Shown one piece after another: positions 1-64,000 of a DNA stretch of 64,000 bases. How positions within the stretch are numbered: position 1 is the stretch's first letter; each line of letters begins with the position of its first letter. The position numbers were made by a program, and so were the translations under genes. Under the pieces are notes generated by a model. That model did not search any database, had not been told where the DNA came from, and saw nothing but the letters and a program-made list of their open reading frames with translations. Origin of the DNA: Candidatus Ryanbacteria bacterium RIFCSPLOWO2_12_FULL_44_26 (lineage in GTDB: Bacteria; Patescibacteriota; Minisyncoccia; Ryanbacterales; HO2-45-13); assembly GCA_001821765.1 (NCBI GenBank), contig MHOA01000013.1, positions 15,456-79,455 of the forward strand, given 5' to 3'.

Positions 1-806
1 ACTCCATTCTGGGCGGGAGGAATTTCTACTGGCACTGCGGGATGGCGTGGTTATATAAAATGAATCCGCTTAAGCAAATGTTCTTTCGGGTTGTACTACG
101 ATACTCAACGCTTGTTACCGGCACCGAAGGCATGAAACAGATGTATATAAGAAGATATGGCTTGATTGAAGAGAAAGTAAAGGTGATGCCAAACTGGATT
201 CATTTGGAACGATTTGCCCAATGGAAAGAGAAAAAAGAAGAAGCAAGAAATATGCTTGGTATCCCGAAAGAGAAGAAGGTTGTGCTTTTTGTGCACCATC
301 TCTCAAAAAGAAAGGGGGTTCATAGGATCGTGCCGGTTGCCCAAAGACTTCTGGATATTGCGGACATTCTTTTTTTGGTTGTTGGTTCCGGGCCGGAAGA
401 GGAATATTTAAAATCTGAAATAAAGCTTTTGTCCGCAGGGAAAGAAAAATTGGAGAACAGCATTCGTCTTGAAGGTTCCGTCCCAAATAAAGAAATACCA
501 AAATACCTCGCGGCTGCAGACATATTTTTTATGCCATCTGATGAGGAAGGATTTCCCCGCTCTCTTTTAGAGGCAATGGCCATGGGTGTTCCGTTTGTAG
601 CGAGCAATGTGGGCGGCATTCCGGAAATTATTCCAAGCGACGCACAAGCTTATATCACTAACCCCGAAGATATAGAAGGATATGCAAATAAAATAAAAGC
701 GCTCCTCACACAGGATAGCAGTATTGCAACTATGTTTAAGCGTCATGCAGAGCAATATGGCATCAACCGTGTTTTGCCGCGTTTTCTCAATATCCTCAAA
801 TTTTAA
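1..806 (+). CDS. Glycosyltransferase family 1 (GT4-like), C-terminal part; the gene starts upstream of the window
   Basis: The frame is open from the window edge. The C-terminal GT1 signature EGFPRSLLEAMAMGVPFVASNVGGIPEII is present. Confidence 0.7.
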   Translation, partial: SILGGRNFYWHCGMAWLYKMNPLKQMFFRVVLRYSTLVTGTEGMKQMYIRRYGLIEEKVKVMPNWIHLERFAQWKEKKEEARNMLGIPKEKKVVLFVHHLSKRKGVHRIVPVAQRLLDIADILFLVVGSGPEEEYLKSEIKLLSAGKEKLENSIRLEGSVPNKEIPKYLAAADIFFMPSDEEGFPRSLLEAMAMGVPFVASNVGGIPEIIPSDAQAYITNPEDIEGYANKIKALLTQDSSIATMFKRHAEQYGINRVLPRFLNILKF

Positions 807-816
807 AAAATGGAAG

Positions 817-2274
817 TCAAATTGTTTCTACCCGATAGAGCGTCAGGAATAACCCCTCAAATAGCGTTTGAGTATTGCGGCTAGAGGGATCATTAAGCTG
901 GAAAAACTTATTCTCAAGGGCATATTGGGAGACGACGAGGAAGCAGGGTTTTTTTAGCATTGTTTTTTCTGTAACGATAATGGGTTTTTGAGGATTTCTG
1001 TAGTAGTTTATCGTTTCATGTGATGGCCAAGAAAATATATACACTGGTATTGCCTCCGATTTTATAAGTTCCCCAATAATTTTTTCTTCCTCGGCAGATC
1101 TGGTAAGACTAGATCCCATAGGCAAAAGCATTGTGCCATGTTCAGTGGGAAAGAAGATCTGTATAACCGTTGCAGTGAAAGCAGTTATGACGAGAGCGGA
1201 GACAGTAATGACAGTCATATACGGCCACCTTAACTTTGCCTTTCTGATCAGTGGTATGCCTGTACTTACTATAAAGAGCGCCATAAACGGAAACAGCGGT
1301 GCAATATAGAAAAAAAGTTTGGACGCTGAACTTCCAAATAGAAACAACATAAAAAGCGCGATGGATAAAGTTGTCAATTGAGCTTTCCTGCGAAAGAAAT
1401 TTCTCCAACCAGTAAGCAAAAAAGCTATAAGTACAATAACAAAAACGGCTGTCCACGGTTCAACAAACTTGATGAGGTGTTTGGTATAGTAAAACGGTAT
1501 TTGCGTTCCTATAACAGGGTTTGCGTAACGGCCTACTATGTTGCTTATTAAGTGGTTCCAGAAACTTTCTCCGTATAGTATGTGTTGCTGAATAAGCCAC
1601 GGGAGCAATATGGCGGTCATCAGCAATATACCAAACCAGAAATATCTGCTTAAAAGCCAATCCCACCTTTGATATATCAGTGAATGAATGAAGAAAAGTG
1701 GAATGGCAAGAAGACCAATAACGCTTTTAAGCAGAACTCCAACGGCAATTCCCATTCCAACGCCAATGTACCATGCCGGCTGATGCACACCTCTTATAAA
1801 TGCGTAGAAAGTAAAAAGAATTGCTGTAGTGACAGGGATATCCATACGTACTTGCCTGCCGCTAAATATAAAAATGGTTGTGGTAAGCAGAATAAAAGCG
1901 GCCCCTAAAGCGACTGTAGGGTCGCGGAAAAGGCGTAGCCCCATAAGCCATGTAAGAATGATCGCTAAGACAATGAAGAAAGCAGATGGGAGCCGGAGCG
2001 CAAGTTCCGTCTCGCCGAATATTCCCACGCTTGCCGCCATCATCCAGAACAGAAGTGGCGGTTTGTCGAACCACGGCTCTCCGTCTTTTGTAAAAGAAAG
2101 TAAATCTTTTCTCTGCAGGCTTTCATGGAGCACCTGCGCATATGTGGCTTCGTCATAGTCGATGAACGCGGAGCTGCCCAACTGAAAAAAAGAAAGAAAA
2201 AGTGCAGTAAGGAGCAATAAAGTGAAGATAAACCTGTAGTGAGTTTCATTTGCTATGTTCATGTCAGTCATCAT
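817..2274 (-). CDS. GT-C fold ArnT/PMT_2-family polyprenyl-phosphate-sugar dependent glycosyltransferase (membrane)
   Basis: About 12 hydrophobic helices. The first-loop motif DYDEATYAQV...DGEPWFDKPPLLFWMM is typical of ArnT/PMT_2. Confidence 0.7.
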   Translation of the reverse strand: MMTDMNIANETHYRFIFTLLLLTALFLSFFQLGSSAFIDYDEATYAQVLHESLQRKDLLSFTKDGEPWFDKPPLLFWMMAASVGIFGETELALRLPSAFFIVLAIILTWLMGLRLFRDPTVALGAAFILLTTTIFIFSGRQVRMDIPVTTAILFTFYAFIRGVHQPAWYIGVGMGIAVGVLLKSVIGLLAIPLFFIHSLIYQRWDWLLSRYFWFGILLMTAILLPWLIQQHILYGESFWNHLISNIVGRYANPVIGTQIPFYYTKHLIKFVEPWTAVFVIVLIAFLLTGWRNFFRRKAQLTTLSIALFMLFLFGSSASKLFFYIAPLFPFMALFIVSTGIPLIRKAKLRWPYMTVITVSALVITAFTATVIQIFFPTEHGTMLLPMGSSLTRSAEEEKIIGELIKSEAIPVYIFSWPSHETINYYRNPQKPIIVTEKTMLKKPCFLVVSQYALENKFFQLNDPSSRNTQTLFEGLFLTLYRVETI

Positions 2275-2405
2275 TATGGGTGAATCTGTCTAAACTGGCA
2301 AATTGCATAAAAAATGAGCGGCTCGTTTTATGCCGCAATAGTGGCGTAAACAGAGGAAACCTGCTATATTTTTATTTACACGAATCTCGTTAGAGTTTAC
2401 AGCCT

Positions 2406-2510
2406 TATGAATTTCGTTTATCAAATAAGCAGCGCACATCCAAGAATCATGTTTACTGGTCATTATAATGTACGGAAATGCATTCAGCATTTCCTATCTC
2501 TAACGGGATG
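2406..2510 (+). repeat. Copy A of a conserved ~105-nt intergenic element (palindromic CATTATAATG, then hairpin GGAAATGC-ATTCA-GCATTTCC, then TATCTCTAACGGG-ATG)
   Basis: About 80-85% identical to 20072..20173 and 48499..48604. It lies directly upstream of the carbamoyltransferase start codon. Confidence 0.7.
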
Positions 2511-4322
2511 AATATTTTAGGAATTTCTGCTTTTTATCATGACAGCGCAGCTTGTCTTGTCCGCGACGGAAAAATTGTTGCAGCCGCACAAGAAGAGCGG
2601 TTTACCAGAAAAAAGCATGATTATTCTTTTCCTCAAAACGCTATTCGGTATTGTCTTAAAGAAGGGGGTCTTTCGGAAAGTGATATAAACTACGTCGCTT
2701 TTTATGATAAGCCATTTTTGAAGTTTGAGCGGATTCTTGAAACATATTTGGAGTATGCCCCCCGAGGTGTTCGGTCTTTTATAAAAGCAATGCCGCTTTG
2801 GATAAAGCAAAAGTTGTGGATTAGGGAGCTTATTCAAAAGGAACTTGCATATAAGAACGAAATTATTTTTCTTGAGCACCACGAATCTCACGCCGCCTCT
2901 GCCTTTTTTCCTTCTCCCTATCAGCATGCAGCGTTTCTGACGATGGATGGAGTTGGGGAGTGGGCTACGTCCAGTTTCGGAGTTGGTGAAGACAATCGCA
3001 TTCGGATTATTGCTGATATCCGTTTTCCCCACTCATTAGGGCTTTTATACTCGGCGTTTACATACTTTTGCGGCTTTAAGGTGAATTCCGGTGAATATAA
3101 ACTTATGGGGTTGGCTCCATATGGAGAAGAGGTTTATAAGGAGCTTATTTTAGAAAAGCTTGTTGATGTGAAGGAAGATGGTTCGTTTCGGATGAACATG
3201 GATTATTTTAATTATCCTTCCGGTCTTAAGATGACAAATAAAAAATTTGAGAAGCTCTTCGGCGGGCCGCCGAGGGCCGCGGAGTCAACGATAACACAGA
3301 GAGAAATGGACATCGCCCGTTCTATTCAGGAAGTTGTTGAGGAGATTGTGCTGCGAATGGGAAAGCATGTGTACAAAGAGACGAAAAAGGAGATGTTATG
3401 CCTCGCCGGCGGTGTTGCGCTAAACTGTGTGGCAAACGGCAAACTCCTTCGTGAAGGGCCGTTTAAGGACATATGGATTCAGCCGGCTGCGGGAGATGCC
3501 GGAGGGGCGGTTGGAGCGGCGCTGCTGGTTTGGTATCAGTATCTCCATAACAAACGTGAAGCCGGCAAAAACGATGCAATGCAGGGGGCGTATCTCGGGC
3601 CTTCCTACAGCAATGATGTTATAAAGCAGTTTTTACAGCAGAACGATATTTCTTTTACAGAGCTTTCAACGGACGAGATTCCGAAGCGAGTCTCCGATCT
3701 TATTGCAGATCAAAAAGTTGTCGGATGGTTCGAAGGGCGTATGGAGTTTGGTCCAAGGGCGCTTGGATCCCGCTCTATTCTAGGAGACGCTCGTTCTGCA
3801 AATATGCAGGAAATTATAAATGTAAAAATTAAATTTCGCGAATCGTTCCGTCCATTTGCGCCATCGGTCTTGGAAGAAAAAGCCGGGGACTATTTTGATA
3901 TTGATCGGCCATCCCCCTATATGTTGCTGGTTACGCCTGTAAAGCATAAGAAGAGAAAGCATATAAGTCCAAGAGATCAACACTTCACGGGGTTTAAAAA
4001 ATTACGGGTAGTACGGTCAGAGGTTCCTGCAGTAACGCACGTTGATTATTCAGCCCGTATTCAGACGGTCTCTCCCGACACAAATCCGCTTTATTACGCT
4101 ATGATAAAGCGGTTTTGGGAAGATTATGGCTGCCCTATTATTATAAATACGTCCTTTAATGTAAGAGGGGAGCCGATTGTTTGCACGCCCCAAGATGCGT
4201 ACAAATGCTTTATGCGCACCAACATGGATTACCTGCTTATGGGAAATTTTCTGCTTGATAAAAAGGATCAAAAACAAATTACGAGCGACAGCGCTTGGGA
4301 AAAGGGGCGCGAGCTGGATTAA
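2508..4322 (+). CDS. NodU/CmcH-family O-carbamoyltransferase
   Basis: N-terminal MNILGISAFYHDSAACLVRDGKIVAAAQEERFTRKKHD is typical of the NodU/CmcH family, and the length is about 600 aa. The start was chosen at MNILGIS, immediately after the repeat element. Confidence 0.85.
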   Translation: MNILGISAFYHDSAACLVRDGKIVAAAQEERFTRKKHDYSFPQNAIRYCLKEGGLSESDINYVAFYDKPFLKFERILETYLEYAPRGVRSFIKAMPLWIKQKLWIRELIQKELAYKNEIIFLEHHESHAASAFFPSPYQHAAFLTMDGVGEWATSSFGVGEDNRIRIIADIRFPHSLGLLYSAFTYFCGFKVNSGEYKLMGLAPYGEEVYKELILEKLVDVKEDGSFRMNMDYFNYPSGLKMTNKKFEKLFGGPPRAAESTITQREMDIARSIQEVVEEIVLRMGKHVYKETKKEMLCLAGGVALNCVANGKLLREGPFKDIWIQPAAGDAGGAVGAALLVWYQYLHNKREAGKNDAMQGAYLGPSYSNDVIKQFLQQNDISFTELSTDEIPKRVSDLIADQKVVGWFEGRMEFGPRALGSRSILGDARSANMQEIINVKIKFRESFRPFAPSVLEEKAGDYFDIDRPSPYMLLVTPVKHKKRKHISPRDQHFTGFKKLRVVRSEVPAVTHVDYSARIQTVSPDTNPLYYAMIKRFWEDYGCPIIINTSFNVRGEPIVCTPQDAYKCFMRTNMDYLLMGNFLLDKKDQKQITSDSAWEKGRELD

Positions 4323-4332
4323 ATAATGTATC

Positions 4333-4749
4333 ATGACTTATAAACAACTAAAATACATGTCGGGGGACAGAAAAGATTTAAGAAAATTCGGCATCACCAT
4401 CGGTGTTGTGTTTATGATGCTTGGGGTGTTATTTTTTTTGAAAGGCGGGCACAACGCAGTGTATCTTCTCTTTTTAGGAGTCGTGTTCACCGTGCTAGGA
4501 GTTACAGTCCCGCTTTTGTTAAAACCTTTTTATAGAATATGGATGACCGCAGCGGACATGCTCGGCCAGCTTGTTACAGGCATCATTTTGTGTATTCTGT
4601 TTTATATAGTGATAACCCCTCTCGGCTTTATTGCAAAACTTTTAGGCAAGCATTTTGTTGATCTGGGGTTTTACGTTAAGCAAGAAAGTTACTGGAATTA
4701 TAAGGAGCAAAAAGAGTTGGTAAACAGTGACTATGAACGGCAGTTCTAG
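4333..4749 (+). CDS. SxtJ-like small membrane protein (carbamoyltransferase-associated)
   Basis: 138 aa with 3-4 TM helices. Size and position match the sxtI-sxtJ-sxtK arrangement, directly downstream of the carbamoyltransferase. Confidence 0.45.
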   Translation: MTYKQLKYMSGDRKDLRKFGITIGVVFMMLGVLFFLKGGHNAVYLLFLGVVFTVLGVTVPLLLKPFYRIWMTAADMLGQLVTGIILCILFYIVITPLGFIAKLLGKHFVDLGFYVKQESYWNYKEQKELVNSDYERQF

Positions 4750-6013
4750 AAAAAAGATTTTCGTTGCCGGATCGGGTGTTTTTTTTATACTGGTCGGCCT
4801 TTTTTTAAATGAATGGCTTATTGCTTCCTGGTTTACTTACAGTGGCGCTCTTTCAGTAAAAGATCGCATTGCGGTTTGGATATTTGACATCTTGATGGTG
4901 GGGATGGGTGTTCTTTTGATTGTGTTGAGGGGGCGGGTTCATTTAACATTTGATAAGAAAAATTTTGCGCTATTTGTCGGCACTGTTGTATTTTTGTTTG
5001 TGCTTAGCGAGTTTTCCGCTCGGGTCATTGACCGTCTGCATGGAGGAGATTTTACCTATAACAAGGAACGTAATGAACAACAGCTTACACCGTTTCGAAT
5101 GTTCGGTCCTTCCTATTACGTGGAACAAGACGGCATAAGATATATTTCCAGTGTTCATAAGGAGCTGTACCCGTTTGAGAAAGGCAGGAACACCTATCGT
5201 ATTGTGGCATTTGGAGGGTCAACAACACAGAATGCAGTTGACGGGATACATTACCCCCTTGTTTTGGAACAGCTGCTTAAGGAGGAGTATCCTCAAAGAA
5301 ACATTGAAGTTATTAACATTGGCAATTCTGCTTATGCCACGCCCCATTTTATTATATCGCTTACGCTTGATGTAGTTTCATGGGAGAGTGACCTTATTAT
5401 TTTGAGTGAAAATATTAATGACCTCCTTGCTGGATATTTTCCTGACTTTCAACCTGATTATGCCAACAAATACAGGCATGCGGCATTTGTCCCGGAGATT
5501 TCAGCCCCCCGTATGTTATTGGGATGGTCGCGATTTTACTGGATAGTGAAGAGTCGCCTGGAAGCTTTGTCGTATCGTCTTGCTGACTATGGAGGCGTTG
5601 TTTTTAGACGCAGTTCCTATGGCAATGAGCCGCCGGTGGAAAGCCAGAAAATCTTCCGTCGCAATCTTCAAACGTTTGTTGAAATTGCGCGCGCCTATGA
5701 TATTCCTGTGGTACTGGGGACACAGCCGCTTGAAACGTCTGAGGAATATTGGAATCGCCATATGCGGTATAAGAAATACAACGGTATTGTTACTTATCCG
5801 CTGCACTCGGAGTTCATATCTCATCATCAAAGATTTAACGAAATTATTAGGGAAGTAGCGCGTGAGCAGAAGGCATATATCGTTGATAATGAAAAGATAT
5901 TTGCAGGAAAGAGCGTATTCTTTATTGATTTTGTGCATTACAGCAAAAAAGGGCTTGAGCAACTCGCTCGGAACTATTATAATGTTATTGTTTCCAACAA
6001 GTTCGTTCGCTAA
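4727..6013 (+). CDS. SGNH/GDSL-family hydrolase with N-terminal membrane anchor
   Basis: SGNH blocks are present: IVAFGGSTTQN (block I Ser), NIGNSAYAT (block III) and IDFVHYS (block V DxxH). N-terminal TM helices. Confidence 0.5.
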   Translation: MTMNGSSRKKIFVAGSGVFFILVGLFLNEWLIASWFTYSGALSVKDRIAVWIFDILMVGMGVLLIVLRGRVHLTFDKKNFALFVGTVVFLFVLSEFSARVIDRLHGGDFTYNKERNEQQLTPFRMFGPSYYVEQDGIRYISSVHKELYPFEKGRNTYRIVAFGGSTTQNAVDGIHYPLVLEQLLKEEYPQRNIEVINIGNSAYATPHFIISLTLDVVSWESDLIILSENINDLLAGYFPDFQPDYANKYRHAAFVPEISAPRMLLGWSRFYWIVKSRLEALSYRLADYGGVVFRRSSYGNEPPVESQKIFRRNLQTFVEIARAYDIPVVLGTQPLETSEEYWNRHMRYKKYNGIVTYPLHSEFISHHQRFNEIIREVAREQKAYIVDNEKIFAGKSVFFIDFVHYSKKGLEQLARNYYNVIVSNKFVR

Positions 6014-6101
6014 TCATTTGCGAATGTTATTATGACAAATACTTTCCAAAGCGGCATTCGTAACTATGTGAGTTTCATCAGAAACTAATGTGAGATCTTT
6101 T

Positions 6102-6260
6102 ATGTCAAAACTTTCCATTATTAAGGAACTTTGGGAATTTTTGCGAATTCGCAAAAAATGGTGGCTTGCGCCAATTGTTGTTTTTTTGGTCCTGCTCGGA
6201 GTTCTTATTGTCCTTACGGAGGGGTCGGCGGTAGCGCCGTTTATCTATACGTTATTTTGA
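6102..6260 (+). CDS. SxtK/DUF5989-like 52-aa membrane peptide (absent from the ORF track)
   Basis: Manual translation gives MSKLSIIKELWEFLRIRKKWWLAPIVVFLVLLGVLIVLTEGSAVAPFIYTLF. This family of ~50-aa peptides is characteristically found with carbamoyltransferase and SxtJ genes. Confidence 0.6.
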   Translation: MSKLSIIKELWEFLRIRKKWWLAPIVVFLVLLGVLIVLTEGSAVAPFIYTLF

Positions 6261-7093
6261 AACTTTTTGAATCCCCGAGAAATTCGCGCGATGTTGAACT
6301 CAACAATAAACCATCCTTTTATAACGTTTTCCACTGCGATAAGAAACAGCAAGACACCAAAAACCAAGGTAAGCCATGAGGTAAGCGGGTAGAACATGTA
6401 GTCAAGCAGGGTCAGTCGTTCAAACATCATAACGGCTCCCAAAACAAGAAGGATGATAAAAAATTCCTGGGTAAGGTGAAAAAGACGAGCGGGGATGTCA
6501 AACAGTTCCGGTTTCTCAAGGTTCCCATCAATGTCACCGTTTCCGTGTGTTGTGTTTGGAAGAAAGAAAAGCTCGGGGGATTTTATGTATTTTTTGATAA
6601 AGATCAGTTGCGATAAGCTGTTGGTTATTCGAATGACTATGAAAGAAAGCGCTGCTGTGACGCCTCCTATGTAAAGAAAAAGATCCGGTACCACTGTAAA
6701 CGGCGGCATCCCAAATGTGAAGCTCAGGAAAAAGACAGGAGGAATGATCAGATGATTTATTTCGTCTAGATAGATGCCTTTTAGTGACGCCCTTTTTTTA
6801 TATCTGGCTACTTCACCGTCGACCCTGTCAAGCAATGTGTGTACATATAAGGCCGCGATTCCTGTTATTTTTAACTCCCAGCTATCCTGGAAAACAAATA
6901 CGCACCCCACAATGCCCATAAGCAAGGCCGTTATGGTAATTTGGTTTGGGGTTATGGGGAATAACAGCAAAAAACGGGTTATGTAGATAGAGGGGCCACG
7001 CTGGAGGGTTTTATAACCAAATGGTCGTGACCATCCTTTTGGATGCACTTTTTCTTCCTGAAGCATTCTGCGTAATTCTTTAATTGACTCCAT
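6245..7093 (-). CDS. CDP-alcohol phosphatidyltransferase-family membrane protein
   Basis: LLDRVDGEVARYKKRASLKGIYLDE approximates the D-x2-DG-x2-AR...G...D signature. Multiple TM helices. Confidence 0.45.
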   Translation of the reverse strand: MESIKELRRMLQEEKVHPKGWSRPFGYKTLQRGPSIYITRFLLLFPITPNQITITALLMGIVGCVFVFQDSWELKITGIAALYVHTLLDRVDGEVARYKKRASLKGIYLDEINHLIIPPVFFLSFTFGMPPFTVVPDLFLYIGGVTAALSFIVIRITNSLSQLIFIKKYIKSPELFFLPNTTHGNGDIDGNLEKPELFDIPARLFHLTQEFFIILLVLGAVMMFERLTLLDYMFYPLTSWLTLVFGVLLFLIAVENVIKGWFIVEFNIARISRGFKKFQNNV

Positions 7094-7171
7094 AATATTC
7101 TAAATCCAAATTTGTAAAATCCAAATCACAAAACAAGCATATAAGCGCAAAATTTAAATGATAAAGCAATT

Positions 7172-8914
7172 TCATATATAAACTTTATTCTTTATTGAAC
7201 TAAATATCATATTTAAATTTGTTTTGTTATTTGTGCTTTGAATTTTGGATTTACTGTATTCATCTAGGATATCAAGAAGTGATTGCTGGGGTTTCCCATT
7301 GCTTCGCTGGATTTCTTCAATATGACGTACTGCCGTTGCAATATCTTTCTCTATCTCATAATAATATATTGCAAGATTTTCGTGGATAGGGAGGTAATGC
7401 GGGTTAAATGTTAATGCTTTTTCCCACGTGTCTCGTGCGTCCTCGAACCGGCCGAGTTTTAAAAAATAAAGAACGCCAAGGTTAAGATATGTATCGCTAT
7501 TGTATGGGTTTTTGGACAATTCCTTTTTAAATTCTTGTTCCGCCTCTTGAAAGCGGTTTGTGTAGTAATAAACAAGTCCGAGGTTGCCGTGAAGCACCTG
7601 TTCATCCGGATTTAGGGCGATGCCTTTTAGATACATCTCCTCGGCTTTATCATATATTCCCTTTTCCAGGTAAACGCTTCCCAGCCCGCTAAATGCTCTA
7701 GGGAGCGTGGGCGCGGTTTTTACCGCATGTTCCCAAAATTGCAGCCTATTTTTAAAGTTTTGGCTGTGTCGGATTGTAAGGAATGAGAAAACAAGGATAA
7801 GCAATACAATTGCTGCCGCAACACCGTGCTTTTCTGGTTTTATATTTTTTATAAAATCTATTTCCATAAGGATAATAAAAAGTCCTATCAGCGGAAGATA
7901 TATTCTGTGCTCGTAGAAGATGGGGGTCAACGATGGATCGTCTGTGAAAAACGAAGGCAGAAGAAAAACAAAAAACCACGCCGCGCCAAAGATAAGAAAT
8001 GGATATCGTTTTTCTTTGGAGAAAAACAAGAATAAAAGAACAAGAAGCATCGCGACCACTCCGTACATGAGCGTTGTATTTCCGAGCGTTGGCATTGCTG
8101 AAAGGTTAAACGGAAAGAAAATTTTCCCAACATAAAGCAGGATGGCGGGCGCATGTTCGACCATCGCTTTTATAATCTTAAATATTGGAAAGGCCGAAGC
8201 GCCGAGTGCCGCTTTTCTTGCGGCAAACCATATCAGCGTGAGGAGCAGCCATCCTGATGCGGGCCGGAGCAGACGGGCGTGCGCGTTTTTTATCCGCGCA
8301 ATCCCGTATGTGTAGAAGACTGCAAGCGGCAGAAAAAAAAGCGTTGACTCCTTCGTAAAAAGGGCTAAAAGATAAAAGAGCATGGAAACCGTATAGTGCT
8401 TCCACGTTGCAGTGTTTACATATCGGATGAAAAAGATGAATGCCAAAAGGATAAAAATCGTAAGCAGGCTGTCGTTTCTTCCGGGCAGCCATCCAACAGT
8501 TTGGGTGAGGATCGGGTGAGCGACAAATATGAGCGAAAAAAGAAGCGCAAGAGCTCGCTTGTATTGCATTGTTATAAGAAAGATGAAAAGCACGCTTGAA
8601 GCTGTAAGATGCAGGAGTATGTTTATAAGAAAATGCGGAAACGGAATTGCAGTGTTGCTAAAAAGCGCCCCGGCCATAAATGATACCGTAAGCATCGGAC
8701 GATAATAGGCAGACCGGTCAGTGGGATATAATATATCGTGCCTGAAAAACTGTAATATATTTGCAGGTTTGTTTAAAAAATGAAGGTTATGATGAATGAG
8801 TTTTGTGTCGTCGAAATAAACAAAGTCAAACGTCATGACAGGAGCATACATAATCCCTCCCAGCAACAGAATCCAAAGGAAAGGAAGATACCCTTTAAGC
8901 AGTGTGTGTTCCAT
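7172..8914 (-). CDS. TMTC-like GT-C glycosyltransferase fused to C-terminal TPR repeats
   Basis: N-terminal polytopic domain with FDFVYFDD (DD catalytic-loop motif). The C-terminal ~200 aa are TPR-like (AFSGLGSVYLEKGIYDKAEEMYLKGIALNP...). Confidence 0.6.
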   Translation of the reverse strand: MEHTLLKGYLPFLWILLLGGIMYAPVMTFDFVYFDDTKLIHHNLHFLNKPANILQFFRHDILYPTDRSAYYRPMLTVSFMAGALFSNTAIPFPHFLINILLHLTASSVLFIFLITMQYKRALALLFSLIFVAHPILTQTVGWLPGRNDSLLTIFILLAFIFFIRYVNTATWKHYTVSMLFYLLALFTKESTLFFLPLAVFYTYGIARIKNAHARLLRPASGWLLLTLIWFAARKAALGASAFPIFKIIKAMVEHAPAILLYVGKIFFPFNLSAMPTLGNTTLMYGVVAMLLVLLFLFFSKEKRYPFLIFGAAWFFVFLLPSFFTDDPSLTPIFYEHRIYLPLIGLFIILMEIDFIKNIKPEKHGVAAAIVLLILVFSFLTIRHSQNFKNRLQFWEHAVKTAPTLPRAFSGLGSVYLEKGIYDKAEEMYLKGIALNPDEQVLHGNLGLVYYYTNRFQEAEQEFKKELSKNPYNSDTYLNLGVLYFLKLGRFEDARDTWEKALTFNPHYLPIHENLAIYYYEIEKDIATAVRHIEEIQRSNGKPQQSLLDILDEYSKSKIQSTNNKTNLNMIFSSIKNKVYI

Positions 8915-8917
8915 GTG

Positions 8918-10351
8918 TTAATGTCCTTTTATAGAAGCAAGCGGCCTTATATATGCCAATGGTTGTATTATACCTTCCTGCTCAAACGCGCGCGTTACCT
9001 CAAAAAGTCCGTCCGAGTAGGTATGCGGAACACCTTTGAGTTTTTTTTCTTTGCGTTTTGAAATCAATGTTTGATGTAAAGGGTCTTTGGTGCTTTTCTT
9101 TTCATGTACATATCTTTCTATTGTTTTTGCGGCGCTTGGGGAAAGAGAATGAAAAGAAGACGTGATATTATTGCCCCCAACTCCAATATAGGAAAGTGTG
9201 TTATTGCTTCCGGAAATCATAACGGGTTTTTTAGAAAAGATGCGCATCGCATCTTGTCGGTGTACGATCAATTGTTGACCATCAATATATTCTTCAATAA
9301 TTGAATTATGCGCAGCATCCCAAAGAAACGATACCTTTGGGGCCTTTTCCGGCAAGCTTTCTTCCAAAGCGTCGATAAGACGCCGCAGTAGCGCTACGCG
9401 ATATCCGTAACCATAGTTCATTGCCGCTTTTATGGAGTGCAAAAGGCGTTTTCCTTCCTCGGTTTCCACCGGAATTTCCGGAAATGCTCTTGAGCTGAAA
9501 TAATATTTCCAGCGCTCCCGAAAGTGTTTTAAGCCATTTGGGTAGCCAAAATGAAAGATACATTTTAAGAAAAAAAGCGCGAATTTTTCTGATGTTTTAT
9601 TTTTTTTTCTATTGGCGAAATAGCGGCCTAAATGATAAGTGGCATGCCCCCCGCCGCCATGATAAAAAAACAGAAGCTGATTCTGCTTTATGTTAAATCG
9701 TTCCGCAAGCGCCTTGTCTTTAATAGTTTCAACATAGTGCAGTTCAAGAAAGTGGTTTCCCCCGAAATTATATCCCATTTCATGCTTGGCGTTTCTGTAA
9801 GAAGAGCGCGGGATGAGATGTTTGAGATTCAGGTTTTTCATTTCTTCGTTTGTAAAAAGAGAGCCCCCGTATTCAATATTTTCCAGTTCGCTTTCAGGGA
9901 GATTGTATTTTTTTGTTGCTGCTTTGGCGCCATGGACAAAAAAATCCTCTAATTCTGACTCTGTAAGGTCGTACGGGAGAAACGGTCGTTCTTCAATACC
10001 GATCCAGTTGAGAAACGTTTGAAACTTCCCGATTCTTTGGGGCACATGTATTCTTAAACGGCGCGCAAACATCACGAAAAATTCCGGCGAAAAGTCTTCT
10101 TTAAAAAGGGATGTGGTAAAAACAGACATGCCGCAATTAAGAGAGGGGGCCGAAAGCATCGGGACGATTGTTTTTTTAGTTGCTGTTACAAACTGGGGAG
10201 GAGATTCTAAACCCTCCTTTTTGTGGATATTCGGAAGGCAGATTGGAGGATAAGCAAGACTTTTGATCTTTTTTACGCGCTGCAATTGTTCACGGATGTA
10301 CGGGTCGGTGACTTTGTCGCAACCAAAGACCATGTCCATAAAAATTTCCAA
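8918..10351 (-). CDS. Divergent RtcB-family (RNA 3'-phosphate ligase-like) protein, paralog 1
   Basis: Conserved RtcB blocks are present: NCGM (GCGM), GNHFLELHY (GNHFIEI), FFYHGGGGHATYHLGRYF (HSGSRG...YF), AAHNSI, VHRQDA (RKGA) and the terminal ...IKGH. Two motifs deviate: PNIH in place of PDxH and FHSLS in place of HGAG. Confidence 0.5.
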   Translation of the reverse strand: MEIFMDMVFGCDKVTDPYIREQLQRVKKIKSLAYPPICLPNIHKKEGLESPPQFVTATKKTIVPMLSAPSLNCGMSVFTTSLFKEDFSPEFFVMFARRLRIHVPQRIGKFQTFLNWIGIEERPFLPYDLTESELEDFFVHGAKAATKKYNLPESELENIEYGGSLFTNEEMKNLNLKHLIPRSSYRNAKHEMGYNFGGNHFLELHYVETIKDKALAERFNIKQNQLLFFYHGGGGHATYHLGRYFANRKKNKTSEKFALFFLKCIFHFGYPNGLKHFRERWKYYFSSRAFPEIPVETEEGKRLLHSIKAAMNYGYGYRVALLRRLIDALEESLPEKAPKVSFLWDAAHNSIIEEYIDGQQLIVHRQDAMRIFSKKPVMISGSNNTLSYIGVGGNNITSSFHSLSPSAAKTIERYVHEKKSTKDPLHQTLISKRKEKKLKGVPHTYSDGLFEVTRAFEQEGIIQPLAYIRPLASIKGH

Positions 10352-10387
10352 TTACCAATTTCTAATTCCCAATTGGATTTTCAGCTG

Positions 10388-11815
10388 TCATCCTTTAAAC
10401 ACCGCTATTGGCCGCAGTTTTACTACCGGACGAGCAATACCTGCATTTTCCAGCTGTTGTACAACATAATCGACCCCTTCATTTGTAATGTGGTTTACAA
10501 TCTTTTGAAATGGCGGATGTGACTGGTAAATAACCGTTTTATATTTTTTGGGGTGAGTCGTTGTGTTATTTTTCTCCATCATTTTTTTTATTGTGGTGCC
10601 TGCGCCGTGATCTGATGAGAAAAGGTGCCGCTCGGCGTTTTGCATGCCGACCGCAATGTAGGAGTTGGTGTTGTTAAAACCAGATATAATAAGGGGTTTT
10701 TTGTCAAAGACACGATTTGCGGTATGCCGGTGCACAATAACGTTTTTTCCAGAAACGATTTCTTCGGTGATGGCGTTATGCGCGCCATCCCAAATTAAAC
10801 TCACCGTTGGTGTAGCAGGCGCCGCTTTGCCGAGACTGTCAATGATGCGTTTTATAATAGCCATGCGAAAACCATAGCTGTAATTGAGAGACGCCTTCGT
10901 TGCCATAAGAAGGCGTTTTCCTTCGGGTGAATTCGCAGGAATTTCCATAAAACGTGAAGAAAAAAAATAGTACCGAAGACGCTTTGGAGCATATTTCCAT
11001 TCCAAAGGGGAACCAAAGTGGAAAAGCGCTTTAAAAGCAAGTAGGTAGAGTTTTTGTGATGCCGTGTTTTTCTTTCTATTTCCAAAGTAGCGTCCTATAT
11101 GGTAAGAAACAGCGCCGCCGCCACCGTGATACATAATCACGATTCGATTTTTCTCCAGCCCCCATGCTTTTGCCAGCTTTTCGTCAAGCAATTCCTCAAT
11201 ATATTGAATTTCAAGAAAGTGATTTCCTTTAAACCCATATCCGATATTATGTCTCCCGGAGCGGTAAGAAACCCTTGGGAGGATTTTTTTTAAGTTTAAA
11301 CCGGCCAGTTCCTTTTTTGTAAAAAGCCCGCCCTCATATTCCACTTGTTTGAGGAAATCTGCCGGAAGGCCGTATATTGCTACAGCCGTTTTTGCTCCGT
11401 GTTTTATTATTTCTATAAAATCTCTTACAGAAAGGTCGTAGTGCATTTTCGGCCGCTCAATCAATCCAAACCAGTTAAGCATATTTTTTATTTTCCCGTA
11501 GTTTGGCCCCAACTCCGTTTGCATTGAGCTGTAGAAGCGTTCAAGAAACTGTTCAGTAATTGTTTCTTTTGAGATGGACGTAATAAGCGCCCCCATGCCG
11601 CAGCCAACTGACGGCGCTGTCAGTTCGGGCACTATGGTGTTTTGTGTCGCCGCTGCAAACGAGCAGGGACCCTCGGTGCGTTCTTTCATATGTAGATCTG
11701 GAAGGCATACGACAGGAAAAGCGAGACTCTTGAGTTTTGTAATGTGCGACAAAACACCTCGAATGCGGTTGTCTGAAAGATCACAGCCGAGAGAGTGAAT
11801 TTTAGAGGAATCCAT
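10388..11815 (-). CDS. Divergent RtcB-family protein, paralog 2 (canonical motifs better preserved)
   Basis: LPDLHMKE (PDxH), VGCGMGA, GNHFLEIQY, MYHGGGGAVSYHIGRYF, GAHNAI, VHRHTA, SSDHGAGT (His-nucleophile motif) and terminal AVFKG. Roughly 40% identical to paralog 1. Confidence 0.55.
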   Translation of the reverse strand: MDSSKIHSLGCDLSDNRIRGVLSHITKLKSLAFPVVCLPDLHMKERTEGPCSFAAATQNTIVPELTAPSVGCGMGALITSISKETITEQFLERFYSSMQTELGPNYGKIKNMLNWFGLIERPKMHYDLSVRDFIEIIKHGAKTAVAIYGLPADFLKQVEYEGGLFTKKELAGLNLKKILPRVSYRSGRHNIGYGFKGNHFLEIQYIEELLDEKLAKAWGLEKNRIVIMYHGGGGAVSYHIGRYFGNRKKNTASQKLYLLAFKALFHFGSPLEWKYAPKRLRYYFFSSRFMEIPANSPEGKRLLMATKASLNYSYGFRMAIIKRIIDSLGKAAPATPTVSLIWDGAHNAITEEIVSGKNVIVHRHTANRVFDKKPLIISGFNNTNSYIAVGMQNAERHLFSSDHGAGTTIKKMMEKNNTTTHPKKYKTVIYQSHPPFQKIVNHITNEGVDYVVQQLENAGIARPVVKLRPIAVFKG

Positions 11816-11852
11816 GATATAGTGTAGTATACGTTATTCTCCTTTATTTTCA

Positions 11853-12944
11853 ATGATAAAACTTCGCTACGTCACTTCACTGAAGTACCCCTCAAGGTAT
11901 GCTAATCGTCTGCAGGTGATGAAAATGTCTGAAGCATTTGCCCAGAAAGCCGACTACGCTCTTTTTGTCGCGTCTTGCCCTAACAAGAGGAACGTTTTTG
12001 AGGATTATGGAGTTACTGGTGATATTTCTATCCGGGAGATCGGAGGAGTGCCGGCGTTTCTTTGGCCAAAGAGTTTTTGGATTGCAATGCGTTTCAGGAA
12101 AATGATAGCAAGGGAACCGGCTGATGCCGTATTTTATATCAGAGACGTTCTGCTCGCGTTTTTTCTGACGTTTTTATCTGGAAAATTTCGCAACTGTTTT
12201 TTCTTTGAAATGCACTCTTTGGAGAAATTTCCGGATTTTGTTTATGGGAGAATTTTTTCCTGCGCACGCGGCGTTATCTCGACGAATGTTGAAAAAGAAA
12301 AAGCAGTGCATTTAAAATGGAACATCCAAAAAAAAGATATCATATCTTTTCCAAACGGTGTTGATATACGTCTTTTTCAGCGCCTTCCAAAGAAAGCAAC
12401 GTTAAGAAAAGAACTCTCGTTGCCCAGCAAAGATATCGTTGCGATGTATATAGGAAGCATGCAATACTGGAAAGGTGTTGAGACTATCCGGCAATGTGCG
12501 GAAGTGCTTAAGCAATATGTTTTTGTTATTGTTGGAGGCGCGGCAAAGAGGCGGGATGGCAATCTTTTGGAATTGCCTCGCGTTGCGCCGAATATGGTGC
12601 CGAGATTTCTTGGTGCGGCGGATGTATTGCTGGCGCCGTATCCAAAGCATTATAAGATAAGTAGCCGCTGGACCTCGCCTATGAAGCTTGCTGAATATAT
12701 GGCCTCCGGAACCCCGATTGTGGCGTCTGATGTGGTATCTGTGCGCGAGTTGCTTGATGTTTCAACCGCCCACCTTGTAAACTCGGCAGATGCGCGGCAA
12801 TTTTGCGATGGGATTCAATGGGCGGTTTCGCATATGGATGAAATGCATCTAAAGGCGGAAAAAGCGCAAAGGCGGGCAGAAGAGTTCACTTGGGAAAAAC
12901 GCGCCGGATGTATTGTGGATTTTGTCACCGAACACATCGGTTAA
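11853..12944 (+). CDS. Glycosyltransferase family 1 (GT4)
   Basis: C-terminal RFLGAADVLLAPYPKHYK...KLAEYMASGTPIVASDV follows the EX7E-type GT1 pattern. Confidence 0.7.
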   Translation: MIKLRYVTSLKYPSRYANRLQVMKMSEAFAQKADYALFVASCPNKRNVFEDYGVTGDISIREIGGVPAFLWPKSFWIAMRFRKMIAREPADAVFYIRDVLLAFFLTFLSGKFRNCFFFEMHSLEKFPDFVYGRIFSCARGVISTNVEKEKAVHLKWNIQKKDIISFPNGVDIRLFQRLPKKATLRKELSLPSKDIVAMYIGSMQYWKGVETIRQCAEVLKQYVFVIVGGAAKRRDGNLLELPRVAPNMVPRFLGAADVLLAPYPKHYKISSRWTSPMKLAEYMASGTPIVASDVVSVRELLDVSTAHLVNSADARQFCDGIQWAVSHMDEMHLKAEKAQRRAEEFTWEKRAGCIVDFVTEHIG

Positions 12945-12947
12945 GTT

Positions 12948-14279
12948 ATGAAAAAGGACATTCTTATCGTTGTATGCATTGCATTTGTGTTACGCCTCGC
13001 TTTTTCTTTTGTCGTGGCTGAGCGTGTGGGACCGGGCGCTTTTGAGGATGTACGGCCGATGAGTGATGCAGGACAATACATTGCTCTTACAAAGAATATA
13101 TTAGACAATCAGACGTTTACACTTTACGGAGAGCCGCACAGTTTTCGCACTCCCGGTTATCCGGCCTTTCTCGCATTTTGGTATTGGTTAAGCGGCAGCT
13201 GGTTTTTTAGTGTTGCAGTAGTGGGAAGCGCTTTGGGAGCCTTGAGTGCCGGTGTTACATATATCATTGGAAGAGAACTTTTTTCCCGCACTGTTGGTTT
13301 GCTGGCCGGAGCGTTTTTTGCATTTGAACCATATGGAGCGCACATGGCGGCGCGTCCCATGACAGAATCTGTTTACACAATACTTGTTGCGCTTCTCGCA
13401 TTTTTTATTGTTCGGTTTTACCGTTCTTCCTCAAAGCGTGCGGTGCTGTATATTTTCCTTTCAGGATTAGTTGTGGGGCTTGCCGTTTGGGTAAGGCCGC
13501 AACTATGGCCGTTTTATGTGTTCCCAATGACACTGGTTGTTTTTCTTACTTCCAGAAACGTTCATCAAGCCAAAACTGCCCTTCTGTCAGCAGTACTGTT
13601 CATTGGTGTCGCGGCGCTTGTTATTGTTCCATGGATTGTCCGGAATGCCGTGCTGTTTGGTGAGCCGTCCATAAGTTCCCAAGGTGGATGGAATCTCTAT
13701 TTTTATCACACAAAACGTTTTACCGGATCAGAGCGTTTCTTTGGTTTAGAAAACGATGAAATAAGGCGATTTTTGGAAATACGTCTTGGAAAGCCCGGAC
13801 CTGATGATATTCGAAGTATTGTATACCAGCCGATTTATTATACCGAGGCTTTTAACATCATTTTACAAAGGCCCGCATCTTACGCTTTTTGGCATATCAA
13901 AGAGTCGCTGGTGTTTTTTTATGATGATGGCATAAGAGATGTGCTTCGGCATATGGGCGCGGAATCTTCTTTTACGTTTGAGAGCATATCAGCAGCGCAG
14001 ATACTAAAATCGCCAACAGCTCTTTTGGCGTTGGGAGGCGTTGCTTTTTGGATAGGAGTATTTTTGCTTGCCGGATACGGCGCATGGCAGGGAATATGGA
14101 AGGGAACTCCTGTAATCAGGTGTGCGACCATTTTTTTTCTCTTGACTATTCTTTATGTGCCGTTTGTTGCTGGCACTCTTGCGGTGGCTCGTTTTCGCTT
14201 TCCATTGACGCCAATGATATTTCCGCTTTTTGGCTTTGGGCTTTGTATGTTATGGGAAAGATTAAAATGGGCCGTTTAG
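12948..14279 (+). CDS. GT-C fold ArnT/PMT_2-like glycosyltransferase (membrane)
   Basis: Polytopic. The first-loop motif MSDAGQYIALTKNILDNQTFTLYGEP is ArnT-like. Confidence 0.65.
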   Translation: MKKDILIVVCIAFVLRLAFSFVVAERVGPGAFEDVRPMSDAGQYIALTKNILDNQTFTLYGEPHSFRTPGYPAFLAFWYWLSGSWFFSVAVVGSALGALSAGVTYIIGRELFSRTVGLLAGAFFAFEPYGAHMAARPMTESVYTILVALLAFFIVRFYRSSSKRAVLYIFLSGLVVGLAVWVRPQLWPFYVFPMTLVVFLTSRNVHQAKTALLSAVLFIGVAALVIVPWIVRNAVLFGEPSISSQGGWNLYFYHTKRFTGSERFFGLENDEIRRFLEIRLGKPGPDDIRSIVYQPIYYTEAFNIILQRPASYAFWHIKESLVFFYDDGIRDVLRHMGAESSFTFESISAAQILKSPTALLALGGVAFWIGVFLLAGYGAWQGIWKGTPVIRCATIFFLLTILYVPFVAGTLAVARFRFPLTPMIFPLFGFGLCMLWERLKWAV

Positions 14280-15028
14280 AAAAAAAAATAATTGCAGTAC
14301 TCCCCGCTTATAACGCGGAAAAGACGCTCAAGAGAACGTTCTATGACATTCCAGAGGATTGGGTGGATGATGTTATTCTGGTGGATGACGCCAGTCGGGA
14401 TAAAACCGTTGAAGTGGCAAAAACGCTTCCGATCCGCACGTACGTTCATCCAAAAAATCTTGGCTATGGAGGAAATCAAAAAACGTGTTATCAAAAAGCA
14501 CTCCAGCTCGGTGGGGATATTATTGTGATGATTCATCCAGACCACCAATATGATCCCCGTCTTGTTCCGGAATTACTCAAGCCCATTGTTGAAGGGAGGG
14601 CTGACGCGGTGTTTGGATCTCGCATGATACGCAGAGAAGATGCTTTGAAAGGAGGGATGCCTCATTGGAAGTTTGCGGCAAATATTTTACTTACGAAAAT
14701 TGAAAATGTTGTCTTAAGACTTCATTTAACGGAATATCATTCCGGTTTTAGGGCATACAGCAGGAAAGTGCTTGAAACGGTGCCATTTAAAAAAAACTCT
14801 GATAATTTCGTTTTTGATACGGAGATCATCGTGCAAATGAAGCTTGCTGGACTGCGTATCATGGAAATTCCGATTCAAACGCGGTATTTCCCCGAGGCAT
14901 CAATGATCGGATTTTCAAAAAGCGTTCAATACGGTATTTCAATACTTTATGTGATGATAAAGTATCTTGTGCACGTGATGGGGTTTAAAAAGATCAGCCA
15001 GTTTGTCATAAAACATGACAATAAGTGA
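14267..15028 (+). CDS. GT2 polyprenyl-phosphate sugar synthase (DPM1/ArnC/GtrB-like)
   Basis: IIAVLPAYNAEKTL...VILVDDASRDKT...GSRM. The 5' extension at 14048 in the track is a read-through overlap; the start was set at MGRLEKK. Confidence 0.8.
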   Translation: MGRLEKKIIAVLPAYNAEKTLKRTFYDIPEDWVDDVILVDDASRDKTVEVAKTLPIRTYVHPKNLGYGGNQKTCYQKALQLGGDIIVMIHPDHQYDPRLVPELLKPIVEGRADAVFGSRMIRREDALKGGMPHWKFAANILLTKIENVVLRLHLTEYHSGFRAYSRKVLETVPFKKNSDNFVFDTEIIVQMKLAGLRIMEIPIQTRYFPEASMIGFSKSVQYGISILYVMIKYLVHVMGFKKISQFVIKHDNK

Positions 15029-16748
15029 TGGACAAAAACTGCAACGGCACATACGATACGTTTTTCTAGCGTTCACTGTTGTTATTGGCGGAATCCACGC
15101 ATATGCTGCGCGCAACAATATGAATCCGGACGGAATTTCTTATCTTGACATAGCAGAAGCGTACATTCGTGGGGAATGGGATTTGGCGATTAACGCTTGG
15201 TGGAGTCCGTTATATTCATGGATATTGGGTCTTGCGCTTTCTTTGTTCCATCCTTCCGCTTATTGGGAATTTCCTTTGGTGCATGCCGTAAATTTTGTAA
15301 TTTATATTGCCGCCTTTGGAAGTTTCTCTTTTTTCTTGCATGAGTTTATACGTGCGCTTCACAAAAATGGTCAGGAAGCGCACGCAAACAACAAACCGAC
15401 GCCCCTGCCGGCATGGACGCTCGCTCTTATAGGATACACGCTTTTTCTCATAGCCTCTCTTAATTTGATCACTATTTCTCTTGTAACGCCTGATATGCTT
15501 GTTTCAGTGTTCGTATATTTCGCCGCAGGGCTTATCGTTCGCATGCGCAGAACCGGGGCCAGCTGGACCTCATTTATATTGTTGGGGATAGTGCTGGGTT
15601 TTGGGTATCTTGCCAAAGCGCCCATTTTTCCTTTGGCGTTTGTATTTTTTGCTTCAAGCATTCTGGTTGTCGGCAGTTTTCGAAAAGCGCTTCCTAAAGT
15701 CTCAATCAGCGTGTTCTTTTTTCTTCTTATTGCCGCTCCTTTCGTGTTTTTTTTATCGGAAGTGAAGGGGAAACCCACCTTTGGGGAAAGTGGAAGGATA
15801 AATTATGCTTGGTATCTCAATGGTCCGGCCGAACACATTCACTGGCAGGGCGGGCCCGAAGGCCGCGGTGTTCCTACTCATCCGACAAGAAAAATTTTTG
15901 ATTCCCCAGCGGTTTACGAATTTGGATCGCCAATCGGCGGCACCTATCCGCCGTGGTACGATCCTTCGTACTGGCACGAAGGCATTACGCCTTATTTTGA
16001 TTTTAACGCACAACTATGGACGCTTTATAAAAGCTTCAATGCTTACTATGATATATTTTCAAGAGCGCATACAGTGCTTTTTTTGGGCTTTATCTTTTTC
16101 TTGATTGTCGGCGGCGTTCGGCCGTTTCTCAAAAATGCTAAAGATCAAGTCGTTATCCTGCTCCCGGCCCTTTCGGCGCTCGGAATGTTTGCGCTTGTCT
16201 TGGTAAAAGACAGGTATGTTGCCCCATTCATAGTTTTGTTGTGGCTTGGGGTGTTTGCGGCAGTGAGAGCATATGATTCTGTACTATCACGGAACATAGT
16301 GAAAGGATTGGTCGTTGCTATGGTCGTTGTTATGATGGCGGCTGTTTTTATATCAAGTGTGCCGGATGCATTAACAGCTGTCCGTGACATTGTAAAAAGT
16401 AGAGATGCATTCAGGCACATTCATTGGTATGTTGCCCAAGGGCTCGATCAGAGAAATATTCAAGCCGGGGACAAAGTTTCAGTTATAAGCCACCATGTAA
16501 ACGGTCTTACTGCTTATTGGGCGCGTTTGGCGAAAGTTCAAATTGTTTCGGAAATACCATCGGAGGAGGAAAGAACATTTTGGGCGAGTGATGATGCGCG
16601 CAGGAATCAGATTTTAAACTTATTTGTGAAAACAGGTGCAAGGGCCGTCATAGCGGAAAACGTACCGGACCCCTATACGCGGCCGGAGTGGAAAAACATT
16701 GACGGTACGAGTTATTATATTTACCTTTTATCTACCGAGAAAGATTAA
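15015..16748 (+). CDS. Large polytopic membrane protein, probable GT-C fold glycosyltransferase
   Basis: About 14 TM helices. The N-terminal loop DGISYLDIAEAYIRGEWDLAINAWWSPLYSW resembles GT-C first-loop architecture. Confidence 0.45.
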   Translation: MTISDGQKLQRHIRYVFLAFTVVIGGIHAYAARNNMNPDGISYLDIAEAYIRGEWDLAINAWWSPLYSWILGLALSLFHPSAYWEFPLVHAVNFVIYIAAFGSFSFFLHEFIRALHKNGQEAHANNKPTPLPAWTLALIGYTLFLIASLNLITISLVTPDMLVSVFVYFAAGLIVRMRRTGASWTSFILLGIVLGFGYLAKAPIFPLAFVFFASSILVVGSFRKALPKVSISVFFFLLIAAPFVFFLSEVKGKPTFGESGRINYAWYLNGPAEHIHWQGGPEGRGVPTHPTRKIFDSPAVYEFGSPIGGTYPPWYDPSYWHEGITPYFDFNAQLWTLYKSFNAYYDIFSRAHTVLFLGFIFFLIVGGVRPFLKNAKDQVVILLPALSALGMFALVLVKDRYVAPFIVLLWLGVFAAVRAYDSVLSRNIVKGLVVAMVVVMMAAVFISSVPDALTAVRDIVKSRDAFRHIHWYVAQGLDQRNIQAGDKVSVISHHVNGLTAYWARLAKVQIVSEIPSEEERTFWASDDARRNQILNLFVKTGARAVIAENVPDPYTRPEWKNIDGTSYYIYLLSTEKD

Positions 16749-17445
16749 AACGGATGATAGCGAGAACTGCTTTTACTCCATCCCACCAGTTAATTTTTTT
16801 CCCTGCACTGCGATCTCTCGGGTTATAGGTGATTGGCACCTCATATATTTTCCAAGGGCCTTTGGCTGCTTTAGCGGTGAGTTCTGGTTCTATCCCGAAC
16901 CGCTTGGATTTTAATTTGAACGATTGAATAATATCACGCCTGAATAACTTATAGCACGTTTCCATATCTGTAATGTATATGCCGCTAAAAATATTGGAGA
17001 GCATCGTAAGAAAACGGTTTGTAAGATACCGATGCGTGCGGAATACTCTCCTTGTTCCCGTCATTTGGAATCTGGAGCCGAAAACAATATCGGCGCCATA
17101 TTTTTCGAAAGGCTCAAGAAGTTTTGGATATTCGTAAGGGTCTGTTTCAAGATCCGCGTCTTGGATGATGACAATGTCCCCAGAAATATGCGAAAGCGCT
17201 GTTCTAATCGCTGCGCCCTTGCCCTCGTTTGTTTCTTTATGGATAATTTCCAGCCCTTTTACATAAAGAGAAGGTTTTTCTTTCAACTTCTTTTCAATGC
17301 CGTCTAGAATTGATTTTGTGCCGTCAGTGGAGTTGTCATTGACGATGATCACCTCCTTTTTTATGGGAACAGCAAAAACGGTTTGAACAAGTTTTTCTAC
17401 CGTCCGCTCTTCGTTGTAGACGGGTATAATGACTGAAATCAGCAT
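16732..17445 (-). CDS. GT2 polyprenyl-phosphate sugar synthase (DPM1-like)
   Basis: MLISVIIPVYNEERT...IIVNDNSTDGT...IIQDADLETDP...VFGSRF. Confidence 0.8.
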   Translation of the reverse strand: MLISVIIPVYNEERTVEKLVQTVFAVPIKKEVIIVNDNSTDGTKSILDGIEKKLKEKPSLYVKGLEIIHKETNEGKGAAIRTALSHISGDIVIIQDADLETDPYEYPKLLEPFEKYGADIVFGSRFQMTGTRRVFRTHRYLTNRFLTMLSNIFSGIYITDMETCYKLFRRDIIQSFKLKSKRFGIEPELTAKAAKGPWKIYEVPITYNPRDRSAGKKINWWDGVKAVLAIIRFNLSR

Positions 17446-18389
17446 TACATCATTGATCGAATAATATTATCAAGCGCATAGGTGGGCTTGTAGCCGATAA
17501 GAGCATGCGCTTTTTTTAAGTCCGGAATGCGTTTTTGCATGTCTTCAAATGTGCTGGAGTACGCTTTTTTATAAGGAATTTTGACGATGCGTGATGTGCT
17601 TTGAGTCATTTTTTTTATTTTTCTTGCTAAATCCATCATGCTGATGGATTCGGTAGAGCCGAGGTTTATTATTTCTCCCCGCGCTTTTGATGCGTTCATG
17701 AGTTTTATCATTGCTTTTATAATGTCTTCCACATGCGAAAAACACCGCATTTGCGTTCCCGTGCCGTACACGGTGATGGGCTTGTTCTCTTTTGCTTGAG
17801 CGATAAATGTGGGGATCACCATGCCGTACCGGCCTGTTTGGCGGGGACCAACCGTGTTAAAAAGGCGCACCACAACCGCAGGTAAGCGCTGTTTTTTCCA
17901 GTAGGCAAGCGCAAGACATTCATCAACCGATTTCGAAAGCGCATACCCCCACCGCTCACTGTAAACAGATCCGTATGTTCTGTCCGCCGTTTCTTTAAAT
18001 GGAAGCGAGCTGTTTTTTCCATAGACTTCAGAAGAAGAAGTGATAAGTATCGGCGTTTTACTTTTAGCGGCGAGTTCAAGGACATTTTTCGTCCCTTCAA
18101 TGTTTGTAAGCAGGGTTTTAAGCGGATTTTCTATGATATGTTTTACCCCAACAGCAGCCGCGAGATGGTATATCTGATCGGCCTTCTTCACAAACGGTGC
18201 CAACTCTTTGATATTGAGTATAGAACCCTTCTTAAAGAAGAAACGTTTATTTTTTATAAACGGTCTTATGTTGCCGCGGCTTCCGGTAGATAGATCATCA
18301 AACACAAATACCTGATTTTTTTTCTGAAGCAGTTTTTCAGCAAGATGACTTCCTATAAATCCCGCCCCACCCGTAATTAAAATTTTCAT
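17445..18389 (-). CDS. NAD-dependent sugar-nucleotide decarboxylase/epimerase, UXS/ArnA-decarboxylase-like SDR
   Basis: ITGGAGFIGSHL Rossmann motif, SSSEVYG, YALSK (YxxxK) and RLFNTVGPRQ, which is characteristic of UDP-glucuronate decarboxylases. Confidence 0.75.
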   Translation of the reverse strand: MKILITGGAGFIGSHLAEKLLQKKNQVFVFDDLSTGSRGNIRPFIKNKRFFFKKGSILNIKELAPFVKKADQIYHLAAAVGVKHIIENPLKTLLTNIEGTKNVLELAAKSKTPILITSSSEVYGKNSSLPFKETADRTYGSVYSERWGYALSKSVDECLALAYWKKQRLPAVVVRLFNTVGPRQTGRYGMVIPTFIAQAKENKPITVYGTGTQMRCFSHVEDIIKAMIKLMNASKARGEIINLGSTESISMMDLARKIKKMTQSTSRIVKIPYKKAYSSTFEDMQKRIPDLKKAHALIGYKPTYALDNIIRSMM

Positions 18390-18547
18390 ATTCCCATGTT
18401 ACTATAAAGTAATACACGTTCCCACACCACGGAACCATACCCAAGGCACATTGTTGTCTTCATATTGTTTTGAGTATTGCCGTTTAGCGCTGTTTTTTTT
18501 TATGCATATGTATACCACATCAAAACATAACGTTCAAAGTTGATATA

Positions 18548-20050
18548 TTGGTTATGTTTCATATCATATTTCCAATCATTGTCGTAGCTACGCTCACTTT
18601 TTCTTTTTACAGTCCCGTTGGTGATTTTACACCATTACAGAAGATAAGTCACATGCCCCGCTGTATTGGGAACTTCCTTACAACAATGAGCGCAGCACAT
18701 GACGCTTGCCGCGCGCTCGGAGTGGCCATTACTTCAACTCCAAAATTTTGGCGCGATGAATCCATCCCTTATGAAATAGCACGCACGTATGCAGAACTGG
18801 GGAAGCTTGATGTTGTGACAGAGCCGGGTGTTGTTGACGGCCGGCCCTATCTTACGCATGCAACGGGGTTTCCGCTTACCATTTCTTTAGCCGGATTTTT
18901 TAAACTGTTTGGTGTCGGGGTGGTTCAATCAAGGATATTTATGACGTTTTGGATTGTTGCCGTACTGATGGTGCTGTATTTAGTGCTGAGAAGTTTTTTT
19001 GGGCCGTTTCAGGCCGGTTTTGGCACCCTGTTAGTTTCTACGTTTAGCTCTTTTTATGCAAATGGCCGTACGTTTACCGGTGAAATTCCGGGCTTTCTCT
19101 TTTTACTGCTGGCTCTTTTTTTCATTTATAGAAAGAAACAATATATTCTTGGAGGCATGTTGCTCGCGATTGCTGTGGTGACAAAGCCGTCTGTGTACTT
19201 ATTGCTATTGCCCGCAGCAGCGTTTGAGTTTTTTATTTGGGATTTTAAGAAATCACTACGGTTTGGCGCTCGTTTAGCAATAGGAGTGCTCCCTGTAATT
19301 TTGTTATGGATTTTTATTATTTTACCCCAGCCTTTTAGCGTTGAGAGTTGGGCTGGCATGATTGATCTTTACAGACATCCGTTTAATGAACCGTCGCTGT
19401 TTTCAAGGTTGCCGGAGGCGTTTTTTGATCTTTTAACCAACTCCACGATATGGTACTTTGGGTTTTTGCTCGGGCTTATTTTGTTTTCCTACAGTAAAGG
19501 CGTTTTTAGAGATGATCAGAAGAGGTTATTGCATTTTTTCTTGCTTTTTGGCGTTTTGAGTATTATTTATTTTTTACGAAGCCCCGGGTGGTTTCGGTAC
19601 CTTCTCGTTACAGAGTTGTTCATCTTGGCGTTTACATTCCCAGCTGCAGATTCTTTAGTCCAAAAAAGAAGGTCGGCGGCTGTTTCGTTTGCCGGATTAT
19701 TAGTGGTGATTCAGGTATTGAATTTTTTCTTCTTTTCTGATATTCCTTCAGGGAGGGTAAGTATTAGCACGGCAGAGTTTATTAACAAGCAACTGCTTTT
19801 AGGCAACGATTCCACCATAGGGTTTATACACATGCCAACCGTAGCGCCGCTTATCTCATCCCACCGCAAGTATCAAATTGCACAGATTGGAGGGAAAGAA
19901 ACCTACGGCAAGCACCCTCTTATGCTTCCGGAAGAAAAACTTCCAGATTACATTATTGGCTATCAAGGTGAATATAACGACATCTTCGAGAGGCACTATG
20001 AGTTTGCGTTTGTAACGCCCGAAGGGTTTAAAATTTATAGAAAAAAATGA
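18548..20050 (+). CDS. GT-C fold ArnT/PMT_2-like glycosyltransferase (membrane)
   Basis: RDESIPYEIARTYAELGKLDVVTEPGVVDGRPYLTHATGFPL matches the ArnT DE...Y.EIA...G first-loop pattern. Polytopic. The exact start is uncertain. Confidence 0.55.
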   Translation: MVMFHIIFPIIVVATLTFSFYSPVGDFTPLQKISHMPRCIGNFLTTMSAAHDACRALGVAITSTPKFWRDESIPYEIARTYAELGKLDVVTEPGVVDGRPYLTHATGFPLTISLAGFFKLFGVGVVQSRIFMTFWIVAVLMVLYLVLRSFFGPFQAGFGTLLVSTFSSFYANGRTFTGEIPGFLFLLLALFFIYRKKQYILGGMLLAIAVVTKPSVYLLLLPAAAFEFFIWDFKKSLRFGARLAIGVLPVILLWIFIILPQPFSVESWAGMIDLYRHPFNEPSLFSRLPEAFFDLLTNSTIWYFGFLLGLILFSYSKGVFRDDQKRLLHFFLLFGVLSIIYFLRSPGWFRYLLVTELFILAFTFPAADSLVQKRRSAAVSFAGLLVVIQVLNFFFFSDIPSGRVSISTAEFINKQLLLGNDSTIGFIHMPTVAPLISSHRKYQIAQIGGKETYGKHPLMLPEEKLPDYIIGYQGEYNDIFERHYEFAFVTPEGFKIYRKK

Positions 20051-20071
20051 ATCCTGTTAGAGATCCAAGTT

Positions 20072-20173
20072 TTATGAATTTCGTTTTTCAAATGAGCGGC
20101 GCATATCCAAGAATGATGTTTACTGGCAATTATCATTCACGGAAATTTCCGATTTCCTATCTCTAATATAATG
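20072..20173 (+). repeat. Copy B of the conserved ~105-nt intergenic element
   Basis: TTATGAATTTCGTTTTTCAAATGAGCGGCGCATATCCAAGAATGATGTTTACTGG...GGAAATTTCCGATTTCCTATCTCTAATATA-ATG. The hairpin is shortened to GGAAAT/ATTTCC. Confidence 0.7.
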
Positions 20174-20869
20174 AAAGTTTCAATAATCATTCCTGTTTAC
20201 AACGAGGCAAAAACAATTCAGCGTATTGTTGATGTTGTTCGTGTCGCTTCATTCGGTTTTGAGGCCCAAAGAGAAATAATTGTCATTGACGATGGATCCG
20301 CTGACGGCACTTATGAGGCGCTGAAAAGCATTAAAGGAATTAAGGTGTTGCATTTTGAACGCAATCAAGGAAAGGGCGCGGCGCTAAAGGCAGGCTTTGG
20401 GCAGGCATCTGGGGATTTTGTTATTATTCAGGATGCGGATTTGGAATATGATCCAGCCGATTACGCTATTTTATTAAAACCCATGTATGAGGGGAAAGCC
20501 GACGTTGTGTTTGGTTCTCGGTTTAGGGGAGAATACCAGCGGGTGCTCTATTTTTGGCATTATTTCGGAAATTTTCTTTTAACGCTTCTTTCCAATATGT
20601 TTACTAATTTAAACCTCTCGGATATGGAAACGGGATATAAAGTGTTTAAGCGGGAGGTTGTCAAATCGTTCACTCCTCATTTAAGGTCAAAGCGTTTTGG
20701 TATAGAACCGGAAATAACAGCGCGTGTGGCACGGGGCGGTTGGCGTATCTATGAAGTGCCAATCAATTATTATGGACGCACATATGAGGAGGGCAAAAAG
20801 ATACGATGGTACGACGGGGTAAAAGCCATTGCAGCAATTTTATATTTTAATCTTTTTGATCGCCGATGA
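20171..20869 (+). CDS. GT2 polyprenyl-phosphate sugar synthase (DPM1-like)
   Basis: MKVSIIIPVYNEAKT...IVIDDGSADGT...IIQDADLEYDP...VFGSRF. Paralog of 16732..17445. Confidence 0.8.
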   Translation: MKVSIIIPVYNEAKTIQRIVDVVRVASFGFEAQREIIVIDDGSADGTYEALKSIKGIKVLHFERNQGKGAALKAGFGQASGDFVIIQDADLEYDPADYAILLKPMYEGKADVVFGSRFRGEYQRVLYFWHYFGNFLLTLLSNMFTNLNLSDMETGYKVFKREVVKSFTPHLRSKRFGIEPEITARVARGGWRIYEVPINYYGRTYEEGKKIRWYDGVKAIAAILYFNLFDRR

Positions 20870-22185
20870 AGACGGCATTTCCTCGTTTTGTTCCAGTCGT
20901 TGCTGTCATTGTAGTGTTGATCAGCGGTGCATATTCTTTTTATCATCATGACCGTCCACGCATTGATGCGCTTGGTTACGATCAGATCGGATGGAATCTT
21001 GCCCGTGGCTTGGGATATGTTGAGGATGAATCCAACGCCGCTACACCCGAAAAAGACTTTGCAATAAATAGAGTGGGGCCCGGTTATGAATTCTTCCTTG
21101 CCGGCGTTTATACTGTTTTTGGACATAAAATCTGGGTGGTATGGATGTTGCATGCCCTTCTTCGGGGGGTGAGTGTTGTGCTTGTATTTTTAATCTCAAG
21201 ATTGCTTTTTTCTCAAAATGAAAAGATCGGGATTGTTGCGGCGATACTGTTTGGATTTGTTCCGGATCTTATCGTAGTAAACGGATTGTTGCTTACTGAA
21301 ACGCTATTTATTTTCCTGCTGCTGTTGGTTACTTATATAAGTCTTGTTGCCGTTCGGGGTCAAAGCCGTTCCATGCCGGCTTTGGCGGGATTGTTTTTTG
21401 CTTTTGCCATTATGACAAGACCCATTGCAATACTTCCTTTCCTTGCATTTATTGCTCTTTTTATATGGAGAAAAAACTGGAAAGAGGTTTTGCTGTCGGT
21501 GCTTTTTCCGCTTATTATTATCGGAACATGGTCATCGTTTGTTTCCCGTCGGTACAGTACCTTTATTTTAACAACCGGTGTCGGCACGTATGACTTATGG
21601 GTGGGAAATAATATTGACGCAAAAGGCGGTTTTGAGAAGACTGCCGAACAGCTTGAGGCGCGACACAGCCTCAGCGTTGCTGAACTGGATACGATTTCAA
21701 GGAGTAAATACGTAGCATTCATTACAAGTCATCCGTTGCGGTTTCTTGAGTTGCAGTGGAGAAAAACAGCGCTTTATTTTAGCCTTATAAGACCCGGCGG
21801 GTATTGGATTCATCTGATGGCGCATCCATTTGAACGGTTATTGACGCTTTATGCCTCTGCGTTTTGGACGGCGGCTCTTTTTATATTTGGTCTTGCCGGC
21901 GCTTGGGTGTTGTACAGAAAAAGGAATGATATATCATGGTATCTTCTTGCTGTTTTTGCGTTGTTACAGCCGCTTGCAGTCATTCCCATTATAGTTGAGA
22001 CGCGATACCGGTACCCGTTTTTCCCTTTTTTGGCAGTTTTCGCGGCGTATTTTTTATTATTGCGTCCCATCATGCGCGGCGCTTTTTTTGGCGCACTCGC
22101 TGTTATTATCATTTTTACCGGATACGATGCGATTTATAATGCAAGCGAGATCGCATCGAAAATAATGAGTGTGTTTGCATTCTAG
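20866..22185 (+). CDS. GT-C fold ArnT/PMT_2-like glycosyltransferase (membrane)
   Basis: YDQIGWNLARGLGYVEDESN first-loop motif, polytopic. ATGA start/stop overlap with the upstream GT2 gene. Confidence 0.6.
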   Translation: MKTAFPRFVPVVAVIVVLISGAYSFYHHDRPRIDALGYDQIGWNLARGLGYVEDESNAATPEKDFAINRVGPGYEFFLAGVYTVFGHKIWVVWMLHALLRGVSVVLVFLISRLLFSQNEKIGIVAAILFGFVPDLIVVNGLLLTETLFIFLLLLVTYISLVAVRGQSRSMPALAGLFFAFAIMTRPIAILPFLAFIALFIWRKNWKEVLLSVLFPLIIIGTWSSFVSRRYSTFILTTGVGTYDLWVGNNIDAKGGFEKTAEQLEARHSLSVAELDTISRSKYVAFITSHPLRFLELQWRKTALYFSLIRPGGYWIHLMAHPFERLLTLYASAFWTAALFIFGLAGAWVLYRKRNDISWYLLAVFALLQPLAVIPIIVETRYRYPFFPFLAVFAAYFLLLRPIMRGAFFGALAVIIIFTGYDAIYNASEIASKIMSVFAF

Positions 22186-22197
22186 GACTGGTTATCG

Positions 22198-23286
22198 ATG
22201 CATCAGGTTTTATATCTTACGCGCGCAAAACTCTCTCTTTCTCGTGCTCACACACTCAATATTGTAAAAACCGCTGAATACGTGACGGCGCTCGGAGATT
22301 GTACTGTGACGTTGTTTTCTGCCGCAAAGGAATCAAAAAGCAAGGAAGCTATTTTCCATGATAAGGCTGTTAGGAACGATTTCCCGCTTGATATATGTGT
22401 TCGTCGCCGTTCGGTTTTTCGCGCTCTTCTTTCTTTGCATCGCAAATATGATGTGATATATCTAAGGGATCCGTTTTTGTGGCATGTTGGATGTTTTGCC
22501 AGATTTATTTTAAGGAAAAAAGTTGTTTTTGAGGTGCACGGCAGCCATGAATGGTGGTGGGCCAAGCCTTTTTGGCGATTTTCCATTGCTGCAGCTCACG
22601 GACTTCTATTTATCACTAAAAATCTTCAGGAATATTACAATTCAGCAAAACCGCAGATTGTTGTGCATACGGGAGGATTTGACGCTGCCGATTTTGAAGA
22701 TCGTCCTGATATACGGGAATTACGCTCCGAACTTTCACTGCCCCAAAACGCAACCATTATTCTTTATGCCGGCAGTTTTCTTTGGCATTCCAAAGATATG
22801 CTTGTTTCGCTTATTGAAAAACTGCCCCAATCGGCCATTCTAGTGGTCCTTGGCGTTAAAAAGGAAGAGAAACAGGTGTTGGAGAAAATGGCGCGTGAGA
22901 GGAACATTCTTCATCGCCTTATGGTTATTGGGCGTCTTACTCCTTCTGCTGTCCCGCCTTATCTCCTTGCCGCTGATATACTCATTAACCCTCTGCTGAT
23001 TCAGTATCCAGGAAGCGTTTCATCTAAGCTTTTTGAATACCTTGCTGCGGGAAAGCCGATTGTTTCATCTGGCGGGGCTGCAGTCAGGGAAATTCTTATA
23101 GACGGTCAAAACGCACTTTTGGTGGATTCTCCCACTGCAGAACATTTTGCGCACGCAATCAAACGTATTATAGAGAACAACAATGTAAGAATATTGCTTT
23201 CTAAAAACGCCCTTAAGGATTCTCGTGCATATACATGGCAAAAAAGAGCAGAGGTTGTTTCAGAATTTCTCAAGGGAATTTTATGA
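22198..23286 (+). CDS. Glycosyltransferase family 1 (GT4)
   Basis: C-terminal domain KLFEYLAAGKPIVSSGGAAVREILIDGQNALLVD. Confidence 0.7.
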   Translation: MHQVLYLTRAKLSLSRAHTLNIVKTAEYVTALGDCTVTLFSAAKESKSKEAIFHDKAVRNDFPLDICVRRRSVFRALLSLHRKYDVIYLRDPFLWHVGCFARFILRKKVVFEVHGSHEWWWAKPFWRFSIAAAHGLLFITKNLQEYYNSAKPQIVVHTGGFDAADFEDRPDIRELRSELSLPQNATIILYAGSFLWHSKDMLVSLIEKLPQSAILVVLGVKKEEKQVLEKMARERNILHRLMVIGRLTPSAVPPYLLAADILINPLLIQYPGSVSSKLFEYLAAGKPIVSSGGAAVREILIDGQNALLVDSPTAEHFAHAIKRIIENNNVRILLSKNALKDSRAYTWQKRAEVVSEFLKGIL

Positions 23287-24296
23287 AAATTCTTTTTTTT
23301 ACAAAAGGGGGGGTTACTGTTGCGAGTTCCAATGAGCGTGTCTGGATTGTCGCAGATTATCTAAGGAAGCATTATGGGTATGAATATGATATAGTGTCCG
23401 CGCGCGAAAGCGGAATAAAAGATGCTTTTGCGAAACTCTTTAAAAATTCGTACGATGTTTTGGTTGTTCATAAATCACTGTTCTCGTTTAAAGTTGTTGC
23501 TCTGCTGGTGCTCGCCAAGCTTCTTTTACGCAAACGCTTTATCTATGATCTTGATGATGCGCAATGGCTGCATTCTCCAAAAAAAAGCGCGCTCTTCGCG
23601 CGTCTTGCAGATACGGTCTTCGCGGGAAGTCATTACATTATGGAGTGGGCGGAACATTTCAACAGCAGCGTTGTGCATATACCTACACTTGTTGACCATA
23701 AGCGCTTTGCTCAATATAAGGTCAGTCATAAAAACAAACACCGTTACACTATCGGGTGGATTGGCGGGGGGCCGGAGCATTTTAGGAGAGGGAATTTTAG
23801 CATTATCCGTCCCGCGCTTGAAAAACTGGGTAAACGAGGATGCTGTTTTCGTTTTTATATTATAGGAACACGCGGCCACAAACCACTTGAAGCATATATA
23901 CAATCTCCGTTTTATGAGATCAACATTGTACCATTTATTCCTTATGCTGATGTTCCGAAATATATACGGGATTTTGATATCGGCGTTATGCCGTTACAGG
24001 ATGATCCTTTTGAACGAGCTAAATGCGCTGCGAAGGCAATTCAGTATATGGCGGTCGGCGTTCCGCCAGTAGTAAGTCCGGTGGGGGAGAATGTGTTTGT
24101 CGTTGAAAACGGAAAGGACGGGTTTCTTGCTTCTTCAACGGATGAATGGGTTAACATTTTTGAGATGTTATTGGAAGATACAGCGTTAAGAAATAAGATA
24201 GGAAAAGCCGGGATGGAAAAAGTAAAAAACAATTATTCCCACAAAACAGTGCTTAAGCGCTACGCTACTATCGTTGCATCCTTGATGCAAAAGTGA
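23283..24296 (+). CDS. Glycosyltransferase family 1-like
   Basis: GT-B C-terminal pattern AIQYMAVGVPPVVSPVGENVFVVENGKDGFL. ATGA overlap with the upstream gene. Start chosen at MKILFF. Confidence 0.55.
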   Translation: MKILFFTKGGVTVASSNERVWIVADYLRKHYGYEYDIVSARESGIKDAFAKLFKNSYDVLVVHKSLFSFKVVALLVLAKLLLRKRFIYDLDDAQWLHSPKKSALFARLADTVFAGSHYIMEWAEHFNSSVVHIPTLVDHKRFAQYKVSHKNKHRYTIGWIGGGPEHFRRGNFSIIRPALEKLGKRGCCFRFYIIGTRGHKPLEAYIQSPFYEINIVPFIPYADVPKYIRDFDIGVMPLQDDPFERAKCAAKAIQYMAVGVPPVVSPVGENVFVVENGKDGFLASSTDEWVNIFEMLLEDTALRNKIGKAGMEKVKNNYSHKTVLKRYATIVASLMQK

Positions 24297-24332
24297 ATTT
24301 TCGTTACACTTGAAGCTCACGCAGCTTATTCA

Positions 24333-25325
24333 ATGATTATGCGAAAGATTTTGGTGACAGGCGGCTCCGGATACATAGGAAGTGTCTTAATAAGGCGCCT
24401 GCTTGAAAAAGGATACGGTATCCGTGTTTTGGATATCGGTTTTTTTGGGCACGAGTCGTTACATGACGTTAAGGATAAAATAGAATTGGTGGAAGGCGAT
24501 ATACGATTGGCGGGGAAGGATATTTTTAAAGGGATGAGTGCCGTTATTCACCTTGCCGGATTTTCTAATGATCCAACAGCAGAATACAGACCAAAAGAGA
24601 ATTTTTCCGTTAATGTTGACGGCACACGTCATGTTGTGAATTTTGCCAAAGAATCGGGTGTTGAAAAATTCGTTTTTGGGTCTTCATGTTCCGTTTACTA
24701 TACGACAAATCCCGATAATATGGAAAAAAATGAGGATCATTTTATAACGCCAACGGTACCGTACGCCCTGTCCAAACATATGGCGGAGGATATTGTATTG
24801 GATGCGGGAGATGCTTCGTTTATACCGGTTGTCTTCAGAAAAGGAACGGTGTACGGATTATCTCCGCGCATGCGTTATGATTTGGTTGTCAATGCACTGC
24901 TCAAAGACGCTTTTACCAGCAAAAAGATGATTTTACACCAAGGGGGAAGAATGTGGAGGCCGCTGCTGGATATTGAAAGTGCGGCGTCTGCGTATATCTA
25001 TGCCATTGAGCATGATATTTCTGGTATCTTTAATCTTGTTGATAGCAATGTTTTGGTAAGTGACTTGGCAGACCGTATATGTGCCATTCTTAAGGAAATT
25101 TACAATGAAGACATATCGATTGAGAAAATAGACGTTGGGGTTGCAAGAAGTTACAGGGTGTCGGGGGACAAGTTACGGCAGCATGGATTTAGGCCTCCGC
25201 GGGAATTTCGCAAAGCTATTTGTGAAATGTGGGATGATCTTTTAAAGCGCGGTGATATTCACCACGAGAAATATTATAATATAAGAACATTTGAGAAATT
25301 ATTTCCTAATCATTCTAATAATTAA
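24333..25325 (+). CDS. NAD-dependent epimerase/dehydratase (extended SDR)
   Basis: VTGGSGYIGSVL Rossmann motif, GSSCSVYY, YALSK. Confidence 0.75.
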   Translation: MIMRKILVTGGSGYIGSVLIRRLLEKGYGIRVLDIGFFGHESLHDVKDKIELVEGDIRLAGKDIFKGMSAVIHLAGFSNDPTAEYRPKENFSVNVDGTRHVVNFAKESGVEKFVFGSSCSVYYTTNPDNMEKNEDHFITPTVPYALSKHMAEDIVLDAGDASFIPVVFRKGTVYGLSPRMRYDLVVNALLKDAFTSKKMILHQGGRMWRPLLDIESAASAYIYAIEHDISGIFNLVDSNVLVSDLADRICAILKEIYNEDISIEKIDVGVARSYRVSGDKLRQHGFRPPREFRKAICEMWDDLLKRGDIHHEKYYNIRTFEKLFPNHSNN

Positions 25326-25328
25326 CAT

Positions 25329-25802
25329 ATGAATAAAAATCAAACAGCACCAACGGGAGAAATTGAGGGACTTATTATAAAAGATCTGGAAGTGCACAGC
25401 GATGATCGGGGGTACCTGTTTGAGCTCGCTCATTCGTATGATCTTCCGGGGTTTGGTCAGGTGTATGCAGTGGGTGATCCCGTGAGAGGTTCCATCAGGG
25501 CTTTCCATAAACATGACAAACTATGGGATCTTTTTTGTATCGTGAGCGGTTCGGCAAAGTTTGTGTTTGTTGATGACCGCGCTGACGCCAAGACTAAGGG
25601 TAATATGCAGATCATTGTCGCAGGCGAGCGTTCACCAAAACTTATTATTGTCCCTCCGGGGATTTACCACGGCTGGATGTCACTTGAAGATAACACTCTT
25701 TTGATCTCAACCGCTTCTGAGCTTTATAATCGTGAAGCTCCGGACGAATACCGCATTGATCCGTACACCTACGGGGATGTATGGACTGTGAAGGGAAAAT
25801 AA
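25329..25802 (+). CDS. RmlC-like cupin (dTDP-sugar 3,5-epimerase / ketoisomerase family)
   Basis: HSDDRGYLFEL...FHKHDKLWDLFCIVSGSAKFVFVDDR matches the RmlC-like cupin core. Confidence 0.5.
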   Translation: MNKNQTAPTGEIEGLIIKDLEVHSDDRGYLFELAHSYDLPGFGQVYAVGDPVRGSIRAFHKHDKLWDLFCIVSGSAKFVFVDDRADAKTKGNMQIIVAGERSPKLIIVPPGIYHGWMSLEDNTLLISTASELYNREAPDEYRIDPYTYGDVWTVKGK

Positions 25803-25939
25803 ATTACTGATAATGTAAAGTTAAAAAATCAAAGTGCAAAATAACAAAAAAATATCCAATATTTTAACCCCGAGCACATGAACACTGAAAGGAAAGAAAT
25901 AATTTTATCATTTTAATCTGTCATTTTACATTTTGAATT

Positions 25940-26824
25940 ATGGTTATTGTCATTTGCGGAGGAGAAGGGCAACTGGCGCGCGAATTTGCGGCATATTTTA
26001 AAAACTATCACTCTGCTGTTAAGGTGACGTCACTCTCACACGGTGATCTGGACATAACCCAGGAAAAAAGCGTTCTAGAAGTTTTTAAACAGCTCCGCCC
26101 TCATGTTGTTATTAATACCGTTGCGTACCATAAGGTTGATGAATGTGAGAGAAATGTGGCGCGCAGTTTTAACGTTAATGCATTCGGCGGCTATCTGGTT
26201 GCAAAAATGAGCCGTGATATAGGAGCGCGGTCAATGTATTTTAGCACGAACTATGTCTTTGACGGCGCAAAAGCAACTCCGTATGAAGAAACAGATATCC
26301 CTAATCCGCTTAATATTTACGGTCATTCCAAGGCCCTTGCGGAACGGTTGATTCATGTGTGCGATCCTCAGGCGTGGATTGTTCGCACAAATGGTCTTTT
26401 CGGACGTTACTGCGGACCAAAAACAAAAGGCGGGAGTGGAAATTTCGTTGATTTTGTTTTAGGAAACGCAAAAGAAAACGCTGATTTGGAAATGGTGTCT
26501 GACCAAAACATTACCCCGACGTTTACGGCCGATCTCGTTAAGGCGTGTGTTCAGCTGATTTTGGAGAATGAAAAAGGAGGTATATTTCATATCACAAACA
26601 GTGGAGAGACGACATGGTTTGAGATTGCTGAAAAAATTTATGCGTTAGTTGGTTCACATGGCAGGGTAAAACCCATTACGACAGAAGAAAGAAATGCACC
26701 GGCAATGCGCCCTAAAAACGCCGTATTGGCAAATAACAGGCTTAAAGCATTGGGGTTCTCAACACTTCCTGATTGGAAGGTTGCATTAAGAAAGCATCTT
26801 GAGTTGAAAGGGGTCTTGCCTTAA
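25940..26824 (+). CDS. rmlD: dTDP-4-dehydrorhamnose reductase-like (RmlD family)
   Basis: MVIVICGGEGQLAREF..., HVVINTVAYHKVDECE, YGHSKALAE (YxxxK). Length ~290 aa. Confidence 0.7.
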   Translation: MVIVICGGEGQLAREFAAYFKNYHSAVKVTSLSHGDLDITQEKSVLEVFKQLRPHVVINTVAYHKVDECERNVARSFNVNAFGGYLVAKMSRDIGARSMYFSTNYVFDGAKATPYEETDIPNPLNIYGHSKALAERLIHVCDPQAWIVRTNGLFGRYCGPKTKGGSGNFVDFVLGNAKENADLEMVSDQNITPTFTADLVKACVQLILENEKGGIFHITNSGETTWFEIAEKIYALVGSHGRVKPITTEERNAPAMRPKNAVLANNRLKALGFSTLPDWKVALRKHLELKGVLP

Positions 26825-26827
26825 TAC

Positions 26828-27892
26828 TTAAGAAGTCCGGATTTTTTCTACAATCCTTACAATTTGATTTGCAACGTCCACGCAAGTTCCAATTTTGCCG
26901 GAAAAAAGAACCACGCATCTATCGTTAATTTTTTCAACCCATGTCGGTCTGGTATCGTCATGCTCCTTGTAAGGCGGAACAGCACGGACAGTGTACATAG
27001 ATCCGACGTGTTCTGCTCGTTCGATTTCATAGAAGAATTCTTCGGCTGATTCAATGAAACTTTGAAAGTTTGTAATAGGCGGATTCTCAATAATTCCTTT
27101 ATTTAATAGTGGTTGGAACATATGGGGAATTTCTGGAAATTTTCCGATATTTGTGTGGTGAACAGCGTGCGCCACATTGCCCATCACAAACATACCTGTA
27201 GAGCCGAATGGGTCAATACACATAAATGGTCCGTCCAGAATAACTATGCTTTTGCCGTTATAGATTGATGGAAGTTTTACTACCGGTTTTTCACAAAGTT
27301 CGAATTGATAATCATGTTGTCTGTTGGGAAAGTTTTTCAGAAGTGTATTGTTGTTTGCATATAGAGCAATGACTGTAAAATCGTATTTTCTCAAATCTCT
27401 TTCACTGGCAACGCGATTTAGTAAAAGGTTTACCCCATATTCATTCAATTTTTTCTTGCAGAATATGTTAAGCTTTGGAAGGTCAATAAGTTCCTCTTGA
27501 ACTTTTGCTATATATTCGATTTTTTCTTTCTTTACAACGGTTAGTTCATCCTCTTCATACGGAAGGTTGCAAGCATCCCAAATTGTTCTGCATTGTTTTG
27601 CGTTAGTTAATGTGTTTTCTTTTGCAATGCAGTAAAAATGGTCAATTGGTTCGTCGATCAGGGTGTCTTTGTATTCTTTTATGAAACTTTTCTCTCCTTG
27701 ACAAGAAAGAAGAATGGTTTCCACGCTCCTCGGATAATGAAAGCCTTTGTGAAGGCGATATTGATTGATTCCAGATGCTGCCGTGAGGATGTCCGGTTGT
27801 TTTTCATAAAGATCAACACCATGGCCCTTTTGTGCCAACTTCCAAGCGGACGTGATTCCAAATATCCCTCCTCCTACAACCGCTATTTTCAT
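26828..27892 (-). CDS. FAD-dependent oxidoreductase
   Basis: N-terminal MKIAVVGGGIFGITSAWKLAQKGHGVDLYEK is a Rossmann dinucleotide-binding fold. Confidence 0.5.
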   Translation of the reverse strand: MKIAVVGGGIFGITSAWKLAQKGHGVDLYEKQPDILTAASGINQYRLHKGFHYPRSVETILLSCQGEKSFIKEYKDTLIDEPIDHFYCIAKENTLTNAKQCRTIWDACNLPYEEDELTVVKKEKIEYIAKVQEELIDLPKLNIFCKKKLNEYGVNLLLNRVASERDLRKYDFTVIALYANNNTLLKNFPNRQHDYQFELCEKPVVKLPSIYNGKSIVILDGPFMCIDPFGSTGMFVMGNVAHAVHHTNIGKFPEIPHMFQPLLNKGIIENPPITNFQSFIESAEEFFYEIERAEHVGSMYTVRAVPPYKEHDDTRPTWVEKINDRCVVLFSGKIGTCVDVANQIVRIVEKIRTS

Positions 27893-27901
27893 ATTTTTAT
27901 A

Positions 27902-29188
27902 TTATTTTTTAAAAAGCAGAAAGGGCAGGAAATAATTTGCGAATCTCCCGATAATTCTTCCCCCCACCGCTCCCCAGATGCCGTAGGATGGAATAAGCAC
28001 GAGGAGTGCGAGAATCTGTATGAAAGGAACCGCAGTATTGTATGCGTATATCTTTTTCATGTTTCCTTCCGCTTTGAGCGCCGCGTTAAAGACACCAAAC
28101 GGAAAAGGGATAAGTGAAAGAGTAAAAATTTGTGAGAAGAGAACTGATTCCATGTATTTTGGAAATAGGACACGGAACAAAACAGGCGCTGCGAGTATAT
28201 ATATCACAACCAGCACGCCGGTTAGTATTGATGCTTTCAGCGCCTTTCCGGGAAGAGTTTTTTTGAGTTCTTGTGTTGTGTGTCTATCATTCGTTTTCAA
28301 CGAGAGTTTCGGAAATACAACAGTTTGGACAGTGCTTAAAAAAGCCTTCATTTGTTCTGGAATTGCGATTGCAAAAGAATACACAGCCAGCGCGCTTGAG
28401 CCGAGGAGGTTATAGAGAATGATTGCGTCAAGGTAATTTGAAGCAGTCTGTGGTACGTAGAGCGCGCTTAATTTTAGGCCGTATCTGATTGATTCCGGAT
28501 CATCAACGCTTTCTTTTGATATGAGCCGTACCGTTTTTCGGTAGAATATTGCGCTTGGAATTGCATGAGAAAGGAAATAGGTGCTTATAAGAAGTATCAT
28601 GCTTTGAGCATGCGGAAGCTTCCATACAATAATTGCAACCATCGCGCTCATCATAGAAAGGCCATAGATAACGTGCGCCCAGATGTTGTAGTATGTTTTT
28701 TTTCGAAATTTCATTTTACCTTCAAAAAACCCTCTCCAGACGCTCAAGCTTTCATTAAACGGCGCGATGAATGAGGCGATGACGAACGCCGCTCCAAGCA
28801 CCGCGTTTCCTTGCCAAAAAAGATAACTTCCGATGAGGATTCCCGACAGGGTAATTCCAAAAGATGAAAAAAGTATAATCCGCGCACCTCTTATGAACGC
28901 ATAATCGTAGCCGCGGGAAACAGCTCTTCGGATTGCAACACCCATCCCCGGAAGCGCAAAAACACCCAATAAGCCCAAAACGCTCAGAACGTATCGGTAG
29001 TCGCCATATGCGTCTTTAAGCAGGAACCGGGCGTATAGCATTGAAAGCGCCAGAGCAATGATGGTCCCGATCGCTTTTCCTAGTATCAGCCAAAAACTCC
29101 CGCGCGCTACATAGGCGGTGTCTATTTTGAGAAAGCGTTCCAGCGCCTTGAGCGCGCTTTCCATAACGCGCATCCCTCTAGAGATCAT
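27902..29188 (-). CDS. Wzx-like (MOP superfamily) polysaccharide/oligosaccharide flippase
   Basis: About 12 TM helices. The N-terminal region matches polysaccharide biosynthesis protein (PF01943-like) architecture. Confidence 0.65.
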   Translation of the reverse strand: MISRGMRVMESALKALERFLKIDTAYVARGSFWLILGKAIGTIIALALSMLYARFLLKDAYGDYRYVLSVLGLLGVFALPGMGVAIRRAVSRGYDYAFIRGARIILFSSFGITLSGILIGSYLFWQGNAVLGAAFVIASFIAPFNESLSVWRGFFEGKMKFRKKTYYNIWAHVIYGLSMMSAMVAIIVWKLPHAQSMILLISTYFLSHAIPSAIFYRKTVRLISKESVDDPESIRYGLKLSALYVPQTASNYLDAIILYNLLGSSALAVYSFAIAIPEQMKAFLSTVQTVVFPKLSLKTNDRHTTQELKKTLPGKALKASILTGVLVVIYILAAPVLFRVLFPKYMESVLFSQIFTLSLIPFPFGVFNAALKAEGNMKKIYAYNTAVPFIQILALLVLIPSYGIWGAVGGRIIGRFANYFLPFLLFKK

Positions 29189-29298
29189 GGCTCTATGTAT
29201 ATCGGTATACCGTTACAGAAGAGAAAATCTTTGGATTGTGTCATAACGGCAAGTTTAATGTACGGAAATCATCAATGTTCCGTTTCGTAAAACACATT

Positions 29299-29970
29299 TC
29301 AATATTCGACGGTATCCTTGCCGCTCATCAGTTCTACAGACTCAACTCCGCGAGCTTGACGGAGCTCATCAACAAGCCGTGATGCATAAGAAGGATCGGT
29401 GAGCTGAATGCCGAGGGTAAATTCTCTTAAGCCGTCATGGAGCGTTTTAACTGAAATAGTATGTAAGCCCTTAAGCGATGTTTTCCAAGGGCCGGTTTCT
29501 TCGGGTATGAATGGTTCTCGAGCGGCAATAACAAGAATATGTCCCCCGCGGCTTACTGAAGCAAAATCAAATTGGTACAGAATCAGAATAATAACAGAGA
29601 CAAGGAGTGTTCCGATGGTGGCAACCGTATAATTACTGGTCCCGACTGCTACGCCGATTGCCAGAGAAAAGAACACAAAAGCAATGTCGCGCGTCTCTTT
29701 TACGATCGTTCGGAAGCGGATAAGAGCAAAGGCGCCTAAAAGGGCAAAGGCGCCCACAATATTTTCCGCCACAACCATCATAATGAGGCTCGCAATGATT
29801 CCCATCAAAACAATGGTAAAAACAAACGACTGCGAATAGGACAGCGTTCGGTGGGTTTTTCGGTATACCCATGCAATAATAAGTTCCAGGAAAAACACAT
29901 ACAGAATATTCAGCACAACGACAGCCGCATTAATTTCCGTTTCTGCGAGTAAAAGAAAGTTATCAAACAT
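29299..29970 (-). CDS. DUF4956-family membrane protein
   Basis: Four to five TM helices. The conserved core ALLGAFALIRFRTIVKETRDIAFVFFSLAIGVAVGT is DUF4956-like. Confidence 0.55.
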   Translation of the reverse strand: MFDNFLLLAETEINAAVVVLNILYVFFLELIIAWVYRKTHRTLSYSQSFVFTIVLMGIIASLIMMVVAENIVGAFALLGAFALIRFRTIVKETRDIAFVFFSLAIGVAVGTSNYTVATIGTLLVSVIILILYQFDFASVSRGGHILVIAAREPFIPEETGPWKTSLKGLHTISVKTLHDGLREFTLGIQLTDPSYASRLVDELRQARGVESVELMSGKDTVEY

Positions 29971-29985
29971 ACGACATATTATAAC

Positions 29986-30693
29986 TTATCGTGGGATAGG
30001 ATGGAAGCGATATACGGATTCCACCGCCTCTGCGTATTTTGAAAATGTGGTTCGGGAAAGTTGAAATTCATCAAGCAGCCGGCGGAACCAGTAGGGTAGA
30101 GGGTTGGCAAATTTTACTTCCATCACAATAAAGCCCGGATGCACCCGTGTGGTAGCATGCGGCACTCTTAAGTCAGATGTCTTCGACGCTTCTATTTTTG
30201 AGTCAATTGTTATTCTAAGATCACTTCTTCCTTTAGAGATATAAGGACGCCGGATGTAGCGCACCATAACTGATGGTTTCATCCTTTGGGTGAGAAGCGG
30301 CAAAAAGGTCGGATGGGAGGTGACCAACGGCACGCGTGATCCATAAAGCAATGTTTCATAGGTCCGCGCGTCAAGCAGCACCCTTTTTTTAAAAACAACC
30401 ATCTCATATTTTTCCTTTTTCTCAAGCCATATCTCTGGTGTATGTTCGTTGAGGAATGGCGCATAAATGCGCACTCTGATTTTTTTTCTTCTTAGAAGTC
30501 CGCCCGCTTTGTCTAAATAGTCTTCCATTGTCGGCGTGTCAAAATAAAGACTTGTCACGGGATAGGCGTTTTGATGATATGAGACGCTATTCGGATCGGA
30601 CTGCAAGCCGTTTTGAAGAAGCTTATTGCAGATTAACCCCTCCGTTGATTCAGGGAGAATGTATTTAAACTCATAACGGCTAAAATGTTGCAT
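29986..30693 (-). CDS. VTC-domain (polyphosphate polymerase-like, triphosphate tunnel) protein
   Basis: MQHFSRYEFKYILPES...TSLYFDTPTMEDY...LRRKKIRVRIY matches the VTC/CYTH-like domain signature. Confidence 0.6.
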   Translation of the reverse strand: MQHFSRYEFKYILPESTEGLICNKLLQNGLQSDPNSVSYHQNAYPVTSLYFDTPTMEDYLDKAGGLLRRKKIRVRIYAPFLNEHTPEIWLEKKEKYEMVVFKKRVLLDARTYETLLYGSRVPLVTSHPTFLPLLTQRMKPSVMVRYIRRPYISKGRSDLRITIDSKIEASKTSDLRVPHATTRVHPGFIVMEVKFANPLPYWFRRLLDEFQLSRTTFSKYAEAVESVYRFHPIPR

Positions 30694-30870
30694 GTTTATT
30701 TAACGCGTGAATACTTGTCTGCTGTTTTGGGTGTATCAAAGTGAAGGGTTGTCATCGAATAGGTGTTATCTTCGAAAAAGCGGTTTTTTTCGGATTTGGT
30801 TCCATGCCATGTCTTATTAGGACTTTCCGAATTTCTTCCGCAGCCCTTTTAAGACAGAGTGCATTGAAAC

Positions 30871-32190
30871 TCAAAGCGGGTACATTTCGTCTGCATATTT
30901 ATATATAAGAGCATTGTTTTCCTTAAGCATGGATTGAAGTGTGAGAAAGTTGTGTTTATAAATCTCGCGGTCTTCCCGGACTTGTTTTTGGGCTTCAAAC
31001 GATGTTTGTATTTTGGAAGTGTCACTATATATCTCTGGCAGTATTATTTCTGTCATTTCATCGTAAAAAGCAAGGTCATCTTCCAGATTTTTTATATCTA
31101 GAACATAGGATCGTGCCAAATCTTCAAACCGTTCCCTAAACGCTTCACTGGCGATGAGTCTGTTTACGATGCGATGTTCTGTAAGATCAATCGCGCCATT
31201 CATTGCCGTTAAATGCGCGTCAAAAAAGACCGGCTCAAACTTTTCGGACTCCTCGTTGTAGAAGAAATTAAGATTATCATAATTACCCTGATGGAAGTTA
31301 CCGGAGAGTACTGATAGCAATGTCCATCTTAAAAAAACGTCGGTATCAAGAATTGTTCCGATCTCTTTTTCAAATTCTTGCTTCGTGGATTTAGCTGTGA
31401 GGGCAAGGAGTTTCATCAGCTCCGGATATGTCTCACCTGAGCGTTCCGGTTCGTCGCGGTCATACCACTGGCCTGCTGCTTCAGTGGTCAGGCGGTCTTT
31501 AGCGCCCTTGATATTTTTAACGCTAAAAACGCGTCCGTCGAGTTCTTCCCATCCTTCAATGAGAATATACACGCCCATGTCTTTTTTATTTACATATAGT
31601 CTCACCGGCTCTGCCTGCAGGGTTAATACATCGTGCTTATTACCGAGATGATTCCAAAGCATAGCTTTTATCCATCCTTTATCCTCACCGATAAAAAAGC
31701 GAAAAACCCTTCGTCCATCAAGCTGGGCGTCAATGGGGAGTTGCACATGCCATGATTTCTTAAGAGCATTCCAGTGGTTCGGCGAATTTCCTCTGTAGCG
31801 GATTTTGGCGTTCGCAGTTGTATACGTTCCGTGACGAAATTCCGCTTTTACTGTCTTTTTGAATTCTTCATAAAGTCTGTTCTCTTCAGGGTAGTTAGGA
31901 AGATTGTTGATGAGGTTAAGGCGATCGTTTTGAGTCAGCGTGATTTTATAGATTGGAAGAGTTGATTTGCGAAATGAGACGCGAACAAGATACGGGAAAT
32001 CCGTTATCTTTTTCAGTGAACGCCATGTAGGAGAAAAGTGTCGTATCAACGGATTTAAGTTAGAAGAAATGCCATCCAGGCGCGTTACTGTATTGCCATG
32101 CGTTATAATACCGATAAGGAAAAGTGTCATTATTATAAGTCCTGTAAAAAAGAGCCGTTTTCGCATTTTCATTGAGGATAATGCTAGCAT
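30871..32190 (-). CDS. CotH-family atypical protein kinase-like protein
   Basis: LLSVLSGNFHQGNYDNLNFFYNEESEKFEPVFFDAHL resembles the CotH DWD...NNYYLY...WDLD core. N-terminal signal/TM segment. Confidence 0.6.
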   Translation of the reverse strand: MLALSSMKMRKRLFFTGLIIMTLFLIGIITHGNTVTRLDGISSNLNPLIRHFSPTWRSLKKITDFPYLVRVSFRKSTLPIYKITLTQNDRLNLINNLPNYPEENRLYEEFKKTVKAEFRHGTYTTANAKIRYRGNSPNHWNALKKSWHVQLPIDAQLDGRRVFRFFIGEDKGWIKAMLWNHLGNKHDVLTLQAEPVRLYVNKKDMGVYILIEGWEELDGRVFSVKNIKGAKDRLTTEAAGQWYDRDEPERSGETYPELMKLLALTAKSTKQEFEKEIGTILDTDVFLRWTLLSVLSGNFHQGNYDNLNFFYNEESEKFEPVFFDAHLTAMNGAIDLTEHRIVNRLIASEAFRERFEDLARSYVLDIKNLEDDLAFYDEMTEIILPEIYSDTSKIQTSFEAQKQVREDREIYKHNFLTLQSMLKENNALIYKYADEMYPL

Positions 32191-32249
32191 GGATACGTCT
32201 GCATTTCAATATAACGTATGGTAAGTTGAATAAGTATATCAATTTTTCT

Positions 32250-32498
32250 ATGATGGCTTATATGAAGCTTTTTCAATACTTTACAGTTTTGATTATTCTT
32301 ATTGTTTCTTTTGTCTTTTTCTTCCCGAGAAATTCTTATGCATACCTTGATCCCGGAACATTCAGCTATTTCATACAGATGTTGGTTGCGGTGTTGGCTG
32401 GGATAGGTGTTGCGGTGAAAGTCTCTTGGACAAGTATTAAAGGCGTGTTTTTAAAATTATTTTCAAAAAAGAAACAGGATGAAAAAGATAGCGCGTGA
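32250..32498 (+). CDS. Small 2-TM membrane protein (hypothetical)
   Basis: Start chosen at MMAYMKLF. Two hydrophobic helices. The 3' end overlaps the downstream gene start by 20 nt, suggesting coupling. Confidence 0.3.
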   Translation: MMAYMKLFQYFTVLIILIVSFVFFFPRNSYAYLDPGTFSYFIQMLVAVLAGIGVAVKVSWTSIKGVFLKLFSKKKQDEKDSA

Positions 32499-33636
32499 GT
32501 TCGCTGATATATACCGTTTTTTCTGGAAGACCCCCATTGGAGAAAGAAGCGTTGTCTTTTATGCAGAGCATGAAGGCTACTTTGCATATTTTGAAGGACT
32601 CATTCGAGAACTCACCGAGTTGCGCGGATTGACTATTGCCTATATCACTTCAGACGTCAAAGACCCCATCTTCTCAATGGAAGCGGCAAAGAAAGGGAAG
32701 ATTTTTCCTTTTTATATCAGGACGCTTCTCCCTTATTTCATGTTATTTGTTCATTCAAAAGTTTTTGTGATGACCATGACCGATCTTGGACAATTCCATA
32801 TCAAAAGGTCCATAAACCAAGTACATTATGTTTATTTGTTCCATGCCCTTGTAAGTACGCATATGGCGTATAGAGAAAGCGCCTTTGATAGCTATGATAC
32901 AATCTTGTGTGCAGGCCCGCATCAGGTAGCTGAGATTCGTCAAAGGGAAAAGTTGAAGCAATTGCCCCCCAAAAATCTTATGGAGGCGGGATACTATCGC
33001 CTGGAGCGTATTTATAATTCGTATAAGAATTTTAAGCACAAGAGGAGAGATGATAAAAAAGTTATACTTATAGCTCCTTCATGGGGTAAAGACAATGTGC
33101 TTGAGGCCTGCGGCGGATATCTTATTGATAAATTATTAAACGCCGGATATGAAGTGATTGTTCGGCCACATCCGGAAACAATACGTCGTTTCCCGAAATT
33201 GGTTGATTCGTTTGCTGTCAGATTCGGCAATAATGATTTTTTTACACTTGAGAGATCGGTTGCATCAGATGATTCTATTCTACGTGCTGATGTTTTGATA
33301 AGCGACACCTCTGGTATTACTCTTGAATATTCATTTGGCACTGAACGGCCTGTTTTATTTATAGACGTACCACCAAAAGTGAGAAATGAAAATTTTAGAG
33401 AATTGGAAATAAAACCCATAGAACTGGCACTCCGGGATAAAATTGGTATTATTGTTTCTCCCAAAAAACTGGATGATATAGATCAGATGATTGATAATCT
33501 CATTTCAAAAAAAGATGATTATCAAGAAAGCATCAGAGTCTTGCGGGCCCAATATGTCTATGCATTCGGCCAATCTTCAAAAATCAGCTCTAAATACATA
33601 ACTGACCTCATCACACAAAATGTCCAAAAAGCGTGA
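32479..33636 (+). CDS. TagB/TagF-family (CDP-alcohol-dependent) glycerophospho-/phosphonotransferase-like protein
   Basis: VILIAPSWGKDN...VIVRPHP...ADVLISDTSGITLEYSFGTERPVLFID resembles the Glyphos_transf C-terminal core. Confidence 0.45.
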   Translation: MKKIAREFADIYRFFWKTPIGERSVVFYAEHEGYFAYFEGLIRELTELRGLTIAYITSDVKDPIFSMEAAKKGKIFPFYIRTLLPYFMLFVHSKVFVMTMTDLGQFHIKRSINQVHYVYLFHALVSTHMAYRESAFDSYDTILCAGPHQVAEIRQREKLKQLPPKNLMEAGYYRLERIYNSYKNFKHKRRDDKKVILIAPSWGKDNVLEACGGYLIDKLLNAGYEVIVRPHPETIRRFPKLVDSFAVRFGNNDFFTLERSVASDDSILRADVLISDTSGITLEYSFGTERPVLFIDVPPKVRNENFRELEIKPIELALRDKIGIIVSPKKLDDIDQMIDNLISKKDDYQESIRVLRAQYVYAFGQSSKISSKYITDLITQNVQKA

Positions 33637-33768
33637 TATAGTCCTTTGCGTGTATCGGCGCGATCTCTGAAGCAGCGGGCGATTTATTGCCCGTTTTTTA
33701 TTTCTAAATTTTTAACAAATAAAAAGGCGCTTGATCATTTGCCGAATGAGAGCAAGCGCCGAGTTGAA

Positions 33769-35241
33769 TTAACGTGCATTTTCCTCAAAAGGAAAATCCG
33801 TTATGCTGATTCTCCGGCTTCGTTCCAGGAGTCTTGCATGTATTATTTCCAAAAGTCCCTCCCTGAGAATGCCTTGTTTTAAGGCAAGCACGGTCCAGGC
33901 AGGACATAAAGGATCCTCTCTTTTCTCGCTGTAGTTATGAAGATTTGGATTTTGGGTGAGCAGCCCCGTGTTCGTGTCTACCTTGGAATAAGCTGACCGT
34001 GTGGCACACCCCCCTTGGCATAGGTTGTTTGCGTACAGATCGCAAACCTCAGGTGAGCAGACATAGGTGCCATAGCCCTTTGCGAATTCTTTTCGGTAAG
34101 CGCGCAATTTTTTGCCTTTTACGATGTTCTCCAGAGAGAAATTCTTGTTAAACACGTTTCCAAAAGTGTATCTTTCGGTTGTATCTCTGCCGGGAGATTC
34201 CGAACAAGCTGTTACATCTCCATTAGCTCTTATGTGGAGACCTGATCTATTCCTGTTGCAGGTTTTGTTGTAGGTAAAGGCTGAGCGCGGGGTCCAGGCT
34301 ATGCCAAATTTTTCTTTATCTATTCTTGAGATAAGATCATAAAGGACTTTTACATGTGGAGAGTGTATACCGGCTTCTTGCTCCTTGCTTTCAGCGCCAC
34401 CGCAATAGTGAATAGGAACAATGGAGTGATCAAACCCGTTTTCCATAACCCACATGTGCAGATCAAGCATGCTGTCAAATGTGGCGTGATTAAGCACTGA
34501 ATTTACCACTAATCTTAAGTTGGGGTTTTTGCCGTACCCTGCGGCGATCAGATTCTCATAGCCTCTTTGCATTCTTTGAAATGCACCGGGTTGATTGACT
34601 AGGAAATCCTGGAGTTCTGGTATTAAGGTATCGCCCTTCGTGCATAGCCCAACTTCATAATCTCTAAACCTTTTTGCAACCTCTGGTGTTATCAGCGCAA
34701 CATCATCAAAGGTAAGGAGTTTGGGCTTCTTGCCTTTGCACGCGTAAACATTGATTATCATCTCTACAACCCTGAAAAAATGATCCCTCACCCCCTTTTG
34801 TTTTCCTAGTTCCGGATCCTTGTATAATAGCGGCTCCCCACCCGTAAGAATAAACAGGCTTGTTCCCAGATCTCGAGCTTCTTCGGTTATCGATCTTATC
34901 ATACGGAATGGCAGATATTCACTCTGCCTTGGGCCGGAGTTGGCGAAACACCATTGGCATTCGAAGTTACATCCCCGGGTGAGCATATAATCCAGTGAAG
35001 TAAGCTCAATACCCTCATTGATCATGCTGATAAGCTTGTCTGGTGCAATGCCTCCCATGCCCGGATGTAGATCCACGACAGCTCCTCTTAAAGCGCGAAT
35101 TGACACGATCTCTTTTGTGGAGAGACTGTATACTTTCTCTCCCTTTTTGGGCTCCTTCAGAGGTTCTGTAAAAATCGGCTCTTTCTTAAACAAGTCTGGG
35201 TTCAGTAACGCCTTTAGTGTATCAGTCATAGGAACTTTCAT
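33769..35241 (-). CDS. Radical SAM enzyme with C-terminal SPASM/twitch auxiliary-cluster domain
   Basis: CNFECQWC (CxxxCxxC), LILTGGEPLLY, and a C-terminal cysteine cluster CSPEVCDLYANNLCQGGC plus CNRNRSG...ACSESPG. There is an N-terminal extension of about 110 aa. Confidence 0.75.
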   Translation of the reverse strand: MKVPMTDTLKALLNPDLFKKEPIFTEPLKEPKKGEKVYSLSTKEIVSIRALRGAVVDLHPGMGGIAPDKLISMINEGIELTSLDYMLTRGCNFECQWCFANSGPRQSEYLPFRMIRSITEEARDLGTSLFILTGGEPLLYKDPELGKQKGVRDHFFRVVEMIINVYACKGKKPKLLTFDDVALITPEVAKRFRDYEVGLCTKGDTLIPELQDFLVNQPGAFQRMQRGYENLIAAGYGKNPNLRLVVNSVLNHATFDSMLDLHMWVMENGFDHSIVPIHYCGGAESKEQEAGIHSPHVKVLYDLISRIDKEKFGIAWTPRSAFTYNKTCNRNRSGLHIRANGDVTACSESPGRDTTERYTFGNVFNKNFSLENIVKGKKLRAYRKEFAKGYGTYVCSPEVCDLYANNLCQGGCATRSAYSKVDTNTGLLTQNPNLHNYSEKREDPLCPAWTVLALKQGILREGLLEIIHARLLERSRRISITDFPFEENAR

Positions 35242-35373
35242 TATCTTCCTCCTCTTTATGTTAAATAACAGCCATGTTCAAGGTATCACTCTTTTCAACA
35301 ATTGTAAAAGCAAATAGTGACGGAATAAGCGTTTTATGGTATGTATGGTATGTAATAGTGGCAAGAAATTGAT

Positions 35374-36984
35374 ATGACGAGCCGAGCAACAAAATTTCGT
35401 GAACTTTTAAATTCCGGTAAGCTGGAGTTTCTTTGTGAAGCCCATAACGGTATTTCTGCAAAGATTGTTGAAGAAGCCGGTTTTAAAGGGATTTGGGCAA
35501 GCAGTCTCACCATTTCCGCAGCGATGGGCGTTCGCGACAATAACGAGGCAAGCTGGACACAGATTTTGGAGGTATTGGAATTTATGAATGATGCGACGAC
35601 CATTCCGATTTTGCTTGATGCGGATACGGGATACGGCAATTTTAATAACGTGAGGCGGCTGGTCAAAAAATTAGAACAGCGCAACATCGCCGCTGTATGT
35701 ATAGAGGACAAGCGGTTTCCGAAAACAAACAGTTTATTGGCGGGCGGACGTCAGGAGCTTGCGGATATTGATGAATTCTGCGGGAAAATTAAAGCGGCAA
35801 AAGATACTCAAACCAATCCGGATTTTTCTGTTATAGCTCGCGTTGAGGCTTTTATTGCGGGTTTAGGACTTGATGAGGCTTTAAAGCGTGCAGGCGCCTA
35901 TCATCGGGCAGGCGCAGACGGCATTTTGATTCACAGTAAATCCAAGAAACCTGATGAAGTACTCGCTTTTAAAAAAGAATGGGGAGATCGTTCCCCGGTG
36001 ATTATTGTACCGACCGCATATTATACAACCCCTGTTGAGGTTTTTGAGGAGGCAGGTTTCGGTATCGTCATCTGGGCAAATATGATTTTGCGAGGCGCTG
36101 TGAAGGCCATGAAGGAAGCATCAAGTCATTTAGCGCGAGAAAAATCCCTTCTTACCCTTGAAGATCATATTGTCCCCATTACGGAAATTTTCCGGCTTCA
36201 GGGGTCAGACGAGCTTAAATTTGCAGAGGAGCGTTATCTTCCAGTGGCTGGAGAACATGTCCGGGCTGTTATTCTTGCTGCGTCCCGCGGCAAAGAGTTT
36301 GGTTCCCTAACCGCTCAAAAGCCAAAAGCTCTTTTAGAGGTTGCCGGCAGGCCGATATTGTATAAACAAATAGACACGCTTCGCGAGATTGGCGTGAAAG
36401 ATGTTACGGTAGTGCGCGGGTTTCAAAAAGAAATGATCAACGCTCCACGCATTCGTTATATTGACAATGATGAATACGAAAGCACACAAGAAGTTGTTTC
36501 GTTATGGAAAGGAGTTCAAAACACGTCAGGAAAAACCATCATCGCATACGGCGACATTCTGTACAAAAAATATATACCCACCACCCTTCTTGAAACGGAC
36601 GGCGATTTTGTTATTGCTGTTGATTCGGACTGGAAGTCAAGTTATGAGAAAGGGCGCTATGCAGATTTTGTTTCCTGTTCCGAGCCTTATCAGAAGAAGG
36701 TGTTTGATCAAAAAGTATGGCTGAAGGACATGGGGACAACCCTTGCGCGCGATAGTATTTGCGGAGAGTGGATTGGCCTTCTTTCGGTTTCTGCCGGAGG
36801 CCTTGAAACGCTTCAAAACGTACTTGGAGATTTATCTAAGAAAGATGACTTTGGAAAAATGCGTATGGCCGAACTTTTTCGCGAGCTTATCAAACGAGGA
36901 CATGAAATGAAGGTGTTATATATTCTCGGACACTGGCTTGATGTAGATGACATTATGGATCTTAGCGAGGCCAGTGTGTTCTAG
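35374..36984 (+). CDS. pepM: Phosphoenolpyruvate mutase fused to a C-terminal nucleotidyltransferase (phosphonate cytidylyltransferase-like) domain
   Basis: The N-terminal half carries the PEP mutase motif [12 protein letters not shown] (EDKxxxKxNS) and [10 protein letters not shown]. The C-terminal half has [32 protein letters not shown], an NTP-transferase fold. Confidence 0.85.
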
Positions 36985-36993
36985 TTTGCGTAT

Positions 36994-38127
36994 ATGCTTC
37001 AATGTGACGCGTTTTATAATTTATTAAAAAAACATGGCATAACTTTTTTTACTGGTGTTCCGGATTCGCTTTTAAAAGATTTCTGCGCATACGTGGCGGA
37101 TCATACGGATCCTAAAAATAATATTGTCGCCGCTAATGAAGGAGGGGCAGTTGCTTTGGCTGCAGGACATCATTTGGCAACAGGAAACATTGGTTTGGTG
37201 TATATGCAAAATGCAGGCGTGGGCAATGCTGTAAACCCTCTTGTGTCTCTTGTTGACGGGGAAGTGTACAGTATTCCGGTTCTTTTATTTATTGGATGGA
37301 GGGGAGAGCCGGGCGTAAAGGACGAGCCGCAGCATATAAAGCAAGGCAGGATTACCATCCCTTTATTGGAAGTTCTCGGAATTCCGCACGAAGTGCTCCC
37401 GGATGTTTTTGAGGAAGCAAAACGCGTCTTAAAAAAAGCAGTTGGTTCTATGACCCAAAGAAGCGCTCCCTACGTATTCATTATAAGAAAAGGCATCTTT
37501 GAGCCCTACCTCTTAAAGAAAAAAGAATATTCCTCGTATAAACTTACGCGGGAGCGCGTTATCCAGTCCATTGCCGGGCAATTGGACAACAGAGACATTG
37601 TCATCAGCACAACCGGAAAAACATCCAGGGAACTGTTTGAATATAGAGAAAGGGTTGGGCAAGATCATTCAACAGATTTTTTGACTGTTGGGTCCATGGG
37701 GCATGTCTCTCAAATCGCGCTTGGTCTTGCTTTATCAAAACCAAAAAGAAACGTTTATTGTTTGGATGGTGATGGTTCTCTCATCATGCATATGGGTTCT
37801 TTGGCCATAAATGGCACACGAGCGCCTAAAAACTTTAAGCATATTGTCTTAAATAACGGAGCGCATGACTCTGTCGGGGGACAGCCGACTGCCGGTTTTA
37901 AGATTGACATTGTTTCTATTGCTAAGGCATGTGGTTATAAGGCAGCTTTTGCGGCGGAAGTGGAAAACGAACTTCTAGAAAAGATACATACACTTAAAGA
38001 AACGGCAGGACCTGTATTGTTGGAGGTGAGAATCAATACGGGAAGCCGCAAAGACCTCGGACGACCGACAATAGATCCTAAAGAAAGTAAAAAGGCATTT
38101 ACAAAATTTCTTCAGGATAATGATTAG
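36994..38127 (+). CDS. ppd: Phosphonopyruvate decarboxylase (TPP-dependent)
   Basis: TPP-binding GDGSLIMHMGSL...NNGAHDSVGGQ. About 375 aa. Immediately downstream of pepM. Confidence 0.85.
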   Translation: MLQCDAFYNLLKKHGITFFTGVPDSLLKDFCAYVADHTDPKNNIVAANEGGAVALAAGHHLATGNIGLVYMQNAGVGNAVNPLVSLVDGEVYSIPVLLFIGWRGEPGVKDEPQHIKQGRITIPLLEVLGIPHEVLPDVFEEAKRVLKKAVGSMTQRSAPYVFIIRKGIFEPYLLKKKEYSSYKLTRERVIQSIAGQLDNRDIVISTTGKTSRELFEYRERVGQDHSTDFLTVGSMGHVSQIALGLALSKPKRNVYCLDGDGSLIMHMGSLAINGTRAPKNFKHIVLNNGAHDSVGGQPTAGFKIDIVSIAKACGYKAAFAAEVENELLEKIHTLKETAGPVLLEVRINTGSRKDLGRPTIDPKESKKAFTKFLQDND

Positions 38128-39253
38128 AGAATATTTCGGAGTAGGGAGCATAGAAAATGTAAGATTGATATTAGCTGGTGTTGCTCCAAGGAGCATTTTT
38201 CTTGTTACGGGAAAAAGATCCTATGACGATTGTGGTGCCAGCAAGGCGCTTGGAAATTTATTGGCGGAATATTCAGTGTCTCGGTTTAATGATTTTGATG
38301 TCAATCCAAACATAGATAACATCCGGAAAGGGGTTGATCTGTTTAAAAAAAAGAGATGTGATCTTGTTATCGCTGTCGGTGGTGGGAGTGTTATGGATAC
38401 CGCAAAGGTTGTAAACATTCTTTCAGCGCACGATGAAGACGCGGCGCTGTACGTTAAAAAGGAAAGAAAAATACGGTGCAGCGGAAAACCTCTCGTTGCC
38501 GTTCCGACGACTGCTGGTTCCGGTGGTGAGGCGACGCATTTTGCCGCTCTTTATATTGATAAAAAAAAATATTCTCTTGAAGATGAGCGTCTATTGCCCA
38601 CGTATGCGATTATAGATCCGCAGTTTACTTTTTCTCTCCCAAAAAGAATTACCGCGTCAACTGGCATGGACGCGCTTTCACAGGCAATAGAATCATATTG
38701 GAGTATTTATTCATCCGATGAGTCAAAAGCGTATGCAAGAGAAGCAATTATGCTTGCGCGGGAACATATTGTACATGCCGTCAATCAGCCGACAATAGAA
38801 GCGCGAATTGCGATGAGCAGGGCGGCGCATGCGGCGGGAAAGGCGATTAATACTACCAGGACAACGGCATGTCATGCCGTTTCTTATCCTATAACGGCGT
38901 ATTTCGGCGTTCCGCACGGTCATGCTGTTGGTCTTACGCTTTCGCGCATGTTTGCGTACAATAGTACTCCAAGCGAGGCAGATATTTTAGATATAAGGGG
39001 AGTGGCATATGTGAAAGGTGTTATGCGGGAACTCGCTGTGTTGTTGGGAGCTCAAGACACAGAAAGCGCCAAGAAAGCAATAGATTCCATAATGAGAAAG
39101 ATTGGACTTGAAATGCATTTGCGCGAGTTAGGAATCAGCGGCAATGATATTGAAATAATCATAAAAAACGGTTTTGACCCTGAAAGAGTAAAAAACAACC
39201 CACGGCTTGTAACCGAACAGGCCCTTAGAAAAATATTAAACGATATTCGTTAG
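38120..39253 (+). CDS. Iron-containing (group III) alcohol dehydrogenase, probable phosphonoacetaldehyde reductase
   Basis: GGGSVMDTAKVV motif plus His-rich Fe-binding region. Its position after ppd mirrors FomC/PhpC. Confidence 0.65.
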   Translation: MIREYFGVGSIENVRLILAGVAPRSIFLVTGKRSYDDCGASKALGNLLAEYSVSRFNDFDVNPNIDNIRKGVDLFKKKRCDLVIAVGGGSVMDTAKVVNILSAHDEDAALYVKKERKIRCSGKPLVAVPTTAGSGGEATHFAALYIDKKKYSLEDERLLPTYAIIDPQFTFSLPKRITASTGMDALSQAIESYWSIYSSDESKAYAREAIMLAREHIVHAVNQPTIEARIAMSRAAHAAGKAINTTRTTACHAVSYPITAYFGVPHGHAVGLTLSRMFAYNSTPSEADILDIRGVAYVKGVMRELAVLLGAQDTESAKKAIDSIMRKIGLEMHLRELGISGNDIEIIIKNGFDPERVKNNPRLVTEQALRKILNDIR

Positions 39254-39264
39254 TCCGCGTTTTA

Positions 39265-40026
39265 GTGAATATGAAAGCCATTATTATAGCAGCGGGATTG
39301 GGGAGCCGGCTCGCCCCGCTGACGGAGCATAAGCCAAAGTGCCTGTTGGATGTGGGCGGAAAAAGCATTCTTCAACGTCAACTTGATACTCTTCGTTCAG
39401 CTGATATACACAATATATCTCTTATTAAAGGATATAAAAAAGAACAGATACACTTTCCGGATCTTAAGTATTATGTAAATGATAATTACAGGAACAATAA
39501 CATACTTTATTCTCTGATGAGCGCGGAGGATGAGATGGATTCGGAATTTATTGCACTTTATGCAGACATAATCTTTACCAGCGAGGTCGTCGAGGAGTTG
39601 AAACGGTGTACGGCAGACATAGCCATTGTTGCCGATATTGCTGATCGTAAGTATTATGATGGGTGGGTCGATCATCCCACAGAAGAGGTGGAAAACATCA
39701 TCTTTGATGATGATCACAATGTTATTGCCATAGGCAAGCATATTACCGCACCCGCCGAGTTCATCGGTATGTTGAAATGTACAAGGAGAGGCGCTAAAGT
39801 TTTTAAGGATTATTTTCATAGAGCGCAAAAAGAATTTTCCGGCAAACCTTTTATGCGCTCAAGCGTATTTGAGAAAGCCTATCTTACCGATTTTATCCAA
39901 TATCTTACGGACAACGGCGTAAAAGTTAAGTGCGTTCTTATTAAACAGGGATGGTATGAAATAGACACGATTCAAGATTTAGAAATGGTCAATAGCATAT
40001 TTAAGAAAGCGCGCAGCCATGTCTGA
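39265..40026 (+). CDS. Nucleotidyltransferase (LicC/phosphocholine-cytidylyltransferase-like)
   Basis: MKAIIIAAGLGSRLAPLTEHKPKCLL N-terminal NTP-transferase motif. Confidence 0.6.
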   Translation: MNMKAIIIAAGLGSRLAPLTEHKPKCLLDVGGKSILQRQLDTLRSADIHNISLIKGYKKEQIHFPDLKYYVNDNYRNNNILYSLMSAEDEMDSEFIALYADIIFTSEVVEELKRCTADIAIVADIADRKYYDGWVDHPTEEVENIIFDDDHNVIAIGKHITAPAEFIGMLKCTRRGAKVFKDYFHRAQKEFSGKPFMRSSVFEKAYLTDFIQYLTDNGVKVKCVLIKQGWYEIDTIQDLEMVNSIFKKARSHV

Positions 40027-40517
40027 AAAGGATTTCAAAAAATTATTGGGATCACGCATTTTGGGCGAGGCCAATGATCTTAAACGAACCATAGAGTCGC
40101 TAGCGAGTGAACTTGGCATGGATGCTGGCAAGATGCAAGCCGTGATCAGGGGAGAGGCGAGCGTAGAAGAAGCCCGAGCTATTATCGCTGTCAGGGGGTG
40201 TGAAATACCCCGTAGATGTCTATGAACTGTCTTGGGTTCAAGATGGTTGTGTCAAGGGTGTAAAGATCATGCGTAAAAGCGATTCTGAAGCGTCCAGCAG
40301 AGTTTTTGAAAGAATGGACGGAGATGAAATGGCCGGAGGACTCCTTATTATGAATATAGAGATATTGCCATTGCCGGCGCATATCATGCGCAACTGTGCT
40401 TAATAGGTGTTGGTGGTCATGTCAATCTGGGAGTCCAGCGCGAACTATCTTGTCTTTCCCATGTCGATCGTATCATAGAAAATAAACGTTGGTTTGACTA
40501 ATTATGAAAGGGACTCA

Positions 40518-41618
40518 TCATGTATGCCACTCGTGAATTTTTTTTACAACAAAGTCAACTTCTTCGTTTCTTAATTCAGGAAAGCACGGCAAAGACAATA
40601 CTTCCTCCGCGCAGGCTTCTGCCACCGGAAAACTCTCCTCTTGCTTTATCGGGCGACTGTATGCAGGCTGTTTGTGTAGCGCAATGGGGTAATGAAGCCC
40701 TGTTTGAATAGCATGCTTTTCCAGATACTGTTTGAGCGCATCCCGCATCTTTAGGCGGATCACATATAGGTGATAAACGTGCTTCCCTCCTTGAGTTTCC
40801 TCCGGCAGTATCAGCGGTAAACCCTTCAGGCCGTTATTGTAGCGATGCGCAATCTCGCGCCTCCGTGCATTCCATTGATCAAGATGGGGGAGTTTTACGG
40901 CAAGAATTGCGGCTTGCAGTGCGTCAAGCCTGGAGTTTCTCCCGATTATTTTATGGGTATATTTATCAGATCGGCCATGATCTCGAAGCATTTTTATTTT
41001 TTGAGCTATATGTTCATTGTTTGTAACAACCATTCCGCCATCTCCCCATCCGCCGAGGTTTTTGGAAGGAAAAAAACTGAACACCCCTGCATTTCCAATG
41101 GTTCCTACGCGGCGGAAATCAATAAAAGCTCCATGAGCTTGCGATGCATCCTCAATTAAAAGAAGTTTATGATCCTCCGTGATGCGTTTTATAGCGGTCA
41201 TGTTGGCTGGTTGTCCGTAGAGATGTACCGGTATAATAGCTTTTGTCGAAGGGTTGATAGCTTTTGATATATCGTCGGGATCAATGTTGTAGGTTCTCGG
41301 ATCAATATCAACGAATTTCACTTCAGCTCCGGTATTTATAATTGATTCCACTGTCATAAATGCTCCGTGCGCCGCAGTAATAACTTCGTTGCCATGTCCG
41401 ATGTCGTACGCCTTTAGTGTAAGTGTTATTGCGTCAGATGCATTTGCAACACCCACTGCGTATTTAGTGCCGATAAAAGAGGAAAATTCTCTCTCAAATT
41501 CCAAAACCTCGTTTCCAAGAATGAACGAGGAATTGTTCGCAACCCTTTCAATAGCTCTTTGTATTTCTTTTGAAAGGTTTTTGTGTTGACGGTCAAGGTT
41601 AATAAACGGTATAGTCAT
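40518..41618 (-). CDS. DegT/DnrJ/EryC1/StrS-family PLP-dependent sugar aminotransferase
   Basis: Start set at MTIPFINLDRQ. Other matches are SFILGNEVLEFEREF, GVANASDAITL and SFFPSKNLGGWGDGG (PLP lysine region). Confidence 0.85.
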   Translation of the reverse strand: MTIPFINLDRQHKNLSKEIQRAIERVANNSSFILGNEVLEFEREFSSFIGTKYAVGVANASDAITLTLKAYDIGHGNEVITAAHGAFMTVESIINTGAEVKFVDIDPRTYNIDPDDISKAINPSTKAIIPVHLYGQPANMTAIKRITEDHKLLLIEDASQAHGAFIDFRRVGTIGNAGVFSFFPSKNLGGWGDGGMVVTNNEHIAQKIKMLRDHGRSDKYTHKIIGRNSRLDALQAAILAVKLPHLDQWNARRREIAHRYNNGLKGLPLILPEETQGGKHVYHLYVIRLKMRDALKQYLEKHAIQTGLHYPIALHKQPAYSRPIKQEESFPVAEACAEEVLSLPCFPELRNEEVDFVVKKIHEWHT

Positions 41619-41631
41619 ATTTTTTTGATTT

Positions 41632-42393
41632 TTAGGCGAGTGGTTTTTTGAAATATCTTCCAACGCCGTCAACATCATATGATTGCAATGTTACGTTTCT
41701 TTCTTGAAAAAAATCATTTACCGCATTTCTTGTACCTTCGTATTCCCATGTGTTGAATACAAGAAATCCTCCCGGCTGTACTTTATCGTACAGGTGCCTT
41801 AAAGAAATTATTGTTGCGTTATATAACACCGCGTCAAAATGTATGAGAGAGATGGATGGAGATCTGAAGCGCGGCAATGTATCTTCATAGAATCCTTTTA
41901 TGATTTTGTATGATTCTTTCGGTATTTTCATTTTTTTGAATAATTCGTGCACCTTGTTTTCGTTTACTTTACTTCTTCCTTTCAGTGTGCTGGTGTTTAG
42001 TTTAGTCCCAAAATCTTTTTGTGAAGGCGCTGGATATCCTTTAAAAGAATCAAAAAGCCAGATTGTGCGGTGAAAAGGCGATTTTTTCGCTGCGTGTGCG
42101 AGAACAGCTCCGGAGCCGCCGCGCCAAACACCAAACTCTACAATATCTCCTTTCATGGATAATTTATCCAATTTTTTTGTCAAACGATAAAGTGTTTTTA
42201 GACGAGGTATGCGAACTTTGGTGTGTCGCCTGACTTTCCGAATGACGATAAATATTCTAAGCGTTTCAAAAAACCCATGAACTGAAGAGAGCTCAATCGT
42301 GCGAATAAAATCCCGGACGAAGTTTATTACATAACGCATCATCTTTATTGAAGAAAGGGAATAGTTACATTCGTTATGTTGTATGTGTGCCAC
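41632..42393 (-). CDS. TylF/MycF-like SAM-dependent O-methyltransferase
   Basis: GDIVEFGVWRGGSGAVLAHAAK...WLFDSFKGYP matches the macrocin-O-methyltransferase family. Confidence 0.6.
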   Translation of the reverse strand: MAHIQHNECNYSLSSIKMMRYVINFVRDFIRTIELSSVHGFFETLRIFIVIRKVRRHTKVRIPRLKTLYRLTKKLDKLSMKGDIVEFGVWRGGSGAVLAHAAKKSPFHRTIWLFDSFKGYPAPSQKDFGTKLNTSTLKGRSKVNENKVHELFKKMKIPKESYKIIKGFYEDTLPRFRSPSISLIHFDAVLYNATIISLRHLYDKVQPGGFLVFNTWEYEGTRNAVNDFFQERNVTLQSYDVDGVGRYFKKPLA

Positions 42394-42414
42394 TTTTGTG
42401 ATACGTTTTCCAGT

Positions 42415-43341
42415 ATGCGCACGCTAAAACAACCGAAAGTCAGCATTCTCTTGCCCTCATATAATAGAGCTTACTTGTTACCTTTCACGATAGAGAACAT
42501 TCTTGAACAAACGTGGAAGGATTGGGAGCTCATTATTGTTGATGACGGGTCGCTTGATAATACTGATGAGGTAATAAAAAATTTCGATGATCGAAGGATA
42601 ACATATATAAAACACCAAGTAAATGCAGGTGAGGCTGCTGCAAGAAACACAGCTCTTGCTGCGGCGAGAGGAGAATATATCGCAAACCAAGATTCAGATG
42701 ACGAATGGTTCCCCGAGAAGCTGGAGGAGGAGGTGTATTTGCTTGATCGATCACCGGCGAGAGTTGGTGCTGTGTATTCTTCGTTTCATAAAACCTTATT
42801 TGACGGAAGCGAAGAAATTGTTCCTTCAGCAATTCACCACCAAAAAGAAGGAAACCTTGTAAACACTTTTTTACGCAGCGACTTTTATATCACTGGACAA
42901 GCTCTCCTAATTAAAAAAGAGTGCTATAAGAACGTTGGTGGATATGATGAGAAATTGCGCGTGCTTAATGATGCTGAGTTTCTTATAAGGTTAGCAAGTC
43001 AATATGAATTTGTTCATAATCCTCACGTTCGTGTTCGTATAAAACGTTTTGAAGACAGTATTTCGAGAAACTTTAAGATGAGATTGGTTTCCAGAGAGTA
43101 TATTTTGCACAAACACGAAGATCTTTTTAAAAAATTCCCCGACTCATTTGCCCGTTACTCATATCGCATAGGGCACACGCATGCACTTTTGGGGAATACA
43201 GACAAAGCGCGCATGTATCTCCGCAAAGCGTTTGTTTTTAGTCCTCTCCATATAAAATATATCGCGGCATTTTTGCTTTCCCTTACCGCTTCATCATGGC
43301 TGTACCGGACGCTCGGTCGTCTTAAAACCAAATGGATGTAA
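42415..43341 (+). CDS. Glycosyltransferase family 2
   Basis: VSILLPSYNRAYLL...LIIVDDGSLDNT...DSDDEW (DxD). Confidence 0.8.
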   Translation: MRTLKQPKVSILLPSYNRAYLLPFTIENILEQTWKDWELIIVDDGSLDNTDEVIKNFDDRRITYIKHQVNAGEAAARNTALAAARGEYIANQDSDDEWFPEKLEEEVYLLDRSPARVGAVYSSFHKTLFDGSEEIVPSAIHHQKEGNLVNTFLRSDFYITGQALLIKKECYKNVGGYDEKLRVLNDAEFLIRLASQYEFVHNPHVRVRIKRFEDSISRNFKMRLVSREYILHKHEDLFKKFPDSFARYSYRIGHTHALLGNTDKARMYLRKAFVFSPLHIKYIAAFLLSLTASSWLYRTLGRLKTKWM

Positions 43342-44885
43342 CCATAGCAATGAAGAAATGTATCATTCATCCGTATCTTTTTGCGGTTTTTCCCATTGTT
43401 TTTCTTCTCGCGCATAATATCGAACAGACATTTTTCAGCAATATAATTGTTCCGGCGCTCTTTGCCGTTTTTATTACTGTTTTTATCTTCGTCATCCTGC
43501 GTTTTAGTGTTGGGGATAATAAAAAGGCAGGACTCATTACATCTTTATTTCTCATACTGTTCTTTTCTTTCGGCCATATTCGCCGTTTGGTCGAAGATTT
43601 CGTGATAGGAGGACTTGATATAGGAAGAGACCGACATATCCTTTTATTCTCTGCAGCAATTTTTGTTTTGGCAACATATTGGATATTGCAGACCAAAAAA
43701 AAACTGCACAATCTCACCACAGTTGCAAATGTAATGGCTGTTACGCTGGTTATTATCCCGCTTGTCAGTATCGGGATGTATGAATTTAAGCGGAGCCCGG
43801 AAACCGAGTTTCCGAGTGAAAACTTGGTTTCCGATTCGGACGGAGCGTTAAAGAAACATGAGGCGCTTCCCAACATATATTACATAATTTTGGATGGCTA
43901 CGCGGCCCAGAGCACTCTGAAAGAAATTTATAATTACGATAATGCGGCATTTCTTCAATTCCTTGCAGAAAGGGGGTTTTTTGTCGCAGACGAGTCGAGG
44001 AGTAACTACACACAGACTTTTTTGTCGCTTTCCTCATCGCTCAATATAAGGTACATTAACGACCTAACCGAGAAGGTTGGAATGGATTTACAAAACCGCG
44101 CAATCCCATATCAGATGATCGAAGACAACACCATATGGCGCTTCTTAAACTCACGGGGATACCGGTTTATACATATAAGCTCCGGTTCTACCGAGATGAC
44201 AGATAAGAATGGAAACGCAGATATTAATTTTAAGGGCGGCAAATTGGACGAATTTTCCTTGACCTTATTAGAGACAACAGCGCTTTACCCGTTTATAAGG
44301 CACTCGGTTGAGGCAGATGCAAGAGAACGCGTTTTATATTCTTTTGATTCGTTGGCCAGAATATCCCGTCTTTCAGGTCCTAGGTTTACGTTTGCGCATA
44401 TTCTTGTGCCACATTCTCCTTATGTTTTCGGGCCGAACGGCGAAAAAGTTGAAAATCCCAAATTGCAGCTTTCCGGAGACAATTATTGGAAATTCAAAGA
44501 ACATTATGTAAATCAAGTGATCTTTACTAATAAGAAAATCATGGCACTCGTTGAGGCAATATTAAAAACTGAAAAAAATCCCCCGATTATTATTCTTCAG
44601 GGGGATCATGGTCCTGCTTCCGAAGGCGAGGGCACAAAAGGTCTTTCTCTTCTCAAACATATACTCGTTAAGGAGCGGATGAAAATATTTAATGCTTATT
44701 ATCTTCCAGTGGATGGCAATAAGCTTTTGTACAAATCAATAACTCCGGTAAATTCTTTCCGGCTTATTTTCAGTCATTATTTTGGAGCTGATTATCCGCT
44801 TCTTGAGGACGAGAGTTATTTTTCTACTGAGGAAGAGCCTTATACATTTATTAATGTAACCGATATAGCAAGAGAGGATTATTAA
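43332..44885 (+). CDS. Membrane-anchored alkaline-phosphatase-superfamily protein (LtaS/sulfatase/phosphoethanolamine-transferase-like), copy 1
   Basis: Five N-terminal TM helices. NIYYIILDGYAAQS is a metal-site-like block and ILQGDHGPAS is the C-terminal GDHG motif of the AP superfamily. Confidence 0.5.
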   Translation: MDVTIAMKKCIIHPYLFAVFPIVFLLAHNIEQTFFSNIIVPALFAVFITVFIFVILRFSVGDNKKAGLITSLFLILFFSFGHIRRLVEDFVIGGLDIGRDRHILLFSAAIFVLATYWILQTKKKLHNLTTVANVMAVTLVIIPLVSIGMYEFKRSPETEFPSENLVSDSDGALKKHEALPNIYYIILDGYAAQSTLKEIYNYDNAAFLQFLAERGFFVADESRSNYTQTFLSLSSSLNIRYINDLTEKVGMDLQNRAIPYQMIEDNTIWRFLNSRGYRFIHISSGSTEMTDKNGNADINFKGGKLDEFSLTLLETTALYPFIRHSVEADARERVLYSFDSLARISRLSGPRFTFAHILVPHSPYVFGPNGEKVENPKLQLSGDNYWKFKEHYVNQVIFTNKKIMALVEAILKTEKNPPIIILQGDHGPASEGEGTKGLSLLKHILVKERMKIFNAYYLPVDGNKLLYKSITPVNSFRLIFSHYFGADYPLLEDESYFSTEEEPYTFINVTDIAREDY

Positions 44886-44888
44886 CGT

Positions 44889-46289
44889 ATGAACAGTGAT
44901 TACTACGTCATAAGCGGCATTGTTGTTCTTGCTCTTGTGGTGGCGCTTGTTGTTGCTTTGGAGACCGGCGCGATCTCCGATATTTTCACACCCATTGCAA
45001 AGGCAACAACGGGTTCCGCTTCGCCCCAGCACAGTCAGGTTCGCGAGGCAGTAAGTTTTTTGAATACAGGGACGTTTAATAACGGCGGCCCAGGCTACAC
45101 CGGCATGCAGAGGGGCCCGGTCTACCCTTTGGTTTTGGCCGCCGTTTTTTCACTTTTTGGATTATATGTAGGAGCTATTCATATCATCAATTTTTTATTT
45201 TTAGCACTCGCAATTGTTTTCTTATGGCGTTTAAGCAAACAATATTTTAAGGGCGGATGGGAGTTTATTCCTCCCCTGGCGCTTGTCCTTGTTGGAAGGG
45301 CAACAGCACGGGTCTGGGTTGCAAGCTATGAAACGCTTACTCTTTTTTTGTCTATCCTCGCAATCTTTGCTTTTTTGGAATATCGCAGCACCGGAAAGAC
45401 TGTGTGGCTAGTGACCGGTACAGCCGCTTTTTCCTTATGGGTCCTTGAGAAACCGGCCGCTTTTTATTTCATTCCGGTTATTCTTGTTTTTTTAGTCTTA
45501 TGGCGGCGTCCTTATGCTTCGCCAAAAAAGGTTTTAACCCATTCGCTTATTTTTCTTTTTGTTACGGCAGCTTTTATCGGCTCATGGTCATTAAGAAACC
45601 ACAGGGTCATAGATACATGGCAGTTAGGCAGCGGCGGCCACGCAGTATTGCTTAGTTCCAGTCAGGTTGATTTTAATCGTGAAGAGCTTGTCTCATTGGG
45701 ACTTAGTTTGTCGGTTGGCGATTTTATTGGCAGCAGAATTTACAAACACTACCCGCAAAACGCAAAGCCAAAAGCGTGGGACCCATCGATTCTTGACGAT
45801 CGATGGTATCAGCAGGGATGGTATGTAAAAGATATTGACGGCAGTATTATTACAAAAACAGAGCTGGATAAAAGAATGTATGCAGAAGCGGTACAAAATA
45901 TCAAGCGCCGTCCAATGAAGTTTCTTTTAACAGGTATTTTCAAATTTATGCGTCTCAATGCTCCAGAAAACCATCGCGGGCAGGAGATCACACATCTTTT
46001 TGTTGGAACATATTTAGAAATTCCGACAGCAGTGAAAGCGGCGATTATCCTTTTTATTCGCATCATATGGTTCATGTTTCTTGTTGTTGTTCTTTATGCC
46101 ATGATAAAGCACATAAGGGACTGGAGTACTTGGGGAATTTTATTTTTAGTGATATTCTATTACAACGGCGCGCATGCGTTACTTACACATGCGCTGGCGC
46201 GCTATATCTTGGTTATACTTCCTTTTTACTTCATTTTCTTTACGGAAGGAGTGCGCATCTTATATGGAAAATACACGGAGGCAAGATAA
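44889..46289 (+). CDS. GT-C fold PMT_2/ArnT-like glycosyltransferase (membrane), copy 1 of a duplicated pair
   Basis: Polytopic. TGTFNNGGPGYTGMQRGPVYPLVLAAVF. Paralogous to 50898..52328. Confidence 0.55.
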   Translation: MNSDYYVISGIVVLALVVALVVALETGAISDIFTPIAKATTGSASPQHSQVREAVSFLNTGTFNNGGPGYTGMQRGPVYPLVLAAVFSLFGLYVGAIHIINFLFLALAIVFLWRLSKQYFKGGWEFIPPLALVLVGRATARVWVASYETLTLFLSILAIFAFLEYRSTGKTVWLVTGTAAFSLWVLEKPAAFYFIPVILVFLVLWRRPYASPKKVLTHSLIFLFVTAAFIGSWSLRNHRVIDTWQLGSGGHAVLLSSSQVDFNREELVSLGLSLSVGDFIGSRIYKHYPQNAKPKAWDPSILDDRWYQQGWYVKDIDGSIITKTELDKRMYAEAVQNIKRRPMKFLLTGIFKFMRLNAPENHRGQEITHLFVGTYLEIPTAVKAAIILFIRIIWFMFLVVVLYAMIKHIRDWSTWGILFLVIFYYNGAHALLTHALARYILVILPFYFIFFTEGVRILYGKYTEAR

Positions 46290-47016
46290 AGAAAAAACAT
46301 TTTTGGTGGTACTGCCGGTTTATAATGAAGAAACAGATTTATCAAAAAATTTTCCCGTTGTACACCGCTTTTTAGATGAACATTTTGATCAGCTTCATTG
46401 GGAAGTCATTATTGCCGAACAGGCATCAACTGACCACACATTGGAAATCGCCCAAAAACTTTCGCAAAACTATCCAAGGACATCATGTATTCACTTAGAT
46501 GAAAAGGGGAGAGGCGGGGCATTGCGGGAGGCCTGGACCGGATCTGACGCCGATGTCGTTTCCTATATGGACATTGATCTTTCATCTCGTCTTGAATTTT
46601 TCCCAAAGCTTATGTATGTCCTTCAAGGCGGCGCTGATATTGCAGTGGGATCTCGTTTATCGAAAGGATCAAAAGTGCATGATCGGACTCTTGTGAGGAA
46701 ATTTTCTTCATGGGCTTTTAAGTTTTTTTTAAAAACATTGTTTCGTATCAGATTTGACGATGCCCAGTGCGGCTTTAAGGCCATAAGAAGAGATGTTTTT
46801 TTAAAAATCGCTCCTTTGATCAAAAGCAACGGATGGGTGTTTGATACCGAACTGCTTGTCATTGCCCAGAAAGCCCGTTTCAGTATTGCCGTTGTGCCGA
46901 TTGAATGGTTTGATGATCAGAAAAGCAGTGTAAGAATCATCCGTTATGCGCTGGAGGGCTTCACCGCGGGATTGCGGCTTTTTATAACACGGCCATGGAA
47001 GAGCATTACGAAATAA
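46264..47016 (+). CDS. GT2 polyprenyl-phosphate sugar synthase (DPM1-like)
   Basis: FLVVLPVYNEETDL...VIIAEQASTDHT...YMDIDLS...AVGSRL. Start set at MENTRRQ; the 5' end overlaps the upstream gene by 26 nt. Confidence 0.75.
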   Translation: MENTRRQDKEKTFLVVLPVYNEETDLSKNFPVVHRFLDEHFDQLHWEVIIAEQASTDHTLEIAQKLSQNYPRTSCIHLDEKGRGGALREAWTGSDADVVSYMDIDLSSRLEFFPKLMYVLQGGADIAVGSRLSKGSKVHDRTLVRKFSSWAFKFFLKTLFRIRFDDAQCGFKAIRRDVFLKIAPLIKSNGWVFDTELLVIAQKARFSIAVVPIEWFDDQKSSVRIIRYALEGFTAGLRLFITRPWKSITK

Positions 47017-47729
47017 AATACCACCAACTTGAAAAAGACGGCTGGTGGTTTTTAGCAAGAAGAGACATTATTTTACGGTTGTTTACAGAGATACCGAAAC
47101 ATTCCAGTATTTTGGATATCGGTTGTTCGGGAGGTGTATTGCTTTTGGATCTGGCGCGCGAGGGATTTTCAGATACGTATGGGATTGATATTAGTAAGCG
47201 TGCCATTCAGAAATGTAAAGATCAGGGTATAGAGAATGTGAAAGTTGCTGACGGGCGCGAGACAGGATATCAGGACGGTTTCTTTGATATCGTTATTGCT
47301 TCAGATACATTGGAGCATATCCATAACGAACACAAAGCGCTTGGTGAGTGGCAGCGCATTTTAAAAACCGGCGGTATTGCGATTATCTTTGTCCCGGCAC
47401 ATATGTTTTTATGGGGTAAGCACGACGAAATAAACCAGCATATCAAACGTTACAGCAAAGCAGATTTTAAAAACGCAGTGCAAAAGAGCGGTTTTGAAAT
47501 AGCACGAATTGGGTATTGGAATTTTCTTTTGTTTTTTTCGGCGTGTATTGCAAAAATGTTAGAACATCTCAAACTTAAAAAGAGCGGTACTCCGGAAGAA
47601 ATACTTACCGCCAAAGGACTGTTTCATGCTTTGCTTTTCAAGGTTCTTGCGTTTGAGAACCGGCTTATCGGAGTCGGCTTTCGATTTCCCGTTGGCATGA
47701 GTCTTTTTTGCGTTGCCAGAAAAAAGTAA
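46995..47729 (+). CDS. Class I SAM-dependent methyltransferase
   Basis: ILDIGCSGGVLLLDLAREGF (motif I) and FDIVIASDTLEHI (motif II). Confidence 0.75.
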   Translation: MEEHYEIKYHQLEKDGWWFLARRDIILRLFTEIPKHSSILDIGCSGGVLLLDLAREGFSDTYGIDISKRAIQKCKDQGIENVKVADGRETGYQDGFFDIVIASDTLEHIHNEHKALGEWQRILKTGGIAIIFVPAHMFLWGKHDEINQHIKRYSKADFKNAVQKSGFEIARIGYWNFLLFFSACIAKMLEHLKLKKSGTPEEILTAKGLFHALLFKVLAFENRLIGVGFRFPVGMSLFCVARKK

Positions 47730-47758
47730 ATGCCCGTCTAAATATCGCTGTTGGCTTT

Positions 47759-48118
47759 TTATGTATGGTTTTGGTAGATGTTGCCGATGATTTCAAGCGG
47801 CTTTTTTTTGTCAATATTCCAGCCGCAACGCTCATCATTCCACGTTACTGAAATCATATTGCCATTAGATTGGTCTTTCACAATATCTCCTTCATAAATC
47901 TCTTTTCCATGCCCATCTTTTAGTCCTATGTACTGCATGAGGATCATGTTTTCCCCGTCTTGTCTTACCAAACTTCCTAACTTAAATTCAATTATATAAT
48001 TCAAACGGTACTCTTCGTTCCTATTCATCGTTGACAAATTAAATGACAGCGTATTTACCATTGTCATTTCTTTGTGTTGTTTATCCCAAGCTCTGAATTT
48101 AATGTCTCTATAAGGCAT
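47759..48118 (-). CDS. YopX-like phage-associated protein
   Basis: IKFRAWDKQHKEM...MQYIGLKDGHGKEIYEGDIV...EIIGNIYQN matches the YopX domain consensus. Confidence 0.5.
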   Translation of the reverse strand: MPYRDIKFRAWDKQHKEMTMVNTLSFNLSTMNRNEEYRLNYIIEFKLGSLVRQDGENMILMQYIGLKDGHGKEIYEGDIVKDQSNGNMISVTWNDERCGWNIDKKKPLEIIGNIYQNHT

Positions 48119-48125
48119 GTTCCGT

Positions 48126-48425
48126 TTATTTTTTGCTCTCTATGATGAGTATACGTGTATAAGCAGAACCCATGTTTTCAATGGCGTGCATTTCAACGGG
48201 ATCGTGATGAGTGATACCGCGCTCTTTTCCGCTCATAATTTTGGAACTGCCATCCGGGAAATAGGCTCGAAGGTTAAAATCAGTTAAAGCGTAGATGGTA
48301 AACTGTGGATGGGAATGCATCTCGTCTTTTTGGCCCGGCCACCATTGCGCATCAATTACGCGAACATGGTCATTTTCAAAAATGACTTGGTATACTTCCG
48401 GAGATACGCTGATTGGATCCGTCAT
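48126..48425 (-). CDS. Small cupin-domain protein
   Basis: 99 aa with His-containing cupin motifs (EMHSHPQF...HAIENMG). Confidence 0.4.
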   Translation of the reverse strand: MTDPISVSPEVYQVIFENDHVRVIDAQWWPGQKDEMHSHPQFTIYALTDFNLRAYFPDGSSKIMSGKERGITHHDPVEMHAIENMGSAYTRILIIESKK

Positions 48426-48498
48426 TTATAAAACATGAAAGACTTCTAATATCAAACCTTTTGGCCATGTTAGCATGATCCCGTGAGAGATTACAGGT

Positions 48499-48604
48499 TT
48501 ATACATTTCGTTTACCAGATAAGCATTGCACATTCAGAAATCATGTCTACTGATCATTATAATGCACGGAAATGCCTTCAGCATTTCCTGTCTTTAACGG
48601 GATA
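48499..48604 (+). repeat. Copy C of the conserved ~105-nt intergenic element (no start codon follows)
   Basis: TTATACATTTCGTTTACCAGATAAGCATTGCACATTCAGAAATCATGTCTACTGATCATTATAATGCACGGAAATGCCTTCAGCATTTCCTGTCTTTAACGGGATA. The ATG has become ATA. It lies between two minus-strand genes. Confidence 0.65.
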
Positions 48605-48655
48605 CCTCCTGTCTTATGTGCATAGTGTGTCACGTATAATGTAAATAGTTAGATG

Positions 48656-49315
48656 TTAATCTGTCATGTTTTGTTTTTGGTGGGATGAAAGTCTCAATTT
48701 CTCCAAAATAAAAAAACGATGACGGGGGTTTTCAAAAACCCGGTAAGTTCGTAAAATTTTAAAACCCGAGTCTTTTATATCCTGTAAAATTTTCTTTAAA
48801 CTGTAACCCTTTTGCCCTATTTCCCAAAAGTGCCCTTTAAAAAGGGGCTTTTTTGGAGGCCAAAGGTATGGCAGAGAAATAAGTTTTTTTACCTTTGTTA
48901 CTTTTGGAACAGGCACTTCAAAGCGCAGGGAACGATTCGCTTCAGGGAGTGAAATAATAACCCACCGGGAAGACACCTTGTGTAGTTCTCTCAACGCCTT
49001 GAGTGCCTCTTGGTAGGGCATATGCTCCAGTACCTCATACGCTGTTACAGCTTCAAAGGAGTTTTTATCAAATGGCAGATGTATTATTGATGCCGTGTAG
49101 TCCGCAGACAATGTTTGATCGTTATCACAAGTAGTGATGTTCACGCCGTGATGTTTGAGATACTGCGACACAAAGCCATTGCCAATTCCTATCTCCAAAA
49201 CGCTTGAAGGATGCAAAACAAGCACTTCGTTAATCTGATGCCAGTAACTGATGAAGCGCTGTTTTGAGTCGTACTCTCGTCGTTGATAATAATGAGAATC
49301 AATTTTAGTGGCCAC
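48656..49315 (-). CDS. Class I SAM-dependent methyltransferase
   Basis: VLEIGIGNGFVSQYL (motif I) and AVTAYEVLEHM. Confidence 0.7.
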   Translation of the reverse strand: MATKIDSHYYQRREYDSKQRFISYWHQINEVLVLHPSSVLEIGIGNGFVSQYLKHHGVNITTCDNDQTLSADYTASIIHLPFDKNSFEAVTAYEVLEHMPYQEALKALRELHKVSSRWVIISLPEANRSLRFEVPVPKVTKVKKLISLPYLWPPKKPLFKGHFWEIGQKGYSLKKILQDIKDSGFKILRTYRVFENPRHRFFILEKLRLSSHQKQNMTD

Positions 49316-49320
49316 ACTGT

Positions 49321-50895
49321 GTGTATATCACAGCTTATGCTATGATGTCCATTATGTCAAAAAAGCTATGGATACTGCATCCGTTTCTTTTTGCAGTTTT
49401 TCCAGTTCTTTTTCTTTTGTCTCATAATATTTATCAAACAGCGCCGCAAGCCGCTGTTATTCCGGCCATACTCGTATTATTCGCTACCGTAATTATCTTC
49501 AGAGCGCTGCTTTTTTTCTTAAAAGACGGCGGGAAATCCGCGTTTATTACATCTTTTTTTCTTTTGATATTTTTTTCCTTTGGGCATGTCAGAAATACTG
49601 TAGAAAACGTTACGATAGCGGGACTGGATATTGGAAGAAATCGTTATGTTTTTTTAATATTTGCTTTGCTTTTCGTTTTAAGCGTTTTTTGGACTGTTCT
49701 TACAAAGAAAAATTTAGATAAGTTTACGAATGTTGTAAACGTTATAGCCGCCGTGCTGGTCGCCATCTCTATTATAAACATCGGGATGTATGAGTTGAGG
49801 CATGGCAGGACTGCCAGAAGTATAGAAAACACAACTGTTTATGAATCAGACGGGAAATTTAAAAATCAAGGCGCCTTGCCGAATATCTATTATATTATTT
49901 TAGACGGATACGCCGCAGCGGATACACTGAGCGAGATTTATAGTTACGATAATAGTGAATTTCTTGCCTTTCTTGCCGATCGCGGTTTTTTTGTTCCAAG
50001 TAAGTCAAGGAGCAATTATGCATGGACCCATTTGTCTCTCGCTTCTTCTTTAAACATGGAACATATTACTTTTTTAACTGATACTCTCGGTATAGATTCT
50101 CTGGACCGGACTACTCCGTTTCAGATGATCGAAGACAACGCTGTGCAGGAGTTTCTAAAGGCCAATGATTATAAATTTATTCATGTAAGTTCGGGTTTGG
50201 CGCGCATGACCAATAAAAATCGAAATGCAGAGGTTAATTTTAAAGCTGGTCGTCTGGATGAATTTTCCTTGTTACTGCTGGAAACAACTGCTCTTTATCC
50301 GTTTATGAAGGGCGCGGTTGGCGTTGATGCAAGAAACACGGTACTGTATGCGTTTGATGTTCTAAAACACGTACCAAAGTTGCCGGGCCCTCGGTTTACA
50401 TTCGCGCATATTCTCATTCCCCATCCAGTCTATCTTTTTGGTCCTAATGGCGAGGCAATTCAGGATCCAACGGCAGGTCTGTCTGGTTATAATCGCTGGA
50501 AGTTAAAAGATTATTATGTTAATCACGTAATTTTTACGAATAAGAAGGTGCGCGAAGTCGTGGATGCTATTTTACAAGAAGAGTCAACGCCGCCGATTAT
50601 TCTGCTTCAGGCGGATCACGGAACGCTTTCAGAAGGCGATGAATATGAGAATTTCTCGAGCATTACCGATCGTCTTGCAAAAGAGCGCATGAAAATATTC
50701 AGCGCTTATTATCTGCCGGGCGACGGCAAAGATATGCTCTATGATTCAATAACTCCGGTAAACTCCTTTAGGATTATTTTTAATCATTACTTTGGGACGG
50801 AGTATCCTTTGTTGGCAGATGAAAGTTATATATCTTCAGATAAACAACCATATGGTTTTATCAATGTTACCGATATAACGAGCGAGCCGTATTAA
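49321..50895 (+). CDS. Membrane-anchored alkaline-phosphatase-superfamily protein (LtaS/sulfatase-like), copy 2
   Basis: About 60% identical to 43332..44885. NIYYIILDGYAAAD and LLQADHGTLS. Confidence 0.5.
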   Translation: MYITAYAMMSIMSKKLWILHPFLFAVFPVLFLLSHNIYQTAPQAAVIPAILVLFATVIIFRALLFFLKDGGKSAFITSFFLLIFFSFGHVRNTVENVTIAGLDIGRNRYVFLIFALLFVLSVFWTVLTKKNLDKFTNVVNVIAAVLVAISIINIGMYELRHGRTARSIENTTVYESDGKFKNQGALPNIYYIILDGYAAADTLSEIYSYDNSEFLAFLADRGFFVPSKSRSNYAWTHLSLASSLNMEHITFLTDTLGIDSLDRTTPFQMIEDNAVQEFLKANDYKFIHVSSGLARMTNKNRNAEVNFKAGRLDEFSLLLLETTALYPFMKGAVGVDARNTVLYAFDVLKHVPKLPGPRFTFAHILIPHPVYLFGPNGEAIQDPTAGLSGYNRWKLKDYYVNHVIFTNKKVREVVDAILQEESTPPIILLQADHGTLSEGDEYENFSSITDRLAKERMKIFSAYYLPGDGKDMLYDSITPVNSFRIIFNHYFGTEYPLLADESYISSDKQPYGFINVTDITSEPY

Positions 50896-50897
50896 GC

Positions 50898-52328
50898 ATG
50901 GCAAGAGAATATTACACTATTACTGGCATTCTTGTTGTTGCAATTTTTGTTGTCGGAATTGTTGGTTTTATTAACAGCGGTGTCATATATACGCTTCCGA
51001 AATCGCTCCACGAACCTGACGCGGGTCCGGTTGATCCTTCCAGAGGATTTATAGGCACCGCGATCAGCCTTGTTCATACCGGAACGTTTAATAATAGAGG
51101 TCCGGGTTATATCGGGAACGGGCAACGCGGCCCGGCGTACGCGGTGGTGCTCGCGCTCGGTTTTCTCATGTTTGGGGAATATGTCTGGCCCGTCTATTTG
51201 ATGAACTTTATCTTTCTTGCGCTTGTGATTATTCTTCTTTGGCGTCTTAGCCGGCGTTATCTTGACGGATATTTGGCATTTCTCCCGCCATTAATGCTTG
51301 CTGTATTTCCTTTTTCTGCGCATCAGGTATATGGGCGTTATGAATTATTTTCATTATTTTTAGGAGTTTTTTCCGTTTTCGCTTTGCTCAAATACCGTGA
51401 GCATAAGGGGTTTTTATGGCTTTCAGTCGGCACACTTATATTTACAGTTTGGATTCTTGAAAGGCCAATAGTGCTTTATTTTTTACCTTTGGTATTGATG
51501 TTCCTTGTATTCTGGCAGCGGTCTTCTTTATCAATAAGCCGTCTTCTTGTGCATATGCTCCTGTTCTTTTTCATAATCGGTTCAGTGATAGGTTTATGGG
51601 CATGGAGAAATCATCGTGTGCTCGATACATGGCAAATAGGGTCGGGCGGCCACATGCTGCTTCGGACTGCCATGCACACCGATCGCACAAGCAAGGAGCT
51701 TATATCGCTTGCGTTAAGTTATGGAGTTGGAGATTTTATCGGGAGCAGGGTGTACGCGCATTATCCAGAAAACGCGGCTCCCTCCGGCTGGATTCATTCG
51801 CTTGAAGATCGCTGGGTGCAGAAAGACGAATGGATAGTAGAGGATCTAGATGGTGAGATTCTTACACGTGTAGAGCTTGATAAAAAAATGTATCGGGAAG
51901 CATTTTTAAAAATAAAGGAGCGCCCGGTCAAATTTGTTCTTACGGGTTTTATCCGGCTTATACGTCTTAACGCTCCTTTAAACCACAGAGGACAGGAGAT
52001 CATAAGAATGTTTATGGGAGAGTATCAATATCTTTCTTCGGGTATGAAAATAATGATAATCCTTGCGATTCGTCTTATTTGGCTTTTCTTTCTCACTTTG
52101 GTGCTTTATGCAATAGCAAGACATTGGAGAGAATGGGAAACATGGGGGATTTTGATTCTTCTTTTACTTTATTATAACAGCATGCATGCATTACTTACTC
52201 ACGGAGAAGCGCGTTACGTAGTAACTGTAATGCCCTTCTATTTTCTCCTTTTTGCGGAAGGGTTTCGATTATTTTATTCCAAAATAAAGCTAAGGCGTAA
52301 CTTATTGGCCGCTCCAGGATCCTTGTAA
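50898..52328 (+). CDS. GT-C fold PMT_2/ArnT-like glycosyltransferase (membrane), copy 2
   Basis: Paralog of 44889..46289 (HTGTFNNRGPGYIGNGQRGPAYAVVLALGF). Confidence 0.55.
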   Translation: MAREYYTITGILVVAIFVVGIVGFINSGVIYTLPKSLHEPDAGPVDPSRGFIGTAISLVHTGTFNNRGPGYIGNGQRGPAYAVVLALGFLMFGEYVWPVYLMNFIFLALVIILLWRLSRRYLDGYLAFLPPLMLAVFPFSAHQVYGRYELFSLFLGVFSVFALLKYREHKGFLWLSVGTLIFTVWILERPIVLYFLPLVLMFLVFWQRSSLSISRLLVHMLLFFFIIGSVIGLWAWRNHRVLDTWQIGSGGHMLLRTAMHTDRTSKELISLALSYGVGDFIGSRVYAHYPENAAPSGWIHSLEDRWVQKDEWIVEDLDGEILTRVELDKKMYREAFLKIKERPVKFVLTGFIRLIRLNAPLNHRGQEIIRMFMGEYQYLSSGMKIMIILAIRLIWLFFLTLVLYAIARHWREWETWGILILLLLYYNSMHALLTHGEARYVVTVMPFYFLLFAEGFRLFYSKIKLRRNLLAAPGSL

Positions 52329-52340
52329 ATGCGCTTTCCT

Positions 52341-53261
52341 TTACTTTTCTATAGTTTCCCGGATCATGTATGGCCGCTCTTTTTTGCTCTCGTAGTAAAC
52401 CCGGAGCATGAGTTCGGCTATGAAGCCGAGCATAAATAGAAGAAAACCCAAAATAAAGAAAAGGACCGCAACAACAGGAAGTGGTGTTTGTGCAAAATTT
52501 ACCCCCCGTAGTTTTAAAACTATGGCATAGATCGTTGCCGAGATTCCAGCTGCGGTCGAAGCTATGCCCCACCCGCCAAAAAATAACATAGGACGGGACA
52601 TATAATCAGACAGGAACTTTACTGTCAGTAGATCTCCAATGTCTTTTATGGCTTTCATGAAATTGTGCTTTGAGGCGCCGGCGGCACGCTCGTTATGTTG
52701 TACTATCATTTCAACAACACGCGCACCGCGGTTGTGGAGAATGCCGGCAAGCAGAACATGCATCTCTCCGTAAAGATTAAGCCCTCGCGCAAATTCTTTT
52801 TTAAACACTTTAAGGCCGCATGCATGGTCGTGGAGTTTCAGCCCCACAACTTTTGAAGTAAGCCAGTTCGCAAGTTTAGAGAGAACTTTTCTTGAGAGGG
52901 TGTCCATGCGGTTTTTTCTCCAGCCAACCACCGCGTCATATCCTTCTTTTAACTTTTTAAGCATTTTAGGTATGTCCGCAGGGTCGTTTTGCAAATCAGC
53001 GTCAAGAATCGCGATGATTTCTCCTTTGGCCGCTTGTATTCCCGCATCAAGCGCGGCAGTTTGTCCGTAGTTTCGCGAAAAGACAATAATTTTAATTGGA
53101 GAAAGGTTTTTCAGCATCTCAAGCGTATGATCGGTAGAGCCGTTTTCAACGGCAATAATTTCAAAGGTTTCTTCGTGCGAACGAAGCGCATCCGAGATTC
53201 TTATATAAAGCTCGCGCACATTTTCTTCCTCATTATATGCGGGGAAAATAACCGATATCAT
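52341..53261 (-). CDS. GtrB/ArnC-like GT2 polyprenyl-phosphate sugar synthase with C-terminal TM helices
   Basis: MISVIFPAYNEEEN...IIAVENGSTDHT...ILDADLQNDP, plus two C-terminal TM helices typical of GtrB/ArnC. Start set at MISVIF. Confidence 0.8.
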   Translation of the reverse strand: MISVIFPAYNEEENVRELYIRISDALRSHEETFEIIAVENGSTDHTLEMLKNLSPIKIIVFSRNYGQTAALDAGIQAAKGEIIAILDADLQNDPADIPKMLKKLKEGYDAVVGWRKNRMDTLSRKVLSKLANWLTSKVVGLKLHDHACGLKVFKKEFARGLNLYGEMHVLLAGILHNRGARVVEMIVQHNERAAGASKHNFMKAIKDIGDLLTVKFLSDYMSRPMLFFGGWGIASTAAGISATIYAIVLKLRGVNFAQTPLPVVAVLFFILGFLLFMLGFIAELMLRVYYESKKERPYMIRETIEK

Positions 53262-53431
53262 AGTCTCAACAATAAAAGAAAAAAACGCATTTTGCAATTT
53301 TTGTCACGGCGGTGTATCTCCAAAAAACTATCCTACAATAATACTGTCTTTCTTGTTTAGGGAAATGACGCTCTTATCAATTGTGAGGAGGTGAGAAATG
53401 CTACTTGCGCAGGCGCAAAAACGAGACAAGA

Positions 53432-53460
53432 AAAGCCCATCGTGATGTCCGATGGGCTTT
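53432..53460 (-). terminator. Intrinsic terminator (11-bp perfect stem AAAGCCCATCG/CGATGGGCTTT, 7-nt loop) followed on the minus strand by TTCTTGTCTCGTTTTTG
   Basis: The inverted repeat was read directly. A U-rich tract follows only on the minus strand, downstream of the small ORF 53479..53610. Confidence 0.55.
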
Positions 53461-53478
53461 CTGGCCAGCAAGGACCGG

Positions 53479-53610
53479 CTACGAGAAAAAGTTGTAGAGA
53501 GCCAGGCAAAGCCCGATGAAGCTGAAGAAAAGCACTATTCCTGCGAAGATTGGAGCCAGTCTTTTGTGGAGAAAATTATGAATTCGTAGATCTCTCTCAC
53601 TCTGTCCCAT
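53479..53610 (-). CDS. Small 43-aa hydrophobic peptide (absent from the ORF track)
   Basis: GGAGGTGAAAC precedes the ATG. Manual translation gives MGQSERDLRIHNFLHKRLAPIFAGIVLFFSFIGLCLALYNFFS*, a single TM helix, followed by the terminator hairpin. Confidence 0.4.
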   Translation of the reverse strand: MGQSERDLRIHNFLHKRLAPIFAGIVLFFSFIGLCLALYNFFS

Positions 53611-53666
53611 GTTTCACCTCCTTTACTCCTAAGCTAGCCGCTTAGAGCTTGTGTCAATAGGTAAAT

Positions 53667-54197
53667 TCATACAACCATTATGATCCCGTAAAACGCAAGA
53701 ACTGCGAAAAAAGTTGTTCCTATGCGTAACGGGACTGGCGTTGTATCTAGCTTGTGAAAGTGCCCTCCCTTTAAACCAAGCAGGTCCTCTATCTCCTTTC
53801 CTCTTTCAACACAACCATTACCATAAAGGTTTCGCGTTCTCCACTCAATAAGCGTAAGAATGAATAGAAAAAGAATGCCGATGATGGGTATCGCTTTGGT
53901 TGCCGTTTTCTTGAGTTCAGCCAGCAGTATTTCTTCTTTCTTCTTTTCGATTGCAATCTTTTTTGTGTTTTCTTTCTTTTCTGTAACTTCCTGTTTCTGC
54001 TCTGTGACAACTTGTTCGGGTGTAAGAGTAAATTGATACGCGCCGAGCAGAAATGAGTTTAGGGTAATAGAGAACGCTAAAAGCGCGAAGCGAATACTGC
54101 TTAGAAATCTCCAATCGGATCCGACGACGTTGTACTCCTGTTCCAGTGCGCTTCTGCGTTTCGGATCGGTTGCCTCTGTAATCTTCTGTTCAGGCAC
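53667..54197 (-). CDS. Hypothetical membrane protein with a Lys/Glu-rich central segment
   Basis: 176 aa, with TM helices flanking a charged KKEN/EKKKEE stretch. No recognisable family. Confidence 0.3.
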   Translation of the reverse strand: MPEQKITEATDPKRRSALEQEYNVVGSDWRFLSSIRFALLAFSITLNSFLLGAYQFTLTPEQVVTEQKQEVTEKKENTKKIAIEKKKEEILLAELKKTATKAIPIIGILFLFILTLIEWRTRNLYGNGCVERGKEIEDLLGLKGGHFHKLDTTPVPLRIGTTFFAVLAFYGIIMVV

Positions 54198-54413
54198 ATC
54201 TCTTCCTCTCCCAGTAAAAGATTTTTAGGTACTTTCTGAATTTTTCTTATCATGCTTCATTGAGAAAGTCAAGTTATCTAAGCGATCTTGTAGAAATACG
54301 ATTGTTTTCTGTTCAACTGAGGATTCACCAAATTCTCACCAGACTCCTGTATAAGGAAAAAAATATAAACGAGAACTTGTATTGTTGTACAGTTTCTTTA
54401 AGATAATTGTGTT

Positions 54414-54971
54414 ATGAATAAAGCTGTTTTTTTAGATCGTGACGGGATTTTAAACAAGCTCGTCATGCATGAGGGGAAGCCAAGATCGCCGTGGACGTTT
54501 TCTGATTTTGAGATATTGCCGGATGTGCGAGAAGCCGTCTCAACGCTGAAAGCTCACGACTTTTTATGTATTGTAGTGACCAATCAGCCCGACATTCATC
54601 CCGGCTGGTTGTCTCTTGATGAATTAGAAAAAATGCATCTTCACTTATTGAAAGAGCTTCCCCTGGATCATATTTATTTTTGTCCTCATCCGGGAGACTC
54701 CGATTGTGAATGTTCAAAGCCAAAGCCGGGAATGGCCCACGAGGCGGCCAAGAAGTTTTGCATCGACTTTCCCCGTTCCTTTGTTGTCGGGGATCGTTGG
54801 CGTGATATAGATCTTGGAAAAAATATTGGCTCAAGAACAATTCTTATTCCTACTGAAGCGACCCATTTTGACGGTCGTGAACTCGCACCCGATTATATGG
54901 GAACAAATCTGCTCCATGCTGTTAAGACTATTTTGACATTGGAAGATCTTTCAAAGGACAAACGCGATTGA
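54414..54971 (+). CDS. gmhB: D-glycero-D-manno-heptose 1,7-bisphosphate phosphatase (HAD-IIIA, GmhB-like)
   Basis: VFLDRDGILN (DxDG nucleophile), VVTNQP, CPHPGDSDCECSKPKPGM (Zn-binding insert) and GDRWRD. Confidence 0.8.
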   Translation: MNKAVFLDRDGILNKLVMHEGKPRSPWTFSDFEILPDVREAVSTLKAHDFLCIVVTNQPDIHPGWLSLDELEKMHLHLLKELPLDHIYFCPHPGDSDCECSKPKPGMAHEAAKKFCIDFPRSFVVGDRWRDIDLGKNIGSRTILIPTEATHFDGRELAPDYMGTNLLHAVKTILTLEDLSKDKRD

Positions 54972-55007
54972 CAGGGCGTTATTCATAGGGTACGGTAATT
55001 TCACGCA

Positions 55008-55988
55008 ATGATTATCACACGCACACCTCTTAGGATTGCAATCGGCGGCGGCGGCACCGATCTTCCTTCATATTATTCTCAATTCGGAGGTTTTTTTATA
55101 AGCGCTGCCATTGATAAGTATATTTACATCAGCATGCAGCGAACTTTTACAAATGAAGTCATTCTGAAGTATTCAAAAATGGAACGTGTGCAGTCGCTGG
55201 ATGAAATTGAGCATGATATTGTTCGGTCCGCTCTTACGTCTTACGACTTTAGTAAAGGTTTTGAGATGGCCAGTTTTGCTGACATCCCCGCCGGTACCGG
55301 ACTTGGTTCTTCCGGGAGTTTTACCGTTGGTTTGCTCAAAGGACTTAGCGCTTTAGATAATAAGATTATGCCCGCTGACATGCTTGCACACCAAGCAAGT
55401 CATTTGGTGATGGAAACACTCAATCGCCCTGATGGTAAGCAAGATCAGTATGCGGCTGCGTATGGCGGCATTAATTGCTATACGGTCAATCCGGGCGGTC
55501 AGGTATCTGTTGAATCGCTTCAGATGAGCCATGAGACGCTAGATAAGCTTCGCGATCATTTGGCTCTTTTTTTTACTGGTTTTTACCGGCAATCGGAAAA
55601 GAATCTCAATATCCAAAAAGAGAAAAGCGAAGCAGGAGACAGCGCCATGCTTGAGAGCCTTCATTTTATTAAGGGTTTGGGTTTTAAGATTAAAGATGCC
55701 TTGGAGAAAGGAAACATTGAAACATTCGGTCTTTTAATGAATGAGCACTGGAAGCATAAGAAGAAACGGCTTGGCGATATGACCAACTCATTGATTGATA
55801 ACTGGTATGATTTGGCTTTGCAAAACGGCGCCTTGGGAGGAAAAGTTATTGGCGCAGGAGGGGGAGGTTTTTTATTGTTTTACAGCACCGACAGAGAAAA
55901 ACTTGCAGACGTTCTTACAAAAGCGGGTCTTCAGCATGTTCGCTTTGATTTTGACTTTGAGGGATCAAAACTGCTTGCAACAGTATGA
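55008..55988 (+). CDS. hddA: GHMP-family sugar kinase, D-glycero-D-manno-heptose 7-phosphate kinase-like
   Basis: RTPLRIAIGGGGTDLPSYY and PAGTGLGSSGS (GHMP ATP-binding motif). Confidence 0.7.
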   Translation: MIITRTPLRIAIGGGGTDLPSYYSQFGGFFISAAIDKYIYISMQRTFTNEVILKYSKMERVQSLDEIEHDIVRSALTSYDFSKGFEMASFADIPAGTGLGSSGSFTVGLLKGLSALDNKIMPADMLAHQASHLVMETLNRPDGKQDQYAAAYGGINCYTVNPGGQVSVESLQMSHETLDKLRDHLALFFTGFYRQSEKNLNIQKEKSEAGDSAMLESLHFIKGLGFKIKDALEKGNIETFGLLMNEHWKHKKKRLGDMTNSLIDNWYDLALQNGALGGKVIGAGGGGFLLFYSTDREKLADVLTKAGLQHVRFDFDFEGSKLLATV

Positions 55989-56743
55989 GGTTATTTATAG
56001 ATACAGCAAAGTTAGAGGACATTGAGTGGGGGTTAAAGACTGGCGCCATGAGAGGCATTACCACAAATCCCTCGCTGCTTGCAAAAGAACCCAAAGGAAA
56101 TTACCTTGTCCACCTTGGAAAAATCGTTGAGCTTATAAAACAACATGTTCCTTTGGAGAACCGGAAAGGTTTTTCTCTAAGCGTTGAGGTCTTTAGTGAT
56201 GAGCCAGATGAAATTCTTGCGCAGGCTCGGGAATTTGTAGAAAAACTGCAGTGGCCTGCTCTTGCGGTAAAAGTGCACATTGACCACAGAGGCAGGGATA
56301 ATTTGGTTTTGATCAATCAGCTTTCACGTTCCGGCATTTCGGTGAACTGCACGGCATGCATGACGGTATATCAGGCGATGACCGCAGCGGCTGCCGGCGC
56401 CCGGTATGTCAGTCTTCTTTGGGGACGAATTCGAGACGGCGGTATTGAAGAAAAATTCGCCAAAGAGCGTGAAGAACTTATTGCGTCAGGAAAACTGCGA
56501 AAGGAAGATTTTGATCCCGCTGTTGCGGTAAAGGAAACGCGAATACTCCTTGAACGGTTTTATCCCAAAAGCAAAATTATCGCTGGAAGCGTTCGAACAC
56601 CCTCCGACGTAAAAGACGCGTCGCTTGCGGGAGCGCATATCGTCACGGTCCAGCCAAAGGTTTTAAGAGAAATGTTCGGACACTTTAAAACGGATGAAAT
56701 TGTTGACCAATTCTTCAGTGACTTTAAGGCGTGGAGCAATTAG
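55985..56743 (+). CDS. Transaldolase / fructose-6-phosphate aldolase family
   Basis: FIDTAKLEDI...GITTNPSL, Schiff-base Lys region ALAVKVH, and NCTACMTVYQAMTAAAAGARYVSLLWGRIRD. Confidence 0.7.
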   Translation: MRLFIDTAKLEDIEWGLKTGAMRGITTNPSLLAKEPKGNYLVHLGKIVELIKQHVPLENRKGFSLSVEVFSDEPDEILAQAREFVEKLQWPALAVKVHIDHRGRDNLVLINQLSRSGISVNCTACMTVYQAMTAAAAGARYVSLLWGRIRDGGIEEKFAKEREELIASGKLRKEDFDPAVAVKETRILLERFYPKSKIIAGSVRTPSDVKDASLAGAHIVTVQPKVLREMFGHFKTDEIVDQFFSDFKAWSN

Positions 56744-57324
56744 GTTATATGAAGTACAGCGATTATATCGACAGGTATTTGAAGGAAGTAGCGGAAATTT
56801 CCGTAAGCATTGATCGAAATGCTATTCATAAAACAATTGCACTTTTAAAAAATCTTAAAGAAAAAAATGGGCGACTCTTTGTAATTGGCGTTGGGGGTTC
56901 GGCGGCAAATGCTTCTCATGCGGTAAATGATTTTCGGAAAATGTGCAAGATTGAAGCATATGCGCCTACCGATAATGTTTCGGAACTTACCGCATGGACA
57001 AATGACAGCAGTTTTCATGTGGTGTTTGAGGAGTGGCTGAAGGAGTCGCATGTAAAAAGCGGCGATGCCGTGATGGTGCTTTCAGTCGGCGGCGGGAGTG
57101 ATACGGTTTCCCAAAACATCGTTCGTGCCCTCAAGTATGCAAAAGAAACAGGGGCGGTGATTCTCGGCATTGTAAGCCGAGACGGTGGTGCGACCGCAAA
57201 ATTGGCAGACGCGGTTATTTTAGTGCCGGTTGTCCACGAAAAGCGCATCACTCCCCATGCGGAAGAATGGCAGGTTGTTGTGTGGCATCTTTTGGCAAAT
57301 GCGCTTTTGGAGCGTCATGTATAG
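56731..57324 (+). CDS. gmhA: Sedoheptulose-7-phosphate isomerase (SIS domain, GmhA)
   Basis: LFVIGVGGSAANASHAVNDF...VLSVGGGS. Start may be at MKYSDY (56749). Confidence 0.8.
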   Translation: MEQLGYMKYSDYIDRYLKEVAEISVSIDRNAIHKTIALLKNLKEKNGRLFVIGVGGSAANASHAVNDFRKMCKIEAYAPTDNVSELTAWTNDSSFHVVFEEWLKESHVKSGDAVMVLSVGGGSDTVSQNIVRALKYAKETGAVILGIVSRDGGATAKLADAVILVPVVHEKRITPHAEEWQVVVWHLLANALLERHV

Positions 57325-57371
57325 CAGAGTTGCGCGATGTTTTTGTTTCCGTGGAATAAAATAATCAATTT

Positions 57372-58043
57372 TTAAAGAGCGTCAACGTCTTTAGGTGAGT
57401 CAAAATGGGGTCGCTCTTGAAGTGAAACTGTTCGGCGGATTGCCTGAACGGGGAAGTCTTTGATAAATTGATTCATAAGCGAAGTAAAGAAATATTCTCC
57501 GCTTTGATGTCTTTCAGGTTTGTATGAAAAAATCTCTGCATTGACCACCATTGCTCCGGCGGCAGCCCAGTTTGATTTTGGTTCTTTTGGTTTTTCTTCT
57601 ACATATAGAATCTGTCCGTTTTCTGCGATGGTTACAATGCCGGAAAGTTTTGGATTTTTGACCTGATAGCAAAGCCATGAATGCTGATATTTTAAGCACT
57701 CGTCAATATCTTCACGCAAGATTGGCTCATCGGCATAGAGAACCAAAAAACGCTCTCCTTTTTTAAACAGCGGTTTTGCGGCAAGAAAACTATAGGCATT
57801 GCCTTTCTCGGAACCCTCAATATAAGTGATGTTTCTGTCCCGAAATGTGTCGCCGCAATATGCTTTGATTTTGTCCTGCAGATGGTGAACAATAAGAATC
57901 GCTTCTTCAATGCCATCCGGAAGCCCATTAAAAATATAATCAATGAGGGGTTTGCCCTTGAATTTTAAAAGCGGTTTTGGGGTGTGCTCTGTAAGAGGTG
58001 TCATTCTTTTTCCCTTTCCTGCCGCAAGAATTACTGCTTTCAT
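57372..58043 (-). CDS. hddC: Sugar-1-phosphate nucleotidyltransferase, heptose-1-P guanylyltransferase-like
   Basis: MKAVILAAGKGKRMTPLTEHTPKPLL. Start set at MKAVIL. Adjacent to gmhA. Confidence 0.7.
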   Translation of the reverse strand: MKAVILAAGKGKRMTPLTEHTPKPLLKFKGKPLIDYIFNGLPDGIEEAILIVHHLQDKIKAYCGDTFRDRNITYIEGSEKGNAYSFLAAKPLFKKGERFLVLYADEPILREDIDECLKYQHSWLCYQVKNPKLSGIVTIAENGQILYVEEKPKEPKSNWAAAGAMVVNAEIFSYKPERHQSGEYFFTSLMNQFIKDFPVQAIRRTVSLQERPHFDSPKDVDAL

Positions 58044-58246
58044 CTTGTGCGAAATAGGACGCGGACAGATACTGTCCCCATCCACATAGTAAACTCTCTT
58101 AAAGCATCAACCTTTTGAAACATATATATCTTTAACATCCGCGATTTCGCGCGGGACTTATGGCCTACCATTATAACGATTGTTGCTTTGAAAAACAACA
58201 CGCACGCTTGTTTGAGGGCATATTTTTATGGTAATGTGATACTCTT

Positions 58247-59545
58247 ATGAACGTTGGTGTTGTGGGGCTCTGGCATTTAGGTGAAACTGTAGCGGTCTTA
58301 CTTGCTGCATTGGGTCACAATGTCATTGGAATTGATATAGATAAGAAAGTAATTCAGAAACTGAACAGTGGCGTGCCGCCCATAGAGGAGCCGGGGCTGC
58401 GCGAATTGCTTGCCAAACATCTTAAAAAAGGGGCAGTCTCGTTTACGGATGATGTTTCTGCGCTGAAGGATACAGAGGCACTTTTTTTAACAACAGATAC
58501 GCCTATTTTAGAAGATGACACTCCTGATGTTTCTTTGCTGTTTGATATTGTAAAAAACATCGCTCCTCATATGCGCTCCCAGGCGCTTTTTGTTGTCATG
58601 AGTCAGGTACCGGTTGGAACGACACATCGGCTCGCGGGCGCTTTAAAGGAGGCAAACCCGGCGTTGAATCCTGATATTATATATCTTCCTGAAAATCTGC
58701 AGCTCGGTAGAGCTGTAGAGAGTTTTTTAAAACCAGACCGTATTGTGATTGGCGCGGATACGGATCGCGCGCGTACACGCGCAGATTCATTGTTAAAAAA
58801 CATAACGGCGCGAAGACTTTTTATGAGCATTGTGTCGGCTGAAATGTCAAAACATGCATTGAATGCATACTTGGCAACATCACTTTCATTTATCTACAAT
58901 ATTTCTGACATGTGTGAAGCGGTTGGCGCCGATGTGACTGATGTGTCAACGGCGTTAAAAAGCGACAGGCGCATCGGTCAGGATGCATATCTTGATTCAA
59001 GTATTGGGTTTTCCGGAGGAACGCTGATGCGCGATTTAAAGGCTCTTATGCATGTTGCAGACACGAACAAAAAAGAAATTCCGGTTATCAGCGGGACTAT
59101 GGTTACAAATAATGAACGGAGAAAAAACATTGTTTTACGCATTGAAAAGTTGCTTGGCGCCCCCTTTGCTGAAAGCCGTATCGGAATTTTGGGAGTTACA
59201 TATAAACCAGGAACATCAACGCTCAGAAGATCTCTCGGGCTTGAGATTTTTGGGATACTGCGTAAAGCCGGTGCTGACGTGAGGGTGTATGATCCGCAGG
59301 CGTCTGGCGAGGCATTTTTAAAAGAAACCGGGATGAAACTTTCACGCGATCCGTATGAAATGGCGGTAGGATGCAATGGGGTTTTATTGATAACCGCTTG
59401 GCCGGAATTTAAAGATATTGATTTTTCAAAACTCAAAGAAAGTATGCGGGAGCCGTATTTTTTCTTTGATGCCCGTAATTTTTTAAAAGAGAGAGAAAAT
59501 AACTTAAAAAGCGCTGGATTCCAGTACGTCGGAATTGGAAGATAG
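58247..59545 (+). CDS. UDP-glucose/GDP-mannose 6-dehydrogenase family nucleotide-sugar dehydrogenase
   Basis: MNVGVVGLWHLGETVAVLLAALGHNVIGID (N-terminal NAD fold). About 430 aa. Confidence 0.8.
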   Translation: MNVGVVGLWHLGETVAVLLAALGHNVIGIDIDKKVIQKLNSGVPPIEEPGLRELLAKHLKKGAVSFTDDVSALKDTEALFLTTDTPILEDDTPDVSLLFDIVKNIAPHMRSQALFVVMSQVPVGTTHRLAGALKEANPALNPDIIYLPENLQLGRAVESFLKPDRIVIGADTDRARTRADSLLKNITARRLFMSIVSAEMSKHALNAYLATSLSFIYNISDMCEAVGADVTDVSTALKSDRRIGQDAYLDSSIGFSGGTLMRDLKALMHVADTNKKEIPVISGTMVTNNERRKNIVLRIEKLLGAPFAESRIGILGVTYKPGTSTLRRSLGLEIFGILRKAGADVRVYDPQASGEAFLKETGMKLSRDPYEMAVGCNGVLLITAWPEFKDIDFSKLKESMREPYFFFDARNFLKERENNLKSAGFQYVGIGR

Positions 59546-59672
59546 TGTTGTGATGGCGATTGCAATACCGCAATACTTCTGTGTATATCCCGGCAGAAAG
59601 CCATAATAGTGTATTTTACCTTAACATATAAGGTGATTTTCGGTCGGTCTTATATAACAGGGATGATGTTAC

Positions 59673-59707
59673 TTGACAATGGATTTAAAACATAGATAAT
59701 CATCTAT
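59673..59707 (+). promoter_or_regulatory. Putative sigma70-like promoter (TTGACA-16nt-GATAAT) overlapped by the palindrome ATAGATAATCATCTAT that abuts the ArsR start codon
   Basis: Hexamers and the inverted repeat ATAGAT-N4-ATCTAT (59692..59707) were read directly. The implied transcription start is at or near the ATG, which suggests a leaderless transcript. Confidence 0.45.
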
Positions 59708-59989
59708 ATGTTAGTTTCCAAGAAGAAAAGTTGCTTACAGTGTTTTAGGATGCTTGCTGACGATACTCGTATGGAGCTTATTAAAATGCTTCAGCAAAAG
59801 AGGTGGAATGTAAGTGAATTGACAAAGAATCTCGGCGTTACCCAGCCAACGGTTTCTCATCACTTAAAAACTCTAGACGCCATTGGCATTGTTATAAAAA
59901 GCAAGGGAGGCAGGGAAACCATTTATCGGTTCAATGACCAATATCTTTGTAAAGGATGTGAGGCTTATACTACTCCATTAAAAGCATGA
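59708..59989 (+). CDS. ArsR/SmtB-family HTH transcriptional regulator
   Basis: LADDTRMELIKML...VSELTKNLGVTQPTVSHHLKTL. Confidence 0.8.
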   Translation: MLVSKKKSCLQCFRMLADDTRMELIKMLQQKRWNVSELTKNLGVTQPTVSHHLKTLDAIGIVIKSKGGRETIYRFNDQYLCKGCEAYTTPLKA

Positions 59990-61302
59990 AGAGAATTTAT
60001 TTAGATCATGCAGCGACAACACCGGTTGATCCTCGGGTCAAAGAGGTGATGTTGCCGTTTCTTGAATGTGTATTTGGCAACCCCTCGGCTCTGTATAGAG
60101 ACGGGAGGGTTGTAAAAGAAGCGGTAAAGTCAGCCCGTGAAAGCATTGCCAAGATTTTGCATTGTACATCGGAAGAGATTATTTTTACCGGGAGCGGAAC
60201 TGAATCTGATGCGTTGGCTATGTTGGGTGTTATGAAAAAAAATCAGATACGCAAGAAAGATGGATCTTTGAAAAAAGGACACTTGGTTACCACTACCTTT
60301 GAACATCATGCAGTTCTTTATAATGCCGAGCGGCTTGAAAAGGAAGGGTATGAGGTAACATACGTAAGAGTGAACAAGGAAGGATTGGCCAACCCAAAAG
60401 ATGTTCGTGATGCTATACGACCGGACACTGTTCTGGTTTCTGTGATGTATGCAAACAATGAGATTGGTACCATCCAGCCGATTCATGAGATTGGACAGAT
60501 TATCAAGGATATTCGAAAAAAACGAAGGGAAAGTGGCGACCCTAATCCCATATGGTTTCATACCGATGCCTGTCAGGCCTCGGCATATCTTAATCTTGAT
60601 GTACAAAAACTCGGAGTTGATTTGATGACCATTAATGGAAGCAAAATCTATGGACCGAAAGGAATAGGACTGCTTTTTGTGCGCCGTGGTGTGAAACTGG
60701 AAGCCCTGTATGAAGGGGGCGGTCAGGAAAATAAATTAAGGAGCGGTACCGAGCATATCGCAGGAATTGTTGGTTTAGGAGAAGCATTGAAACTTGTGCA
60801 GGAACATAAGGAGCAGGAAAATAGACGCTTGACCGAGCTTAGGGATTATTTTATTAAGGGTTTGTTTGAGCGCGTTCCGAAGATTGTTTTAAACGGGCAT
60901 CCTGTGAAAAGACTTCCGAATAATGTTAATATCTCCATTCTTGATATAGAGGGGGAAGCAATGCTACTTTATTTAGATAAGTACGGCATTGAGGCTTCCA
61001 CCGGCTCTGCTTGTGACTCTGCAACACTGGATCCATCGCATGTTATATTAGCGCTCGGAAAGCCGTACGAGTTTGCTCATGCGAGTATGCGTTTTACAAT
61101 GGGTCACAGCACCACGCGGGAGGATTTGGACATAGCGCTTAAGACACTGCCCGGTATTGTCGAGATTTTAAGAAAGATTTCTCCGGTTCATTTGGATTTA
61201 GATGCAACACAGATGTCAACTGCGGCGGCATTTGCGGGTGAGGGGTTCCCTCACTGGGAAGCAAAAAGAGGATCAAAATTGAAATTAAGAAGTAAACAAT
61301 AA
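59986..61302 (+). CDS. Cysteine desulfurase (class V aminotransferase, IscS/NifS-like)
   Basis: IYLDHAATTP, SGSK-like Lys region NGSKIYGPKG and STGSACDS (active-site Cys loop). Confidence 0.85.
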   Translation: MKRIYLDHAATTPVDPRVKEVMLPFLECVFGNPSALYRDGRVVKEAVKSARESIAKILHCTSEEIIFTGSGTESDALAMLGVMKKNQIRKKDGSLKKGHLVTTTFEHHAVLYNAERLEKEGYEVTYVRVNKEGLANPKDVRDAIRPDTVLVSVMYANNEIGTIQPIHEIGQIIKDIRKKRRESGDPNPIWFHTDACQASAYLNLDVQKLGVDLMTINGSKIYGPKGIGLLFVRRGVKLEALYEGGGQENKLRSGTEHIAGIVGLGEALKLVQEHKEQENRRLTELRDYFIKGLFERVPKIVLNGHPVKRLPNNVNISILDIEGEAMLLYLDKYGIEASTGSACDSATLDPSHVILALGKPYEFAHASMRFTMGHSTTREDLDIALKTLPGIVEILRKISPVHLDLDATQMSTAAAFAGEGFPHWEAKRGSKLKLRSKQ

Positions 61303-61309
61303 ATAATAT

Positions 61310-61996
61310 ATGGCGGAACCAACAAAAAAATTAGAGAAAAAACCGATCCCGAAAGGAATATATGAGGTTGTAAATGAATACACCGGTGAAGGTTGGGTGT
61401 ATTCTGATATTGTAAAAGAGCATTTTTTTCATCCAAGAAACCTTCTCTTAGAAGAACCCAAGGACGGAGATTTTGATGCGGTTGGTGAAGTCGGTTCTCC
61501 GGCGTGCGGAGACACGATGAGAATGTGGGCGAAAGTAAATCAAGATGAAGATCGCATCCAGGAGCTGAAATGGAAAACGTTCGGATGCGGTTCTGCCATC
61601 GCTTCAACGTCAATGTTTTCTGTTATGCTTACTGAAAACGGGGGTATGAAGGTTGATGATGCACTCAAGATCAAGCCGCAGCATGTGATGGATCGGTTAT
61701 CGGGCCTTCCAAATCGGAAAATTCACTGTTCGGTGCTGGCGGATAAAGCATTTCGAAAAACTATGAATAATTATTTTCACGCCTCGGGACAACACGATAG
61801 GGTTATTGTGGAAAACTCGCGCGTTATTGATCCAAAACTTAATATAACGGATAAAGATATTGAAGAAGCGGTCTTGGAGGGAGCGCAGACATTGGAGGAG
61901 GTACAAAAAAAGTTAAAAGTTGCTGTTGGAAGCCCGGAAATTGTCACGGAGGTTGATCAGTTGATTCGATTCTATAAAGAGAAGTATTATGGATGA
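61310..61996 (+). CDS. IscU/NifU-type Fe-S scaffold protein with C-terminal extension
   Basis: GEVGSPACGDTMRMW...FGCGSAIASTS...HCSVLA (three conserved Cys). Confidence 0.75.
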   Translation: MAEPTKKLEKKPIPKGIYEVVNEYTGEGWVYSDIVKEHFFHPRNLLLEEPKDGDFDAVGEVGSPACGDTMRMWAKVNQDEDRIQELKWKTFGCGSAIASTSMFSVMLTENGGMKVDDALKIKPQHVMDRLSGLPNRKIHCSVLADKAFRKTMNNYFHASGQHDRVIVENSRVIDPKLNITDKDIEEAVLEGAQTLEEVQKKLKVAVGSPEIVTEVDQLIRFYKEKYYG

Positions 61997-62279
61997 AAAA
62001 CCAGTCCAAACTAATACCGTTGTTGAGCAAAGGCTTGAGGAGAGTGCTGATAAGAAACCGCTGAAGATTGGCAGAATTGTCGTTGATCGGGACAAATGCA
62101 TTAGCGCGGCAACCTGCCTCGCGTTTGCGCCCAATGTCTTTGCGCTTGATGAAGAAATGAAGGCGTTTGTGACCAATCCAAAAGGCGATGATGATGAAAC
62201 GATACTCGCTGCTGCGAAATCGTGTCCAGAGCTCGCAATATTTCTTTATGACGAAGAGGGTAATCAAATTTTTCCTTAG
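61989..62279 (+). CDS. Small ferredoxin-like protein
   Basis: VDRDKCISAATCLAFAPNVF...AKSCPELAI resembles single-cluster ferredoxins. Confidence 0.45.
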   Translation: MDEKPVQTNTVVEQRLEESADKKPLKIGRIVVDRDKCISAATCLAFAPNVFALDEEMKAFVTNPKGDDDETILAAAKSCPELAIFLYDEEGNQIFP

Positions 62280-62320
62280 TCGTCCGGTTATGAAGGGATT
62301 TAAAAGACCGCATATAATAT

Positions 62321-62548
62321 ATGATTGAAGAAAAGCTTAAAAAAGTCATTGATGAAGAAGTTAAACCCATGGTTGCCATGCATGCAGGCGTTATTGATTT
62401 TGTGAGTTTTAAAGACGGCGTTGTGCATCTTCGTCTTTCTGGCGCCTGCAAAGGATGTTCTCTTTCACAAATAACGCTTAAGGAAGGGATTGAAGAGATG
62501 CTGAAACAGCGATTTGACAGTGTTGAAAGGGTTGAAGCTGTAGAGTAG
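62321..62548 (+). CDS. NifU C-terminal (Nfu-like) Fe-S cluster assembly domain protein
   Basis: LSGACKGCSLSQITLKEGIE (CxxC) in a ~75-aa protein. Confidence 0.7.
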   Translation: MIEEKLKKVIDEEVKPMVAMHAGVIDFVSFKDGVVHLRLSGACKGCSLSQITLKEGIEEMLKQRFDSVERVEAVE

Positions 62549-62597
62549 CATAAAAGCAAACATTTTCATCCATTAATTATTTAAAAATTCTGGCAAT

Positions 62598-64000
62598 ATG
62601 AGAAAGAATGTGGATTTGTTGTTTGTATATCCCCCCATTTCCGTTCACGAGCGTTATGCAAGCAATGTGGGGAATGCAGGCGGCAACTTGGCCCCGATCG
62701 GCATTGCGCAGGTCGCGGCTTTTTTGAGAGAAAAGGGCTTTACGGTGGATATTATTGATGCGGTGATAGAGGGCTACACGGTAGATGAAACGATGGAGAA
62801 GATTTTAGAGCTTGAACCGAGAGCGGTTGGTTTTTCTGCGCTCACGTCTAATTTTTATAGGGCCGTCGCCGTAGCGAGAGAAATGAAAAAGAAAGTTCCA
62901 CACATCCTGACCATTATGGGCGGACACCATGCAACGTTAATGCCAAAAGAAGTGATAGAGGAAAATTCCTGCTTTGACGTATTAGTGAGGGGAGAAGGAG
63001 AAGAAACGGCTGCAGAGTTGATTGGGAAATATAAAAATGCTGGATACGATATCAATAAACTTTTGACAAAATGTAAAGATATTAAAGGGCTCTGTTTTAG
63101 GGAAGGAAATGAGGTGATTTTAAACGATCCAAGGCCGCCGATTGAGGATTTAGACAGTCTTCCATTCCCGGCCAGAGATTTACTTCCAATGGATAAATAT
63201 ATACCTTTGCCTAACCAGTATAAACGAAAGCCGGTAGTCAATATGGTTGTCATACGGGGCTGCGCGTTTAATTGCTCTTTTTGTTCTGCTACTGCTGTAT
63301 TTGGAAGAGCAATGAGATGGTCAAGTCCCAAAAGGGCGGTTGCTGAGATAAAGCATGTCATAAAAGAGTACGGAGCGAGAGAGATTTCCTTTTGGGATGA
63401 CATGATGACGGCGAACAAACAATGGATACACGATTTTAGTGATTTGATTATCAAAGAAAAGTTAGATATAACTTGGACCTGTTATGCAAGAGTAAACACC
63501 GTTGATTATGAGCTCTTAAAGCACATGAAAGATGCCGGTTGTTGGAACATATTTTTTGGGTATGAATCGGGCGTTCAGGAGCTGTTAAACAATATAGATA
63601 AACGCATAACTTTAAAGCAAGCAGAAGTCGCGACCGCTTTATGTAAGCAGGTGGGTATAGAAATACGGGCCGCTTTTATGATAGCGCTGCCGGGTGAAAC
63701 CCCCGAACTTGCCCAAAAGACAATAGATTTTGCGAAAAAACTTAATCCGGATTACGCGCAATTCTCTGTAACTACTCCTTATCCCGGCACCAGGCTATAT
63801 GATGAGGTTGATAAGTATGGAACCATGACGAAGGATTTTTCAGAATTTCATGGCTGGAGCGCCGTCTTTATCCCGTGGGGATACAAAAACAGTGAAGAAA
63901 TAGAAGCGGTGAAACGGAGTGCGATGCGTCAGTTCTACTTAAGGCCAAAATACATCTTAGGCAGAATAAAAGCGATTACCAGTTTTGAAGACATTCCTCG
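62598..64000 (+). CDS. Cobalamin(B12)-binding radical SAM (class B) enzyme, 3'-truncated by the window end (absent from the ORF track)
   Basis: The frame is open from the ATG at 62598 to the window end. The N-terminal domain (LFVYPP...IIDAVIEG) is B12-binding-like, and VVIRGCAFNCSFCSA carries the CxxxCxxC radical SAM motif. Confidence 0.8.
   Translation, partial: MRKNVDLLFVYPPISVHERYASNVGNAGGNLAPIGIAQVAAFLREKGFTVDIIDAVIEGYTVDETMEKILELEPRAVGFSALTSNFYRAVAVAREMKKKVPHILTIMGGHHATLMPKEVIEENSCFDVLVRGEGEETAAELIGKYKNAGYDINKLLTKCKDIKGLCFREGNEVILNDPRPPIEDLDSLPFPARDLLPMDKYIPLPNQYKRKPVVNMVVIRGCAFNCSFCSATAVFGRAMRWSSPKRAVAEIKHVIKEYGAREISFWDDMMTANKQWIHDFSDLIIKEKLDITWTCYARVNTVDYELLKHMKDAGCWNIFFGYESGVQELLNNIDKRITLKQAEVATALCKQVGIEIRAAFMIALPGETPELAQKTIDFAKKLNPDYAQFSVTTPYPGTRLYDEVDKYGTMTKDFSEFHGWSAVFIPWGYKNSEEIEAVKRSAMRQFYLRPKYILGRIKAITSFEDIP

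Follow-up and report, generated by a model that had tools for sequence, protein, structure and literature searches.

How does one and the same stretch of some 120 nucleotides come to stand directly in front of unrelated genes in a genome that has almost no intergenic space to spare? The question is raised by a window of 64,000 nucleotides (the whole stretch of DNA analysed here) from a metagenome-assembled genome of Candidatus Ryanbacteria, a member of the candidate phyla radiation sampled from the Rifle aquifer. The window is one long cell-envelope glycan locus, with many PMT_2-type glycosyltransferases, GT1 and GT2 enzymes, sugar epimerases and methyltransferases, along with a carbamoyltransferase-SxtJ-GDSL module, a phosphonate module and a flippase. 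An earlier note on this DNA, made from the sequence alone, had drawn attention to a repeated intergenic element within it and had read that element as a shared promoter plus 5'-leader, or a small structured RNA, that co-regulates dispersed glycan genes. Here we ask whether the copies, their ends, their folds and the junctions at which they lie are better accounted for by regulation or by mobility.

Copies, ends and fold of the repeat

A repeat search of the window returns one family with three members, which we call copies A, B and C (Table 1), so that the earlier note was right both about their homology and about the three sites; the left boundary, however, lies ~22 nt further left than it had been placed. 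Pairwise identity is somewhat more variable than the 80-85% originally given, a range that fits A and C (84% in a gapped alignment) but not A and B (78%) or B and C (70%); over ungapped columns the latter two values become 83% and 75%. A 29-nt degenerate core pattern matches exactly copies A, B and C, with 0.00 matches expected by chance. A covariance model built from the three copies scores them at 159.8, 145.2 and 133.9 bits, the next-best match in the window being the antisense of copy A, at 18 bits. A search with such a model had been proposed as a check of the original description: in ~80 kb only A, B and C score above 18 bits, including the 15.5 kb of the same contig beyond the window, where the model finds no further copy, whereas the related loci described below proved empty. 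All three copies point the same way, on the leading strand as judged by GC skew.

The ends of the element, which are absent from the earlier description, are terminal inverted repeats of 12-14 bp, ATCYCGTTAGAG...CTCTAACGGGAT. When the left end is compared with the reverse-complemented right end, 12 of 14 positions agree in copy A, 11 of 14 in copy C and, counted by hand, 11 of 14 in copy B. In every predicted fold these ends pair with each other, giving a closing helix of 10-14 bp together with a subterminal hairpin, and the consensus fold agrees. Folding-energy z-scores on the plus strand are -3.45 for A, -1.95 for B and -4.58 for C, and in the fold of copy A the A and U of the downstream start codon are themselves paired. 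The hairpin was correctly described in all three copies: as GGAAATGC-ATTCA-GCATTTCC in A, with a CTTCA loop in C, and in shortened form (a stem of 6-7 bp) in B. In copy C it is weakly terminator-like according to a terminator scan. The palindrome CATTATAATG, said to be present in each copy, is found in A and C, but copy B reads AATTATCATT instead.

How strongly does this structure appear to be maintained? In the three sequences, 93.7% of the cells of the named structure are paired, as against 35-49% when the partners are slid along each other. The stem-preserving variation claimed for the hairpin nonetheless lacks statistical support, as only a single pair in the entire structure is changed on both sides, and in an alignment of three sequences 171 of 500 shuffles do as well. 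The pair in question lies in the closing helix of copy B, where C-G has become U-A, and the hairpin of the same copy is kept despite several mutations; taken together, the two-sided change and the retained hairpin hint at selection on structure.

A fragment elsewhere in the window deserves mention as a possible fourth copy, D. The 14-mer TAATGTACGGAAAT is indeed identical over 14 nt to copy A, and a short hairpin (ACGGAA..TTCCGT) does follow it. The covariance model gives the region 10.2 bits (E=3.4), which is not significant, and its right end is no longer recognisable. However, a sequence resembling the left end, ATCCCTCTAGAGAT, stands 84 nt upstream of the 14-mer, compared with 82 nt in A and C, and because of this near-identical spacing we regard D as probably a badly decayed copy. 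The view that C and D are orphaned or decayed is a reasonable one. Across ~80 kb the tally is three copies that are clear and one that is probably a relic, none of them outside this single glycan locus. On the minus strand the left-end-like sequence of D reads ATGATCTCTAGAGGGATG and overlaps the first codons of the flippase gene, to which it gives a second in-frame ATG exactly where the end of copy A meets its own gene. A further exact match of 13 nt to the left end of copy C, GATCCCGTGAGAG, lies inside a dTDP-sugar isomerase-like gene and was set aside; similarity ends beyond the 13 nt and the match is probably due to chance.

Table 1. Positions of the repeat copies, their parts and surrounding features in the window
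Feature	Positions	Strand	Sequence or remark
Copy A	2384-2509	+	126 nt
Copy A, left flank	2380-2383	+	ACGA; 3/4 match to right-hand ATGA, 2508-2511
Copy A, left inverted repeat	2384-2395	+	ATCTCGTTAGAG
Copy A, hairpin	2474-2494		ATTCA loop
Copy A, right inverted repeat	2498-2509	+	CTCTAACGGGAT
Copy B	20051-20172	+	122 nt (repeat search ran to 20176)
Copy B, left flank	20047-20050	+	ATGA; repeated as ATGA, 20171-20174
Copy B, left inverted repeat	20051-20064	+	ATCCTGTTAGAGAT
Copy B, hairpin	20141-20157		shortened
Copy B, right inverted repeat	20159-20172	+	ATCTCTAATATAAT
Copy C	48478-48603	+	126 nt
Copy C, left inverted repeat	48478-48491	+	ATCCCGTGAGAGAT
Copy C, hairpin	48568-48588		CTTCA loop
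Copy C, right inverted repeat	48590-48603	+	GTCTTTAACGGGAT
Copy D, probable decayed copy	29172-29297	+	left end, 14-mer and hairpin
Copy D, left-end-like sequence	29172-29185		ATCCCTCTAGAGAT
Copy D, 14-mer	29256-29269		TAATGTACGGAAAT
Copy D, left end read on minus strand	29172-29188	-	ATGATCTCTAGAGGGATG
Probable chance match to left end of copy C	25476-25488		GATCCCGTGAGAG
Methyltransferase gene, neighbour of copy C	48656-49315	-	
99-aa gene, neighbour of copy C	48126-48425	-	
YopX-domain gene and 99-aa gene	47759-48425	-	
Tandem duplicate, first unit	43332-46289		sulfatase-like gene, then PMT_2
Tandem duplicate, second unit	49321-52328		sulfatase-like gene, then PMT_2
Phosphonate module	35374-40026		
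Two RtcB paralogues	8918-11815	-	

Gene junctions and an empty site in a related locus

The genome is compact: same-strand genes are mostly separated by fewer than 40 nt, or overlap by 4 nt at an ATGA, about 45% of genes begin with ATGA, and a Shine-Dalgarno sequence precedes few of them. Copies B, C and D supply three of the gaps of at least 100 nt. Copy A sits between a divergent PMT gene and the carbamoyltransferase gene, with its final AT supplying the A and T of the carbamoyltransferase ATG (2508-2510). Copy B is internal to an operon and occupies the entire gap between two genes, from the TGA stop of PMT_2 (20048-20050) to the ATG of GT2 (20171-20173). The observation that an ATG comes directly 3' of these two copies (at 2508 and 20171) thus stands, as does the observation that copy C has an ATA in place of the ATG and no plus-strand gene downstream. 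Copy C lies antisense in a 230-nt gap between two minus-strand genes.

We also looked at the bases that flank the element. GA is directly repeated on both sides of A and B, a match of two to four bases in two copies that is statistically weak. Copy C has ATG(A) on its left and AC on its right, and hence no clean direct repeat. Directly 5' of the element, the tetranucleotide A[T/C]GA is found in three of three copies.

Does a related locus tell us what the junction looks like when no element is there? For the GT2 gene, the closest available relative is an ENA metagenome contig (L022), whose gene order (epimerase on the minus strand, PMT_2, GT2, PMT_2, GT1) matches that of the window, with protein identities of 30% for the epimerase, 51% for the first PMT_2, 71% for GT2 and 54% for the second PMT_2. 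The alignments run to the last residue of PMT_2 and begin from the same methionine of GT2. In L022 the PMT_2 stop and the GT2 start overlap by 4 nt at a single ATGA (caATGAaaa), in the context aaaaaacaATGAaaata; ...aaaaaacaATGAaaatatca, whereas the window reads ...aaaaaaATGA[element]ATGAaagtttca at the same junction, with 120 nt of element between stop and start. At the level of sequence, this comparison shows copy B to be an insertion, or a precise-excision polymorphism, at an ATGA overlap that is empty in L022, a locus distant enough (51-71% protein identity) for loss in L022 to be indistinguishable from gain in the window. The glycan locus as a whole is rearranged relative to related loci, but synteny around copy B is intact with respect to L022. 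Carbamoyltransferase genes of relatives also begin with ATGAATAT, as in the window, so that copy A likewise sits on an ATGA start.

The element appears to be confined to this lineage as far as the related loci can tell. Run on L020-L027, L096 and L097 (7-8 loci, ~125 kb), with default filters or with filters off, the covariance model finds no copy, and the sequence upstream of the relatives' GT2 and carbamoyltransferase genes is unrelated to the element. Two further loci, L098 and L099, which we consulted as gene tables alone, have a 4-nt overlap and a 14-nt gap before GT2 and hence no room for it. One of the related loci, L025 (from a Candidatus Ryanbacteria CG10 relative), has an unrelated intergenic palindrome of 131 nt that takes up the gap between two minus-strand genes (positions 13993-14135 of that locus), with arms of 36 nt that are 83% complementary; relatives may carry palindromic intergenic elements of their own.

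Wider scans were likewise without further copies. The internal pattern ATTTCGTTT..ACGGAAAT..ATTTCC has 8 matches among genome contigs, 8 among metagenome contigs and 1 among viral contigs; all 16 from genome and metagenome contigs proved unrelated on inspection, several of them reading as one conserved coding sequence. A pattern based on the ends has 62 matches in viral contigs, none of which the covariance model recognises, and no parent insertion sequence with the same ends emerged from pattern scans of these collections. Keeping in mind that the collections apparently do not include the source organism, these negatives carry little weight for close relatives. Contigs with an identical GT2 or 99-aa protein are the same clone, at 100% identity. 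Rfam 15 gives no match at gathering scores and none at the element sites at E up to 10, and scans for tRNA and tmRNA found none.

A proposed mobile repeat weighed against its rivals

What kind of element would leave these traces? With moderate confidence we favour the reading that the copies belong to a family of small MITE-like mobile elements, ~122-126 bp long and non-autonomous, that is particular to this Candidatus Ryanbacteria lineage. The grounds are the inverted repeats at the ends, the GA/ATGA repeats beside A and B, and the site that is empty in L022. MITEs are small, have inverted and direct repeats, lack a transposase, form an RNA stem-loop and occur as empty and filled sites, and the contrast between an empty and a filled site is the classical signature by which their insertions are called (PMC3184786). 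The present element is well within the size range, below ~400 bp, has no transposase ORF (its sole open frame spans 34-43 codons), is bounded by terminal inverted repeats and is missing at the homologous position in L022. Mobility accounts at once for copies that lie against start codons, for the empty orthologous junction and for copy C as an antisense orphan.

The way in which such an element might come to rest at start codons can be sketched as follows. Insertion would duplicate GA (or ATGA). With an inverted repeat that ends in AT, landing in a gene-start ATGA would rebuild the downstream ATG, and in copy B it would also spare the upstream TGA. In a genome this compact and this poor in Shine-Dalgarno sequences only insertions at gene boundaries would survive, which would explain why A and B, and probably D as well, lie against start codons. 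In RNA, the ends would pair into a closing helix of 10-14 bp beside or over the start codon. Any effect of that helix on translation or mRNA stability would be a putative by-product of insertion, and the element may have acquired a secondary effect on expression.

Several observations count against a mobile repeat. There are only three clear copies, in one orientation and in one glycan locus; the direct repeat is very short (2 bp for GA, and ATGA has one mismatch in A) and absent at C; and no insertion sequence is known that shares these ends and could be the parent. Two unrelated genes are preceded by the element in the same orientation and exactly at the ATG, as a selected leader would equally predict, and the two-sided helix change and the retained hairpin of copy B, with their hint of selection on structure, also belong on this side.

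These last points bring us back to the regulatory interpretation in which a cis-acting leader or "mobile promoter", comprising the -10-like TATAAT (2464-2469 in copy A), the hairpin and the closing helix over the start codon, would control transcription or translation of the carbamoyltransferase and GT2 operons. It has something to recommend it: A and B point the same way and each stops precisely at the start codon of a glycan gene, the two genes being unrelated; the folds are stable and in copy A engage the A and U of the start codon; none of the three copies has lost the hairpin, whose stem in B is re-formed at 7 bp; one pair is compensatory; and upstream sequences propagated in front of non-homologous genes have been described before (PMC3488235). 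We nevertheless consider it unlikely. The orthologous L022 junction lacks any spacer, and in other relatives the element is missing ahead of both GT2 and carbamoyltransferase. Copy B lies inside an operon, where no promoter is needed, and its -10-like box has degraded to TATCAT; the promoter scan calls nothing of the sigma-70 type in either A or B; copy C runs antisense to the genes around it and has no plus-strand gene to serve; there is no Rfam match even at the permissive threshold; and with three sequences covariation is no better than in shuffles. The co-regulatory module proposed in the earlier note is unsupported on these grounds.

Could the copies be coding instead? Small protein genes or upstream ORFs of 34-43 codons (such as MNPVRDPSFMNFVFQMSGAYPRMMFTGNYHSRKFPISYL in copy B), translationally coupled to the flanking genes, would be in keeping with a plus-strand frame that is stop-free across A, B and C, with an ATG in B that overlaps the PMT_2 stop and a TAA that falls 4 nt before the GT2 ATG, and with a TGA in A that overlaps the carbamoyltransferase ATG. 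Yet there are no homologues among 5.8 billion proteins, and none of the pattern matches from back-translated scans (43 in genome_contigs and 125 in metagenome_contigs) was confirmed. The frame opens with ACG in A; copy C has ATA and, in addition, a 1-nt deletion; and a 4-nt indel shifts the frame in B, although the DNA after it (ATTTCCTATCTCTAA) is identical to that of A. Differences between A and C fall 5, 6 and 6 by codon position, with 4 of the 17 being synonymous, as expected under neutrality (counted by hand). An equally long open frame also arises in ~5-6% of shuffles for a given frame and in ~26% for any of the six. We therefore reject a conserved small protein, on the lack of homologues, the lack of codon-position bias and the frameshift in B, and hold the coding explanation in general to be very improbable. 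More remote still is the suggestion that the copies are site-specific recombination sites akin to integron attC, bounding shuffled glycan gene cassettes. The core boxes of attC sites are GTTRRRY and RYYYAAC, in the order RYYYAAC...GTTRRRY (AAC...GTT) on either strand. The ends of the element carry GTTAGAG and CTCTAAC, which resemble these boxes, all copies have one orientation, and the locus is rearranged relative to its relatives. However, the box order is inverted here (GTTAGAG...CTCTAAC, that is, GTT...AAC), the window has no integrase or recombinase, and the unbroken synteny around copy B with respect to L022 marks B as a plain insertion rather than a cassette boundary. We give this explanation hardly any credence.

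The open frame may be considered from a different angle. On this view it begins with the left ATG(A) and closes at the right (A)TGA or shortly ahead of it, and the two copies that precede genes, A and B, retain an ATG in frame as well as a stop no more than 4 nt away from the ATG of the gene that follows, both of which the orphan C has lost. One might imagine that the element is adapted to the compact, Shine-Dalgarno-poor genomes of the candidate phyla radiation, targeting ATGA overlaps and rebuilding both codons, with the bridging stop-free ORF relaying translational coupling between the genes that the element separates and melting the closing helix over the start codon. We think this improbable.

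If the mobile-repeat reading is right, the copies would make up a hitherto undescribed family of small mobile repeats, hosted by a member of the candidate phyla radiation, and would show that such an element can be tolerated in a genome almost without intergenic space by way of ATGA junctions and a rebuilt start codon. It would also warn annotators that upstream repeats within a genome are not to be read as regulons. The kind of element is well known in other bacteria and fairly ordinary; it is the family itself that is new, and it opens no long-standing question.

Likeness to known elements and the surrounding locus

Among described elements, the closest parallels to a mobile repeat of this kind are bacterial MITEs such as Correia of Neisseria, RUP of S. 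pneumoniae and Nezha of cyanobacteria, which are alike in size (~100-160 bp), in having terminal inverted repeats and, as at copies A and B, short direct repeats, in their lack of a transposase gene and their intergenic location (features as in PMC3184786), as well as in the RNA stem-loop formed from the ends and the contrast of empty and filled sites between related genomes. In contrast to these, the present element has no sequence similarity to described families, is seen in three or four copies at one locus, has no identified parent insertion sequence and resides in a candidate phyla radiation bacterium; its direct repeat is GA/ATGA, whereas that of Correia- or IS630-type elements is typically TA. 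A full-text literature search for MITEs in the candidate phyla radiation, a host group in which such repeats are hardly documented, gave passing mention only.

ERIC sequences offer a second comparison. They are imperfect palindromes of ~127 bp that lie in transcribed intergenic regions in either orientation to transcription, and their ends pair into a long mRNA helix that can affect mRNA stability or translation (PMC3184786). Length is nearly equal, and siting in transcribed intergenic regions and the pairing of the ends into a helix are shared, but sequence and host are unrelated, and whereas an ERIC sequence is palindromic over almost its whole length, pairing between the ends is limited here to the terminal 12-14 nt, alongside a separate subterminal hairpin. 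Putative mobile promoters, highly similar stretches of 50-100 nt or more upstream of non-homologous genes in one genome (Matus-Garcia et al. 2012, PMC3488235), resemble copies A and B in preceding non-homologous genes. They differ in that no promoter is predicted here, one copy lies inside an operon and another is antisense. PATEs, which derive from IS200/IS605 elements, have a subterminal hairpin and insert 3' of a fixed tetranucleotide, and they have no terminal inverted repeats. The subterminal hairpin near the right end, the A[T/C]GA directly 5' of three of three copies and the single orientation are reminiscent of PATEs; the clear terminal inverted repeats are not, a left-end hairpin is not convincing, and TnpA/TnpB were not seen. 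Nor does the window hold a transposase, an integrase or any other mobility gene.

The surroundings of copy C have some features of their own. A gene for a YopX-domain protein, a phage-associated family, and one for an unannotated 99-aa protein adjoin it; the latter has one weak partial match in viral contigs, which is uninformative. Together with these two genes, copy C stands between the halves of a diverged tandem duplicate, each half consisting of a sulfatase-like gene (517 and 524 aa) followed by a PMT_2 glycosyltransferase gene (466 and 476 aa), at ~72% DNA identity and a spacing of ~6010 nt.

Two other parts of the glycan locus may be recorded here. The phosphonate module comprises a PEP mutase-nucleotidyltransferase fusion, a TPP-dependent decarboxylase, an iron alcohol dehydrogenase and a cytidylyltransferase, and its presence suggests that in this member of the candidate phyla radiation the glycan is decorated with phosphonate. 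Finally, two adjacent RtcB RNA-ligase paralogues lie within the glycan locus, and RtcB also adjoins GT1-GT2 genes in three of the related loci (L020, L098 and L099).

Follow-up and report, generated by a model that had tools for sequence, protein, structure and literature searches.

Why should an uncultivated bacterium of the CPR, Candidatus Ryanbacteria, encode an O-carbamoyltransferase (CT) together with two very small membrane proteins and a hydrolase, and on what would such a set act? In the 64-kb window, by which we mean the whole stretch of DNA analysed, four genes form an operon on the plus strand (2478/2508-6260) coding for the CT, an SxtJ-like protein (J), an SGNH hydrolase and a DUF5989/SxtK peptide (K), each found where a preliminary description of this DNA had placed it. 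The genes are tightly packed, those of J and the SGNH hydrolase overlapping by 17 nt, and minus-strand genes lie on either side. The divergent one (817-2274) encodes an ArnT/PMT_2-type GT-C glycosyltransferase (Pfam PMT_2, 84 bits; 85 bits against the NCBIfam ArnT model, under that model's cut-off), and the convergent one (6245-7093) a CDP-alcohol phosphatidyltransferase family protein (Pfam CDP-OH_P_transf, 35.6 bits), whose gene shares 16 nt at its 3' end with the DUF5989 gene. In HMM searches, all four operon products exceed the curated Pfam cut-offs. The set is a copy of a widespread, already catalogued and self-contained cassette; SxtJ and DUF5989 are known families (Pfam PF19588 and PF19451), and PGAP/RefSeq names both.

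The CT (2478 or 2508 to 4322), of the SxtI/TobZ/GdmN type, scores 362.9 bits with Pfam Carbam_trans_N and 245.2 bits with Carbam_trans_C. Public gene calls start it at 2478 (614 aa). The ATG at 2508, which yields 604 aa beginning with MNILGIS, is likely the true start, because this stretch fits position 2 of the Pfam profile. The motifs HHESH and GPRALGSRS can be read off the translation, and the relatives found in the PDB are 7xb6 (1e-97), GdmN (8e-90), NovN (9e-88) and TobZ (2e-77). Solved O-carbamoyltransferases align with it end to end, and on these alignments the 604-aa enzyme belongs to their family, as exemplified by TobZ and GdmN. A basic insertion of 22 residues, KRKHISPRDQHFTGFKKLRVVR (3951-4016, plus strand), sits in the C-terminal domain, where 7xb6 and GdmN are gapped in phmmer alignments. 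It is kept in nearly all aligned J/K-linked CTs (that of the window and 51 from DUF5989 loci), with the consensus M[ST]..E...LFG[IL][DE]KL.V.RS, and our guess is that it could serve as a docking element or a lid.

As for the small ORF (6102-6260, plus strand), its 52-aa translation is identical to the one quoted in the preliminary description, which had called it unannotated. This holds for the exact peptide, which is recorded under neither an accession nor a name (its three neighbours are GenBank OGZ42275-77), and gene calls likewise miss the ORF in related Ryanbacteria and in other records. It does not hold for its homologues, which RefSeq PGAP calls 'DUF5989 family protein'. The ORF table gives 56 aa from a GTG at 6090, whereas the consensus of the family starts with the ATG at 6102. 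The proposed family membership was accepted at 92.9 bits (PF19451, cut-off 27; E 1.2e-26). Homologues amount to at least 7999 clusters at 90% identity, with at least 587 matches in one-genome-per-species contigs. Identity across phyla is 62-83%, 25 of the 52 positions are invariant among 24 homologues picked from many phyla, and a pN of 0.19 against a pS of 0.84 (75 loci) indicates purifying selection. The small ORF is a genuine gene, and a chance ORF is ruled out. In this single-pass membrane peptide, an N-terminal amphipathic helix containing RKKWW is followed by one transmembrane helix and a conserved EGSAVAPFIYTLF tail; conservation peaks in the soluble N-terminal helix and the C-terminal tail. 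Its N-terminus is predicted to be cytoplasmic by the positive-inside rule.

The J gene (4333 or 4357 to 4749, plus strand) encodes a small polytopic membrane protein of 138 aa, or of 130 aa from the ATG at 4357 used in public gene calls. The SxtJ profile accepts it at 41.3 bits (PF19588, cut-off 24.4); at only 41 bits, it is a distant member of a family with 12,206 representatives at 50% identity. Conserved elements are LRKFG, LKP..WM, TR, TP.G, SYW and a C-terminal YE.QF, and there is a conserved Arg within the hydrophobic region. Lys and Arg residues abound in both the N- and C-terminal tails. The AF2 model has three helices (pLDDT 71.6), and Foldseek returned no fold match for it (E of at least 1.9). 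J probably has three to four membrane helices and both tails in the cytoplasm. One database protein carries Carbam_trans_N fused directly to SxtJ; this single sequence is devoid of the CT C-terminal domain and might be an artefact of assembly or deletion.

The synteny of the small ORF, on which its proposed link to the CT depended, is kept. Of 80 species-level DUF5989 loci, 55 have CT, J and K in an unbroken run on the same strand, as do 37 of the 49 loci flanked by at least 4 kb in each direction. The cassette occurs in the orders IJK, JKI, KIJ and KJI, and that the genes stay adjacent despite such reordering suggests that proximity itself is under selection. Conservation across phyla is also unusually high for CT and K, with a median identity of 63.5% between the window CT and the CTs of J/K-linked loci (n=61 loci) and of 71% for K. 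Nine of the 49 fully flanked DUF5989 genes (~18%) are without a CT or J gene inside 5 kb, and some of them adjoin GT2, Wzy_C, exosortase or SGNH-SSF genes instead; K-SGNH pairs without CT are found at two loci (L013 and L033). K may therefore serve partners besides the CT, and the peptide is not strictly a CT accessory.

The genomic surroundings point to glycans. In the window, the operon is accompanied by GT4, GT2 and several PMT_2 GT-C genes, with GT2 and PMT_2 (GT-C) pairs in abundance, by nucleotide-sugar genes and by a Polysacc_synt flippase gene (27902-29188). Elsewhere in the 64 kb, Pfam scans turned up neither sxt core genes nor PKS, NRPS or amidinotransferase genes. The operon belongs to a cell-surface sugar-assembly island, not to a toxin cluster. 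Recurrence of the cassette in non-toxin contexts, as noted before, is borne out: its flanks elsewhere are enriched for glycosyltransferases (13 GT4, 10 GT2, 6 GT9, 4 PMT_2, 3 Wzy_C and 3 NDP-sugar dehydratases among 135 genes), and in Planctomyces SH-PL62 a sugar O-acetyltransferase gene follows the trio, with exosortase and EpsI genes alongside. Several genomes have the cassette by itself, distant from any glycan genes. This arrangement fits a common substrate made elsewhere and lends no direct support to a glycan acceptor.

The third gene (4733-6013, plus strand; 1281 bp, with an upstream GTG at 4727 in the ORF table) encodes a membrane-anchored SGNH/GDSL hydrolase of 426 aa, which scores 37.3 bits with Lipase_GDSL_2 (cut-off 32.9). 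Among 66 homologues, S163, N229, D230 and H402 are invariant and D399 is nearly so. In the AF2 model (pLDDT 92), N-terminal helices span residues 3-24, 42-67 and 75-102, and the catalytic domain is predicted to face outwards after three transmembrane helices. Foldseek matches it best to carbohydrate esterases, Axe2 among them, with PatB as a weaker match. Homologues of this protein adjoin CT/J/K in three of seven sampled lineages, the close homologues of the other four not being near the trio. SGNH genes lie near the DUF5989 gene in at least 17 of the 80 loci, in shuffled gene orders. Further cases are J-K-CT-SGNH in Krumholzibacteria and Rhodobacteraceae SC52, SGNH-CT-J-K in a gammaproteobacterium, and a divergent SGNH gene next to J-K-CT on pSymB of Sinorhizobium meliloti. 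Nevertheless, ~80% of cassettes have no SGNH gene, and those that do draw on different subfamilies; the S. meliloti protein, with a faint AlgX-like match, has no BLASTP similarity to that of the window.

How might these parts work together? Our tentative reading, to which we give slightly less than an even chance, is that J and K hold the CT at the membrane, where a lipid-linked sugar or glycan is carbamoylated, and that the SGNH protein edits the exported product. The core would consist of a cytoplasmic CT and two small membrane proteins, with SxtJ and the 52-aa peptide, N-terminus in and crossing the membrane once, forming a platform to which the soluble enzyme binds. Its acceptor would then be a membrane-bound sugar or glycan, probably linked to polyprenyl phosphate and built by the surrounding GT2, GT4 and GT-C enzymes. 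After export, the SGNH domain might strip that glycan of its carbamate or of an ester, or move the group elsewhere. This outward-facing domain would be an optional addition, present here, in a minority of lineages and, as SxtL, in saxitoxin clusters. The identities of the parts, the CT-J-K linkage, the signs of topology, the glycan context and the SGNH link count in favour of this model. Counting against it are the DUF5989 genes with no CT or J nearby, the cassettes distant from glycan genes, the absence of SGNH genes from most cassettes, the variety of their subfamilies and the close SGNH homologues away from the trio, and soluble saxitoxin intermediates fit poorly with a purely membrane-substrate role. 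The preliminary description is partly supported overall: from context, we infer both the membrane delivery of carbamoylated glycans by J and K that it suggested and an action of the SGNH enzyme on the same glycan as the CT.

The solubility of saxitoxin precursors is in line with J and K being regulatory or chaperone-like subunits that stabilise, activate or gate the CT, whose acceptor then need not be membrane-bound. The saxitoxin literature has SxtI, SxtJ and SxtK acting 'in conjunction', J and K are listed as 'regulatory' in a table of one review, and tight CT-J-K linkage fits any obligate partnership. However, both are integral membrane proteins with strongly conserved transmembrane parts, which a pure activator of a cytosolic enzyme would not obviously require, and K also occurs without CT; we consider this role rather unlikely. 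J and K might alternatively form a small oligomeric flippase or exporter (3+1 helices) that would carry a carbamoylated lipid-linked sugar or small product to the side of the membrane on which the SGNH enzyme and the GT-C transferases work. ArnE/ArnF and GtrA are small four-helix lipid-sugar flippases, which J and K together resemble in size and helix count; the GT2 and PMT_2 pairs of the window need flipped polyprenyl-phosphate sugars, and the extracytoplasmic SGNH domain and the conserved Arg of J would also fit. Yet neither Pfam nor Foldseek detects any transporter similarity, K is most conserved outside the membrane rather than along a pore-lining face, sxt clusters have separate MATE exporters, and the window has its own flippase, making this an unlikely explanation.

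An operon that combines an enzyme activating the donor in the cytoplasm with membrane proteins and an SGNH domain facing outwards is also what a trans-membrane relay would look like, in which the CT loads a carbamoyl or acyl group on the cytoplasmic side, J and K pass it across and the SGNH protein transfers it to an extracytoplasmic polymer, much as in O-acetylation by PatA/PatB, OatA or AlgI/J/X. SGNH genes often directly adjoin K, K-SGNH pairs without CT exist, PatB is among the weaker structural matches of the window's SGNH protein, and that of S. meliloti has the faint AlgX-like match. As ~80% of cassettes have no SGNH gene, however, relaying cannot be what J and K do in general. In known relays, the membrane component is an MBOAT or AT3 protein of 8-11 helices, which the operon does not encode, K has no conserved nucleophile accessible from the cytoplasmic side, and esterases are the best structural matches of the SGNH protein; we regard the relay as improbable. 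Finally, all biochemically characterised relatives (TobZ, GdmN and NovN), as well as SxtI, act on secondary metabolites, and two SGNH homologues sit in NRPS- or oxidoreductase-rich neighbourhoods. What the operon tailors could accordingly be a small-molecule natural product (for instance a saxitoxin-like alkaloid or an aminoglycoside-type compound) instead of an envelope glycan. The glycosyltransferases and nucleotide-sugar enzymes that dominate the window and the small genome of the CPR host argue against this, as does the occurrence of the cassette in hundreds of species across phyla with a CT identity of 54-71%, which indicates a common rather than lineage-specific substrate. We find it very improbable.

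The operon has partial parallels in known systems. The glycan O-acylation systems PatA/PatB, OatA and AlgI/J/F/X similarly pair a donor in the cytoplasm with a membrane component and an SGNH domain on the far side, all encoded together, but the membrane component is a large MBOAT or AT3 protein instead of two tiny ones, the SGNH gene is absent from most J/K cassettes, and the donor chemistry here is ATP-dependent carbamoylation. WapO (PA5005), a putative carbamoyltransferase for the LPS core heptose of Pseudomonas, is likewise encoded among glycosyltransferase genes and assigned to envelope-glycan carbamoylation, although the core cluster table has no J or K genes (PMC8005017). GT9 heptosyltransferase genes are found next to J/K cassettes elsewhere (6 of 135 flanking genes). 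To our knowledge, LPS production is not known in CPR bacteria.

With TobZ, GdmN, NovN and 7xb6, the window CT shares its two-domain architecture, the HxxxH metal motif and the GPRALG motif over its full length, and the chemistry is therefore presumably the same: TobZ-type enzymes convert carbamoyl phosphate and ATP to carbamoyl-AMP, from which the carbamoyl group is moved to a hydroxyl. These solved enzymes are nevertheless much less similar to it (262-331 bits over ~600 residues) than the J/K-linked CT of S. meliloti (700 bits, 58% identity), 7xb6 and GdmN are devoid of the basic insertion of the J/K-linked clade, and we know of no description of SxtJ or SxtK partners for any of the four.

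There is also a close likeness to the sxtI-J-K-L block of saxitoxin clusters, whose genes measure 1839, 405, 165 and 1281 bp (PMC2679770), against 1815-1845, 393-417, 159 and 1281 bp for their counterparts here. The size agreement pointed out earlier for sxtI, sxtJ and sxtK is thus confirmed. It extends to the SGNH gene, which had been taken for an interloper: sxtL, coding for a GDSL lipase proposed to be a decarbamoylase, follows sxtK, so that all four genes of the window have sxt counterparts. J and K pass Pfam models built on SxtJ and SxtK, neither of which has a demonstrated function in the literature up to 2026, in agreement with the preliminary description. The likeness to SxtI and SxtL is one of gene size, type and position, and by position and size the SGNH protein is the SxtL counterpart. 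The order differs (I-J-L-K rather than I-J-K-L), as do the absence of other sxt genes, the non-photosynthetic CPR host and the glycan-assembly context. The saxitoxin pathway appears to have borrowed the I-J-K-L block rather than the reverse.

The carbamoyltransferase gene (CT; 2478 or 2508-4322, plus strand) is followed on the same strand by genes for an SxtJ-like protein (J; 4333 or 4357-4749), a membrane-anchored SGNH hydrolase (4733-6013) and a 52-aa peptide (K; 6102-6260). The J start lies 11 nt from the CT stop, and the J and SGNH genes overlap by 17 nt. Minus-strand genes bracket the series, namely a PMT_2 gene (817-2274) and a CDP-alcohol phosphatidyltransferase gene (6245-7093) whose end overlaps the K gene by 16 nt. 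This close spacing of four plus-strand genes, hemmed in by genes of the opposite strand, marks them as one transcription unit. Simple scans for promoter-like sites (12 vs 8.1±2.1 expected) and terminator-like sites (6 vs 4.4±2.1 expected) were uninformative. MAGs of Candidatus Ryanbacteria (Parcubacteria/CPR) from Rifle groundwater encode proteins identical to the CT, J and SGNH products, with the accessions OGZ42275-77.

The two-domain architecture of the CT, a Kae1/ASKHA-like N domain followed by a YrdC-like C domain, is confirmed by Pfam scores above both gathering thresholds (Carbam_trans_N, PF02543, 362.9 bits vs a cut-off of 24; Carbam_trans_C, PF16861, 245.2 bits vs 27). The protein aligns over its full length with the solved O-carbamoyltransferases 7xb6, GdmN, NovN and TobZ. 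Its translation contains the metal-binding HxxxH motif as HHESH and, as FGPRALGSRS, the GPRALG(R)S motif, which is the putative catalytic site of SxtI (bioRxiv 10.64898/2026.06.11.731795). It is a TobZ/GdmN-type O-carbamoyltransferase, of putative activity. The preliminary description had called it NodU/CmcH-type, which is right for the family but does not extend to NodU orthology, as the CT scores 142 bits against the NCBIfam equivalog NF041651, whose cut-off is 1000. A 22-residue basic insertion, KRKHISPRDQHFTGFKKLRVVR (3951-4016), sets the window CT apart from 7xb6 and GdmN, and the pattern M[ST]..E...LFG[IL][DE]KL.V.RS is found at this site in nearly all of 51 aligned CTs from DUF5989 loci. 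We hypothesise that J/K or the acceptor could make contact with the CT at this insertion. In the representative library, a single protein (P0304, 517 aa) joins a Carbam_trans_N domain (3-339) to an SxtJ domain (394-488), without the CT C-terminal domain. This protein hints at a physical association of CT and J, provided that the fusion is genuine and not produced by a deletion or by misassembly.

Profile searches accept both small proteins as members of the families proposed for them in the preliminary description. J scores 41.3 bits against SxtJ (PF19588; cut-off 24.4; model positions 1-95 of 99), and the UniRef name of an identical protein is 'SxtJ'. K scores 92.9 bits against DUF5989/SxtK (PF19451; cut-off 27; model positions 2-49 of 49), and the open reading frame at 6102-6260 translates exactly to the peptide first described. 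SxtJ proteins are numerous: an exhaustive profile search yielded 12,206 representatives at 50% identity, nearly all stand-alone and of about 137 aa, whereas a word-indexed search returned 6. J itself is polytopic, with 130-138 aa and three hydrophobic helices, and is encoded next to the O-carbamoyltransferase gene. It has a conserved LRKFG before the first transmembrane helix, two clear transmembrane helices, a hydrophobic stretch of 40 residues in which TR and TP.G are conserved, and a charged C-terminal tail with SYW and YE.QF. Both tails are rich in Lys and Arg (means of 3.4 and 7.7 such residues), which suggests a cytoplasmic location for the two, with the third hydrophobic stretch folded as a hairpin. 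The AF2 model of J, from a shallow alignment of 5 sequences, is of moderate quality (pLDDT 71.6), and a Foldseek search with it gave no fold match with an E-value below 1.9.

K is highly conserved. A word-indexed search gave at least 7999 clusters of homologues, and 25 of the 52 positions are invariant in 24 homologues chosen from many phyla. Its features are an amphipathic N-terminal helix ending in RKKWW, which is conserved, one transmembrane helix and the conserved tail EGSAVAPFIYTLF; the positive-inside rule puts its N-terminus in the cytoplasm. A scan of one genome per species returned at least 587 matches, of which we took the best 80 as K-anchored loci. They include Nitrospirota, Omnitrophota, KSB1, Ignavibacteria, Brocadia, Desulfobacterota, Gemmatimonadota, Planctomycetota, Myxococcota, SAR11, other Proteobacteria, Actinomycetota and more. 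In this set, median identity to the window proteins is 71% for K, 63.5% for CT and 34% for J, the figure for K being biased upward because the loci were selected by K similarity and not at random. A J homologue was detected by BLASTP with the window J at 58 loci. Over 75 loci compared with the window K, pN is 0.19 and pS 0.84, with synonymous sites saturated; the K reading frame is thus under purifying selection. A chance or spurious small open reading frame is ruled out by these values, the DUF5989 score and the number of homologue clusters. We also considered that K might be a carbamoylated, RiPP-like substrate peptide. Cores of RiPP precursors are normally hypervariable, and K, at about 70% identity across phyla, therefore does not fit that role. 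DUF5989 as a family comprises thousands of sequence clusters over most bacterial phyla, including SAR11, Nitrospirota, Omnitrophota and CPR, with about 70% identity between phyla. It was not found in phages.

K had been described as unannotated. This is accurate insofar as no accession or name exists for the exact 52-aa sequence, which for that reason is probably missing from the GenBank records of its neighbours OGZ42275-77. It does not apply to the family, as RefSeq PGAP names homologues 'DUF5989 family protein', next to 'SxtJ family membrane protein' for J. Similar omissions occur elsewhere: K is present but uncalled in a second Ryanbacteria lineage (L083/L084, 8277-8432), in a gammaproteobacterial MAG (L088, 6111-6266), in the Rhodobacteraceae SC52 plasmid pSC52_3 (L096, 8001-8147) and in most Sinorhizobium meliloti pSymB records of PLSDB (NC_003078.1, 484411-484563). 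The missed calls of these peptides of about 50 aa in several public records are a systematic annotation gap.

The SGNH protein scores 37.3 bits against Lipase_GDSL_2 (Pfam cut-off 32.9). Its catalytic blocks are intact, with S163, N229, D230 and H402 invariant and D399 nearly so among 66 homologues, and its AF2 model (pLDDT 92) places three helices at the N-terminus, ahead of a confidently predicted SGNH fold. From the charge distribution, the catalytic domain is probably outside the cell. Foldseek lists carbohydrate acetyl-esterases as the closest solved structures, with PatB lower in the list. In published sxt tables, sxtI (1839 bp), sxtJ (405 bp) and sxtK (165 bp) are followed by sxtL of 1281 bp (PMC2679770), and SxtL is a GDSL lipase proposed in the saxitoxin literature to be a decarbamoylase. 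The window SGNH gene also has 1281 bp; its likeness to SxtL (ABI75102) is one of length and neighbourhood only. With the sxt letters, I standing for CT and L for SGNH, the window cassette reads I-J-L-K; each of its genes has a counterpart in sxt clusters, L by gene length and neighbourhood. The resemblance to sxtI-sxtJ-sxtK noted in the preliminary description is borne out for these three genes, but the counterpart of sxtL had been overlooked.

Among seven close SGNH homologues picked by sequence alone, three adjoin the CT/J/K trio, each in a different order: I-J-L-K in Ryanbacteria, J-K-I-L in Krumholzibacteria and L-I-J-K in a gammaproteobacterium. The other four are away from it, two in glycan clusters, one by an NRPS and one among oxidoreductases. 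SGNH genes are found near K in at least 17 of the 80 loci, and they also accompany the cassette in Rhodobacteraceae SC52 (J-K-I-L) and on S. meliloti pSymB, where L is divergent from J-K-I. Different SGNH subfamilies are involved, the S. meliloti SGNH protein having no BLAST similarity to that of the window, so that the association with the cassette appears to be at the level of the SGNH superfamily; it is also optional.

As the gene calls at the K-anchored loci are crude, our synteny statistics are based on ORF-level HMM matches. Among all 80 loci (the best of at least 587), both CT and J are found within 5 kb of K at 55, CT only at 4 and neither at 21. When the count is restricted to the 49 loci with at least 4 kb on both sides, the corresponding numbers are 37, 3 and 9; conservation of the small gene in synteny, on which the first reading had been staked, is thus observed. 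The I-J-K type of order predominates (45 of 80 loci), followed by J-K-I (7), K-J-I (2) and K-I-J (1); in 4 others the order is I-K with J undetected, and 21 have K without I or J. The I-J-SGNH-K order of the window is repeated in the second Ryanbacteria lineage. The CT-J-K linkage is kept through gene-order shuffling across phyla.

Recurrence outside toxin clusters, as had been suggested, is also seen: DUF5989 genes usually lie beside a highly conserved CT gene and near envelope-glycan genes, which shows that SxtJ and SxtK are not toxin-specific. The 135 cassette-flanking genes from about 55 genomes include 13 GT4-type and 10 GT2 transferases, 6 GT9 heptosyltransferases, 6 methyltransferases, 4 PMT_2 and 3 Wzy_C proteins, 3 NDP-sugar dehydratases and 2 exosortases. 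On a plasmid of Planctomyces SH-PL62 (L095, 5600-8719), CT, SxtJ, DUF5989 and sugar O-acetyltransferase genes follow one another beside exosortase and EpsI genes. The cassette lies away from glycan genes in Krumholzibacteria, in a gammaproteobacterium and in S. meliloti. In strain ABS7 of the last species, the pSymB locus (L094, 6800-11002) has the SGNH gene divergent from J-K-CT and a CT 58% identical to that of the window. S. meliloti 1021 also carries the cassette on pSymB (at about 483-487 kb, K at 484,411-484,563), and as this strain is genetically tractable, the question of what the cassette does can be addressed there directly. S. meliloti and Planctomyces SH-PL62 are both cultured, tractable carriers. 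At K-only loci the neighbours are mixed (GT2, Wzy_C with TPR, exosortase, SGNH with TPR, SSF symporter, MatE, BatA), and a search for a single alternative partner among them found none. One K-only example is Latescibacterota OZ242214.1. A trio of K, SGNH and SSF (sodium:solute symporter) genes without CT or SxtJ recurs in an Actinomycetota MAG (L013, 3389-6808) and a KSB1 MAG (L033, 8001-12155). The SGNH proteins of L033 and of another K locus, L058, have C-terminal TPR repeats.

In the window, Pfam scans delineate a long glycan-assembly island, with GT4 and GT2 transferases, at least four PMT_2 GT-C enzymes, nucleotide-sugar enzymes, a Polysacc_synt flippase, a glycerophosphotransferase and a phosphonate module. 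Pairs of a small GT2, similar to polyprenyl-phosphate-sugar synthases, and a PMT_2 GT-C protein recur (817-2274, 12948-15028, 16732-17445, 18548-22185), at least four GT-C paralogues lying within 22 kb, which implies several extracytoplasmic glycosylation steps drawing on lipid-linked sugars. The phosphonate module (35374-39253) consists of plus-strand genes for a PEP mutase fused to a nucleotidyltransferase domain (35374-36984), a TPP-dependent decarboxylase (36994-38127) and an Fe-alcohol dehydrogenase (38120-39253), and suggests phosphonate decoration of glycans in this CPR genome. Minus-strand genes for DUF4956 (29299-29970), VTC-domain (29986-30693) and CotH kinase-like (30871-32190) proteins form a row adjoined by the flippase gene (27902-29188) and the glycerophosphotransferase gene (32479-33636). 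Two tandem, divergent RtcB-family paralogues (8918-10351 and 10388-11815, both minus strand) score 145 bits and E 1.7e-48 against Pfam RtcB, both far under the NCBIfam equivalog cut-offs; a glycosyltransferase island is an odd place for RNA-ligase-like proteins. A 580-aa protein (7172-8914, minus strand) has a long polytopic N-terminal part without a family match and C-terminal TPR repeats, and a 577-aa open reading frame (15015-16748, plus strand) has no Pfam match.

The operon thus comprises a CT co-transcribed with genes for two conserved small membrane proteins and for an SGNH hydrolase whose catalytic residues are intact. The reading that we tentatively prefer, while granting that it may well be wrong, is that J and K would form a membrane platform docking the soluble CT. 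The docked enzyme might then act on a sugar or glycan that is bound to the membrane, probably through polyprenyl phosphate, such substrates being presumably plentiful in the window given its many GT2 and GT-C pairs, and the outward SGNH domain would edit the exported product. Alternatively, J and K might regulate or stabilise the CT, which we consider rather unlikely, and it is improbable that together they are a small exporter or flippase. We give little credence to a relay across the membrane to the SGNH domain, an idea weakened by the finding that about 80% of the cassettes are devoid of an SGNH gene. Tailoring of a small molecule by the operon is weakened both by the genomic context and by the breadth of the families, and we would be surprised if it proved correct.

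Going beyond the docking model, we can speculate, with more doubt than conviction, that CT-SxtJ-DUF5989, with SGNH as an option, is an ancient, self-contained machine for envelope carbamoylation whose best-conserved part is a 52-aa peptide. In that conjecture, J/K would represent a new class of membrane adaptors through which a soluble tailoring enzyme that depends on ATP reaches lipid-linked sugars, the enzyme would dock by way of its clade-specific insertion of 22 residues, and saxitoxin clusters would have co-opted their whole I-J-K-L block from this cassette of primary metabolism. O-carbamoylation of surface glycans would, if the adaptor model is true, be far commoner than recognised, with a bearing on phage/host recognition and on the interpretation of glycan mass spectra.

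The closest known system to the window operon is the sxtI-J-K-L block, and the nearest characterised relatives of its CT are GdmN, NovN and TobZ. Other sxt core genes (PKS-like sxtA, amidinotransferase sxtG, sxtB/D/S/U/H/T) are not among the families reported by Pfam scans of the 64-kb window, which for 24-64 kb are the 25 most frequent of 59; the window shows instead glycosyltransferases, nucleotide-sugar enzymes, phosphonate genes and similar. Kellmann et al. are said to have noted in 2008 that sxtJ/K homologues adjoin carbamoyltransferases. A precedent for an envelope-glycan carbamoyltransferase is WapO of the Pseudomonas LPS core, itself only putative (PMC8005017). The PatA/PatB and OatA relays use a large MBOAT/AT3 acyltransferase, of which Pfam finds none in the operon; the membrane partners here are J, of 138 aa, and K, of 52 aa. 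Since at least 2009 (PMC2679770), the saxitoxin literature has assigned no function to SxtJ and SxtK, a situation that persists in 2025-2026, and reviews and a 2026 preprint only hypothesise that they work with SxtI (bioRxiv 10.64898/2026.06.11.731795). Our literature search found no paper that mentions DUF5989, and nothing on J or K in the literature on S. meliloti and glycan carbamoylation. The SxtJ and DUF5989 families are already known from Pfam and PGAP naming, and the window copy is an ordinary member. What is new is the four-gene reading with an SxtL-like SGNH protein, the figures for synteny and context, the CT insertion that marks the clade, and the presence of the cassette in tractable hosts, such as on pSymB of S. 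meliloti 1021.

Follow-up and report, generated by a model that had tools for sequence, protein, structure and literature searches.

A divergent pair of RtcB-family proteins encoded beside a variant CDP-alcohol phosphotransferase in Patescibacteria: a possible role in surface glycan synthesis

Introduction

The window analysed here, a stretch of 64 kb from a Candidatus Ryanbacteria (Patescibacteria) genome, contains two adjacent genes on the minus strand that encode full-length proteins of the RtcB family, referred to as RtcB-like A and B. Both have the RtcB fold but lack residues that are specific to RNA ligases, and in many phyla their relatives are linked to a membrane phosphotransferase within gene clusters for surface sugars, which suggests a non-RNA task not yet described for this family. 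Our favoured reading, held with some reserve, is that the pair belongs to a non-canonical RtcB branch that acts together with a dedicated membrane enzyme resembling CDP-alcohol phosphotransferases in the synthesis of surface polysaccharides or glycoconjugates, by GTP-dependent activation of a non-nucleic-acid phosphomonoester and not in RNA repair. The strongest clue is the phosphotransferase gene in the same operon, which was absent from the initial annotation of this DNA. RNA or DNA ends are the substrates of all RtcB enzymes characterised to date (PMC10630183). Searches of the literature for RtcB in combination with CDP-alcohol, Patescibacteria or polysaccharide/glycosyltransferase returned nothing relevant, though an RNA-repair survey may mention such a context.

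Family and fold of the gene pair

The Pfam profile RtcB (PF01139) matches both proteins at full length (profile positions 1-426), with scores of 166.3 bits for A and 145.4 bits for B against a cut-off of 27 and E-values of 2e-48 and 4e-42 for the two ORFs. The copies share 44% identity across 469 residues. AlphaFold2 models reach pLDDT values of 94.3 (A) and 88.6 (B), and Foldseek searches against the PDB with these models gave 16 significant matches, all of them RtcB, with TM-scores of about 0.65-0.72 and best E-values of 1e-30 for A and 6e-25 for B. Profile and structure comparisons thus bear out the initial annotation, which had called two adjacent minus-strand RtcB-family genes from the letters; all of the motif blocks that it listed are found in A. 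The curated NCBIfam RtcB models (PRK09588, release_rtcB) are not reached: the two proteins score at most 102 and 80 bits, the cut-off being 407, and both fall far under every NCBIfam RtcB cut-off. Hydropathy analysis indicated no transmembrane (TM) or obvious membrane-binding segment in either protein. For B, the mechanically derived ORF (8918-10351, minus strand) comprises 477 aa from a TTG at 10351; the database gene calls (P0114) give 473 aa from the ATG at 10339, which is the form listed in Table 1.

Table 1. Genes and gene clusters of the window referred to in the text
Feature	Coordinates	Strand	Description
RtcB-like A ("paralog 2", upstream copy)	10388..11815	(-)	475 aa, ATG start, soluble
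RtcB-like B ("paralog 1", downstream copy)	8918..10339	(-)	473 aa, ATG at 10339
Variant CDP-alcohol phosphotransferase	6245..7093	(-)	282 aa, ~6 TM helices; Pfam PF01066
Polytopic membrane protein with C-terminal TPR	7172..8914	(-)	TPR Pfam matches at residues 405-515; hydropathy
GT4/Glycos_transf_1 glycosyltransferase	11853..12944	(+)	Pfam match; divergent from the RtcB-like genes
Phosphonate cluster	35374-40026		elsewhere in the window
Heptose-like cluster	54414-58085		elsewhere in the window

Active-site residues

Residue states were counted among 90 A-type clade members and 75 B-type orthologues, with RtcB numbering for the equivalent positions. In all A-type sequences (90/90), the equivalents of C98, N202, H203, E206, H234, H329, N330, H404 and K480 are kept. 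The ligands of the first metal, M1 (Cys98, His234 and His329), are invariant in both groups (90/90 and 75/75), as are the guanine contacts Glu206 and Lys480. At the second metal, M2, His203 and Cys98 are likewise kept in both, and the third ligand, Asp95, is lost; it is replaced by Ser in 89/90 A-type sequences and by Ala (58) or Ser (17) in the B-type ones. A branch from distant phyla carries Asp in place of Cys98. Through these substitutions, metal binding might be changed or abolished, and guanylylation with it. The roles of the residues for guanylylation and guanine recognition in RtcB, including the guanine-specific contacts of Glu206 and Lys480, have been described (PMC9745838).

Arg238 is replaced by Gly in every A-type (90/90), B-type (75/75) and distant member, the motif reading "HGGGG" instead of "HTGSR", and the HGGGG loop at this site is followed by a clade-specific helical insertion of ~25 residues with invariant Lys, which in A falls within about residues 245-285. 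In RtcB, this arginine (Arg189 in E. coli) clamps the 5'-OH polynucleotide strand, and the E. coli counterpart has a 200-fold effect on sealing and a 3-fold effect on RNAppG formation (PMC8051266). Basic residues of this insertion might make up for the missing Arg238, in which case the proteins may still bind polynucleotides.

The two copies differ at the nucleophile. His404 is His in 90/90 A-type sequences, whereas the B-type sequences have Pro (61) or Ala (14) and in no case His (0/75). B also has Asn for Asp65 (75/75). Asp95 apart, its metal ligands are kept in 75/75, as are Glu206 and Lys480, and the rest of its active site is likewise invariant. The initial annotation had correctly read PNIH for PDLH in B, and had further paired the segment FHSLS with DHGAG; in BLAST and HMM alignments, however, it is "SPSAA" that aligns with DHGAG, with Pro in place of the nucleophilic His, so that this pairing was off by four residues. 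The His of "FHSLS", four residues upstream of the nucleophile site, is not conserved. The suggestion that B is a diverged, non-catalytic partner nevertheless gains force from the loss of the nucleophile in all 75 orthologues. A is thus predicted to be the catalytic subunit that can be guanylylated, and B, by its residues, is a conserved partner incompetent for guanylylation.

A variant CDP-alcohol phosphotransferase in the same operon

The phosphotransferase gene encodes a protein with ~6 hydrophobic segments that matches PF01066 with 35.6 bits (cut-off 22). Its best relatives in the PDB are AF2299 (E 4e-10) and IPCT-DIPPS, both fused to cytidylyltransferase or cytidylyltransferase-like domains. 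Compared with the family signature, D1xxD2GxxAR...GxxxD3xxxD4, the motif of the partner is DxxDGxxAR-x8-GxxxDxxxH: D1, D2, G, A, R, G and D3 are present, and D4 is replaced by His, in 45/45 partners encoded at the loci and in 119/119 database homologues. Weak NCBIfam matches are to archaetidylinositol-phosphate and PIP synthases. A sister subgroup of the His-variant transferase lies behind a cytidylyltransferase-PEP-mutase fusion in phosphonate clusters, where nucleotidyl activation is a known logic (PMC6697681). Fusions of the partner to a nucleotidyltransferase, or of RtcB to the partner, were not found. A role of the partner as the initiating phosphoglycosyl transferase of the cluster was considered as well and is weakened by a locus (L075) in which a normal Bac_transf initiating enzyme adjoins the module.

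Genomic context and its conservation

In the window, the gene for the TPR membrane protein separates RtcB-like B from the phosphotransferase, and one related locus (L022) is arranged likewise; this protein is not core to the module, since it is absent from most orthologous loci. The initial annotation had placed the pair between a GT1 glycosyltransferase and a TPR-fused GT-C transferase. The GT1 gene and the TPR segment stand; the TPR protein has ~10 TM helices within residues 1-385, and its N-terminal part has no Pfam match to GT-C. Consensus scans for promoters and terminators between positions 5900 and 12100 yielded sites no commoner than in shuffled sequence; the operon structure is therefore taken from strand and spacing alone.

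Neighbouring genes in the related loci were assigned by the coordinates of HMM domains, as naive ORFs run together in high-GC contigs. The partner lies downstream of the RtcB-like gene on the same strand in 40/53 assessable genome loci, and directly downstream in 15/16 Patescibacteria loci and in 25 of the 37 distant assessable ones, covering at least eight phyla; the two genes often overlap or are separated by <70 nt. Loci with the module span Patescibacteria, Eisenbacteria, Planctomycetes, Nitrospirae and Acidimicrobiia, and the linkage to the variant transferase and to polysaccharide genes holds down to 25-30% identity. Where two copies are present, the one that adjoins the partner upstream is always B. 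The surroundings in all loci comprise genes for Wzx flippase, Wzy, GT4, GT2, PMT_2 and sugar modification. In most related loci the RtcB-like gene has a GT4 neighbour, divergent or co-directional in L001, L003, L007, L048, L059, L071 and L075, and one relative is a Wzx-flippase::RtcB-like fusion. The glycan context assumed in the initial annotation is thus kept in orthologous and in very distant loci. Such gene linkage shows functional coupling and says nothing on which reaction comes first. That the RtcB-like enzyme can do without the partner follows from 13 assessable loci that lack it.

Scans for tRNA and Rfam RNAs gave no matches in the 64 kb window, and genes for archease, RtcA, RtcR or PrfH and RNA genes were found neither in the window nor in 75 related loci, whereas a canonical RtcB used as control in the same search (P0112) adjoins archease. 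A tRNA or RNA-repair neighbourhood, which the initial annotation had named as contrary to its reading, is hence not seen in the window, and every computational test put forward in that annotation favours its reading. Its link of the pair to the phosphonate and heptose genes did not prove general: PEP mutase, Ppd, Fe-ADH or a similar nucleotidyltransferase occurs in none of 69 related loci, and a supply of the module by phosphonate or heptose genes was rejected as a general explanation.

Proposed mechanism

A and B share with the RtcB ligases (Pyrococcus horikoshii PH1602, E. coli RtcB, human RTCB) the fold, the Pfam family, the M1 ligands, His203, Asn202, Asn330 and the Glu206/Lys480 pair, and A shares His404 in addition. 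Given the same fold and the kept residues, the chemistry is therefore probably that of RtcB: formation of His-GMP, followed by transfer of GMP to a phosphate monoester. They differ from the ligases in the exchange of Asp95 for Ser/Ala and of Arg238 for Gly, in the ~25-residue helical insertion, in the absence of the nucleophile from copy B, and in their fixed position beside a membrane CDP-alcohol phosphotransferase in polysaccharide clusters, with no archease, RtcA, RtcR or PrfH context.

CDP-alcohol phosphotransferases catalyse the general reaction NDP-alcohol + R-OH -> R-O-P-alcohol + NMP. From these features we infer a route in three steps, the first two being counterparts of RtcB steps 1 and 2. 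In step 1, A would react with GTP and Mn2+ to give A-(His403)-GMP. In step 2, the GMP would be passed from A onto the phosphate of X-P, a small non-nucleic-acid phosphomonoester (an alcohol-, polyol- or sugar-phosphate), yielding G(5')pp-X, i.e. GDP-X. In step 3, the counterpart of RtcB step 3, the partner would let a hydroxyl attack the activated phosphate with release of GMP, so that a lipid-linked glycan on the cytoplasmic side would come to carry a substituent attached through a phosphodiester. The RtcB-like protein would thus stand in for the cytidylyltransferase that normally feeds such transferases. For B, which retains the metal and guanine-nucleotide pocket, we propose a non-catalytic task, either in binding or presenting the activated intermediate or in docking A onto the partner.

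That RtcB enzymes can stop after GMP transfer, with a stable G(5')pp-X product as proposed here for step 2, is shown by Myxococcus xanthus RtcB3, which caps DNA/RNA 5'-phosphate ends with GMP, and by E. coli RtcB, which performs DNA 3'pp5'G capping (both as cited in PMC10630183 and PMC4381079). The substrates in those cases are polynucleotide ends, whereas the context of the present pair suggests a phosphate on a small molecule, glycan or lipid.

The two-part logic is common to pairs of a cytidylyltransferase and a CDP-alcohol phosphotransferase such as IPCT-DIPPS and AF2299, to which the partner is homologous: soluble activation with NMP is followed by a transferase reaction that yields a phosphodiester and NMP. 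LicC/LicD and PntC follow the same logic of activation and transfer in the decoration with phosphocholine and phosphonate. In contrast to the cytidylyltransferase pairs, the activator would here be an RtcB-fold protein acting via covalent His-GMP where those pairs have a Rossmann-type nucleotidyltransferase; guanosine would replace cytidine; and the transferase has His for the fourth signature Asp. The known donors of CDP-alcohol phosphotransferases carry cytidine, and to our knowledge a guanosine donor is without precedent.

Alternative functions

Rather unlikely, in our estimate, is a self-contained non-RNA ligase. The RtcB-like enzyme would then run through all three RtcB steps unaided, forming a phosphodiester between a hydroxyl and a phosphorylated glycan, sugar or lipid, and the transferase would use a conventional CDP-alcohol for a separate, neighbouring step of the same pathway. 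In favour of this, Asn202, the anchor of the attacking hydroxyl in RtcB (PMC8051266), never varies; about one quarter of the assessable loci lack the partner and are still EPS contexts with Wzz/GNVR and AsnB; and the His-less B might be dedicated to sealing, for which no nucleophilic His is required. The linked loci, however, encode no cytidylyltransferase to supply the partner with CDP-alcohol, and the tight, translationally coupled order of RtcB-like gene and partner fits the supply of a donor better, as do, by analogy, the sister transferases linked to nucleotidyltransferases.

Improbable to a higher degree is an activation of lipids: the RtcB-like enzyme would turn a lipid phosphate, polyprenyl phosphate or phosphatidic acid, into a GDP-lipid by guanylylation (compare CDP-diacylglycerol and CDP-archaeol), from which the partner would move the lipid-phosphate onto a sugar or polyol as a glycan primer or membrane anchor. 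Most CDP-alcohol phosphotransferases use lipid CDP-alcohols; the weak NCBIfam matches of the partner are to archaetidylinositol-phosphate and PIP synthases; one relative is a flippase fusion; and an initiating transferase of the Bac_transf or MraY type was not found in the 64 kb window or the Patescibacteria loci examined. Against this, the RtcB-like proteins are devoid of TM or obvious membrane-binding segments, the best structural relatives of the partner use soluble CDP-alcohols, and the normal Bac_transf beside the module in L075 means that a priming role is not required.

A genuine end-joining or capping of RNA or DNA, such as housekeeping tRNA/rRNA repair in reduced genomes with an incidental position among glycan genes, is already disfavoured and would be quite surprising. 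The proteins do belong to PF01139 and have the RtcB fold, the guanylylation residues of A are intact, and nucleic acids are the substrates of every characterised RtcB (PMC10630183). This reading is countered by the persistence of the transferase and polysaccharide linkage to 25-30% identity in at least eight phyla, by the loss of Arg238 and Asp95, by scores far below every NCBIfam RtcB cut-off, and by the lack of archease, RtcA, RtcR, PrfH, tRNA or other RNA genes nearby, when the canonical control adjoins archease. Least probable of all is that both copies are non-enzymatic and serve the membrane glycan machinery as regulatory or scaffold subunits sensing GTP/GMP or metal, for although B is strongly conserved despite the certain loss of its nucleophile and the metal site is remodelled throughout the clade, His404 and every other catalytic residue are invariant in A and in all single-copy relatives across very deep divergence, which is hard to explain without catalysis.

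Implications

With more caution than for the pair itself, the GTP-dependent activation proposed here may be extended to an entire RtcB superfamily branch that is represented in eight or more bacterial phyla. Its members would not be nucleic-acid ligases; via His-GMP, they would activate sugar-, polyol- or lipid-phosphates as GDP-linked donors for membrane transferases of the CDP-alcohol type that form a new His-variant class, and in Patescibacteria the activity would be split into a catalytic and a nucleophile-less subunit. The latter pair would be a clean example of a pseudoenzyme partner that arose from tandem duplication. If true, hundreds of annotations as "tRNA-splicing ligase RtcB" in CPR and soil-bacterial genomes, which are probably wrong, would be explained. 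Glycan biosynthesis would gain a new logic, in which nucleotide activation is performed by a covalent His-GMP enzyme without a Rossmann nucleotidyltransferase, and a previously unknown route to phosphodiester linkages in bacterial surface glycans. The surfaces of Patescibacteria mediate their episymbiotic lifestyle, and the proposal offers a directly testable hypothesis on the cell-surface chemistry of these uncultured bacteria.

Family and fold

The two adjacent minus-strand reading frames that the initial annotation had proposed as a divergent RtcB-family pair are present as described. Copy A begins with ATG, whereas the start of copy B had been chosen mechanically at a TTG; the identical database protein has 473 residues, which places the start at the ATG at 10339. 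Both copies match Pfam RtcB (PF01139) across the whole profile, at 166 (A) and 145 bits (B) versus a cut-off of 27 bits, and share 44% identity over 469 residues. AlphaFold2 models computed from family alignments (pLDDT 94.3, pTM 0.93 for A; pLDDT 88.6, pTM 0.90 for B) bear out the RtcB fold: the only significant Foldseek matches in the PDB are RtcB structures, including TTHA1785, P. horikoshii RtcB and human RTCB (E down to 1e-30, TM ~0.7), and no other fold is significant, the next matches having E > 0.1. Hydrophobic segments are found in neither copy. Both fall far under every curated RtcB model of NCBIfam; the record of the exact protein, from a Candidatus Ryanbacteria MAG (Patescibacteria/CPR), reads ‘hypothetical protein’, and public annotation of these proteins is either that or ‘tRNA-splicing ligase RtcB’.

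When 1.84 billion representatives were searched exhaustively with a profile, canonical RtcBs (‘DDC...HTGSR’ pattern) surfaced only near 200 bits, below a large radiation of RtcB-like proteins in which Asp95 and Arg238 are replaced. The representatives include a 996-residue fusion of a Wzx-type flippase (Polysacc_synt) with a C-terminal RtcB-like domain (P0240), and two proteins of 885 and 755 residues (P0227, P0308) in which an N-terminal, HPr-kinase-resembling P-loop domain (‘GLPGCGKTT’) is joined to RtcB-like domains. In an unbootstrapped neighbour-joining tree, A and B form sister clades within the Patescibacteria branch; the pair thus appears to have arisen there by duplication.

Active-site residues

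P. horikoshii numbering was transferred to the family through a profile alignment to PH1602, the P. horikoshii RtcB, and residues were counted in 90 orthologues of A and 75 of B. In working RtcB, metal M1 is held by His234, His329 and Cys98 and M2 by Cys98, Asp95 and His203; His404 is the nucleophile, Glu206 and Lys480 read the guanine, and Asn202 and Asn330 contact phosphate (PMC9745838). Cys98, Asn202, His203, Glu206, His234, His329 and Lys480 are invariant in both sets, and Asn330 is nearly so (89/90 A, 74/75 B). Asp95 is replaced by Ser in 89 of the 90 A proteins and by Ala (58) or Ser (17) in B, and Arg238 by Gly throughout (90/90, 75/75). Arg238, equivalent to E. coli Arg189, holds the 5'-OH strand by its first two phosphates, and E. 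coli R189A seals 200-fold more slowly but forms RNAppG just 3-fold more slowly (PMC8051266). His404 is retained in every A protein and in no B protein (Pro in 61, Ala in 14); Asp65 is Asp in 88/90 A and Asn in 75/75 B. The earlier pairing of ‘FHSLS’ in copy B with ‘DHGAG’ was four residues out of register, the aligned segment being ‘SPSAA’.

Judged by these residues, copy A is predicted to keep everything needed for GTP binding and guanylylation. It has lost the clamp on the polynucleotide and one of the M2 ligands, and remodelling of the metal site may have altered or abolished activity. Copy B is predicted to be incapable of guanylylation yet is under strong purifying selection, and would therefore be a conserved, pseudo-enzyme-like partner rather than a decaying gene. 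A clade-specific insertion of ~25 residues, modelled as two helices after the HGGGG loop and lacking in P. horikoshii RtcB, is a candidate new element for binding substrate or partner; in copy A (residues ~245-285), Lys249, Lys262 and Tyr283 are invariant and Arg247, Phe265, His266 and Phe284 nearly so.

In a branch from distant phyla (L028-L069), Asp95 is Ala and the bridging ligand Cys98 is Asp (D-A-D-N-H-E-H-G-H-H-K at D65, D95, C98, N202, H203, E206, H234, R238, H329, H404 and K480), so that its metal site is apparently remodelled differently from that of the Patescibacteria branch.

Linkage to a variant phosphotransferase

Four minus-strand genes lie head to tail: A, B, a membrane protein with TPRs and a CDP-alcohol phosphotransferase homologue, the partner. 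Relatives at 65%, 53% and 38% identity show the order A, B, CDP-OH_P_transf as well, and single-copy relatives at 45% have the RtcB-like gene directly followed by the transferase gene. A GTDB scan of one genome per species gave 62 loci; both genes were located in them with HMMs derived from the window sequences and those of relatives. Twenty are in Patescibacteria-type MAGs (Ryan-, Giovannoni- and Campbellbacteria, MAGs labelled Saccharibacteria and one labelled Methanosarcinales, L026); 42 form a branch at 25-32% identity that includes Eisenbacteria, Rokubacteria/Methylomirabilota, Nitrospirae, Acidimicrobiia, Pirellulales/Planctomycetia, Verrucomicrobiia and Limnocylindrales. Contig ends truncate nine loci. 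In 15 of the 16 assessable Patescibacteria loci and 25 of the 37 assessable distant ones, the partner gene is found downstream in the same orientation, mostly overlapping or with a gap below 70 nt. In several of the 13 partner-less loci the gene is a second copy, and the genome has a linked copy as well.

The copy touching the partner gene is always of the B type, and one genome carries A on one contig and B with the partner on another. The pair need not be strictly adjacent, since in a Parcubacteria locus four small ORFs, one with a PaaX_M match and a faint Cas2 match, separate A from B. A single-copy RtcB-like gene at 27% identity, in a GT4/Wzy/flippase/LytR locus, is followed by a thymidylate-kinase-like P-loop gene in place of the phosphotransferase.

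The partner motif is D-x-x-D-G-x-x-A-R-x8-G-x3-D-x3-H, the fourth signature Asp being His in 45/45 linked partners and 119/119 database homologues. NCBIfam inositol-phosphate-type synthase models are matched only far under cut-off; the best solved relatives, AF2299 and IPCT-DIPPS, each carry a fused cytidylyltransferase or cytidylyltransferase-like domain. A His-variant sister subgroup (32-34% identity to the window partner) occurs in phosphonate clusters, in L072 and L073 immediately following a cytidylyltransferase::PEP-mutase fusion, phosphonopyruvate decarboxylase (Ppd) and Fe-alcohol dehydrogenase, which suggests a CMP-activated phosphonate as substrate; nucleotidyl (CMP) activation before transfer is established logic in this setting (PMC6697681). 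Neither a PEP mutase nor a comparable nucleotidyltransferase is encoded in the RtcB-linked loci, where the RtcB-like protein would thus fill the nucleotidyltransferase slot of the sister systems. The window has a phosphonate cluster of its own, which lacks a CDP-alcohol phosphotransferase copy, unlike those of L072 and L073.

Coordinates of the features discussed
Feature	Locus	Coordinates	Strand	Remarks
RtcB-like copy A	window	10388-11815	minus	475 aa; first gene
RtcB-like copy B	window	8918-10339	minus	second gene; 8918-10351 (477 aa) from TTG
~10-TM-helix + TPR protein	window	7172-8914	minus	third gene
CDP-alcohol phosphotransferase homologue	window	6245-7093	minus	282 aa; PF01066, 35.6 bits, cut-off 22
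PMT_2-type paralogues	window	817-2274, 12948-14279, 18548-20050, 20866-22185, 44889-46289, 50898-52328		GT-C
Carbamoyltransferase to GDSL row	window	2478-6013
Wzx-type flippase	window	27902-29188
DUF4956, VTC, CotH	window	29299-32190	minus
Phosphonate cluster	window	32479-40026
TagF-like glycerophosphotransferase	window	32479-33636		precedes phosphonate genes
Radical-SAM/SPASM	window	33769-35241	minus	precedes phosphonate genes
PEP mutase::nucleotidyltransferase	window	35374-36984
Phosphonopyruvate decarboxylase	window	36994-38127
Fe-alcohol dehydrogenase	window	38120-39253
Second nucleotidyltransferase	window	39265-40026
Putative nucleotide-heptose-type set	window	54414-58085
Sister phosphotransferase	L072	7001-7819
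Sister phosphotransferase	L073	7001-7816
ORFs between A and B	L003 (= L014)	11400-13562	minus	Parcubacteria
Single-copy RtcB-like gene	L007	10001-12062
Distant-branch RtcB-like	L030	5998-7386
Distant-branch RtcB-like	L048	5893-7290

Glycan surroundings

The glycan setting noted in the initial annotation holds in the window and everywhere examined: the module lies among surface-polysaccharide genes for GT4, GT2, PMT_2 (GT-C), Wzy_C polymerase/ligase, Wzx-type flippase, sugar aminotransferases, epimerases, methyl-, acetyl- and sulfotransferases, AsnB and Wzz/GNVR. In one distant locus, GT4-GT4-RtcB-like-partner-acetyltransferase genes have 4-nt overlaps, with a normal Bac_transf initiating enzyme nearby. 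The window encodes six PMT_2-type membrane glycosyltransferase paralogues; a Pfam search of most window ORFs of at least 150 aa turned up no initiating phosphoglycosyl transferase of the Bac_transf or MraY/WecA type.

Elsewhere in the window, a carbamoyltransferase (NodU/CmcH type), a small SxtJ-like protein and a GDSL-family protein are encoded in a row, suggesting glycan O-carbamoylation or acyl modification, and a Wzx-type flippase gene adjoins genes for DUF4956, a VTC-domain protein and a CotH-family kinase. A HAD phosphatase, GHMP kinase, transaldolase-family protein, SIS-domain isomerase and nucleotidyltransferase are consistent with a nucleotide-heptose (or related sugar) pathway, which had been suspected there earlier.

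Possible mechanism

The RtcB-like proteins probably work together with their partner on glycans or glycolipids rather than in RNA repair. They could do so in the following manner, which we put forward tentatively, at slightly below even odds: copy A would self-guanylylate with GTP, as in RtcB step 1, and pass GMP to a non-nucleic-acid phosphomonoester X-P (an alcohol-, polyol- or sugar-phosphate), as in step 2, yielding GDP-X. The membrane partner would then carry out the counterpart of step 3, in which P-X goes to a hydroxyl and GMP is released. Copy B may retain or present the activated intermediate, or serve to dock A onto the partner. A guanosine donor for a CDP-alcohol-type transferase has, to our knowledge, no precedent. 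RtcB-family enzymes are able to halt after GMP transfer, examples being DNA 3'ppG capping and 5'-phosphate capping by M. xanthus RtcB3 (work cited by PMC10630183 and PMC4381079).

A self-contained three-step ligase for non-RNA substrates is unlikely, and activation of a lipid phosphate as GDP-lipid is more doubtful still. True RNA repair is very improbable: a canonical RtcB picked up in the profile search, taken as a control, adjoins archease, and neither tRNA genes nor Rfam families are found in the 64 kb window. A purely regulatory role is hardly to be expected.

No paper found in our literature search connects RtcB with CDP-alcohol phosphotransferases, with Patescibacteria or with polysaccharide synthesis, although an RNA-repair survey may hold an earlier mention, and a 2023 review lists roles on nucleic acids only (PMC10630183). 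A module of RtcB-like proteins and a variant phosphotransferase is surprising, and it is directly testable.
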